The notes below the pieces were generated by a model. That model was not told the origin of the DNA, searched no databases, and was given only the letters and a program-made list of their open reading frames with translations. DNA of 64,000 bases from Proteromonas lacertae (Eukaryota), in contig NGBS01000872.1 in the NCBI GenBank assembly GCA_002245135.1, forward strand, positions 310,001 through 374,000, given 5' to 3'. This document shows positions 1 through 64,000 of the stretch, piece after piece (position 1 is the stretch's first letter; every line of letters starts with the position of its first letter). Both the position numbers and the translations under genes were made by a program.

Positions 1-988
1 GAATCATAAAACATCATTACCGCCATTATTATCTCCATTACCAAAATCACCATCAATTGATACTTCACAGAATCCATTAGCAAGAAAATTAACAGTGACA
101 AAACAATTAACAATCCCAACTTACAATAAAAAGACAATGGAATCAGTAGATACACCTCCAAGTAATCCATTATCACCAATGAACAGTACAATAAACAGTA
201 GAATGAATCCACCCAAATGTTCAGTGTTATTCCCTACAAATAGTAACAGCAATACAAATAATACAAACATATTAGAATCTTCAGCGACTTATTCCAAATC
301 AGCAGGAGGAGGTTTCTTACACAATAAAATGGGTAATACAAAATCAGTGGATAGTGGTAATATGTCATCTCTTCATGATACAATTATAGTTCCAACATTA
401 ACACCAATTCCAGATTATAAGGATGATGAAGCAATTGATAATGAAGAAAGAGAAGAAGAAGGATATAAACCAATGGGTATATTAGAGTTTATGCAAGAAG
501 ATCAATCATTAAGAACAAAACCAAAGAGAGATGATAGAGTAAGCACTTTTGGAATGCCCAGTATATTAGAGAGTAGAGGAGCTTCACCAAAACAAGAAGA
601 AAATGAAAATAAACTTGAAGATGTAAATGAAGAAAATGATGATGGAGAAGAAGAAGAAGTAAAATTAGAGAATGAAACAAAGAAAGGAACTGTTGTGGAA
701 GATTTGAAAGAAGATAATGATAAAGAGAAAGAGAAAGATGGAACAACTGTGGAATTAGTACCAAGTGATGAAGATGAAAGAAAATCAATAAGAAGAATGA
801 GTACTAATGACATTAATCATAAATCATCAAGTTCAGCAAGTGCAACTTCAAAAGTAACAGGAAGTGATAGTACTAAAGTTACAACAGAAACAGATACATC
901 CAATTCTCAACATTCATTCAATAGATCAATGCCTGATAGTACTTTACAAGATAATAATACAACTCCAGAAGGTTCAAATAATGAATAA
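1..988 (+). CDS. 3' part of a low-complexity Ser/Thr/Glu/Asn-rich protein (5' end outside window)
   Basis: Open frame runs from the window edge to TAA at 986-988, with a T/G-rich tract (1049-1063) downstream. No recognisable domain. Confidence 0.7.
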   Translation, partial: NHKTSLPPLLSPLPKSPSIDTSQNPLARKLTVTKQLTIPTYNKKTMESVDTPPSNPLSPMNSTINSRMNPPKCSVLFPTNSNSNTNNTNILESSATYSKSAGGGFLHNKMGNTKSVDSGNMSSLHDTIIVPTLTPIPDYKDDEAIDNEEREEEGYKPMGILEFMQEDQSLRTKPKRDDRVSTFGMPSILESRGASPKQEENENKLEDVNEENDDGEEEEVKLENETKKGTVVEDLKEDNDKEKEKDGTTVELVPSDEDERKSIRRMSTNDINHKSSSSASATSKVTGSDSTKVTTETDTSNSQHSFNRSMPDSTLQDNNTTPEGSNNE

Positions 989-1118
989 TTTTAAATTTCA
1001 AAATTTAATTTGTGCATATAAACATATGTAATTTTCAATTCTTTTTTTCTGTTTTGTTTGTTTGGATAAAAAAAGAAAAGAAAATAATAAAAAACGGACA
1101 TATTTTTTGAACAATATA

Positions 1119-2081
1119 ATGTCTGGTCAATCAGGCGATGCACTTGATATAAACTGGGATGAGGATGTGGACTTACTTAGAGGTATGAACAATTTGATAA
1201 TAATCATAGCTGCTTCTGAAGATGAGGATGAAATAGATGAAAATGAGGAAAATGTTGAAGAAGAAGATGTTAAACTATCAAATGAAGTAGGAGTAAAACG
1301 AAAAAGAGATGAAAAAGAAACAAAAGGTATTATTTATAGATTAATATAATAGAAAAGAAGAAGAAACATAAAAAAGCCCCACAACAACGTTTATCAGAAA
1401 CACTATTGCTATCAAAATCAAATAAAGAAATAGTATCACATTATTTATTAATAATTAGAGAAATATATTTAATGAAGCATGTAAATCTAGTTTGGGTGAA
1501 ACAATCCCAGGATTCAATTTTGAACAATTAAAACAATGTATTTAATTTATTTTATATGCTTTAGACAATCCTTTCAAAAATCTCAAATATAATGGAATAG
1601 AAAACATAGTTAAATGTATTCAAGAGAATATTCCAGACTGTAGAACACTATTTACATTCAATAAAACTAAAAAAGATGATGTTGCTGAGTATTATAAATA
1701 TCCTTATCTATACATAGTCCTTATGTTTTAATCCTATCATCTTCAGCTATACAATGCTTGTCTGTAATAAAGAAATTAAAAACTTTCAATTGCAAAATAC
1801 CCAAATTATTTGCAAAGCATTTTTCATTAGAAAAGCAGAAAGAGATGTTGAAATATTTTGTTCCAATTTGTTGTGGTACTCCAAATAGAATAATGAAATT
1901 AATAGAAGAAGGGTGTTTACATTTAGACAATTTGAAATTAATTGTGTTTGATTTGACAAAGGATGAAAAGACATTCACATTACTAGATATAAAGACAATG
2001 TTATATGATTTGTCAGTGTTATATGCGAAGTATTTATTTATTCAATGTCAACATAATAATTCACAAATCGTTTTGTTGTAA
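1119..2081 (+). CDS. CMS1: Cms1/CMSS1-like 90S pre-ribosome factor (degenerate DEAD-box-like fold), multi-exon
   Basis: ATG at 1119; introns include 1183-1209 (27 nt) and 1327-1352 (26 nt). Acidic N-terminus, then LILSSSAIQC...IPKLFAKHFSLEKQ...CGTPNRIMKLIEEGCLHLDNLKLIVFD, matching Cms1 family motifs. Confidence 0.8.
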
Positions 2082-2184
2082 TTCAATTTGTTTTGTGGGA
2101 TTTACATATAACTAACATATAAATATTTCAACATATACATATGATAACAAAAAATTTATACTAAAGATACCCCATTTAGTTTTT

Positions 2185-3207
2185 CTACTCTTCAACTGGC
2201 TTTGCCTCTTCTTCAGGTTTTGGTTCTTCTGATTTAGGTTCTTCAGCAGCTGGCTGTGGTGGCTCTTCTACTTTAGGTGGTTCTTCTGGTTTAACTTTTT
2301 CTTCTTCAGTTGGTTTTTCTTCAGCAGGTTTTTCTGGAGTGGGTGCTGCTGGCGGAGGTGGTGGAGGAGGAGGTGGTGTTCCTCTGCCTGACAATGGAGG
2401 TGGAGCTCCTGGTAATGGTGGTGGAACTGCACCTCTTGCAGGTAATGGAGGAGGAACAGCTCCTCTAGCTGGAAGTGGAGGTGGAGCACCGCCTGGAAGT
2501 GGTGGAGCAACACCTCTGCCTGGTAATGGAGGTGGTGCACCAGGCACTGGAGGAGGAGCACCTGGAACTGGAGGATAACCAGGATATTGCATTGGTGGTT
2601 GTTGGAAATAATGTGCAACTGGAGGAGGTGGTGGAGCTGGTCTAGTAACATTCTTTTGTTGTACATGTACTGGTATTGCACCTGGTGGTAGTTCTACTGG
2701 CGGTACAAATGCTGGTACTCCCATATTAAATGGCACTGTGTTTGGTAATGGAGGTGGAACACCAGGAACTGGAGGAGGAGCTCCTCGAGATGGTAATTGT
2801 GGTGGGACACCAGGGAGTGGAGGCGGAGCACCAGGAACTGGTGGTGGAGCGCCTCTAGCAGGTAATGGAGGAGGTGGTCCTGGAAGTGGAGGTGGAGCTC
2901 CTGGAACTGGCGGAGGTGTTGCTTTAGCTGGTAGTTCTGGTTTTGCAGGTGGAGGAGGTGGAGGAGGAGCTGCAGCTGCAGACTGTAGCAGTATTAGCAG
3001 CTTCGGATGGAACAGGTTGTTCTGCTGGTGTAGATTCTGTAGTAAGAATTGGAACTACTTCTGGATTAGTTGCTGGAGCTTCCTAATAAAAAAATAAACA
3101 CTATCAAGATACAGTAGGATTTACTTCAGAGGGACCTTCAGTCTATTCGATATATAAGAAAATTATCATACTGGATTAGCTGTGGGATCAGTTTCTGGTT
3201 GAGACAT
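2185..3207 (-). CDS. Proline-rich protein (verprolin/FH1-like PPPLPxRG repeats) with Glu-rich tail
   Basis: ATG at 3207, two short 5' introns, repeated [15 protein letters not shown] units, TAG at 2185-2187. One extra base near 2982 must be removed to keep the frame. Confidence 0.7.
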
Positions 3208-3387
3208 TTTAAAGATTTCTAATAAATAACTTGGCTTGAGAAAAACCAAAAATAATAAACACAAACAACATTTTACTTTTATATCCTTATTATATAGTAA
3301 TAAAATGTATTATATCGATATTTTAATTCATCAATACAAGAAAATTATTTAATTACAAATTAAATATTCATACTTTATACAAATCAT

Positions 3388-4845
3388 TTACCTATCACTA
3401 GAATCATACTCTGATGTTGTAATTGCATTATTTGAAGTAATATGAGAAGTTTGCAATCTAGTTGAAAATGTTCCACCTGAAGAATCATTTTCAGCAGGCA
3501 ATCTGTGGTTACTATGATCTGAAGCTACAAAATACGAATCAAATGTCAAAGTAATAGCATCAGAGTTAATTATTCCATAATCAAGGTTAGGATCTGATTT
3601 CTTTGTATCACTTCTAGTACAATCATATCTGTTATAAAAATATTTGGGAGATTTGCTGGATCTAATAATAGGATGTGTATGTGATTGCAAAGGTATTGTT
3701 GATTCTTCCATTATTCCTTGAGATAATGAAGAAGGTGATGTTGATATTGATCTAAGTTGTGTGTTTGTTATTCTGAGGTAATATCTACTAATAAATGGCC
3801 TTACATCAACCATAATTGGCAATTGTTCTGGTGTATAGTTCTCTATATACAAATAAACATATATTTTCAATTTATAATATACTGAATAAATATGAATATA
3901 ATATCTTATGAAACAAATACATTGGTTCTACTAATTCAGTAAAATCATGTACTAATTTATAGAATCCACCCCTTGTTAATATTGTGGTTGATTCATATTC
4001 ATATTTCTCGACTATGTCTCTATATGTTGGTGGAAGATTATTAGGAAGAGATGGCAAACTGTCTATTCAATAATAATAAAAATAAAAATAAATAAATAAA
4101 TATATATATATATACTAAAGAATGTGGTTATTTGATTCTCTGATAGTGTATCGCTAGAATCTGTATCAAGAATATTAAATATTACTATTTAATTATAATA
4201 TATATATAAAGTGTTTCTATACTATCCAATAGATGTTTTGGTCTTGCGAATATAATCAATAATGAAGTAAGAAAGAACTCATTCCATGTGATTCTATCTC
4301 TTAGACAAATATCATATAAAAACCATATAAAATCAATGAATGGTGACTTCATATAATCTCCAAATAAATATGTAAAATCATCTCTTGTTATTGTTGCTGA
4401 AAAGAGTGATTTTATACCATTAAACATTGAATTTAGTAGAGAAATATCTTCAGACGTTACTATATATATATTAATAGAATATTTATTCTATACTATTAGA
4501 GGATTGTATAAGATGTAACGATTCTTCTGACAGATCTCTTACAGGTGATACTCCAAAAGGATGAAATACTCTATGCACAGTTGATTTAAATTTAGACTAT
4601 AATATATAAAACACAGATGCAAATACAAATCGAGATTCTAAATCTGGATAATCTGCTATACTAATATCTGGTTGATCAGTGACTAAAATGAATAAATATT
4701 ATATCAAATACAGTATGAGTAAGAAGAAGCTCTTCTTGAACTATTATAACTACGATCCACATCATTTAGAGAGTTATTATTTGTATTATCATCAACATCA
4801 CTCTCATAATTCTACAAATGAAGATGAGAATTATACTGAATCCAT
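3388..4845 (-). CDS. Multi-exon protein with a calcineurin-B/recoverin-like (EF-hand-like) region
   Basis: ATG GAT TCA followed by a 25-nt GT-AG intron. Exons read EDISLLNSMF...ITRDDF...RITWNEFF...FNILDTDSSDTIRE. The domain call is weak. Confidence 0.5.
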
Positions 4846-4929
4846 AGAAGAAGAAAATGGATTATAGAAAAATGATTAAAAAATATATGCGTTACACAAC
4901 ACAAAAAAATGAACAACCATAAATAATTA

Positions 4930-5970
4930 TTAAATATTATACCTTTTCCTAATTAACTCATCATCTTCTCGTTCTATTAAAGATAGAATAACTAAATACA
5001 TACTTAATTCTTCAATATCAGTTTTATAAATATCATACAATTCGTAGTATTTCTAATAAAAAAATTATAAATATTTATATAATACATTCAATAAATCAGT
5101 AGCAGCTTTATAAATTGGATCACCTGGATTATTATAGGCATGAGCATTCTTCACAAGCAGATCTATATCATTTTCAAATTTTAAATAGGTTGTATATTCT
5201 AAATTCTCGCATTTCTCTTTTATTGTCATTAAATCAATTGGATTTTTTATTTTACTGTAATAATCTGGACATACTTTCCTACAATATTCTGGAGTCAATT
5301 TCTAATACCATAATATTATAATATATACAGCTACAAATGGATTTCCTATATGTAACCAATACATTTTAAACAATTCATCTATTATATTCATAATTATTCC
5401 TCTTTTCTATTAATTGCATATATGTATATATATATAAAGTGATAATACTGTTTTTGCTGAATATTGATATTCATAATCATCAAAATTTATTCTTTCAATA
5501 TTCTCTAAATTCTTTTTGAGCATTTTCGTTGTTGACTATTTGATTATAATATAATATGAATATATACTTCAGTAATTGTACCGTATCCATCACAATGAAA
5601 TTGTAATAACTGTGTCATTGTTAAAGATCTAGTTGGAATTTGATCTTCTCTATTCATATATTGGAATGGAATTACAGCAACTATAATTTATTCATATAAT
5701 ATGTTTAGCTATACCCTTGAAATCAACATCATGAGTTTGACCATATTTATTCTCATTGTCATTTTCATACACAAATTGTCTTAAAGTTGAAGCATAATCT
5801 GATGGAGGATTCTGAATTTCAATAGTAGATTATAAATATACTTTAGTCTTAGCTTTAGCTAATTCGTTGACAAGGTTATATGTTTCAAATAAATTAGACC
5901 CACTATTACTTTCAGTTGCAATACTACTCCTATCAAGCCTCATATATAGGTTATCTGATTGAAAACTCAT
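4930..5970 (-). CDS. Bromodomain-containing protein, multi-exon
   Basis: CPDYYSKIKNPIDLMTIKEK...FENDIDLLVKNAHAYNNPGDPIYKAA is a canonical bromodomain with the conserved Asn. ATG at 5970, TAA at 4930-4932. Confidence 0.8.
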
Positions 5971-6149
5971 GAAAAAAAGAATAAAGTGATTTCAAACCTG
6001 TTTGAGTAATATCAAACATATCGGCTTGTCAAAAATGTATTTTTGTCTTTTTTCCCATTAAACAAATATATTTAAACACTATAGATTTGATAATTTATTA
6101 TTTGACATAAAAGTTACATAATACAGCAATCATTACACTTCTTTTTACC

Positions 6150-7180
6150 CTATTAGCTATTATAAATTATAAAATTATAAAAAAGTATAATAAAATAACT
6201 ATATCTATAAATACTTTATGTACAGTTTGGTTAATTAAATTATTATTATTATAGTAATTTAATTTGTCTAACATTTCAAGTGATAATCCCTCAAAAGGGT
6301 TTTGTTGAAGCGTTGCAGGATAATAATAAGGACCATGATTTCTTGTTGTAGATTTTGCTGGATAAAATATGAACCCTGGCTGAATTTTAGCTAAAACTTG
6401 AACTTGACTTGGGTTTTCACTGTTAAATAATATAAATGAATTTGATTTGAAATAAAATAACCATTTACCCCATGCAAAACTACCTTCCATTACATAAAAA
6501 CCTTCTGTTAAACCATTGTACTCTGGTGAATTATGTAATTTTTGACTGGTTCTTGTTGCACTACTGTAAATGCAAGTATCTTCAACTCCTGTTGATTTGT
6601 ATCTGAACCATCCATTACTGGAATATGCAATCTCTATACAACATCCATCTTTATGCAATATATAACAATAAGAAGGTGAATTCTATTAAATTTATAGCTA
6701 GAGAAAATACATCACAAAACACTTTCCAATCACCAAAACGATATACTCCTGCTGGTAAAGGAGGATTTGAAGCAAATCTTTTGTTTATAATATACCTATT
6801 AAGACTAGACCACTATAATAATACTCTGAATATTCGAATAATTCTTCTTGGTTGCGAATAAAATGGTGATGCAGCAAAAAGTCTATAGTTATCATACCAA
6901 CTGCATATGAGATGATTGTTAGAAAGAGTACCCAATGTGTTTCTGTCTTTTTCCTGGATCAAATTCCCTTTTGAATATCATTTCCCACATGAATTCATCA
7001 AGTGAAGCTTTTCGCCATCTTAATCAACAAATGAGGTTAAATTAAAAGAAAGTACCTATCTGAAACATTTTTGCATACATATAAATCACTTGGCGATAAG
7101 AATTCTAAAACAGTCTATTAGAGAAGAATAAATGTGTTGCATGACATACAGTTAAGATCCAATGCCTGATTTATGGACAT
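6150..7180 (-). CDS. Probable F-box protein (boundaries approximate)
   Basis: Spliced N-terminus reads TVLEFLSPSDLYVCKNVSDRWRKASLDEFMWEMIF, which is F-box-like. It links to ORF 6167-6658. The 3' end and frame are uncertain. Confidence 0.5.
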
Positions 7181-7339
7181 GCTATTAATTTGTATAAACT
7201 AGAAATGAAGAAAACACAAAAAATAGTTGAAAAAAGAAGAGGATTTAAAACAAACAAAATGATAAGTTATGGATCCTTCATGTATGGTGCAGAAATAAAC
7301 AACCCAAACAAACAATAGAAAACATAACTAAGTTTCAAT

Positions 7340-8129
7340 TTACTCTTTCTTTTCTCTTAACTTTTCATCTTCATTAATGATCATTAATGAAGAACGGTAT
7401 AAAGCAATAAGACTGATAATCTAAAAATATATAAATACATCACAAATATACTTGTTTAAGAATAAATACAATACCACACCAAGCTGTACAAGCAACAAAA
7501 ACTTGGTATAAAGTTCCTTCCATTTTTCTATTCAAATTTTTAATACTTGTGATAATTTATACACAAATTTGTACATATAGATAAGTACAAAGAATGCTTC
7601 ATTGAAGAAACAAACCAGGAATAACACTGGACGACTTGTATAATACATTCTTAAAATCCAAGGATCATTTTCACCCATATTTTTGTGACTACCCATTTTA
7701 CAAACTTGACTACAGTACATTTGAACCCAGTGACTACCAACATCTAATATCATACACATTGTCCAGAAGAATCTGTATTCTTTATATAAATGGGATAAGA
7801 TTAATAATAAACCAGCTGTACAGATACTATATACATATTAATTATAATTTATATACCGATCAGTAACCATATCGAGAAGTGCTCCAAATTGAGAACCTAT
7901 TTCCTTATAAAAAAAAAAAATCTTACATTGTCCAAGAGCTCTTGCAGCTGTGCCATCCAATGCATCTGCTATATAACTCATTGAATATAATGTCATGAAA
8001 ACCCTATTCAATAGCATGAATCAAAATATACCAAGGTTTATCATATGCGTAGTATATAGCTAATATTCCTGTAATTACACGGAAATATCCAATTAAATTT
8101 GCTGCAAACAAATAAACTGGCACTGCCAT
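7340..8129 (-). CDS. PIS1: CDP-diacylglycerol-inositol 3-phosphatidyltransferase (phosphatidylinositol synthase)
   Basis: ANLIGYFRV and the CDP-alcohol phosphotransferase motif DALDGTAARALGQCSQFGALLDMVTDR (across introns), then LDVGSHWVQMY and SHK. One extra base near 7790. Confidence 0.9.
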
Positions 8130-8281
8130 TGATGAAGAAATGAAAAAGAAAAGTTTAAAAAAACTTGAAAAAGCTTGACAATAGTTTTTTATTTTGTTAT
8201 TTTTCTCCATAATAAAACAAATAATAGAATTATAGTCAATAATAAAAGTAATATAATTGCGCACTAATCCATGTAGTCAAT

Positions 8282-11200
8282 TTATTTTGCTGAAGTTACT
8301 GGTTTCTTAATTCTTGAAGATGCTCTTTTTGTTCCTGTTGTGGATGTTGGTTTTTTATCACCTGCTGGTTGAACTGGTGGTGCTAATCCTGATGGTAATT
8401 GTTGACTTGCTCTTTTCTTAAATGCGGCAGCTGGAGAAGCTGTTGTTGTAGCTATTTTTTGAGATTGTCTTTTCTTTGTCATTTCACTAGAAGGAGGAGC
8501 TGTTTTCTTTAAATCATCGTGAGTCTTGTTTGATGCAGGTTGAGGTATAGCACTTGGCTTATTTGAGCCAGGTTTAGATGGTGGTAATGTTGATGATTTT
8601 TTCATTGTTCCAGATCCAGATTGTTTTGTTTTAGCATTACCTTTAACTTGAAGTGTTTTAACTGGACCTTTTGCTGGTTGTTTTACCACTTTCTTGGTTT
8701 CAGCAGCTGGTTTCTCTGGAGTAGAAGCATTACTAGCATTATTTGCTGAAGCTGTTGGTTTTGATGCTGTTGGCTTAGCTTGAGTATTTGTTGTTGTAGG
8801 TTTTGCTGTATTAGTTGTAGGTTTTGATTGAGTATTTGTTGGTTTTGTTGGTGTTTCTTCTTTCTTTGTAGATGCTGATGATGATGCTGGTGGTAATGGC
8901 TTTATTGGAGTAACAGCTGGAGCAGCTGGTATTGAACCTTTAGAAGGTGATTGACTTGGAGTGTGTTGTGCTAATGAGAAATCTTTAATATATTCATCTA
9001 ATCTATGTCTTTCATAAGGTTCTTCAGGTGGATGATGATATACTTGTGGTGGAATTTCAACCATATGTTCTTCATTATTAATTAAAAAATTCTCATAATC
9101 ACCAGATGTTAATATACATTTCATATCGTTTGTTTTTAATATTAAATTAGTGTGTAATGAAGTAGAAACAACTGGAATATCACCAGCTGTTGAATTTGAT
9201 ATTGCAAATCTAGTATTTACTGTTGTTCTCTTTAAGAATTCCATGATTGGAATAACTACATTCAAATCAAATGGATATTCAGCATTTCCATCAATCATAG
9301 TAATCTTAGATTTAGAATCTTCTGGAATACTTACAGGGAAATCAAATTGTTGAGTTAATTTACCATTATCAATTTTACTTGTTACTATTTGCTTCTGTTT
9401 TGGTTTTCCTTTATGAATACGAGGTGGTAAAATAATATCAGTAGATGCTACTGGCTTCATTGATAGTAACTGTTTCCATGGTTCATATGAATTAGATATA
9501 CCACATTTCAATAATAACGCTAATACTCTACTACATGCATATTTCAATGATTCATAATAATCTTGACAACATAATACCAATATCTTTGAAACACAATTAT
9601 AAGTCATTAAATCAGCGAATGATATTGCAGGTAAGATTGTTTGATTGATTATATTACTGGATGACTTGGCTATGGTTATATAATATTCATCAATGTCACT
9701 TTGTAACTTCTTTTGTTCATCATCATGCATAAATTGTGCTTTTTCTGCTAGTGTTTTGATCTTTGTCATTAATATGTCATATTCTGACTCTGAATTCATA
9801 CTGAATCTTAATTCATTACCTTGTACTTCCATTATTAAACCAGTTGTCATATTTCCACTTGCTTCTTTCACTTTTGATACTTTTGCATTGTAATAACCAT
9901 ATGAACGACTTGGCCATTCATCATCAGATTTGTCAAATTGCCATACTGCTTCATCACTTATTGTAAAATAAGTTCTTTGGAATGATCCATCTACTTTAAT
10001 TGCACATTCACGTGGAACTCTAATCAATAATAATTATCATTATATATATATATACAATGGTATAACTTGAATTCTTTGTTTTATTGGGAATATTCCTCTG
10101 TTCAATCTTTCAGCTATTAAATTCATTGCTTTTTCTATTAATTCAAGATCTCTAGAATCTAATATTGCATAGATTAACTCATTTGGATAACAATGGAAGA
10201 TATTCTCACAATATTCACTATATAAAAGTATAGAATATTATAATAATTATACATATTATTTTCTCCCAAGAATATTTTATGTAAATATCTTTCAGTTCTA
10301 TTCCTTATATATTTATCTTTATTATTCAATCCTTGAGTTAACAATTGAATATATTCTGGACAAGTGTACATTATATGAACAGCAATCATTGGAGATGGAA
10401 TTACTACTTCAGACATTCTGATTAACTCATAATTCAATAAAGGGTCATTAGCAAAGTTCTTAACAAATTCAGTGTAATTCTTATAGAAATAAGTGAAGAA
10501 ATAGCAAGCAACTATTGGATGTTCAATCATATTGTTAATTAATTGGAATGCTAATAATATTGTCTGAATATTCGTCAAATTGGGAATACAATTCATTGTG
10601 GAATATAATATACCATTTTCATACATTGCATGTTTAATATAAGGTATTTCAGATAATTCAATAAATAGATGTAATGCTTTATCTATAATCTCTTCCTGTT
10701 GCATATCAACTACATTTTTAAACATCATGGATAAAGCGAAATCTCCAAAATCCCAAATTGCTGTTTTACATAACTTATTATTAAAACACAATACATACAG
10801 TGAATCACATAATAAACCATCACCAATAACTTCAGTATTATGTAACATCAGTGTAATTAAATCTTCCACTAATTGTTCCATTAATTTCAACTGTATAGCA
10901 ACTGTATTAGTTTGATGTAATATATTAATTATCATATCGTGGAAGAATTGGGTTAATGTGGTTAAGAAGTTTTTATTCACATAATTATTATCTTTTAAAC
11001 TCTTAATATAATCAGATTCAAATACTGATAATATCTTTGTCATTATTGTTGATTCACTATCTTTCTTGTATTTTGTTAAGAAATAGTTTGTGTTACTATT
11101 GCTGCTGTTATTAGCTTGTGTAATTAATGTCGCTGCTACATCTTCTAATATACCACGCACATTATGTTTCAGAGTGTAATGGAATATATACAACAACACT

Positions 11201-14200
11201 TCATATGATATAGAATCATAATTATAACCATGGAATATTTGAGCTAATTCATAACTAATAATCTCTTGATGTTCAAGAACTGGAGTATTCATAAGATAGA
11301 ATGTTGATTTTATATTATCTTTACTTGATACAATTGTATTTCTCATTCCCACTGGATCTGTATCAATTAACATATGAAGATATTTAGCATAAGATACACA
11401 ACAATATGATAAATAGATTTTATCTTCAATATACTGTAAATATGGAATTAATGATAATATATCATTCAAATTAATACAAAACATTAAATCATCCTTTGTA
11501 TCTACTGGTGTAGATGGTTCATCAGTTGTTATTGGTGATTCTAAAGGTTGAGATGTTGAAATAGCAAATAATGGTAATGAGAATAGGAAGAATGATGAAT
11601 GTGAACGATATTGAGCAACATTGATCGTAATATTATTTACTTTCTTTGAATATAACTATATAAAATATATAAAATAATGTATAAATACTCTATGTAAGTG
11701 ATCCATTACATTAAAACAATAAGAATGAGTAACTTCAAATAATCTTGTAGTAAAATGATCAGGATCTGGATCTTGTAACTTATTATTACATATTAAACAC
11801 CTATTAATTGACTGGTTGATGTTTAAACAACATTGACACATCCATAATGGAGTTGTAACACTATCTTTGAAATGAATTAATAAACCATCATAATTGAATT
11901 TTCTTAATTTCAGCTTTTCAACAGTCTCATTTCTTTGTAATTTGGCACTTATTTGGAATATTTGTTGGACTATTTGAATGATTAAATCCAATTGTTCATC
12001 AGTTAATTGCATATTCTGAGTTAATACATTTATGAATGAAATCATATAATACAATGGTTCTAAAATAAAATAAAATAATAAATATACGAATATCAACAAG
12101 TTGTGGTAATTGATCAGTGATAAATGTCAACAATTGAGTAATATTATCAGATGATAATACTAATGGAGAATAAGAGAAGTTAACATAATTACAAGGTTTT
12201 ACTTTACCAGGTTCTTTAGAAGCTCCTAACATCTTCTTTGAAGTAGCCATTGGTGTATTCATTGATGATTTGGGTGTAGATAATGATTTGGGTGTAGCAA
12301 CTCTTGGTGTATTCTCTATAACAGTTGATTCTATGATAGATTCATGTCTGACAAAATCAATTTCACCTTTGATTGTATCATCTAATGCATGATACCATTT
12401 CATTATAGCATCTTTATCTTGAATGGCGATAGTAACTGATGTTTTACCTTCATCTGGGGCTGTTACTGTTACATGGAAATCATCATAATTACCATCACTT
12501 GCTTTTCTTTCGATTGAACAATTGTGCAAATTAATACAGTATAATAATGTTGGAATTGTTCTATTCTCTTCTTGATAAATGAACAACATCTTTTCTGAGA
12601 TAAAACCAATACAAAATATCTTATTTTTACCTAATAACTTCGATTCTTCTACATAGAATCTACCTTGAACAAATGGTGTTTGTAATAAGCTTGATTCTAT
12701 TTGAAATGCTAAATTATATCTCTTTGTTAATGTATGATATAATAAAGACAACATATAAGAATCATTTATACCACACAAATTTGTAATTTGTTCATCAGTT
12801 ATAACATTGTATAAATAATTCGTTTTAGTTTCTAATAACTTCATATATATTTCTTCAAAGATATTTTTTATATATTGATATAATGATGGTTCTTGACACT
12901 TTACTCTATCATAGCAAGATGTAATCCATGTTAATTTACTATATTGTTGTAATAATGACTGCGATCCAATATCTCTAATATAATCATAAGCAAAAGTTAA
13001 AACACCTTTTAAGGTTCTAATATCATCACTTTGTAATAAACTCATTATATTCATAAACAATTCATTTTCACTCTTTTCAAAGTTACTTGTTTTGGGATAT
13101 AATGGTATTAATAATATATAACCTGATATACCTGTTTCATCTTTAAGCACAGCATTATTAGCTTTTGCACTAACAAATAACTGTTTTATTAACTTCAATA
13201 GTGTTTGATAGTCATAAACATTCTTCACTTTATCCAATAAAGATGGTTTAAATGTAATTAATGAAGCTAATACAGTAGTAATTGCACCATTTAACTTATA
13301 ATTATTAGAATCAGTCATTAAACTAGTAACTAATGGATCAATATTATCATAAGCACGAATAGCAGCTGTAATAGAATCAGTATCTGACATAATAACATGC
13401 ATTATAATATCAGCACATAAGATTCGAGTTTTATATGATTTACCATCAGATATCATTTGGAATAAATACACTAAATCACCTTGAATTGTATGTTCTTTAT
13501 TATTGTTATTTGGTGTATCTAAGACAACTTTAATTGAATATTCATTATGTGGTATAAATATGTATTTCAATAACCCTGATAATGGTTCGATTACATCATC
13601 ACAACTTAATACTGAAGCTTCATCTTTGTAATGCTATTTAGAAGTATATAATAATAATAATAATAATAATATATATATATATACGAATGTGACTTGGTTA
13701 GTTTCAATGTTGATTGATATACTGAATAACTTTGATACTCGAACATCTAATCAATTATTATAATATTAAATATATTTATACTTCTCATTAATACTAATTC
13801 AAGGTTATGACAAATATATGGAACTACTTTCATGTTGTTCGATTTAAAAATAGATATGATCTGAGTGAAATCAATATCTAATAATAAGAATATATCAGAT
13901 AATAAAATCTCCAATAGTTGATTGGCTTGAGGGTTTGATCTTGATGATAATTCATAAATAGCATTTAATTCTAATAAATAAATACATAACAACAACATAT
14001 ATATGTATACTATATTTGATAATGGCTTGAGATATTCTTATCTTATCTCTATCATTAGCTTTTGATATAATTGCAGCTGCTAATTGAAATATTGCTATAT
14101 CTACATATCTTTCTTTACCAGTGAATATCTTCTTATATTCTGTTGATAATAATGTCTTTATTAATGGTCTTTTAAAGTCCTTATCATTTCTTAATACCAT

Positions 14201-15751
14201 ATTAGCAGTGATATATAAAGTAGTAACAAACTGCATTAATGAATAGGAAGATGGACTTGCTATTGTTTTACTATATATATCCATATAATGGTCTAAATAA
14301 GTATCTAAACCACTGATATTTCCTGAACGAGAGAGTGAGACAATCATTATATTAATCTGTTCTTGTATACTTTTTAAGGATTGTTTATCAAGAGTAACTA
14401 TACAGTTTATATAAATACAAAAAGATGACTATACGTGTTGATGTATTTTGTATATAAGCTTTCATCATTGACTGATAACTAAAACAATTTAAAAAGTTTT
14501 CATTCACTTCAAATGATAAATAGATAGCAGCTAATCTAAATATATTAACTATTAACTTATCAGGGATATTGTCACTTTTAATATGATCAGCATATAATGT
14601 TGGTAAAATACTACCTAATCTCTCGGATATTAAGAAATATTGAGATTTCAAACTGGATTTATCAAAACATATATCAGGAGAAGTACTACGATCATTCTTA
14701 TCATTAACTTTTGTTTTAACTGTAGCTAATTGTTGATAAAAATCTTTCTTAAATTCACTATAAAATAATAATAATTTTAATATTATATATATTATATACT
14801 CTGAATTTCTTTGAACTACTGGAGTTAAATAACAACTTAATGCCTTATTATGACTAGTTAATGTTAATAATGTTGGAGATATATCAAGATCATAACCTAA
14901 TTAATAATATTAATAATTATACATGCTAATGGGAATGAATAATCTGGAGTACTTTCATTCTTCAATTCAGAATACAAAAACATATGAGTATCATTGAAGA
15001 ATAAACCATATTCGCCGCTTATGCCTCCTGTTGATGTAACATATAATGGCCCAATAGCGTAAAATAGATATATATGGGAGATTCTAGGAAGTGGAACTAA
15101 TCTGATTAACAATTCGTTGGATATTTTTAATTTTGATGGTGGTAAACAGCAGCTGAATATCGAAAGTAATTGAACGATTGTTAACATTGGCATAGCAGAC
15201 TTAATTACATAATCATAAATCTTGAACACTGAATCTCTGCTTGTATTGACAAATTGAGCTAAAGAAGTGACTAATTGAGAATCAACAAACTGTTTTATAT
15301 TGCAGTTTGGTAATATCAAAGAGGTAATTTCTAAAATTTCTTCAATTCCAATATTAAAATGTAATAAGCTCTTTAAATTAGCAAATACTGCTTTACTTTG
15401 GGCAAATGGCTCAGTATTATCCTTAGCAAGTATATTCAATAAGTGTATAGTCTAAGATTAATATAACTCACTATATAAATACATTTGTAACTACAGGAGT
15501 GGAATTCGAGTATTTACTGCAACTGGTAAATAGAATATCTACAGCTTCGTTATTGAAACCTACAATTATAGAAAAACTTTACATACGAAGTTTACCTTTC
15601 TTTGTACTTTCGATAGCTCTTTCTAACAAGCCATTTAAAGTCTTAGCTTTGTTGCTAGCTGGAACACAACAGAAAGAAGATCCATCAGTACATTTCTGGA
15701 TATTCTGGAATATTGGGTCTATGTAGATCACAAATTAATAAATTTACCCAT
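8282..15751 (-). CDS. Very large (~2,300 aa) helical/ARM-like protein with 2-3 PH-like domains, a RanBP2-like Cys cluster and a Pro/Thr/Lys-rich tail
   Basis: ORFs from 8282 to 15439 join through short GT-AG introns; ATG at 15751. PH-like segments in 8282-10027 (FQRTYFTISDEAVWQF...EYDILMTKI) and 11999-13570 (MLFIYQE...DAIMKWYHAL). WMCQCCLNINQSINRCLIC near 11790-11850. Confidence 0.65.
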
Positions 15752-15972
15752 TTTGAAGATTAATAATTACTTACAACACGAGTTATAGTAATTTCTAAAA
15801 AAAATGGACTTGCTTGACAGTTGGCTTGGTTCGAATAAGATTCTTTTTGTTTTTTCACTCTCTAACATATTTATGAGGTAGAAATGTGATAATTTGATAT
15901 TCTTACAACCAAATACAATAGTATTTTATTAAAACAAAGAATAAAATATAGTTAATGACCAGAAAAGGTAAA

Positions 15973-18900
15973 TTAGCCTTGTTCCTCATCAACTGAAAGT
16001 ATTTTGATTGCATTTCTCATTTTAGCTTTATATTTTTCTATTTGATCCCTTAATTTCTTAACAACATTTCTTAAATCGTTAATTGACTTATCTTTTGATG
16101 ATAATACATTTTCATTCTATACATTATATCATATATAACATACTTTAAGTTTAATTTCTTTAAACATTATTTTCAATTTCAACTATATATTATAAGAAAC
16201 GTAATTATACAATAATCTCCTTCAAGTCTATTACATTCATTCCATTTCTAATTACAATTTCATCAGTATTTGATGTGACATTAGTCTCATTATTTGCAAT
16301 TGCTGCTGTTACTGTTGTATCTATAGTAGAAGGTGTATTACCGCCATATCCTATATAATAGACACCAGCTGGTGGAGCACAATCAACATGTAGATGTGCC
16401 TGTAAAATCGCTGCTTCAGTATTTGATTGAATTTGTATTTCATTGGAAGTAATAGTAGTTTCACTTGTTAAACCATCTAAAGCATTCAATAGTGAATTTA
16501 ATTCATTATCTATTGTTTCATATTCTATTCCATTCACAGAAGATGGAATTTGTCGATATAATACTAATTCTTGTTTCATTTTTTCCATATTGTTGTTTAA
16601 TAACACTAACTCGTTTGATAATTCTTGATTTTTTTGTTCTTTCTCTTTCATTTCATCCTCTTTCTCATTCATTTTTAATTCAATCTCTTCTAATTTCTTG
16701 TTCATTTCTTTTTTTCTTGATTCTAATTTATCATTTTCTTCTCTAATATCCTCTTCTTTTCTCTTCATTTCTATTTCGCTTTCTTTTTTAAATCTTTCTA
16801 CATCTTCTAATTTCTTCTTCATTTCTTCTTTTCCTAATTCTAATTTTTCTTGTTCTTCTCTTATTCTTTCTTCTTTCTTTTCCAAATCTTCTTTTTCTCT
16901 TTTCATTTTTTCTTTTGTTATTTCAAAATTAACCTTTTCTTCTCTTCTCTTTTCTTTCTCTTTTTCTAATTCTTCATTAAGTCTTTCTATCTCTTCATTA
17001 AGTCTTTCTATCTCTTCGTTCTTTTTCTTATCTTCTTTCATTTCTTCTTTGTACTGTTCATATTCTTTTCTAAGACTATCAATTTCTTCCATTTTACTCT
17101 TCACTTCCATTTCTATTTTCTCTTTTTCTTCTTTCATCTTGTCTTTTTCTAATATTAATTTTTCATATTTTATATTCATTTCATTCTCTTTCTTACTCAT
17201 TTGTTGTATTTCTTCATTCATTTTTTCTTTTGTTATTTCATAATTAGCCTTTTCTTCTCTTCTCTTTTCTTTCTCCTTTTTCTAATTCTTCATTAAGTCT
17301 TTCTATCTCTTCTTCTTTCTTTTCCATCTCCATCTCAATTTCTTCTTTGTATTTTTCTTTTAAACTATTAACTTCTTCCATTTTACTCTTCACTTCCATT
17401 TCCATTTTATCTTTTTCTTCTTTCATCTTGTCTTTTTCTAATATTAATTTTTCTTTCTCTTTTTTCATTTCATTTTCTTTCTTTTTCATTTCTTCCTTTA
17501 TTATTTCTATCTCTTCTTCTTTCTTTACTATTATTTCTTTTATCTGTTCTTTCGTCATTTCAATCTCTTTTTCTTTACTTTTCATCTCTTCTTTGTATCT
17601 TTCGATATATTCATTGTTCTGTAGATTTTTTTCATTCATTTCCTTTTCAATTCTTTCTTTTTCTTCCCTCATTATCTTAATTTCCGTTTCTTTTTCTTCT
17701 TTTATCATTTCAATCTCTTTCATGGATTTTTTATACTTACAATTTAGTGTATCATATTGTTCATTTAACTTTTCCAAATTATCTTTAATATCTCTATATT
17801 TTTTCTAAAATATATACTAGAGTAAATCAATACATTTAATGTTTTATTATCAGCTCTTTTTTCCTCTAACTGCTTTTGTAATTCTTCATTTTTTTCTTTA
17901 ATTATTCTTTGCATCTCTTCCTTTTCTTTCCTTAAAGTTTCAATTTCTAGAATCTTTAGTTGAATTTCATTTTCATCAACTTCTTTTTCTTGTTTCAATC
18001 TCTGCAGTTCTTGTTCTTTCTGTTTTAATTCTTCATTTATTGTATTGAATTCATCTTCTGTAACTTTAATAATATTTTTCTTTTCATCTTCGTTATTATC
18101 TTCCTTTACCTTAAATATCTTTATTTTTATCTTATTAGTATCAATGGCCATAACTTTTAAACCTAAATCTAAAGCATTCTTTGTAACCTATATAACAATA
18201 ACATCAACTATAATGGTTATACTGTTCTATACTTAACAATTGGTCTACAGCAAAGAATCATTGTGACTTTACTATTATTAGCTAAATAAGTAGATAATAG
18301 CTTGGTTATATTGCTCTTTCTAAAATTTGAGCTTTGGAATTTTGCTGTACTCTTTTTACTATATTCTGACATATATTTTAATAAATCAGAAAGGTTTAAA
18401 AGAGAAAGATTAATTGATGTTGTTTCATATTTATTACTTTTATCCATTAAAGCTTCTGAACCTGCTAAATCTATTATAACCAAATTGCCTCTTATATCAT
18501 TACTTATTTTAATGCTAATTATACAGACAAAGTGACTTCTACTTGATGATGCATTCATGTCAGTTGCTTTTGTTATTCGGCTATATTTAGAATAATATAT
18601 TGCTTTTAATCTTACTTATTAGCTGCTCTAGTATATATGCCAATAAATCTATTTAAGATTTCATTTTCACTCATTCCTTTCACATTAACTATTTCTATAT
18701 TCGCACCAACTATTTTTGTAGGTCTTCCTGTGATATACTGTATTTTTATTTTCTTATCTTTGTCATCATCTAGTAAATCTCGAATATTTTGTTGATAATC
18801 TTCAACACAACAAAACTTTACTATTTTGAATGGTAGCTACTTTTACATCTAACAGCTAGATTTCGCAAAATTAGAGGTGCAACTCCTGGATTGTCATTTG

Positions 18901-19339
18901 TTCCTTCAAGAGTGTATGTCTTACCGGAGCCTGTTTGACCATACCTGTATATTATTAATGCAATATTATATACGCAAAAATGCAAGAGTTGTTCCCTTCT
19001 AAAGCATAATTTATGTAATCTTCACCAATTGAATCGTAGCTGTATTATTTATATTAATAGTAATAATATACACTGGATTTGTTGTTAATGGTTTGGATCT
19101 GTTTAGATCAAACACTTTCGTCAAAGGATAATGAGTTTGGTGATTAGCATTACCAACTAAAGAAATCTAAATATGTATAATTAACCATCAAATATACGAC
19201 ATTCCCATTTACTTTATAAAATGAAGTATCTAAATCTTTTCTACTTTCTTTTTCTTTTTCTAATGGTATTATTGGTCTTATTACAGCAATTGCCTATTGT
19301 ATATATTAATAATTTTAGATATACGTTAACTGCAGACAT
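15973..19339 (-). CDS. Kinesin with N-terminal motor domain and long Glu/Lys coiled-coil
   Basis: P-loop YGQTGSGKTYT (~18915-18945), switch I NASSSRSH, switch II DLAGSE, FRKSNITKLL. ATG at 19339, TAA at 15973-15975. One extra base at ~17275. Confidence 0.85.
16900..17490 (-). repeat. Imperfect internal duplication within the kinesin coiled-coil, with a 21-nt tandem unit (EEIERLN x2)
   Basis: EKLILEKDKMKEEK(D/E)K(M/I)EMEVKSKMEE...EEIERLNEELEK occurs twice, and the copies are similar at DNA level. Confidence 0.75.
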
Positions 19340-19517
19340 GAAATACTTGTGCAAATAAAGAATAGAATATTTACAGTTGAGAATAACTACTTTACACTTA
19401 CAGTTTTTAGCCAAAAACACAACAAATAAAAAAAAACAGACAATTTAATAATAATAATTTTGTATTGACGACTGAAACACACTTTCTAACTGACAGACTT
19501 ATAAACATTTACACATC

Positions 19518-22500
19518 TTAATTATTCAAATTACTATTAACAGCATCAGAATCACTTTTTGCTGCTCCAACATTTAAAGGTGGAAGTTTTGCCACTTCTG
19601 GTCTTGACATAATTCTTGAATGTTTTGCAGTTGGATTGGCAAATGATTTTCTTTGATACAGCGGAGGAGATACACATGAATCACCAGTAGAATCTGAGCT
19701 AGATAATAAATCTGATTTTCTTGTTGAACATGTTGATAATTCATTCTCAGAAGATGGACTTTCTGTATTAAATACACCTAAAACATCGTTACTATTATTA
19801 TTCTTATCAACTGGTGATTGATCCGTGGATGGAATTGTAGCTAAATGTCTTTTCTTATTTCTCTTAGGTGTTGGTGGGAATTTCAATGTATTATGATTTC
19901 CAGAGGAAGATGCAGATGATGATAAAGACATGGATGGATTAATAAAAGATGGATTTATTTCAGATTCACCAATTGGAGTTGATAATGTTGGAGATAACAT
20001 TGTAGAGGTAGTTGGCATTTCTGGTGGAATATATCTACTATTGGAATGATTATTTGGAGATGTAAAGAACTCTCTTGTTCTTTTACCTTTCTGATTGAGA
20101 ATGGATGGTTTTGTTTTTAATGATGCTGTTCTATAAGATGGGAAGGAGAGAGGTGATGGAGTTGATCCATCACTCATTAATCTTTCATTATAAACACCTG
20201 AATTGAAATGATAAGTATTAGAAGCAGTTGTTGATTGTGTAAGTTGAGATAAATGAACATTTCTGAATGAATATGGAATGATTTTAACATAGGAAGCAAT
20301 TGATTTACATCCAAATATAATTGCTAATAATGCCATTATTACAATAGTACCGATATTAGCCAATGTTGTAATTACAGTTAAAATAACTTCATGTTCAGGA
20401 TACATACTAAATGCATCTGCAGTAAACAATGTAGCCAATGATGATAACATTGAAAATACTTCCACATAATTGAACAAATTATTGGTATAAGGTCTACAAG
20501 CTAAATGAAAGAATAACGCAAGTATAAATATAACTTGAGCAACACGATTCTGCACATATCCATCACTAATAATAACTTCAACAACCACTAACAAGATTCT
20601 TTTCACAATCTCATAAATTTGCCATAAATAAGTAAATCTCTTTGTATCATAACCAGAAAATAAAAAACCATACTTAACAACAATTGAATCATGCTTTATT
20701 TTTTCTATTAACAATATATAAAAATAACAATACTTTTTGATCTAACTAAAATCAATCCAAACATAATGGGAATACCAAATGCAAAAAATATACATCCAAT
20801 AATGCCTAACGCAAATAACAATTTATATTGTACAGATGATGAACTGATACTATAATCTGATTCTAAATATGTTTCTCCTTGTATTTCAACGGTTTTAAAT
20901 AATCTCAACACAGTCAAAACAATATCTTTATGAATAAAGAATAAATACACAACAATTCCTCTTATAAAAGCTGGTTTATATCTACTCTTTATCATATTCA
21001 AATCTTCTTCGTCATAATGATGGTGATCAACAATCGCTTTCCTCAATAATAACATAACTGCACTAATTACTGGAGCTAAAATTGGTAAAAATATAGTAAT
21101 AATTGCTAATGGAGTAAATTGTCCTCCAAAAACACATCTAAATGGAACAGTTGTTAAAGTAGCAGCATCTCCTAAGAATGTAAAACCTAAAATATTCATT
21201 GTAACATCAGGATTCTTTAACACATAAGCATTTATAATACCTTGTATTTGAGTGAAATTTAATATAATACGAATCATTACTGATACACGACTATGTTAAT
21301 AATAATAATAATAATAATAATATATACTCAAATGACCATTTCTTCTTTTTACCAAGATTGGTTTTAAAATATATATTTACACCAACATAAAAGAATGGTA
21401 AAACTAACTGTATAACAACAATACATATAGAAATCCATTGTGGATAACATTTAGTACAACCATGAGATGATTGGACATATCCTTTTCCACACAATGCACA
21501 TAAAGGACCTTCATAACCAGAAGTACATTTCAATTCACCTTCATCATCAGATAAACAAGATTGACTATTCAAGCACTTTACAATAATAGAATCATGAGTT
21601 AGGTTTGATACTGTTACGTTTGACCAATATCCATTCATTATTCTACACTCTCCACCTCTACAATCAACACCATCTGGAACTTTCCAACATTCACTTTCTC
21701 CTTCTTCAGTGAATGATCCAACAGGACATAATAAACAAGTCTTTGAACCAGAATCAGCTGAATAATAACCTCTATCACACTTAATACAACTACTTTGTCC
21801 AATGGATGGTTGATAAGTGCCTGGTTCACATTCAGTACATTTTGCTGATCCTTCTACTGATGAATAAGTACCTGGATTACAGATTTCACATCTTGACATT
21901 AAACTTCTATTAAAATAATAACAACAATATTTATTAATATATTTATACGTTCTATATTGACCTATTGGACAAGCAACACATTGAGTTTGATTCTTTTCAC
22001 TAATAAAACCATCATCACATTTTGTACAATTATTTCCACTTCCATAATACATCTCATTACACCAACACCTTTTATAATTGTCATAATTTATATCAACTGT
22101 GATAGATTTATCATGAAATGATATTCCTGGACAAGTATATGACTTATTACTCTTACTATTCAATGATACATAAAAATATATAATAGAATATATACTCTAA
22201 TCTAGAATCATCGCTATATAAGAAGGAAGGTAAAACTTCAGAATGTAATTGATTATTTAATAAATCTAATACATAAACTTGTGAATATATTTCGGGAATT
22301 TCACCTGAAAATTGGTTTGACTGAGCTTGAAACACAATCAATGATACTGGTAAATTATAAGGTAATTCTCCATCAATATCATTAGAAACAACATCAAACA
22401 AAGTTACTTTTTCTAAACCTTTTCCTTCATAAGCAACACCTTTAATCAAATAAGAAAACATAAAACCAAAATCAGTGAAAGGACCAGTCAAATTATTACC

Positions 22501-25500
22501 TCTAAAATGAACTTCTCTCAGGTTTTCTAATGTTAATAATGGATTGATTAAATCATTAACACTCATGCTCAGCATATTATAAGATAAATCAATCAATTCT
22601 AAATTCCTCATAAATGGTGATACTTTTGTTCTTCTTAAGTAATGATGGAAATTATAAGTTGCAGGATTATATCTGTTTTCCCATTCTACTGGAAATGGAG
22701 TATTGATTAAATTGTGACTTAACAACAACTTTACAATTGGACAGTCTGGTGTAAATGATGGAATTGGTCCTTCAATACGATTATTGGATAAATCTAACAC
22801 TTTCAATGAATCCATATACATAAATGGTATTCTTCCTGAGATGTTGTTATTGTTCAAATATATCTCTTCAACTGTATTTTGAGTGTGATACTTTTCCTCA
22901 ATAACACCTGTAAAATCATTATTAGCTAACTTTATTACTTTTCTGAATAATAGTATATAATTAAATATATAAAAATACAGATTTGAAGTACTCCAAATAT
23001 AATCTAAAACTGTGCTAATATCACCTTTATAATTATTGTTTGATAATCCTAAAGACTTTAGTTTCTTTAATCTAGCAAAGTTTGGAATTTCTCCTTCTAA
23101 TTGATTGTTAGATACATCAAATTCCCTATTAAAACAATAAACATTGAATATATATATATATATATATATATACTCTAAACTATCCATATCAGAGAAAGGA
23201 ACTTGGTATATGACCAGAAAATCTGTTATTCTGCAACTTTATATTCTTCAAATTTCGTAAAGCAGTTAATTGAGATGGTATTTCACCTTCCAATTGATTA
23301 TTATCCAATATAATTGATTCAAGACTTGTCATTGAATCAATATTATACGGAATTCTACCAGAAATGTTGGTATATCTTATACTAAGATAAACCAAGTCAG
23401 TTAATAATGAGATTTTAGTAGGAATTGTACCAGATAATGGATTATTTCCTATCATTAATGTTTGTAAATATAAACAATCAGAATAATCAGGAATACTTCC
23501 AGTGAAGTAATTATCATTTAATATCAATTGTTCTAGATTATTACCATTGCAAGGACGTTGTGGAATAAGACCAGTAAATTGATTATAACCTAAATCTAAT
23601 ACTTTCAAATTAGGCATTTCAAATAAACATTCTGGAATTGAACCAGTAAAGTTGTTTTTGCCTAACTTTAATTCACTTCTATATATATATATATAATATA
23701 TATAAAAACTAATAAATATACAATTTACGCATATTACATATTGTTTCTGGTAATTCTCCTTCAAATCCAACTAATGAAGCAGTTAGCTTTAATAAAGCAG
23801 TTGGATAAAAACCATCATAACCATAATCACTACAATTAGGAAATATTGATAAATGAGTTCCTTGAAATTTTAATACTGACAAAGTAGTTGTATTGCATAT
23901 GCTGTGAGGAATTTCACCATTTAAATGTGCATTGTCTGCTATTGCAACTTCATTTATTTTTGGTGCATGGAACATATTTTCGGGAATCTTTGTTAGATTA
24001 CTATTATATACATAAATCAACTGTAATTCTTTCCATTCATTGAAATTGGATGGTAATTCTTTCAAATATGGACAATTATATGCATATAGTTTCTGAATAC
24101 TTGTTTTACTCAAACTATTGGGAATTGATTCAATATTTGTCTCTTTAATATTGAAATATGATAAATTTGTTGATTTCTCTAATCCTTCTGGGAATGTACT
24201 AATTGGATTGCCATATATATCTAATCTAGTCAATTTAGGCAGATTGAATCTTATTAAATATGACAATGAGTTGTTATTTAAAAGCAATTGTCCAATATTT
24301 GGATGATTCGTCACAGTAAGCGGTATTTCTTCTAATAAATTATCATTTAATCTTAAATCACTCAAGTTTGGTGCATTATTAAAACTATTAGGTAAATTAT
24401 CAATACCACATCTTTCTAGTCTCAATAATGTTATATTATTTAAGTTAATAATACTTGGTACTCTCTTAATTGGATTATTACTCAGATTTATTACATTTAC
24501 ATTTGTATTTGAAAAGAAATTTGAATTTAATTCACTAATTTCATTACCATCTAAATATAATTCACTTAAACTAGTCAAATGGTCAATTGTTCCAATAGAT
24601 TTTATTTTATTCTCAAATAACGATAATATTACTACTTTAGGTAAATCTATATAAGGAATTTCAGTTAATTCATTATATTCAGCTAAGAATAACTGAATTT
24701 CTGGATGTTTAAAAAGATTTGGATCTAAATACCTAATTTGATTATAACATACACTAAATAAATGTAAATTTGGAGAAGTAGTGAAATTATAAGGAATACT
24801 CTTTATTATATTATCTTTCAAAATCAATTCCTCTAACTTCGGCATATTAGGTTCAGGTATTGAAGCTATTTGATTGCCAGCTAAATCTAATTCTTCCTAA
24901 ATACTGTAAGTTGAAAAGAGTATTTGGTATTGTACTGATGGAATTATTCATAAAACTAACTAACTGTAGTTTTGGTGCTTTGTCAAATGTATTTGATAGT
25001 GTTGTTATATCATTATTATATACTTTTAATGTCTTTAATACAGGTAAATTTAATATATCAGGAAAAGACTTAATTTTATTTTTTATTAAATTTACAGTTT
25101 CTAATTTTGATAAACTCATTAACGATGATGGAATTTCAGTCAATAAATTCGCATTAAATGACACAGAACGCAGTATTGGAGCTTTATCAAATGTATTTGG
25201 TAAAGATGTCAATAAATTTGTACTGAAATTCATATACTCTAATTTTGGCATATTTACAATATCTGGTAATGAATAAATCTTATTTTTATAAGCAACAATT
25301 GTTCTTAATTCATTACAATTAAGCAGAGAAGAAGGAAACGAACTTAATCGATTATCATAAACATTAATGTAAGTTAACTTACTACATCCTAACGAATTAG
25401 GGATTTCTCTTAAATCATTTTTATGTAAATCTAAATACAATAACGAAGGTAGATTAACACTCTTCGGTAAACGAACTATACTATTATCATAACCTTGTAT

Positions 25501-26281
25501 CATTTCTAACTGTTGTAATCCAAATAATGTTTCTGGTAAATCAATTAATGAATTGCCGTAAAAGAAAATTGTATTTAACAGTGGAGTATGGTCAAAACTA
25601 TCAGGAATATTTCTTAAACTATTACTCCCTATATTGAGATAGGTTAAAGCAGGAAGATTCCAGTAATTGGGTAAGGAACTGATCTTATTCTTTTGTATAT
25701 ACATCTGTTCTAATGTTGGAATTGAAAATAAACTGGATGGTACTTCAGTGAGAGAATTATCATCAATTCTAATGATTTTCAACTTTTTGAAGTTTTTAAA
25801 TGAGTCTGGTAAATCAGAAATACGATTATTTTGTAACAGCAATTCTTCAATTTCGTTATCTGCATCTGGGGATTGAAAAATTGTGATTGTATTATTGGTT
25901 AAATCAACTTTCGACAATTTGTAAATACTTTTGGGGTATTTCGTGATTTTGTTGTCTTTAAGGTAAATATTAAATATTTGAGTTAATCTGCCAATACTTT
26001 CAGGAATTTCTCCACTCAATCCATTATTTGTACTAAAATGTATAAACTAAGAAATATACAGTGTAAGACTAAATGAAGCACAATCCACTCCTATTCTTTT
26101 ACCTACACAATAAATAATACAAATAAAAAAATATACAAATGTCGTTATTGTCCCAGCCAGTTTTATTTATCCAATTATTGCCGTTAGTTGATTCAAAAAG
26201 CTCATCAAGAATCTGCGCATCATCCGCATTAACCAAATTATACAGTAGCAAGATAAAGATAGACAGTAGTTTTAAAATCAT
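19518..26281 (-). CDS. Receptor-like protein: signal peptide, N-cap, long LRR array, Cys-rich TNFR/ephrin-like repeats, multi-pass (about 7) TM domain, Ser/Pro-rich tail
   Basis: MILKLLSIFILLLYNLVNA signal peptide; ILDELFESTNGNNWINKTGW cap; LxxLxLxxNxL(SG)xIP repeats; CEPGTYQPSIGQSSCIKC repeats; several hydrophobic helices ending with KYGFLFSGY...WQIYEIVKR...CRPY. Joined through short introns and two single-base corrections (~24896, ~23195). Confidence 0.85.
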
Positions 26282-26449
26282 TGTATTTTCCTGAATAATA
26301 ATCTTTCCTATCTTTTGATTAACACCTTGTACACACGACTAAAACTACGTATCCTGATAAAAATAAAAACTTCAAAACACTGATTGAGCTTGAAAACTCA
26401 AGCTTTATTCGATTTTTTAACTTCAAACTCCAAACTCAATAGTTTAATT

Positions 26450-29216
<2,767 letters not shown>

Positions 29217-29309
29217 TTTAATATATTATGTTTTGGGATATTTACATAAAATCAAAATTTAAATTGGTGTTATTTTTTGGCTCAAACTAATTTCTTCTAA
29301 AATCTGCTA

Positions 29310-30199
29310 ATGAACGGATTGTTTGATTCAAGTGACTTGTATATTTTATTAGTGATATATATTACTTCTTAGAACTCCTGATGTTCAGCGTTACATTGTT
29401 AGAGTCTACAGAGATATGTTAGAGGCTTTTAGTTGTGCATTTATTGGTGTTATCGCATCACAGTATGTATTATCATATTATTGTTATAGAATACTTGGTT
29501 GGGGAAGCACTGTAGCGACTATTGCTACATTTATACTAATATTTGTGTTTATGTCTGCAAAGAATAAAGAATGGCCATTCAGATTACTTGCTTTTTGTAT
29601 AGGATTTGAAATGGGCGATCTTATCTCTGTGTTTATCAAATATAATCCATCTGTATTGATGAATGCACTGTTTGCTACTATTGTTGTTTTTGCATGCTTT
29701 ACACTCTCTGCATTGATGAGTATATCATTTTCTTATTATGTCTTTATTAGATAAATCAAGATCTTACTTATATTTAAGTGGTATATTATCATCTGTACTT
29801 TTATTCATGGTTATTGCTCCAATATTAGGTTGGTTCTTCTCAATCTTCAGAAGTGATTCATATTTAATGATTGGTGTAGGATTATTCTGTTTTTCATTAT
29901 ACATTTTATATGATACTCAGTTAATGATAGAAAGAGCAAAAATGTATGGAGGAATTAGACGTAGACCTCCAACATATGGATTTGGTAGTTGGGGAGGAAA
30001 TGATGGTGGAGGTTATGATGGAGGTAATGATGCTGGTGATTGGGGTGATAGAGGTAATCAATTTGGAGATGATAAGTATGGAGGAAGTCAACATTATGTT
30101 GATGCTTTGAATTTGTTTTTAGATTTTGTCAATTTATTTATCACATTATTGCAATTAATGCAGAAGTTGGATGAGAATAAAAACAAAAAGAAGAGATAA
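29310..30199 (+). CDS. BI-1: Bax inhibitor-1 / TMBIM family membrane protein
   Basis: NPSVLMNALFATIVVFACFTLSAL, RSYLYLSGILSS, YILYDTQLMIERA, ALNLFLDFVNLF and a basic C-terminal KKKR. ATG at 29310; short introns. Confidence 0.9.
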
Positions 30200-30318
30200 A
30201 ATGATTTTTAAAAATTGAATTTATACTTTTTTTTAAATAACCATGTTTTTTTTAATCTCTTAAATACATCATTTATAAAACAAAACAAATAAAAATAGAT
30301 AAATTATAGAATTAGAAT

Positions 30319-31145
30319 TTAATCTTGCTTTATTTTGTTTCTAATAAACACTCCTGTTGCAATAACTACAACCAATGTCATAGCAAGCAATATTCCAGTC
30401 TGCATTACACAAAGTTCCATTGAAAGATTGGTCTATAATAATTAAAAACAATATCTATACTATTCCACATGCTACTAAATGTAATAGAAGTATCAATAAA
30501 GCTATATAGTAATTAGATGATGCATAACTATAAAAGGCAAATATATTGAAACAAGTGTTAAGTAATGTGAATGAAAAACATCTCAACGCCATTATTAATG
30601 CATGGGGGTAGTAACAACCCTTTTCAAAGTTTACACCATCTTCTCTAGTTGACATAAATATATCACCATATCTAAAACAGAATTATATAATATTATGATA
30701 AATACAAAAATATAGACTCAGCTACTATTATTCCACTTGCAGAAGCTAATTAAGAATATATTAAGTTATTTTAATACATAATCCAAATGCTACCAAGTTT
30801 TTCTTTGATGGATCTCTTGGAACTGATATTGTAGCTTTAGAAAATGCAAAAGCATATATAAAATATCCAATGTAACGAGATAATTCTGTAAGAAACGCTG
30901 ATAAATAGATGTTACTCTATTTTTACTAGATTTGCTTATATATATACAAATATTTTTCCAAGCATAAGTGTAAGAGCAAATAAAATAGTCCACACAAAAG
31001 CTCTACATTATAATATCAATAAATAAAAATACGAAATAACTGTAAGTATAGATAAATATGACAATTGCAATGTTGAAAAATAGAATATAGCAACAGTAGG
31101 ACTGTATGCTATAAGCAAACAACCAGCACTAAAGCAGAAACTCAT
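30319..31145 (-). CDS. APH1: Gamma-secretase subunit APH-1-like protein
   Basis: Spliced N-terminus MSFCFSAGCLLIAYSPTVAIFYF...LSILTVISAFVW, then FLTELSRY and a late His-containing helix (LLLHLVA), resembling APH-1. Confidence 0.7.
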
Positions 31146-31219
31146 TAAACACAAAATAATTCAGAATTGTTTTTCAAGCTTTATTCAAGTTTTTTCTTGT
31201 TTTTTTTATTCTTTGAAAT

Positions 31220-31469
31220 ATGTGCTGAGTTATCATCAATGCCGTAAATCAGATAGGGTATCCTATCGCTGGCTTGGTATATCTTATTTTGACATTATTA
31301 GATCGTCATTTGTTTTATTGCAGTTATAGTTTTTTCAATTTTGTATGATTTGACAGGTTTAGGAATTTCACTTGGTTGTAGTGTTGTTCTAATTATAGTA
31401 GCATTTCTCGCAAAGTGGTTCTACACAAAATCTGTTACTACAGAAAAGAAAGATGATGTGCCAGTATAA
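31220..31469 (+). CDS. Candidate 74-aa membrane selenoprotein with Sec (UGA) at codon 3 (M-C-U)
   Basis: Exon 1 31220-31276 (ATG TGC TGA GTT...), 25-nt intron 31277-31301 (GTAT...TTAG), exon 2 31302-31469 ending TAA. Two hydrophobic helices; SECIS immediately downstream. Confidence 0.8.
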
Positions 31470-31553
31470 TCATTTTAATGTAATATTGGATGATTATTTT
31501 ATCATAAAGTAAAAAATACAGGATAAAATATGATGAAATATTAATTAGAATGA
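31470..31553 (+). promoter_or_regulatory. Eukaryotic type II SECIS element
   Basis: Core ATGAT (31490-31494) / TGAT (31531-31534). Helix II TATTTTATC/GATAAAATA is a perfect 9 bp. AAA lies 12 nt after ATGA. Apical mini-stem GTA/TAC around an A5 loop. Helix I TAATATT/AATATTA is extended by TCATTTTAAT/ATTAGAATGA. Confidence 0.85.
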
Positions 31554-31571
31554 TTTAATTTATGAATTCCT

Positions 31572-32808
31572 TTAATATTTTGCATGAAATGGTATTTTTG
31601 TTGCCCAAGCAATTGATTGATGATAAGGTGGAATTGGAGCACCTATATCTTTTGCAATATGCCTTGGATGGATTGAATTTCTAAATGTAGCTTTTCCACA
31701 TAATCTATTTCAATAAAATAACAACAATATACATTAAATCTGCTTCTCCTTTTTCAATTAACTTATTAGCCACTTTACCATTACAAATACCTCCAACAGC
31801 AGCAACTGCAACACCTCTTTCTTTGATAGTTTTTGCATATCTTAATTGTTCATCCCAATTCTTTGGTTTTACTTGTTCATAAATCAAACCACCAGCTGAA
31901 ACATCTATAATATCAACTCCATAGTTAGTATATAAATCTTTAGCTAATGCAGCTGCATCATTAATTGTAATACCACCTTCAGCATAATCACTGGCACTAA
32001 TACGAACAAATAATGGCATAGTATTTGGAATTACAATTCGAATGTTTGTACAAATCTCTCTCAAGAAACGAGTACGATTTTCAAATGAACCACCATAACC
32101 ATCAACTCTTTTATTGGACAATGGAGATAAAAACTGATGAATTAAAAAACCATGTCCTGCATGGATTTCAATAAAATCATATCCAATCGTCACTGCTGAT
32201 TGTGCTGCAACAACAAATTGTTGGATAATTTGTTGGATTTGAACTTCAGATAATTCTACTGGAGGTGGAAAACTATCATATGGAATTGGACTTGGAGCAA
32301 ATAATGGCCACTGAGTTGCTAATGGAGACATGACTTTATCACCTTCTGCATTTGTTGTTAATATAAATCCACCTTTTCTACCAGCATGATTTAACTATTT
32401 GATTTTATTGTTACTATATGTATATATATATACTTGAATTCCAAATAAACATCCTTCTAGATGTACATAATCTATTACTCTCTTTAACTCCGGAAATACA
32501 CTTTCATCATATATAATCAAATCGCTATTCAGAATTACATGTTATTTTATAATAATATACTTTGGAGTTGTTCTTCCTTCTGGACAAATTGCTGTAGATT
32601 CCTGTATTATGTATCCATACCCTTCCATTGCTAATCTACCGTAATGTACTAAATGAAAATCTTTTAAATGACCATTATCACTATCATACTATTATTCATT
32701 TATTATCATTTCTTTTCATACAGTACAGAGAGCTGATACTCCTAAACGATTTGGAAACTTTACACCTCTTATTAATATAGGAGTGAATAGATTATTCTTT
32801 TCTGGCAT
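31572..32808 (-). CDS. NADH:flavin oxidoreductase (Old Yellow Enzyme, YqjM/NamA-like), copy 1
   Basis: LFTPILIRGVKFPNRLGVSALC, HLVHYG, QLNHAGRK, IEIHAGHGFLIHQFLSPLSNKRVDGYGGSFENRTRF; several short introns. Confidence 0.9.
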
Positions 32809-33137
32809 GATTGAATATCTGCAGAAGAATTCGCCAAAATTTGTTCTGAGTAATAAATTATAAAATTGAGATATTAATAATCATTAAATCATTTAGTTAT
32901 TTGTTGTCTATTTAAATTGTACCATTTTCATCCTTCTTTTGACTAAGATATTTTTATTAAATAAAATCCTAAAAAGTATTTAGCAATATAATAAAGTATA
33001 GCATTTTTGGCTAATCTACAATTTACTACACCTCATCTATTTTTAAATAGCTTTGAAAAATAGAAAAAACAATATTTCAGAAATATATCCGTTTTATTTA
33101 GATTTAAAATTCTTTTTTTTTCTGTCATTAAAGTCAA

Positions 33138-34376
33138 ATGTCAAATATATTCACTCCATATAAGTTAAGAGGTTTAACTTTCCCAAACAGGTTGGGTATT
33201 CCTCCAATGTGTTTGGTATTATATAAAATTTGATTTATAGTATGAAGCCAAAGATGGTCATCCTACTGATTTTCATATTGTGAGATATGGTATTGGAATA
33301 AACATATATTTGAATAGGATCTTACGCTTTAGCAGGTTATGGATTTATGATTCAAGAAGCTACTGCTGTTTGTCCAAAAGGAAGAATTAGTTATAAGTAT
33401 AGTAAAATAAAATATTATTTTAGAGATCTTGGTTTATGGGATGATTTATTTATTCCAGATTATAAAAGAATAGTTGACTTTGTACATAATGAAGGGTGTA
33501 AAATAGGTATACAGATAGGTCATGCAGGAAGAAAAGGGTCAGAAGTCCCTCCTGGTAGTGATAAATCTAAACGTGATATTATTCCATCAAAATGAAGAAG
33601 GTGGTTGGGAATCAGTCGCTCCAAGTGCAATTGCATATGGTAGTTGGCCTACACCTCATGAATTAACAATTGAAGAGATAAAAGAGATAGTAAAACAATT
33701 CAAAGAAACAGCCGAAAGAGCAGTAAAATGTGGATATGATTTTATAGAAATTCATGGTGCTCATGGATATTTAATCAATGATTTCTTATCTCCATTAAGT
33801 AATCATCGTAAAGATGAATATGGTGTAGATAGAACGAAATTATTAAAAGATATTTGTGTAGAAGTGAGAAAAGTAATTCCAAAAGAAATGCCTTTATTTG
33901 TTCGATTAAGTTGTACCGATTATAAAGAAGGTGGAACTGTTTTAGACGATACATTGAAGTTAGTAAAAGAATTACATGAAATATATGAAGTAGATTTAAT
34001 AAATGCAAGTAGTGCTGGTTTAGTTGAAGATCAAAAAATCCCATCAAATTGGGATCATCAATTACCTTATGCTAAAGCTATTCATAAGATGGGAATTCCA
34101 AGTGCAGCAGTTGGTGGAATATGTGATGGTAAAATTGCGAATGATTTAATAGTGAATGATGAAGCTGATTTAGTGTTAATCGGAAGAGGAGTGTTAAGAG
34201 ATGCTTTCTTCCCAAGACATGTAGCTCAAGATTTAGGATTAGAAATACCTGCTTATCATGATAGTTATCGTTGGGCAGTAAGAAAACCTGACTATTCAAA
34301 TATTAAAAGACTTACAATATCTGATAATATTGTTTTAATTGTTATTTCTTTTGCATTTATTGGTTGGTATAAATAA
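33138..34376 (+). CDS. NADH:flavin oxidoreductase (OYE, YqjM/NamA-like), copy 2
   Basis: IFTPYKLRGLTFPNRLGIPPMC, IEIHGAHGYLINDFLSPLSNHRKDEYG, LIGRGVLRD. Extra T at 33593 relative to copy 3. The true stop may be 34304-34306. Confidence 0.9.
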
Positions 34377-35732
34377 TAATCGGAATTAGAAATTTCTATT
34401 ATAATATTTTGAATAATACCAATTATATCTATTCCATTATAACCTTTTAATATCTATTATGTCTAATAAAATCTTAAATCCTGTATTCCCAATTGGATTA
34501 ATAATATACAACCAAACAAACCATTCATATTACCAATGTATTGCATACTGAACAAATTACATCACATTTATCACTATTTGATTACAGGCTTTAAATGTTA
34601 AATCACCTCTTCTAAATGACGAACAACAATCAAACTATAACGAGTTGTTTTCATGACATTTTAATATCATTATTCTTTCATTTCATTGTATATTCGTTAC
34701 TTTCATAGTTCTAATCACATTTTATGCTGTAAAACAAATCATCATCAGTATTACATTTTTTCAGCTTTTTCTCAAATCTAAAATTAACATAACTGCTATA
34801 CTTTAGCATTATGTTGTAATATTGAGGATATTAAATCACTCACAAGAGTAAAGATATTTCTAAAAATAGAAAATGGTATAACGGAATATATATTTTATAT
34901 TAATTTACATTGTTAAATAGACAATTTATGACAAACATTCACGAGTTATAATTTATACCAACCAATAAATATAAGAGAATAGCAATTAAAACAATATTAT
35001 CAGATATTGTAAGTCTTTTAATATTTTGGAATAGTCAGGTTTTTTTACTGCCCAACGATAACTATCATGATAGCCAGGCATTTCTAATCCTAAATCTTGA
35101 GCTACATGTCTTGGGAAGAAAGCATCTCTTAACACTCCTCTTCCGATTAACACTAAATCAGCTTCATCATTCACTATTAAATCATTCGCAATTTTACCAT
35201 CACATATTCCACCAACTGCTGCACTTGGAATTCCCATCTTATGAATAACTTTAGCATAAGGTAATTGATGATCCCAATTTGATGGGATTTTTTGATCTTC
35301 AACTAAACCAGCACTACTTGCATTTATTAAATCTACTTCATATTTTTCATGTAATTCTTTTACTAACTTCAATGTATCGTCTAAAACAGTTCCACCTTCT
35401 TTATAATCGGTACAACTTAATCGAACAAATAAAGGCATTTCTTTTGGAATTACTTTTCTCACTTCTACACAAATATCTTTTAATAATTTCGTTCTATCTA
35501 CACCATATTCATCTTTACGATGATTACTTAATGGAGATAAGAAATCATTGATTAAATATCCATGAGCACCATGAATTTCTATAAAATCATATCCACATTT
35601 TACTGCTCTTTCGGCTGTTTCTTTGAATTGTTTTACTATCTCTTTTATCTCTTCAATTGTTAATTCATGAGGTGTAGGCCAACTACCATATGCAATTGCA
35701 CTTGGAGCGACTGATTCCCAACCACCTTCTTC
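33594..35732. repeat. Near-identical inverted repeat (~750-bp arms) formed by the 3' parts of OYE copies 2 and 3
   Basis: 33594-~34340 is the reverse complement of ~34986-35732 with only scattered mismatches; the spacer is about 600 bp. Confidence 0.9.
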
Positions 35733-36198
35733 TTTTGTAAGAATGTGATGATAATTAATGTAACCAAGACATTGTGATGCTTTTCTTCCTGCGTGAGCTA
35801 TTTGAACGCCTATTTTACACCCTTCATTATGAATTAAATCTACAAGTCTCTTATATTCTGGAATAAATAAATCATCCCATAAACCAAGATCTCTAATCAT
35901 ATTAATAAATAATTAACAATACCCTGGTGTAATCATTCCTACTTTACAAACGGCGGTAACTTCTTGGATTATAAAACCAAATCCTTTCAAAGCATAAGAT
36001 CCTAAAGATAATATAACAAATCCATTGTATACCGTAAAACAATAAGTGAGTATCGGTTGGATGACCATCTTTACCTTCCAACTATTAATCACAATAATCC
36101 TGTATTATTTATACTATATCCATTGGTGGAATACCTAATCTGTTAGGAAATGTCACTCCACGTAATTTAAAAGGTGAAAAAAGATTTGTGTCTGACAT
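34986..36198 (-). CDS. NADH:flavin oxidoreductase (OYE, YqjM/NamA-like), copy 3
   Basis: LFSPFKLRGVTFPNRLGIPPMD, QIAHAGRKAS, IEIHGAHGYL. ATG at 36198. The true stop may be 35018-35020. Confidence 0.9.
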
Positions 36199-36344
36199 AA
36201 TCTCAATTTATTAAAATCTATTTTGATTTTTTAATTATTTTGGTGAATGAGATAGATATTTGCATTATAAAATAACATTATCGTTGTTATATAGTAAAAA
36301 TAATACCAACCATAAAACAAAAATATTCAAAAAATACATACAAC

Positions 36345-37328
36345 TTAATTTTTCTTCATATCTGCTCTTCTGTTTTGTATCAAATCTTTACCATAACCAG
36401 ACCTAAATGTAGAACTCATTGCACCAGTACTTGGTTTAACCTCCTCACATTGTAAAATTAAGTGTGAATAACCATGTCCATCTAATCCTTTTATAGCTTC
36501 AACTGCTTCTGATCTATATAAATATAAATATAAAAATCAATAATCATACTTTCTAGAAAAACTAACAAAAGCAATTCCTCTTCTTTCTTTAGTTTCATTA
36601 TAAACAGGCACTCTAACTCTCTTAACAATACCAAATGGTCTAACCAATTCTCTAACATCATCTTCATTAGCTTCTGTAGTTAAATTAGATATTTTAATTG
36701 TAGGTAATTCATCCATTGTATAAGATGATGTATTTTCTTCTTTAACACCTGCTCTTTTACTAGGTGGTACATATGCTAAACTATTACTATTACCTTCAAC
36801 TTTTTTATCTTTATCTCCTTTTAATGATGATTTAATTGGACATTTTGAAGTCCAATGATTACCTCCACAGTTTCTGCAGGTTACTGATTTTCTTTCATCG
36901 AATATTGTTTGATCTTCTTCTTTTTCTACTCCGTTATCTATATATACATCTTCTACATGCGAATATGTAATGTTTTCTGTAGGGTTTTTAGCTCGTCCAA
37001 AAGGTTTCCATCTTTGTTGTCGTTCTGTTGCTGCTTTGCTCATTCTGTGTTTTCGTATTTCTATTTTTTCTTTTGATGTTATCTATATGAAAAATTACTT
37101 AGTTATTGTTGAGTTATACTTTTATTAGTTGATCTCCTTTTTTCTTATATTGTGTAATTGTAACAACTCCATTTTCATCAGGAGCACTAACAGTTTTATT
37201 TGGTATCTCGTCTATTCACAAATCAACATCTAAGCTATACCTTCATTATCCATATCTGCCCAATTCTCAGACTGTTTAGATGCATTTTGTTCTACTAATA
37301 CATCTTCATTGCCTCTCTTGGATGACAT
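36345..37328 (-). CDS. eIF3g: Translation initiation factor eIF3 subunit G
   Basis: N-terminal WAD motif, ERQQRWKPFG, Zn knuckle CRNCGGNHWTSKCP, YVPPS and a C-terminal RRM (IKISNL...RGIAFVSF...LDGHGYSHLIL). Confidence 0.9.
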
Positions 37329-37402
37329 AGAGCTTAGAATGCAAAATGAATAAATTATCAAGCCAAGCTTTTCTTTGAAATTTCTTCTTACTATATTTCG
37401 CT

Positions 37403-38564
37403 ATGTCTTATTTTTCTCAACAACCTAGTGTATTGCTATATATTTATTCCGCTAGAATATTCAGTTTTCGGTAAAAGCAGGAAGGACTGAATTCTTACCT
37501 TCTACAGATAACAAGGTTATAGTCAGATCTATACCAGTTAAAGGATTATTATATATTGCTACATCTGTAAGCTTGCATAATGTAATATATTTAGGAGAAA
37601 GATAAATCTATTTATAAATTAGCTTGGAGGAACCGTGAAACTCAGAAAATAGATTGGAGTATTCAAATGGTAAATGATCATAGATGTTATGCAGTATATT
37701 ATTTAGAATAATAAATAGGTTGAATCAGGTAATAAAGATGATCGTATCATATGCTATCAAACACCAGATAATCATTATGTGTTTTGGATTCAAGTATGAT
37801 TTGTTAAATTTATTTACTGAATATAGGATCCAAGTGCAAATGTAGCAGAAGTAGTGACATTAATAAGAGCTTTAATTAAAAAAGCAGTTGTATGAATAAT
37901 AATTATGCAATATTTTCTATTAAAATATAGAAAAAGATAGCTGCCAATGAAGTACAAAGAGCTTTAAGAGAATTAGGTGTAAAAGTACCACCACCACAAC
38001 CACAAGGTCAACAAAATAGCAATCCATTATTACAGCAAACAATACCAGGGTTAACAGGAAATGCAGCAGAATTATTCCAACAATCAGCAGAATATCGATA
38101 TGAAGCATTACAAAGAGAAATGCAAATGTCTGCTCCACCATTAACCTCAGTATTAACCAAAGAAAATGTATTAAATTGATTTTTATTTTTAATGTATGTA
38201 GATTTCACCATTATTAGAAGATTTTGATATATTAGCTAGATTATTACCCTTATTACCAGAAGGACAACAAACTAAAGAACAATTATTACAGCAACTAAGT
38301 TGTCCACAATTCAGACAGTGTTTAAATAAAATCACTTATGGATTAGATTATATTAGTTTTTATGCTTTCGTTGTATGATGATATATATTTATGTATTGAA
38401 TTAGACTCAATATGGATATGATGCTGAGCCAGGTACTGAAGCATTAGGAACATTAAATAGTATTTTAATTTACAATTTATTGTATACTAGTTACAAAAGC
38501 TTTAATTGATATTCTAAAAGAACAAGTAAAGAAGGAGAGGGTAGAAGAGGAAAAGAAGGATTAG
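37403..38564 (+). CDS. RPN13: Proteasome ubiquitin receptor Rpn13/ADRM1
   Basis: Pru domain (VKAGR...KGLLYI...WRNR...VFWIQDP) and a C-terminal UCH-binding region (LTSVLT...LLPLLPEG...LSCPQFRQ); many short introns. Confidence 0.75.
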
Positions 38565-38838
38565 AACAATAAGGTTTACAAGAATTCACAATATTATTTC
38601 TAAAAATATTTTTTTTTTTTTATTTCTAAGGCGTTTTTGAATTTATTTCAACACATTTGAAATAATTTAGTGTTAAAAATAAAAGTCATTCACACAAAAA
38701 ACAAATTTTAAAAAGCTTGGTGTTCGAAAATAAAACAATCGTTAAAGCCGTTTTTTTTAATTTTTATTTGTTGATTTAAAAGTATAGCTACTCTATTTTT
38801 CAATAATTGCAATATATTTATATCACTATAGATTTATT

Positions 38839-41800
38839 ATGGAGACTGTAGTATGTATTATTAAACCTAACATGATTGAAGAGGAATGGATTATTGATAA
38901 AGCTTTAAAACCTCAAAAGAAGAAGAAAGAAAAGAAACCAAAGGAAGAAGGAGAGGAAGATGAAGAACAAGAGCAAGAAGAAGAACAGGAAGAGGAAGAG
39001 GAAGAAGAACCAGAAGAGGAGGAACAAGAACCAGAAGAAGAGGAGGAAGAAGGTGATGTATATCTTATTTTTATTCAATATATCAAATAGATACCAAAAG
39101 ATCCAAAACCAAAAAAGAAGAAGATGTACAAAATGGCTGATGATATTAGTCAAGTTATTCTTAAAGACATAACAGATCATGGATTAACAATAGTAAAGAA
39201 GAACCTGATTACATTAAGTCTTGCTCAATCAGAATACATATTTAACCATTTTCAAGGCAATTACAGACAGCAGGTAATTGACCAAATGAGTAATAATATG
39301 TCAATGGCGTTATTAATCCAAGGAGAGAATGCAATTGAAAGAATCAACGAATTAGCTGGTGATTTTGATCCACATGTTGCTAGAAAGGTTGATATAGAGA
39401 AACATGGTAATGAAATATTAGAATGGACATGGAGAACCAGATGGGGAAGAAGCAGAGTTAATAATGTTGTTTATATAAGTCCAGACAAATACAATGTAAT
39501 GAGAGAAGAGAAAACAATTTTCCCACCAAAATTCAAATGGGAGAGAACTTATGCAATGATTAAACCAGATATTACAAAAATCAATAAAGAAGATGAGATA
39601 ATTAGCAGAATTGAGTCATTAGGTTTCATTATTGTCGCACAAAAGAAGGAGACATTAACAAGAGAAAAAGCAATGGAATTCTACAAAGAACACGAAGGAA
39701 AACCATTTTTCGAAACATTAGTGACATTCATGACATCAGGTCCAGTAGTCGCTTTAGCATTAGAGAAATTAGATTGTATCAGAGAATGGAGAATCGCAGC
39801 AGGTCCAACCAATACATTTAGAGCAAGAGAAGTAGCTCCAGGATCCTTAAGAGCATTATATGGTACAGATGGAACTCAAAATGCAGTACATGGTAGTGAC
39901 TGTATTGAAAGTGCAAATAGAGAGTTAACCTTCTGGTTCCCAGAGCCATTATTTGCAGAAAGAACATTAGCAATGATTAAGCCAAAAACATCTGATGAAT
40001 ATTGCAATGAAATTAAAGATATTATCAAAACTAATAATTTTGATATTATTGCTGAGAAGAGAGCAACTTTTACAAAAGAAATGGCTGAAGGATTTTATGA
40101 AATGCACAAAGGTAAACCATTTTTCAATAAATTAATTACTTACATGACATCTGGACCAGTATATGCAATGGTATTATCCAAACCAGCAGCTATTAGACAT
40201 TGGAGAATGTTATGTGGACCAACTAATAGTTTCCAAGCCAAAGAACATCAACCATGGACTATTAGAGCAATGTATGGTATTGATGGTACAAGAAACGCAG
40301 TTCATGGAAGTGATTGTATTGTGAATGCTGAGAGAGAAATAGGATTCTTCTTCCCTTACCTTTCAAAGTCTCCATTGTTTATGGGTAATAATGCAAAGAC
40401 TTATTTATTATCATTACCTTCATTATATAATGATCCAAAACCAAATCCTGAGACTTTACATGATTTATTGATTAAAGGTTTGACTCAGCTTGCTAAAGAT
40501 AAACCAGCAGGATTACAAGCAGTTCAATATTTAGGTGAATGGTTATTAAATAATAATCCAAACCAACCAACATTTAGATATATTCCTAAAGCACCATCTT
40601 CTAAGAGAATTACAGTTGTATTTATATTAGGAGGACCAGGTTCAGGTAAAGGTACACAATGTGAGAAAGTAGTAAAAGAATTCGAATTTACACATTTATC
40701 AACAGGTGATTTGTTAAGAGAAGAAGTAGAAAGTGGATCTAGTTTAGGTCAAAATATTGCTGCATTAATGAAAGAAGGTAAATTAGTACCAAATTCAATA
40801 GTCTTGAGTTTATTAAAGAAAGCTATTCATTCAGGTGTTTCTGATAAGTTCTTAATTGATGGATTCCCAAGAGAATTTGATCAAATTAAGCTATTCGAAA
40901 AAGAAGTTGGTCCTTATGCATTTGCTATCTACTTTGATTGTCCTGATTCAATCTTAACTGAAAGATGTTTAGAAAGAGGAAAATCAAGTGGAAGAGTAGA
41001 TGATAATGAAGAATCTATTAAAAAGAGAATAAAGATATTCCATCAACAATCTTTACCAGCTATAGATCACTTCAAACAAATTGGTAAATTACGTCGTATT
41101 GATGCTAATAAAGATATTGATGCAATCTATGAACAAACAAGAAAGCACTTTGTAACTATAATGAAGAATGATGGTGTGATGATTACTCCATTACCACCAT
41201 TATTACCAACAATAGTGTTTATATTAGGAGGACCAGGTTCAGGTAAAGGTACACAATGTGATAAATTAGTAAGGAATTATGGATTTACACATCTCTCCAC
41301 ATGGTGATTTATTAAGAGAAGAAGTAGCTAAAGGTAATAGTGAACATTCACAAGAGTTGAAAGAAATAATGGGTAAAGGCGATTTAGTTCCAACTAATAT
41401 TGTTTTAGATTTATTAAAGAATGCTATTGAAACTACTCAATCTGATAAGTTCCTAATTGATGGTTTCCCAAGAGATTTAGATCAAGCTTATTTATTTGAA
41501 AAACAAGTTGGTAAATGTAGTTATGTATTATATTATGATTGTCCAACTGAAATAATGACTCAAAGAATATTAGAAAGAGGAAAGACCAGTGGAAGAACTG
41601 ATGATAATGAAGAAACTGCATTAAGAAGAATGAGAGTATTTGAAGAACAAACAAAACCAGTTGTTAATTATTATCGTAAACTTGGTTTATTAAGAACAGT
41701 AGATGCATCTGGTTCACCTGGTGAAGTATATGATTGCTACTAGAAAATATGTAAATCCAACATTCGTATTAGCATTAGGAAGACCTGGCAGTGGTGTAAG

Positions 41801-44051
41801 TACCATTGTAGAGAAGTTAAGTAAACAATATAGTTATGAAATCTTAGATATTAATGAATTATTAAGAATAGAAGTCTCATTACAAAGTGATATTGGTAGA
41901 GATATTGATGAATTCTTAAGAGATCATAGAATTATATCTGTTTCTATGTTAATTAATGTTGTAAGAAGTGCTATTGCTAGAACTAATAATGATCATTTCA
42001 TATTAATGAACTTCCCAAGAACAAAAGAACAAATGGCTGCTTTTGAAGAAGAATATGGAATGGTTGATTTCATAGTAGAAGTAAGTTGTCCAAGTGATAT
42101 ATGTGAGAAGAGATTGAAATTAAGAGCAGGTGCACAAGATGGTCCAGGTCAAATAAAGAATAGATTATTATACTATGAAAACTATATTGAACCATTATTA
42201 CAATCATATAGAAAGATAGGTGTTGTACAGAAAGTAAGAGGAGAATTAACAATGGAACAAAGTTATGCAGATGCACAGAATATCTTCCAAAAAGAAGTGA
42301 TTTCAATTGCCAATATATCTGAAGATGAAGTTAATTTAGATGAAATCGATTCATTCTGTAGTCAATATGGTTATACAGTTATTCATTCAATTGATGAATT
42401 AGTAGATGCTAGTGTAATGAGAGGTACAAAATATGGTCAAGAAGTCTCACAATTATTAGCAAATCAACAAATTATACCCAATAGTTTAATATGTAATATA
42501 TTACATGAATATTTAATACACACAAGAGATAGAAGATTCATTATTATTAATTACCCAAATACTAAGGATCAAGCTATAGAATATGATAATATAATTGGAC
42601 CATTAGAGAAATGGATTTATGTATCTAAAGATTATGTATCACCTGATTCAATATCAACATTACCTTATTCATATGAAAGTATTGATGAACATATTAGAGA
42701 ATTGACCCATTACTATGAACCAAGTGGCAGAGTAAGAATCTGTCCATTTAGAAATGGTAATTTAGTGGAAGGATTAAAGGAACATATAGAAAGAACATTG
42801 ATGTGTGTTATTAATGAACCATTCTGTGATACAACTGATATTATAAGTAAATATGCTAAGGCATATAATTACCATATTATTAATAAAGTAGATTTATTAG
42901 AAGGTGAAAGTGAAAGAGATGTTGATTTCAAAGAAGAATATGAGAAATATAAACAAGGTGATCATGTTTTACCACAAAAGGCTATTATTAACTTAATACA
43001 AAGATTAATGTATATATCTCATGATAAGAGATATGTGATTAATGAATTCCCCAATACTGATTTAGAATATGAAAGTATTCCAGAAATATACAACCATGAA
43101 TATATCAAAGCGATGATGCAAGAAGATGCATTGATTAAACATATAAAGAAATCATTAAAACCAAAGAGAAAGGTAAATGAAGATGGTGAGGAAGAAGAAG
43201 GAGATGAAGAAGAGCCAGAAGAAGAGGAGGAAGAAGAACCTGAACCAGAACCAGAGAATGAAGGCGAAGAAGGTGAAGAACCTGAGGAAGAATTAGATGA
43301 AGATGGAAATCCAATTCCAAAACCACCAAAGAAGAAGAAGATTCCAGCTAATGTAGAGAAAGTATTAAATGAATTCAATGATAAATACAGCATATTGTAT
43401 AATAAAATAAAAGAAAATGAAAGATTCTATAAAGAAGTTGATTTGAATAATGAGAGAAGTTTGACTGGTATTATTGATGAAATGAAACCAGAAATTAATT
43501 TATTAATAAGTCCAGTTGGATGTTTAAAGACTGAAGTTTGTACTATGTTAACATTACAGAAAGGATATGAATATATAAAAGTGACAAATATATTACAAGA
43601 AGCAAGTGAGATTGATGATGAACAAGGAATGGTTATAAGAGAATGTTTTAGTAAACGAAAGACTGTACCAATTGTAATAACATTGAATATATTAAGAAAA
43701 GCAATTCTAAGAAGTGAATTCCATAAATTTATAATTGATGGTTATCCAAGAACTGTAAGTGATGGTACACCAACTGTACATGAACAAGTAGAAGCTTTAG
43801 AGAAAGAAATTGGTAAAATAAATATTGTATTCTCATTCAGTGCTGATAAAACAAAGAGACAAACAAGAATGGAAGAATTAACACCAGCTCAATTTGCTGC
43901 TAAAGAAGAGATTTATGAGAGAGAGAAATTCCCAGTTGTTAGTTATTTCAAGAATTTAGATAGTGAAGTACCAGCTTTGATATTAAGTGACTGTAACGAA
44001 GGAAGTGATTCAATTTATCAAGACATTGAAGGTTATTTTGTTGGTTTTTAA
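38839..44051 (+). CDS. ~1,720-aa fusion: three NDK-like domains, a Dpy-30-like motif and multiple adenylate/UMP-CMP kinase domains
   Basis: ERTYAMIKPD...NAVHGSD twice plus one degenerate NDK; LIKGLTQLAKDKPAGLQAVQYLGEWLL; FILGGPGSGKGTQC...HLSTGDLLR...FLIDGFPR twice, then degenerate AK repeats. One intron (~39058-39090) and extra T at 41302 and ~41735. Confidence 0.85.
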
Positions 44052-44235
44052 AATTATCTTATAAAATATTATATTTTTATTATGTTGTTTGTTTGAGGAT
44101 ATATTTATAAACTGTTTTATATTTTTTGAATTTTGAATATTTTTTGGCTTAATTATTTTCGCACCGAAATAACAGTTTTTTTTGTCATTTGATTTTTTTT
44201 ATTTTCTTTTCACTCAGTCAATATAATCAATAAAC

Positions 44236-45943
44236 ATGTCAGCCTGCGAAGTTGAGCCACAGACTACATCTCTAGAAAATAAGTTACAATGCTTAGATAT
44301 AGAGTCACCAGATATTGAGGTTATTGAAGATACACCAGTCGTACAACCTGAAGGAAAACCTCCAATTAATAGATCCAGTCTTTCGAGAGAGTTTACTTCC
44401 AGAAATAGTAATCAATCAGAATTAGACAACAGATTAACCCCTAATATTTCAGGCGATCTTGAAATTCCTCAATCCAAACTTCCTCCAATAGGTACATCTC
44501 CATACAAACGTCCAACAACTACAACAATAGCATTTGCTCAACAAAAGTCTAATCCATCAGAACAACCTCCCAATCTAGATGTAGAACCATTAAACACATG
44601 TTTACCAGGACTAGAATCCTTTGATACAATGAAGAAAGAAGTGTATAGAGGTCCAACAGATGAAAGTAATTGGGTAATTCCAGGTCATTTAATGATAGGT
44701 GCTTATCCAGGTGATATTAGTGACAAAACAACATATCGTAATTTAGGTGGAATAATGAGACTAGGTATAGGTACATTTGTATGTCTGCAACAGGAGTATG
44801 ATCCAAGTCCATATGTTACAGAAGCAATGTGGAGAGGTGGATTGAAATTAAGACCGTATTATAGAGATGTACAGAAAATATTCAAAGAAGGGAGTTTATG
44901 GAATCATCCTAATAGTATTAAACCATCATATAGTTGATTTTGTATATATATATAATATTAATAATTATTATGTTTATTTATAAATATATAGATTCATTTC
45001 CCAATTGTTGATTTAACTGCATCAGCTAGTGATTCTCAATTACTCAATCTCTGTAAAATGTTATGTGAAAGATTAGATAAAGGTGAGAAATTATACGTTC
45101 ATTGCTGGGGTGGACATGGTAGAAGTGGTTCAGTTGGTTCAATAGTAATTGGATTATTATATTGTCTTAAACCAAGTGAAGCAATGGATAGAATACAATA
45201 TACGCACTGATTTGAGGAATTGTAGCTTGGGAGTACCAAGCCCACAGACTACAGAACAAAGGTTACAAGTGGCAAGAGTATTATTATCGACCATCTGCAC
45301 AGAATTATATGAAGGAAAGACAGAATAGAATATTAGCAGCACAAAGAAAACCACCAGGAGCCTTGTAGTAGTACAATTCAACAACATAATATATTCCAAC
45401 ATTCTAAACCACCATTAACAGCAAGACCATCTACTGTGAGTAATTCATATAGATATCGTACTCCTCGTAATGTTAATCTCTCTGTTCAAACTAATAATAA
45501 TAATAATTCAACTACAACTACTACAATATCAAACACTGCTCAAGCTAATGCTCGAAATCATCCATTTATCTACACACCCAGTGGTATACCATCTCCTACT
45601 AATAATAATAACAATAACAACACTCCAATAATGAAATTAATACCATCACCACCAAGTTCAACGAAGAGAAGTAGAACAACACCAAGATATCATCATATGT
45701 ATGGTGGAGGTAATGGTAGAAATATTAATACAAGTGTAAAACCAGCACCACCCTTCTTCTACACCTAATAGATCTCATTATTATAATTTCCATCATATAC
45801 CTGGAAGAAAACAATCTGGAAATGGAAATGGATTAACTGTGAATGGTAGTGGAAATGGATTTACACCAAGGAAGCCTTTGGTTTCAACATCTCCTCAGAA
45901 TAAATCTAAGGAAAATGAAATACAAAGTGCTGCATTAGCATAA
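44236..45943 (+). CDS. Dual-specificity/PTP-family (CX5R) phosphatase with low-complexity extensions
   Basis: SNWVIPGHLMIGAYP, HFPIVD, active site YVHCWGGHGRSG (~45093-45128), SPQTTEQ. Intron at 44942-44991; several single-base shifts; TAA at 45941-45943. Confidence 0.8.
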
Positions 45944-46106
45944 ATTAGTTATGTGAAGTAATTAAATGTATTTTTTTAGACATTGAATTTACCTAATATA
46001 TATATATATATCATCATTATTTTATCTTTTAACAAAATTGTGTTTTGGCTGTTTTAACACAAAGAAATAAAATATAAAATGAAAAATCAAATAAATATCT
46101 ATTATT

Positions 46107-46638
46107 TTAATCTTGCTGTTGTGGTGGTTTATTTTGATCACGTTTTTCTAAATATTTCTTCCTATATGCTGTCCATGTCTCTTCATTCAAATCATAATTG
46201 AAATATTGTGAAATATCAGCACCTGGCATTCTCCATGGTTTTGGATCAATTTCATCAATGTCAATGTCAAATGCATTTCGGTGAGATGTTGATATTGTCT
46301 TTCTATTAGCAGAATACGTTTGTTGTTGTTGAGTTGTAGTATTTTTGGGTTTTGCTCCTGGCAATGATAAAATGAAGTGAACATTATCTTCAGTTGTATT
46401 TGTAGCTGTTTGATTTGATAGTTCTGATATTTTTCTAATTCATAAATATAACAAGTTATATATACTGTTGTGAATTTAATCCATGTTGCATTTCATGATC
46501 TAAACATTATTCAATATAAATAATACCTAGAGTGTCTTCATTCTTTTCATCATCACTTTCATCTTCCTCCATCTGTTCATGGTCAAATATTTCTGTTAAT
46601 GAATCAGCCTATTGTATAATTGAAAGTAAATATACCAT
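46107..46638 (-). CDS. FIP1: Pre-mRNA 3'-end processing factor Fip1 (compact)
   Basis: Fip1 motif DIDIDEIDPKPWRMPGADISQYFNYDLNEETWTAY; acidic N-terminus; ATG directly followed by an intron. Confidence 0.85.
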
Positions 46639-46699
46639 AGTTCTAAAGAAAAAAACAAAATTAATTGCAAGCTTTTGCTTGATATTTATAAAATTCAAA

Positions 46700-47757
46700 A
46701 TGATTTTACGCCGTCTATTTGGAACTGCAGGTCATAGAAATACCAAATTCATTGACTTAACACGTATATTAATTGAATATTGTAAAATAGATGATATGGT
46801 CAATAGAATGGCAATTGCAGGTACAATTTCAAATATAATTCACTCAAATCATATTCGAAGTAATTTATTGATAATTAATAATACTAGTTCATCCTGATTT
46901 AGCAGAATATGATGTTGAGTTCTTTATGGACAGTTTATCGAAAGTATCATCCAATCCAATACAAAGTCTTGTATTTTGGGGTATTATAAGAATCATAATC
47001 TATGTTTCTATTATATGAAATAGGAAGTACAATCTCTTCAAATATCACAAAAAAGTTGATTAATGTTATAGAAACAACAGGCTTTCCTAAGTTAGAGTTA
47101 TTGAATATAGGAATGGTAAATATACAATATAACGATATAATGTCAATAATGGATAGTATAACAGAGAAGAAATGTCCAATACAAATCTTATCAATTGATT
47201 CAAATGAATTTTTAGGAGATAAAGGAATTAATGATTTAAGTAAAATGTTAGAGAATGGAATATGGAATAAAACACTATCGCAACTGTGTATTGATGATAT
47301 AAATATGAGTAATAAAGGATTAAAATCAATGATTGAGTTATTTAAAAAGAAAGTGTTTGATAATTTAATAAGTTTTGATTTAAATGAAAATAAAATTAAT
47401 GATAATGGTGTGAAATTGATATGTGAATTATTAGAATTGAATTTATTACCTAATTTGCAAACATTAGGCTTGTCTTGTATTAATATTATAATTTTATTGT
47501 TATTGTAGTTAACCCTATTCATAATGAAGGTGTAAAGTTGCTATGTGATGTATTTGATAAGAATTATTCACCTCAGTTATATCAGTTAAATGCACATTGT
47601 ATAAATGAATGTTATTATCATTATAGTTCCTGATATTGATAGAAGAATTTTTGATCAGTTATACAAATCTTATTGTAAAGGTCATAAAGTGCAAGAAATA
47701 GAGCTGTTTGATTCAGATATACTTACACGAAATACTAGTGGCTTTCAAGGTTTGTAA
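46700..47757 (+). CDS. RNI-like leucine-rich repeat protein
   Basis: LSIDSNEFLGDKGINDL, FDLNENKINDNGVKLI, LGLS...NPIHNEGVKLL; short introns. Confidence 0.7.
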
Positions 47758-47842
47758 TTCGTTAAATATTTCAATTTTGGTTTTGTTTGTTGTTATAATA
47801 GAATAATCAGAGAAAAAATAGAGTGTTATATTTCAATAAAAC

Positions 47843-48486
47843 TTAATTAGATGGAACCATTGTCTTATAAACTTCATTCATTTCATTTTCAATAGATTTT
47901 TGTTGTCTTTCGATATACTGTTTATGATTCTATTATAATTTATAAATAAGAAAGAAATACATTCAAATTCTCTAATTCTTTTGTCAATACATCTTTTTCT
48001 TTGGTTAGATCTTCCATAATGTCTTTTTCATTCATCAAATAAAACATTTTACCTACACTTCTATATAATTTCACTTTGTCACTATTCTCATAACGCTTAA
48101 CTTCAGCTTCAGTAAAGTCAATACGCTTTGTATCCTTTTGATTAACCATAATCTGAGCATTTACTTTATTCAACTCTTTTACTTCCTTCCTATATCTATC
48201 TTGTAAATCAGTAAATTCTTTTGGAATAGTTTTTACTGTATTTGATTCAATCTTTGAGTTATTCTAGAAAATGAGCTTTAAAAAATAATACACCTGGTGT
48301 TTTACATTCTTGCTTATGTCCATTTCTCCAATGAGCAATTTGACAATCTTTAGAGCAATAACAAGTTGCTTTACATCTAGAACAGTTTTTAAATTCACCT
48401 ATTATATTATTTTCAATAAATATACCAAATTTAGATTCAGTGTTACCACATGTTGGATTGCTACAACTTCTTAGTTTTTGAGACAT
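47843..48486 (-). CDS. MYND zinc finger fused to a prefoldin beta subunit (PFDN1-like)
   Basis: CSNPTC...CSRCKATCYCSKDCQIAHWRNGHKQEC joins in frame through a 28-nt intron (48264-48291) to KEFTDLQ...VKLYRSVGKMFY...YIERQ. Confidence 0.75.
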
Positions 48487-48558
48487 TTCAAAAATTAAAA
48501 AAAACCTTAAATAGAAACGAATATAATTTTGAAACAATCTCATCAACGTAATTTGAAA

Positions 48559-50463
48559 ATGAAGGTTTATATCCTGCTATCTATACTCTTTACCTTCGTT
48601 CTTTGCACTGAGTGTCCTAATGGATGCTCAGGGACATGGAATTTGCAGTTCTAATAGTGAATGTATCTGTAATCGACAAGTAGGAGTTGGTTTAAACCAA
48701 GGTGACTTTGAAGAATTTAGTTACACTGGAGCTGATTGTTCTGAAAGTATATTTAGTGTTATATTTTACTCTGTTAGGATTATGTCCAAAAGGTGGATCT
48801 TTTTCTGCAACTCAAAGTGAATCTTGGTGGGAAGTCGATAGTGAAACATATAAAGCATATTTTTTCAATAAAAGATGCTTTGGAGTAAAAGCAAAAGACC
48901 CTGAAGGTAGTCAATCAGATACTTTTACTATTGGTGAGAATTATAAATATGTAGGTAATAGATACATATTAATTGAAGGAGATGTACCAGAAATAACAAC
49001 TTATAGATCAGGTGGAATTGTTAATTGTTATAAAGAACAAACTGCAAATACTCTTGTTGGTTCATACCGTATTTACACCACTGCAAATGATGTTAATAGT
49101 AAATACACTGTTTTGATAGGAGAAGAAATATATGAAATACAGATGAAATAAAGAATTATTGGAAAGCAAGATAGTGATTCTAATCCTACAATATGGAAAG
49201 AATGATGAAGGTAAACAAGTTGTATATTATTGTAAAGGCAGTTAGAACATATAGAGATATATCATTATTAGCAGCATTACCAATCAATACAGAAGAAACA
49301 ACTAAAGAAAAAGCAGGTAATTGGACATTTGAAGCACAAGCAGATGATAAGACTGGTAATGATAAAACAGATATTAATTATGCTCATTTATATTATTCAT
49401 ACTTTGGTACAGTTACTGATAGACCTATTAATGTGATTATGTCCTAAAAAAAGTGGAGAAATGCAAATTTATCAAACAAATATAACAACAACTGCAGATT
49501 CGCAAAAGAATATACAGTTACAATTAATAAAGTTCCTGATACATATGGTAATTGTTTCTTATTATATTCACCAGTAAATGGCAATTTAGATGAAACAACA
49601 TCTGAAATAAGATATTTAATAGGTAAAGAAAACAAATTTGGTGATAAAGTCGATGATTCTGCATTTATATGGAAGAAAGCTGGAGATGATAAAGTGTTTG
49701 ACTTAACAAAGACATTATTAACAATAAAACAAGTAGCAGATGATAAAAAAATTGTTCTTGATAATAGAGATTCAAGTATAGGTGAAATAAAGAATAGTTT
49801 ATCTGATGGAAGTGCTGCTTTAATGTATAGAATAGATTTATATTCAAAAGAACCTGCAACAACATTAAATCCAATTAGAAATCAAATTGTACATATAGGA
49901 ATCATCAAACTCGAGGTATGAAATAAAGATGAATTAACATTATCTGTTATTGAAGATGTTGATGAGACTATCATGTGTGATGATATTAATACTACTCCAG
50001 AACACCATCAACAGCTGATCCTGATTGTACTAATACAATAATTGGATTGCAATTATTTCAAGAAGGACCTCATGGTGCAGTTGAATGTAGTGGAGTAGGT
50101 GAATGTGATAGACAAACAGGTAAATGCCAATGTCCAGTTGGATATCAAGGATCTGCTTGTCAAAGAACTTCTTGTCCAAATAATTGTAGTGGAAAGGGTA
50201 AATGTGTTGTTTCTAAAGGTAATGATATGTATGGAGATGATATAATCTATAAATGTGAATGTGATGGTGGTTTTAGAGGTTCTGATTGTTCCAAATTTGA
50301 ATGTCCATCCAAAGAAGATCCAAAGAAAGCAACAAATACAAATGACAAAGATGAATTTCGAGATTGTAGTGGTAGAGGAATTTGTGATTATGAAACAGGA
50401 CTTTGTAGTTGTTTTGAAGGATATAGTGGAGAAGCCTGTGATAAGATTACTTCAATATATTAA
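48559..50463 (+). CDS. Secreted EGF-repeat protein, Sig/Ocm mastigoneme-like, copy 1 (multiple frame disruptions)
   Basis: Signal peptide, N-terminal EGF (CPNGCS...TGADCS...CPKG) and C-terminal ECSGVGECDRQTG...CPNNCSG...ECPSKEDP...RDCSGRGICDY. Several shifts and stops lie between 48631 and 50010. Confidence 0.7.
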
Positions 50464-50523
50464 TTAATATTATTTACTATTATTATTATTTTTAAAAACA
50501 AAATAAATATATATAATAAATTT

Positions 50524-52979
50524 TTATTCTTTAAGTTTCAATTTTAAAAATTCATCCAACTTTTCATATATTGCTTTCCCATTATTAGAAACACCATGTT
50601 TTTCACTTGGAAATATCATAATATCAGGAATAATTGCATTTGAGTATAACTCTTGAACAATTTTACCAAAATGTCTAAACAACACATTATCATCTTGATA
50701 TCCATGAATTAACAATATTGGACACTATGGAATAAATATATAAAACAATAAAATATACTTTAATATCTTTAAGATTATGAATCAATCTCGAGTTTTTATA
50801 CACTTCAGGATATTCTTGTGGTTTACCTAAATATCTCTCAGTATAACCAGTATCATAATCACACCAATCACTTACAGCACCACCTGCAATGCAACACTTC
50901 ATCTTTGGATATTTACTGGATAATAATAATGACATATAACCACCATAACTCCATCCATATACAGCAATTCTATCTGGATTTGACCATTTTCATTTCTGTT
51001 AATACTTCTATTCCTTTTATTTGATCTTCTACTTCTACAGTTCCAAATGCATGGTATAAATAATGATCAAATTTTACACCTCTCAATTCACTACCTCTAT
51101 TATCACATATCCATACGTTATAACCTCTTTGGGCATATGATTCACCAATACCTCTTGAATAATATTTATTACTGACTAATCTACATCCAGGACCACCATA
51201 TACATAGATTAATGTTGGATTGTCATAGGAATTATCATTTCCTTTTCCTTTGAAGAATAACCCATATAATGTTTCATCTGTTGATGATTTGAAGGTGATA
51301 ACTTGAGGTTTGATAAACCCTTTGGCTTCTTTATCACATCCTAACTCATAATACTTTATTATTTCAGCTATTCATTATAATAAACTAATAATAATATTTA
51401 TATATACTTTCTTGATATCTTTCTGCATATTTAATATTCACTAATTGATAAGATAATGGTGATTCAAATGATTCAGTAGTTAATATTCCTCTTAATCCAT
51501 TATGTGAAATGACAAAGTCATTTGATGTATTATTCATTGTTAATCGATGAGGTAATGGTATTTCATCACTATGAAATGACTTTAATGGAGAGACATAAAT
51601 ATGCTTTTCCAGTGGAGAATCTAAATAACCAGAATAAAATCTATTTATAATAATAATAATAATTGTATACATTAATTCTCTATCTGAATCAATATGTAAT
51701 ATTTGAAATACCTCACCATTACCATAAGTGATTTGATTTATTAATTTTGATTCTTTACCAGTCCATTGATACAAGTATAAATGATTAAAACCATTTCTTT
51801 GAGAGGAACATATAATATGAAATGAATTATTCTTACTATCACTTTCTAACTTACAACTTTCAAATGATAAATATCTCACATTAACATATTGTGGATGTTC
51901 ATCAGTCATTATTATATTATATTTCTTCGTTGTTAAATCATATCTGATTAAATGCAATTTGGTTTGTTCTCTATTTAATAACATAACACCAATAGAATTA
52001 TCACAAAACCATTTTACTTGTAATATATAATAATCATTGAAATAATGTTCAATTTCATCCAACCAAACAGTTTCTTTAGTTTCTACGTTTATAACGGCTA
52101 GTTTTTCAATTGCATTGGGTTTACCAGCGAAGCAGAAGTGATTATCAATGTGACTGGTTTGATCTTCATCCAACTATATATATATCATAATAATATATAT
52201 ATTATACTAAATTGTTAAACACATACACTGGTATATGTTTCACATTATTTTGACAATAGGCAATGTATTTACCAGTATTATCCCACCAGTAACCAACATA
52301 TCTATCAAACTCTTCTCTTATAATATAATCTGCAGTTCCTTACACATATATATGAAGGTTATAACAATAATATTAATTTATAAAAAAGATATATTTGAAA
52401 TTCCATTTCCACCATCTTTTGTAAGTTGATCTACTTCACCATTTGCTATATTGTACAAGTAGATATTATCATTTGATACATAGGAAATTTTACTTCCATC
52501 AGGATTATACTATTATTTATTAATTCTGATTATTATATACATAAACACAAGATGCACCATCTAAAACAATATTTTCAACACACTCTTTATCACTAACATT
52601 ATCCATATAATAGACTGGTCCATCATCTGGAATAACAACAGAATTACGACCAGATTGCAAGGATGACCTAATAGACTATAAAAATTATGTCATACCATTT
52701 TGGCAAACGTATTTCTCTATCATGGCTGTTTCTATAATCACAAGCACTAGTATATTAGTAATTCTATGAATACATTGAGATAGTATTATCATAAAGCACT
52801 GGTTCATTATCAACTAGTTTTGCAAAATGAACTATATAGTCATCTTCGGGTGTTGTAAAGAAAATCTCTTGATCATCACTGCTGAACTTAAAATTTTCAA
52901 CATTTGCTCTATTCAATGAATAATAATAATTTACAATGATATACAATTCATTTTTTGAGAAGAACGTTTCTTTTGACAT
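50524..52979 (-). CDS. Dipeptidyl peptidase IV family (S9B) serine peptidase, DPP8/9-like (no signal anchor)
   Basis: YVYGGPG, DNRGS, GWSYGGY nucleophile, YDTGYTERYLG, IHGYQDDNV, FPSEKHG. Confidence 0.9.
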
Positions 52980-53149
52980 TTCAAACTTGTTTGAGAATGA
53001 TTTAAAGCAAAATGATTGGTTAGTTATATTTTGTAAAGATCTTTATCCCCATCATGTAAAAAACATTCTTAAACTATAGTACATACTTAATTATGGAAGT
53101 TTATTTCAAATAATACTTAAAAAAATAGAAAAACAAATAAATTAAAAAA

Positions 53150-55003
53150 TTAATACATTGAAACTATTTTATCACAGGCTTCTCCACTAAATCCATCAAA
53201 ACAATTACAAATACCACTATCATAATCACAAATTCCTCTACCACTACAATCTCGAAATTCACTTTCTTTATCTCCTTCTTTATTTGTTGCTTTCTTTGGA
53301 TCTTCTTTGGATGGACATTCAAATTTGGAACAATCAGAACCTCGGAATCCACCATCACATACACAGTGGTATAACACTTCATTTCCGTAGATTGAATCTG
53401 AAGAAGTATATGGTAAACATTTACCTTTTCCACTACAATTATTTGGACAAGAAGTTCTTTGACAAGCAGATCCTTGATATCCAACTGGACATTGACATTT
53501 ACCTGTTTGTCTATCACATTCACCTACTCCACTACATTCAACTGCACCATGAGGTCCTTCTTGGAATAATTGCAATGCATAAATCACTCTTTCTTGTCCC
53601 ATTAATAAATCCTTTTCTTCTTCAGTTGAATCAGTATCTAAAGTTGAATCATTACTTTCTACATCAGTCATATTATCATAAACATCTTCATTTACAATAG
53701 TAATTGGCTCATAAAAAGCAATATGAATAATTTCATCATTTTCATCAAATTCATATTTTGATATATGAAGTTTCTGCATTCTGATTGGATAAAATGTTTC
53801 ATCATCATTTAATGTGAATTCATATAACATAGCAGAACCACCAACTGATATAATATCTTTAATTTCACCAACACTTGTATCTCTAATAGTAAATGTATCT
53901 TTAATATCAAATGCATTTAATTGTAAAGAAATGTTAAAATATAAATCATCTTCTAATAATGTTGAACTATTAGACCATAACATCACAGAATTCTTTAATA
54001 ATTTACCAAAATCACCTTCTTCACCCATAAAATTGAATAATTCTGATTTTTCTAAGGTTATATTTCCATTCTTAATTGAATATAACATAAAACATTGACC
54101 TACACTATGAATTGTCTTTATTCTAATATTATCATTTTCTATCACCAAATCTGTTTGAAATTCTTTCAATTTTCCATCATAATCTATACATCCAAATGAT
54201 ATTTTTCTAACTAATGTAACATCATTTACTATAAAATCATTAATGATTAAACTCAATATTCCTAAGTAATTATCAACAGTATTTTCAAATACACTTCTCA
54301 TTTGTAAATGTACGACATCTCTGTATTCTCCTTTACTATTGATATCACTAATAGGCCATAATCCGTATAATGAATAATCTTGACGAAGATAATACACTCT
54401 ACACCAAATATCTTTTGTTTGATCATTTTCTATTTCTTCTTGACTTACTGTCTTTGGATACATCTGAATACCAAATAGAATTGGTTGATCGATTGATGTG
54501 TATCTGTCTACAGCATTTATCATGTATGTTGAATAGAATTTAGTCATTTCTTGATCTAGATAACAACTAAAATGTCCACCAGCTTGAAATCTGTCTAATA
54601 AACTTATATCACTAAGCGGTAAAAGCATTTTTTCTCCTCCAGATACAAAATATTCAGCAGAATTGACAGTATATTGTTCATTATTCTTAAACCTTTCAAA
54701 ATGATAAGCATTATTATCTTCATTCCACCAGTAAGAATTGGTAGTAGTATAAGGGTGTGAAGCGCCTTTTGGACACATTCCTATTCCATTTTAGTTATTA
54801 AAAGAAGAAATACGTTTAGAACAATCAGATCCAGTATAATATTCTTCTTCATAATTACCTTTATTTAGGCCAAGTCCAATTTGTTTATTACAATAACATT
54901 TCCTGTTTTTACCGCATGTTCCATGTCCAGAACAGTCATTAGGACAGTTTACTGATAATACCATACAGAAAAACAAAGCAAGTGTGACAAAAACTCTATT
55001 CAT
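53150..55003 (-). CDS. Secreted EGF-repeat protein, Sig/Ocm mastigoneme-like, copy 2
   Basis: Signal peptide, CPNDCSGHGTC...YTGSDCS, one intron, a ~400-aa central region and three C-terminal EGF-like units. Confidence 0.85.
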
Positions 55004-55146
55004 CGTAACTAACTCAAAATCTGAAACGACTATTTTTGATTTTTGAATTTAACCTCATTTTATTATTGACATGAATGTTTTTTGTTAAATCATATCACAT
55101 ATAATATATATTAAAATAATAACATTTAAAATTAGAGCTAAATAAG

Positions 55147-57121
55147 TTAAAATTGTGAATGAACTTCTCCACATCCTTCACCACCAAATCCATTAAAACA
55201 TTTACAAGTACCTGTGGTATAATCACATATACCTCTACCACTACAATCTCTAAATTCACCATCTTTATCATTCACCACATTTGTTGCTTTATTTGGATCT
55301 TCACTTGAAGGACATTCCTCTATAACAATATAATAATATTTATATATACTCAATGAACAATCTGAACCCCTATAACCACCATCACATTTACATCGTGTTT
55401 GTGTATGTATATATCCATATCCATTAGCATCAGATTCTATTACTTCACACACTCCTCTGCCATTACAATTATTAGGACAAGCTGTTCTTTCACAAGCAAT
55501 ACCTTCATATCCTTTTTGACATTTACATAATCCATTTTCTCTATTACAATCTCCAACACCACTACATTCAATAAAACTATAGGGACCACTATTAAATACT
55601 TGTAGCGATATAAGATAATCATCAACTTTAATACCAGTGAGTTTAATAATATCCATATACTCATTATATTCATTATTTCTTACATAATTTATTACTTTTT
55701 CATAAAATCGAACTTTCACTAAATTATCATCATTTTCCAATGGCATTATTTCTCTAATATGTAATAATTGTGATTGTATTGGCAATATATGTGTTTGATT
55801 ATTAAGAGGGAAATACCATAATTTAGCAGATGATCCTATATTCATTATATTCGTTATTTCAGTTAAACTAGTATATCTTTTACTAAATGGAGTTCCATAA
55901 CCAGTATTTGACTTCATAATTTGAGATAAAACCTTTGTTAAATCAACTACTAATGCATATTCATCAACTTCATTATTATCCTTATTATTATATTTATATG
56001 ATTTATCATAATCAACAGGAAGCATTACTGAATCAGATAACAACACTCCTAATTCATCTGTTTCTCCAATCATATTAAATATATTATAATCTTTAGTAGT
56101 AGGAATTGAATCATGTCTTATTGTTGAATATAACATGAAACAGGAAGAAAGAACATCAGATTTTACTGTTTCAATAGTAATAGAATGCTTTTCTTCGTTA
56201 AATAAATCAATATAATTATTAGTTGATTTTACATTTAATTCATGCAAATGATATTTATTAAATCGATCAAAACATAAGAAAGTAATATTAGAATCAATCA
56301 CATCATCAATCAACAATTGTTGTTTTTCTGTTAATTCATAGAATACTGGAGATAAGTAATTATTTGTTGGTGGTTCATTCTCTTTTTGATTAATTGCGAA
56401 TGTAATCTCATTTACTTCTGATGTTATTGGAACTGTTATTGGAAATGTTGCATATAAGGAATAATCAGTATATTCTTCCATTATTCTACAATACATACGT
56501 TCAGGTATTTGCTTGATATAATTATATCCAAATATATAACTATTACTTTTTGATTCCATTATTAATGGCAATTCTACTTCATTTCCTATTAAATAGGTTG
56601 TTGTTGTACTTTTAAATATTTGATAGATTTGATATGTTTTGTATTGTTCCTTTAGTGATACATCATAATAACAGGTTACAGAACCAGAGTGTGTTTTATC
56701 TAATTCAGTAATGTCATTATCACTATATATGATTGTTTTTCCGTAAGAAAAGTAATAATTTGGCATTATAGATCTTAGTTCTTGATAGTATGGATCTTGA
56801 GTATCAGTGAAATCGATTATTGACATTACATAAGTACTATCACTAATTTCTTGTGAAATATCATCATTAGCTGCGTATTGATGAGAAGGACCTTTCGGGC
56901 ACAATCCTATTGCAGTAAATAAAAAATAAGAAGATACGTTGAGAGCAGTCATTGTTTGTATAACCAAATTCTTCGAAATTTGCATTATTTATAGCAAGTC
57001 CATCTTGTCTATAACACACACACTTACCATTTGTCAAACATAACCCATGTCCTGAGCAATCATTTGGACAAGAAGTAGCCATTATAGATACAATAAACAA
57101 TATAATAATAAATTTCCTCAT
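55147..57121 (-). CDS. Secreted EGF-repeat protein, Sig/Ocm mastigoneme-like, copy 3
   Basis: MRKFIIILFIVSIMATSCPNDCSGHGLC; same architecture and first-intron position as copies 1 and 2. Confidence 0.85.
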
Positions 57122-57211
57122 TAAAAGTTGAATCTTCAGAAAATAAAAAAACAAAAAATAGTTGAGCTTGATAAGTATCAAGCTTTATTTATTGTTATTG
57201 TTTTTATTTCA

Positions 57212-59214
57212 ATGCCTAAAAGGAAAAAACAGACATTTAAGATTCCACAGAATCTACTAACTAAATTAAATCAGGTTACACCTTGTATTTTATATATTTT
57301 ACATATTAGTCTCAATTTCTGAGTTACACGCACTTGCTGATATGTTTTTAGAATTGACTCATGAAGAACATGTAACTGAAAAATTAATCAGAATTGCAAG
57401 AAGGGTTTCGTCAATACCTTCTCAACTGGAACAAGTTAAGAAAGATGTAACACCAATTCTATGTATTATATCAGTTTATTTATATAAAATCATAGATCCT
57501 TATGGTGTTAAGTTGCCAGGTACTGACATTCCTTTTTACGGTATATAATATTGATATTAACCAAAATAATAGTACCTATTGAACCAGAAAAGCCTGAAGT
57601 ATTGAATATTGATTTCTCAAGCAGATTTCTAAAAGCAAGCCAAAGAGAAAGTATGTAAATATAGAACTTGTTTTTTTAACAAATGAATAGAAACATTAGA
57701 GAAATTGGATAAAGTAACAGGAAGAAAGAAGACAAGAGAAGTATTTGTTATATATATTGTTTATATATTATTAGAGTTTCAATAAACCAATTTCAGTATT
57801 TTCTAATAAAGATAGAATCTCAGAAACAAATAAGAGTTTTATAAGTACAAGAAGCAGTAGAAATTATACTATGGTAAAAGCAGATAGAAAAATCACAAGT
57901 AGATCAATTGGCACATCTCATAGAAGAACAACTTATGATAAAAGATTGACAAAAGCATTACATGTAGCAACAGCTTTTACTAATCCAAACAGAGTATTAA
58001 CAGCTCATCAATCAAGAGTAGATAGTTCAATTCCATCAGCTGTAATGTCTCCAAAGAATGGTAGTGGTATGGTAAAACGTTTAGATTTGAAGAAATCAAA
58101 TTATCCAAATACAAGACATAGTATATTTATATTTATTATTGTTATTTAGAATCAAGAATGACAATGTCCAGACAAAAGTCATATTTAAGTACAGTTGAAT
58201 CATCTGAAGCTAGTAGATCAAATATGTCAAGTAGATCAGGAAGAAAATCCAAATCATTAAGAATAAGAGGTTCTAGTTTTAGATTAGCATTATCTAGAAC
58301 ACCAAGTTTTAAATTAGAAGTGAGTATATATTCATTTATCTTTTATTTTATTTTTTTAGCTGAAAAGTTAGTTCCAGTTGAAGAAGTAAAGAATCAATAT
58401 AAATCAACTCCATTTGAAAAACTCTATATTTCACTATCAACTATGAATAATTGTTGTTATTTATCATCTATTCCTTTATTATATACAATAATTAGACATA
58501 GATTGTTATTTAAATCAACTCAAAGATGTTTTAATGAAGAATATGATTATACACTTGATAAAAAGAAATCTAAATCAAAAGAAGATGAAAAGAAAGAAGA
58601 AAATAAGAAAGACAAAAAAGATGAAGAAAAGGATGAAAATGAAAAAGATGAAAAGAAAGATGAAAAGAAAGAAGAGAAAGAAGAAAGTGGAAAAAGGGAT
58701 AATGATAGTAATAATGATAAGAATGAAGAAAAAGAGAAAAAAGAAGAAAAGAAAGATGAAAAAGATGAAAAAATAAAATCACCTAAAACTCCACCACCTC
58801 CAGAAGAACCACCAGTTGAATATAAAGAACAAATATCAAAATATAAATATCCAGAAATACCACCATTAGTTCGTAGTGATAAGAAAATAGATTTCATTGA
58901 TTTTGTATTGATATTTTCTGTTTTTAGTCCAACTGTTGAATTTGATCATAAAGTTGAATGTATATATCTATATATTATCTATGTATATTATAGTGGCATA
59001 TGACAGCTATGATTATGACTTGGATGGAATAATTGGAAAGAATGATTTGTTTGCGACTTATCGTGTATTGTTTAAACCAAACATAAATGATGCACAAGTA
59101 AGAAATTTAGTAAGTACGGTATTTGAACCTCAACAAAAGCAGATTACTTTTGAACAATTTAAAAAATTCACTGAAGATGAAAATTTTCTAGATCATTATA
59201 CATTATATTATTAA
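57212..59214 (+). CDS. Multi-exon protein with Lys/Glu/Asp-rich region and C-terminal EF-hand (calcineurin-B-like)
   Basis: ATG at 57212; exons linked by short introns. KIDFIDFVLIFSVF...KVELAYDSYDYDLDGIIGKNDL...ITFEQF. Confidence 0.65.
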
Positions 59215-59395
59215 TTTAAGTTATTCGATATAGTTTATTATTTGTTTTTGTTATATATGAAATAAGAAAAAGAATTGATATTTTCAATTTAAATAGTTAA
59301 TACTAATATCAATATATTATGCTCATTATGATAAATTTTTAAATAAAATAAAACCCATATTAAAAATATCAAAACATAATATATATATATAACAA

Positions 59396-60639
59396 TTAAT
59401 AAGGTGAATGTAAATAATCAACAAGTTTTTCTGCAGTTAATCTTGATTGAGGATCATAAACAATACATTTATGCACTAAACCGTCCAAAAATGAAGAATA
59501 ACCAGTCAATTCTGGAATATTTGCACTTTCAATTTCTTTCATTATTGCAACAATATTACTTCCACTAAAAGGTAATTTCAAAGTACATAATTCAATAATA
59601 ATACAACCAAATGCCCATATATCAACACTCGAATCATATTTCTCTTCTTTAAACATCTCTGGAGCCATATAACTTGGAGTACCAATAAATGTTGAACATG
59701 AAACACTTTCATTATCTATCATTTTAGCAATACCAAAATCACCAATCACACATTTTCCTTTATCTAAAAATATATTTCCAGGTTTTAAATCACGATGTAC
59801 TATATTGTGTTTATGTATAAATAATATTCCATTTGCAATATCTGTTATATATTTCAATATTTCATTCTCTGGAATTGGAGTATTTTCTTCTTTATGTTTG
59901 TTTATTATTTCTAATAAATCACCATCTCTACAATAATTCATTACTAAATAATAATAATCACCTTGCTGAAAACCGTCCATATATTGAATAACATTTGGAT
60001 TCTCTGGTAATGCTGATAATATTTTCATCTATTCATTAAAAAAAATGGTAATAAACTAATATTTATATACTTCTTCTTGTAACATTTTCTTCACATTATC
60101 TTGGTATTTCTTTGTATTCATCTTTTTCATTACAAATGTAAAACTTTCACAACTAACTAAATAGGCAGTAGCATAAGAACCACTGCCTAATGGAGGATCA
60201 TATAAAATATACTATTAATATAACAATAATTAAAATACAGTATGAAATTCATTCTTTACTATATGATCTGTTAAAATAAAATCACCATTTGGTGTAGATG
60301 CATAATCATGAGGAGGTGTTGGAATATCTGATGCAGATATTTCATTTGGTTGTGGATTCAAATAACTGTGTTCAAATGGAGGTGCTAAACTATCACTGTA
60401 ACTTTGATTTAGATTATTATTTGATGGTAGTGGTTGAATATAACTTTGATTAATTGGTTGTGGTGGTTGAATATAACTATTACCCATTGGAAGCGGTGGT
60501 TGATAACTTTGACCTATTGCATTATTAACTGGAAGATTATTTGATTGTTGTACATTAGGCAATGGTATTGAAGGTCTTACACTATTCTGATTAATTGTGG
60601 CTGATGAAACACCTGGTGGAGTTATTGTTAATCTGCTTA

Positions 60640-60674
<35 letters not shown>

Positions 60675-61558
60675 GCAACAGGCGGTAAATAGGAACTTCT
60701 TGTATTATTATTATTATTATTGTATGGTGTTGTATTATTCATCATCATAGGTGAAACATATGATTGATTTGGAATTTGTGGTATATTCAAGCAAGTTTGA
60801 TTTATATTTCCACTTGTATTGATATAGTTGAATTGATTAGATGCTACAGTAGTTGTAAATAATGGATTCGATGATATATTAGGTTTAGGTAATATCTTTA
60901 CTTCAATACAACCTCTATAATATAATTATATATAAAATATATACAATAATCTCCAAACTCTATCAACGTAATAACATATATAATTTAAGTATACTATAAG
61001 ATATATAATTATATTCACAATATTATTATACAATTTTCTTTTTCAGATATAAATATTGAGTAAATCTGATTCATTGTGTTTATATCTTTTGATATTTTCA
61101 TTGATTCAAAGATATGGTTTAGAATTTCATACTTTTTAAGATCATTTCCCCACTTTTTAAAACGTCTATCATAATGATCATTTAAATTATAAGTACTGGT
61201 CTTATTATCATACACAAATCCAAAGTAAAATAACACAATGAGAATTAATCTATCATGAATGTCCTTTAAAACTTTACTACTTTCTATTTCTATATCTTTT
61301 AAAACGCATAATCAATACTTAGTGTCAATTGAAGGTTTTTGTAACACAGATGATTCTATTGCTTTTATAATAAACTAAATATACTAATATCGAGTCAAAA
61401 TTGTTTTCAATAACAGCATAATTCAGTTTATTGGTTGTGAATTGGTCTAGACAGTAAAGAAGTATAAAATACTGTAAAACTGAAGATATTCACTTTCCTA
61501 TTTCATAATATTATAAAATGATGGTTATATAATTTTTAAATAGTTATACGATAGACAT
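59396..61558 (-). CDS. NEK-like Ser/Thr kinase with Asn/Pro/Gln-rich linker and N-terminal OGFr-like region
   Basis: LGSGSYATAY, VMKK, HRDLKPGNIF, GDFGIAK, GTPSYMAPE, DIWAFGC. Upstream exons are connected by GT-AG introns; the junction near 60890-61000 needs indel correction. Confidence 0.7.
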
Positions 61559-61706
61559 TTAAAATGTTGACAAGCTATTCCAACAAAAATAAAAAAAAAA
61601 CAGAATCAAGCTTTTCACAAGCTTCATATTTTACTAAACTGTTATATATTCACAATTGTGAATTGATAAAACCATATATCAATTTGATTTAATCAATCAA
61701 TAATAG

Positions 61707-63231
61707 ATGGGTTCATTCACATCGTCCATATTACCAAATTATACTGTATTTGTTATAAATTATGTTTTAGATTGTTGAAACATTCAAAAAAGGTTTAGAG
61801 AGCGATTTATTTGTGGTTAAAAGTAAAGATAATGAAACAAGGCTTTTGAAGACAATATCAACAACCAGCTTAACTAGTAGTACAATAAAATCATTTATCA
61901 CAAGAACTACTCAGATTAATAAATTAAATAACATAAATATCATGAAATATCATGAAATTAGTGAGAGTAATGGTCTTATCTGTACAGTAATGAAGAAATA
62001 TGACTATTCACTTATAAATCTCGACAATCCAGCAGAATATTTCAAAAATAATAAATACAGTGTAATTAACAGTGTATGTAATGGAATTATGGCTATACAC
62101 AATGAAGGATTATATCATGGAAATATAAAACCTTCCAACATACTATTCAACTTATCAAATGATTTATTTGTTGTAAGTGATTATTTAAGAAATGATTTGA
62201 ATATTAATTCATCATCTGGTATTCCAATGAACTTAGATAATATTAGTTACATATCACCAGAAGCATTATCAAATAAAGAGATAGGTAAAGAAAGTGATAT
62301 TTGGTGTATTGGATGTATTTATTATTATATTATAATTGGACATAATATATTTGAAGGAAAAACAATTATTGAGATAGGAAATAAAATATTGAATTGTAAT
62401 TATGATAAACCAGATAATTTTGAAGATTTAAAAGCGATATTAAAGAATACCATTAACAAAAATGTGAATGATAGAATTGATATTGAAAAGCTGATATTGT
62501 TGCTTGATGATATAAAACTAAAAGAATTACCAACTTCACCGATTTGTGATGATACTAGAGTAGATTTACCTACATTTATATACTCAAAAATATCAAGTGA
62601 TAAAAGTATATATTATATATATTAGAATAATAATGTAAATAGAAGATCAAATAGATAAAACAATTATTGATTATAAGAGTAAAGAAAAAACAGAATTGAA
62701 CTTCAGTGATAGTATGAATAAATGAATATAATTATTATGTATTTGTTATTTATAGTGGATATTGGTGATAGTGGTGTAGAATATATATGTTATCAACTCA
62801 ATACACTTAGACATATTAAAGAATTGAATCTAAATTGTATTTACCATTCTATTCTATTTCAAAATAGTATGTAAAATTAATGATAGTGGTTTAGAATGTT
62901 TATCAAATCATTTCAAGTATATTCCAGAATTAGAATCTTTGTGGATTGGTAGTAATAATATAACAGATGATGGGTTGAAACATTTGAGTAAAAACTGTAA
63001 ATATATACAAAAATTGAAGAAATTAGGATTAGCAAGTATAATTTTAGATATTTAATATGTATAGATAATAAGATATCAGATATAGGAGGTTATATTCTAG
63101 CTGAATGTTTAAAAGAATGTAGAGAATTGAATGTGTTGTGGATAAATGAAAATGTAGTTATAAAAAAAGAAAAGATAGAAGAGAGAATAAAAGAGAATCA
63201 CTCAAACAAAACATTATTTATCTCCATTTAA
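61707..63231 (+). CDS. Pseudokinase domain followed by RNI-like LRRs
   Basis: HGNIKPSN replaces HRD, SDYL replaces DFG; YISPE and DIWCIG are kept. Then LNLNxCKINDSGLECL and LWIGSNNITDDGLKHL. Confidence 0.75.
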
Positions 63232-63270
63232 TAGATAGTAGTAATAATTGATAAGAAATATTATTAACTG

Positions 63271-64000
63271 TTATTCTATATTCAAGAATTCTTTTGATAA
63301 TTCTTTCTTTTCTTCTTCTGAAATTCCATCTAATTTTATCGTAACAATTGATGAAAATGTTTCTAAGAATGATTTTAATTTTTTTTTATCAATATTTTCT
63401 TTTACTGTTATTGATAATTCAACCAAATTATCAAATACTTCTTTGTTTCTTTTCATTAATCTCAATTCTCTTTCATCTAATTCATTTTTGGAGAGATTTA
63501 TCTTTTCTAATGGTTTATAATTTTTTAATCTTTTTATTAACATTTTCAATCCTTTTTCACTCATTCCAATATCTATTTGAATAAGAATAATATATTATAT
63601 TCATAAAATACTAGATAGATTTAATGATAAATTTAATAATTTTCCTATAACAAATTTATCAATATACTTACACATTATATCTATTCCTTCATCACCAATT
63701 GGATTATTATTAACTACAATATTATCTGCATTTTTTGATAATAAATTCATTAATTCATTAAATCCTTTTGAACTAATTCTATTGTTGGATAAATTAAGTG
63801 TTTTATAATTAATCCTTTTAATTTTAGAAATATGAGAATCATTCAAATCCATATCTATTCAGTTATTATATTTACTTTATACTTGAAAAATCATAAAAAT
63901 AATCTCCGAAAAGGTCATTTCTTTTCTTTTCAATACAATAATTCAAATAATACTCCAATTCTTCATTTGTCCATGATGAACATTTCATTTGAATAAATGG
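63271..64000 (-). CDS. RNI-like LRR protein (5' end outside window)
   Basis: LNLSNNRISSKGFNEL, VNNNPIGDEGIDIM, INLSKNELDE; short introns. Confidence 0.7.

Follow-up and report, generated by a model that had tools for sequence, protein, structure and literature searches.

Eukaryotic selenoprotein genes with a type II SECIS element share an in-frame UGA and, at a permissive distance from it, a hairpin with a UGAN/KGAW core, helix II, apical adenines and helix III (PMC3753652). All of these features recur at a locus of Proteromonas lacertae lying in the 64,000-nucleotide stretch of DNA that was analysed here as a whole (the window). The locus differs from the described type II genes in that the UGA is the third codon, the very AT-rich element is missed by Rfam, and the hairpin begins one base past the stop codon, occupying all the space up to a convergent gene. 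We consider it likely that this is a real selenoprotein gene with Sec at codon 3.

MSP, which according to the available text of PMC2375036 occurs in Ostreococcus, Chlamydomonas, Volvox and Dictyostelium, is likewise a protist membrane selenoprotein in which Sec adjoins Cys. However, the Sec-Cys of MSP is part of the motif G-[SA]-U-C-W-P, which lies within a hydrophobic stretch, whereas the candidate carries Cys-Sec at residues 2–3 and no W-P, and MSP has about 170–230 residues with several helices and a C-terminal Cys-bearing loop, compared with 74 residues here. An identity with MSP, which the earlier note had named as a risk to novelty, was rejected on this published description, since motif, length and Sec position all differ; Ostreococcus hypothetical proteins 1–3, as described there, are also unlike the candidate. 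SELENOK and SELENOS share with it a small, membrane-anchored body and a cytosolic Sec, the latter by prediction in our case. They possess one helix, and their Sec follows a Gly/Pro/basic tail close to the C-terminal end; with Sec at residue 3, two predicted helices and no Pfam match for the second exon, identity with either was rejected as well. For the chemistry, high-molecular-weight thioredoxin reductase may serve as a model, as it also has a vicinal Cys-Sec pair at a free chain end (available part of PMC3129679), although it is a large soluble flavoenzyme and its motif is C-terminal. Two such reductases with C-terminal Cys-Sec are described for Blastocystis ST7 in the same part of that paper, together with a Sec-form SPS2 in the accessible portion of the PMC4561486 supplement. 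ST7 is classed as Sec-coding in the supplementary material of PMC3753652 available to us and is unnamed in the portions of the PMC5330540 supplements at hand.

Gene model and SECIS element

The earlier note proposed a frame of 74 amino acids that opens with Met-Cys-UGA and is interrupted by a single 25-nt intron (Table 1). Its coordinates, codon count and TAA were all reproduced (ATG TGC TGA at 31220–31228, TAA at 31467–31469, 74 codons after splicing). Exon 2 has no in-frame ATG of its own, and the plus strand of the gap between the divergent starts contains no other ATG. The intron, which had been called canonical, ranks first among all GT-AG pairs of 18–69 nt in 31147–31470, with a score inside the range of the training introns (7.9–23.7). 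These were 39 hand-picked introns of 25–42 nt from the window, 37 of them starting with GTAT; as they were chosen by a GTA start, an AG end, a GC content of at most 25% and a length of at most 45 nt, the set is biased to this type. For Blastocystis, the part of the literature available to us gives a peak of intron length at 30–32 nt. Such introns, together with the EGF-repeat and NDK/Dpy-30/adenylate-kinase genes of the window, would fit a Blastocystis- or Proteromonas-like stramenopile.

Table 1. Coordinates of the candidate gene and the features around it (positions within the window).
Feature	Position	Strand	Remarks
Divergent neighbour, intron-rich membrane-protein gene	30319..31145	-	Context
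Gap between divergent starts	31146..31219	.	74 nt, GC 19%; likely bidirectional promoter / 5' UTR
Exon 1	31220..31276	+	19 codons; Met-Cys-UGA, predicted amphipathic stretch, start of helix 1
In-frame TGA, codon 3	31226..31228	+	Putative selenocysteine; 236 nt to SECIS core in spliced mRNA
Possible in-frame hairpin, SRE-like, weak	31235..31276	+	Begins 6 nt past the UGA in spliced mRNA
Intron	31277..31301	+	25 nt, GT-AG (GTAT...TTAG), phase 0, score 14.6
Exon 2	31302..31469	+	55 codons + TAA; second part of helix 1, then a short loop, helix 2 and a charged tail with lysines
Type II eukaryotic SECIS	31470..31553	+	Core UGAN/KGAW per PMC3753652; strict SECISearch pattern passed
Convergent old-yellow-enzyme-like gene, 3' part	31572..32394	-	PF00724, E 3.8e-37

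The window is made up of compact genes with short AT-rich introns, and its GC content is 22–38% per 2 kb. Against this background, the GC contents of exon 1 (44%) and exon 2 (31%) differ from those of the flanks and the intron (17–20%). The codon-usage score of exon 2 is 0.03 in the proposed frame and −0.29 and −0.48 in the other two, compared with 0.25 ± 0.15 for in-frame and −0.38 ± 0.18 for off-frame reference pieces. Exon 1 scores −0.41, as non-coding frames do (in-frame reference 0.25 ± 0.23), because its GC3 is unusual (53% versus 15% in the genes of the window); its overall composition differs from that of intron and intergenic DNA too.

The hairpin behind the stop codon shows each of the SECIS hallmarks that the earlier note had listed. 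Helix I comprises 17 bp with one bulge and is followed by a small internal loop; ATGAT at 31490 faces TGAT at 31531–31534, forming a UGAU/UGAU quartet; helix II consists of nine Watson–Crick pairs out of nine; and AAA follows 12 nt past ATGA, below a 3-bp apical mini-stem. The adenines thus lie within the 11–13 nt interval, and core, helix II and helix I all conform to the definition. The minimum free energy is −17.4 kcal/mol (z −3.9; none of 200 dinucleotide shuffles as stable), with a weak apical stem (−4.4 kcal/mol). A SECIS search had been suggested, and in our own implementation of the strict SECISearch1 pattern, taken from the available supplement of PMC3753652, the element is matched. 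The covariance models of Rfam 15 gave no SECIS match at E values up to 10; SECIS elements outside metazoans are the hardest to predict (PMC3753652). In the spliced mRNA, the distance between UGA and SECIS exceeds the 204 nt found optimal for mammalian GPx1 (PMC12628022).

The strict pattern is common in this AT-rich DNA: the window has 26 matches, and a shuffled window has 13. Only one of the 26 has a lower energy than the candidate, and 25 shuffled windows gave 21 matches that reach −17.4 kcal/mol (0.84 each). By rough arithmetic, however, the chance that such a match lies in sense orientation no more than about 100 nt past the stop is about 7e-4. The improbable part is not the pattern but its position, on the sense strand and one base behind an open reading frame with a single UGA. 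Such a frame lies upstream of only two of the 26 matches, namely the candidate and a second, weak element of −12.0 kcal/mol that follows a gene with an ordinary TAA stop. A tighter grammar, fitted post hoc to the element, found no match in 40 shuffled windows. Polyadenylation ahead of the hairpin, with TTTGTT-like elements taken as its putative mark, was tentatively rejected: no such element was seen by eye between the stop codon and 31553, and the first is at 31597. The Blastocystis motif TGTTTGTT occurs nine times in the 64 kb, compared with one occurrence per 2.8–3.1 kb in three Blastocystis subtypes, so that a placement close to Blastocystis stays tentative.

The stop codon of the convergent gene lies 18 nt past the SECIS, so both 3' UTRs must overlap. 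One could accordingly read the hairpin as an AT-rich 3'-end structure of this oxidoreductase gene on the opposite strand, and the open reading frame as fortuitous, all the more as strict-pattern matches are frequent in the DNA of the window. We regard this as very improbable: the SECIS core and the AAA can be read on the plus strand only, exon 2 has one frame with a coding-like score, both exons stand out in GC content from their surroundings, and a gap of 324 nt would otherwise be unexplained in so compact a genome.

Probable recoding of the third codon

A UGA at codon 3 combined with a canonical SECIS past the stop codon makes a selenoprotein likely, and the recoding of this TGA as Sec, claimed in the earlier note, is supported by our analysis. 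The four splice models that avoid the TGA all require an intron scoring −11.2, far from the training introns, while the SECIS is canonical and correctly placed. A genome-wide reassignment of UGA was rejected: 25 long open reading frames with 7,748 codons contain 48 TGG and 172 Cys codons and no TGA, and although such frames are stop-free by definition, the argument lies in their length of up to 780 codons. The 64-kb window contains no detectable tRNA.

The distance from the start codon speaks against efficient recoding. In mammalian GPx1, a UGA less than 21 nt from the AUG is poorly decoded (PMC12628022), and here the distance is 6 nt. For Euplotes SelW expressed in human cells, the available part of PMC3737529 describes poorer Sec insertion at codon 9 than at codon 85. 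These limits are efficiency effects in mammalian systems and not prohibitions, but they have lowered our confidence.

The same position would suit a selenium-gated switch, in which Sec is inserted but dispensable and the protein is made only when Sec-tRNA is plentiful. Termination so close to the AUG would be almost free, Sec insertion near the start is reported to be inefficient, and exon 1 contains a possible hairpin shortly past the UGA. A selenocysteine redefinition element (SRE), a conserved stem-loop just 3' of the UGA, boosts recoding (PMC5727441). For the exon 1 hairpin such a role is only a lead: 41 of 3000 synonymous recodings with the codon usage of the window are equally stable, and after GC matching the numbers rise to 149 of 2000 and 248 of 2000, which is not significant. 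Moreover, the neighbouring Cys points to chemistry and our full-text literature search found no precedent, and we think a switch quite unlikely.

Doubt could also be cast on the TGA itself. Otherwise intact genes of the window contain about six apparent frameshifts of one base (near 17260, 23200, 24900, 33590, 41300 and 41725), most of which look by eye like an additional base. They show that the assembly bears errors, which are likely of the long-read type. The genes affected are a coiled-coil kinesin tail, an LRR protein (twice), oxidoreductase copy 2 and an NDK/adenylate kinase gene (twice). If the TGA had arisen by a sequencing error or a recent nonsense mutation, the locus would encode a Cys-Cys or frame-shifted microprotein or be a pseudogene, and the hairpin would be a relic or a coincidence. 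The nearby frameshifts and the atypical codon usage of exon 1 are in line with such an error, and a model with one base missing reaches the same stop after 65–67 codons. Yet this rescue model predicts one helix and loses helix 1, and its intron of 47 or 53 nt exceeds the 25–42 nt of the training set, which was itself limited to 45 nt. An extra base near the ATG, the prevalent type of visible error, ends the frame after 8 codons. A substitution at the TGA would leave the SECIS unexplained, and every version of the error requires a high-grade SECIS to have arisen by chance in the 102-nt gap past the same stop, with the low probability estimated above. Taken together, we judge an error or a decayed gene unlikely, and Sec at codon 3 remains our preferred reading.

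Predicted protein and possible relatives

The product is likely a selenoprotein of about 8 kDa and 74 residues, predicted to form a two-helix membrane hairpin. The two hydrophobic helices claimed earlier were confirmed as strong membrane helices in the hydropathy profile (19-residue window), which peaks at 2.97 for residues 16–34 and at 2.49 for residues 38–56. Helix 1 spans the splice junction and is unbroken in the 25-nt-intron model only. A single-sequence AlphaFold model of exon 2 alone is a helical hairpin with a pLDDT of 74.7. Cys23 and Cys45 fall within the helices, and four lysines follow helix 2 while the loop has none.

Size, two helices and an early vicinal Cys pair call to mind the small mercury transporters MerF and MerT. 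MerF is a two-helix protein of about 80 residues whose vicinal Cys pair lies close to its N-terminus. MerF and MerT are bacterial, and their Cys pair is located in helix 1, about 20 residues into the chain. By analogy, the same selenoprotein could bind or pass on soft metals (Hg, Cu, Ag) through Cys-Sec and the two additional Cys within its helices; a Cys-Sec dipeptide is known from a bacterial MerB-like selenoprotein (available part of bioRxiv 10.1101/2022.07.06.499078). Against this, neither exon 2 nor, searched separately, the unspliced N-terminal read matched a Mer family in Pfam or NCBIfam at E values up to 10, and metal handling appears unlikely to us.

A search for homologues had been recommended in the earlier note. 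It was run mostly with exon 2 alone as the query and revealed no relative with UGA or Cys at position 3. In word searches of 5.8 billion proteins, neither exon 2 nor the unspliced N-terminal read had a relative, and phmmer against 1.84 billion representatives had no match at E 0.001. The best scores in the ESM Atlas (0.84 and 0.81) are below the reliable range. In tblastn-confirmed contig scans, none of the pattern matches in metagenomes (587), prokaryotes (588) and viruses (52) held up, and N-terminal DNA patterns gave no plausible relative among the loci listed, at least 119, nor among further sets of 10 and 24 loci. Pfam, NCBIfam and PDB sequence searches yielded sub-threshold hydrophobic matches only, and fold searches with the exon 2 model yielded generic helical hairpins only (Foldseek E 8.9; best Z 6.6). 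All of these searches, for which the unspliced N-terminus or exon 2 served as query, are weak when the query is so short and hydrophobic. The collections are poor in DNA of this lineage: an exon of the neighbouring Bax-inhibitor gene matched only two proteins.

The literature gave a similar picture. Our full-text search found no Met-Cys-Sec membrane microprotein, and the string 'MCU' is absent from the searched, partly available supplements of PMC3753652 outside file 1. Three new algal selenoprotein families are of the thioredoxin-fold or AhpC type according to the available part of PMC7539508, and the selenoprotein list in the accessible part of PMC7435645 names no such family. The proposal of an undescribed family stands insofar as no relative and no known family was matched; it rests on a single gene, since no homologue was found. 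We consider the gene a good candidate for a new selenoprotein family with Sec at codon 3.

Proposed function and genomic surroundings

Overall, we lean towards a two-helix membrane selenoprotein whose N-terminal Cys-Sec would act as a membrane-anchored redox centre; given Sec, a redox role is probable by analogy with thioredoxin reductase. We propose that (i) the 25-nt intron would be spliced out of an mRNA that extends beyond 31553; (ii) SBP2 and eEFSec, bound to the SECIS, would insert Sec at codon 3, perhaps inefficiently, whereby a missed insertion would cost only a Met-Cys dipeptide because the UGA sits so early; (iii) methionine aminopeptidase would strip the Met, as is the established rule when Cys is at position 2, leaving a free amine-Cys-Sec end; (iv) both termini would be cytosolic, so that the helical hairpin would put Cys-Sec at the cytosolic membrane face; (v) the pair would alternate between the selenol-thiol and the selenenylsulfide form, as does the C-terminal Cys-Sec of thioredoxin reductase; and (vi) electrons would be handed to peroxides or to a membrane partner, with re-reduction by the thioredoxin system. 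The topology in (iv) is predicted by the positive-inside rule from the distribution of the lysines.

Another conceivable role for the Cys-Sec end is that of an acylation site or acyl relay, the protein being a membrane scaffold or acyl carrier. Palmitoylation is common at N-terminal Cys pairs that adjoin a membrane helix, Met-Cys-Cys motifs at the N-terminus being an example, and SelK assists it as the partner of a palmitoyl transferase. SelK, however, has one helix and a C-terminal Sec, and we hold this role, like the switch, to be rather improbable; the redox centre remains the preferred function.

The gene starts 74 nt from the divergent ATG of its minus-strand neighbour, which begins at 31145, in agreement with the earlier note; the APH-1 label that the note gave this neighbour is putative and based on resemblance. 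A CAAGC promoter motif had been reported 45 nt upstream of the start. It is present as TCAAGCT at 31174, with a T-rich tract behind it, but argues only weakly for a promoter, since CAAGC occurs 63 times in the window; CAAGC with a T tract precedes two of 11 other starts inspected. For the longer CAAGCT, 10 of 28 sites in the window have a T-rich tract and lie 30–51 nt before an ATG, the downstream ATGs being partly checked. Sites are located at 26399, 31175, 37364, 46668 and 57179 on the plus strand and at 8177, 38719 and 57170 on the minus strand. CAAGCT with a T-rich tract, often between divergent genes, is a candidate core-promoter element.

On the other side, three old-yellow-enzyme-like copies in alternating orientation occupy 31572–36200; copies 2 and 3 are nearly identical, and copy 1 is the PF00724 gene of Table 1. 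They could represent a redox neighbourhood for the candidate, possibly by chance. A Bax-inhibitor-1 family gene (29300–30199, plus strand) has a Gly/Asp-rich insertion before its last helix, and its exon has one 78% identical fragment in Logan assemblies; a close relative has therefore been sequenced. Further afield, a very large receptor-like LRR protein is encoded at 19518–26046 (minus strand); it has Cys-rich repeats, and its C-terminal part spans the membrane several times. A very long gene at 38839–44051 (plus strand) combines three NDK domains with a Dpy-30 motif and several adenylate-kinase domains, an architecture that we presume to be akin to axonemal NME5/AK proteins and that would be notable if the organism lacked a flagellum. 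At 48700–57121, a cluster of at least three secreted proteins with teneurin-like EGF repeats at both ends presumably resembles stramenopile hair (mastigoneme) proteins.

With moderate confidence, we read the candidate as the founding member of an undescribed family in a gut protist that lives anaerobically. Sec would be decoded at codon 3, and the Met-free N-terminal Cys-Sec would form a redox or oxygen-sensing centre tethered to the membrane, a mirror image of the C-terminal motif of thioredoxin reductase. To our knowledge, new eukaryotic selenoprotein families are rare. Seblastian-type pipelines require an annotated Cys homologue (PMC3753652) and therefore cannot see a gene of 74 codons that is split by an intron and has its UGA at codon 3; further hidden selenoprotein genes of this kind may exist. 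If Sec is indeed decoded at codon 3, this would be far inside the AUG distance thought necessary, and the gene offers a natural test of the smallest distance from the AUG at which a UGA is recoded, and of whether Cys-Sec at an N-terminus has a distinct chemistry. In an oxygen-sensitive gut protist, its product would be a candidate for an antioxidant of the membrane or a sensor of oxygen.
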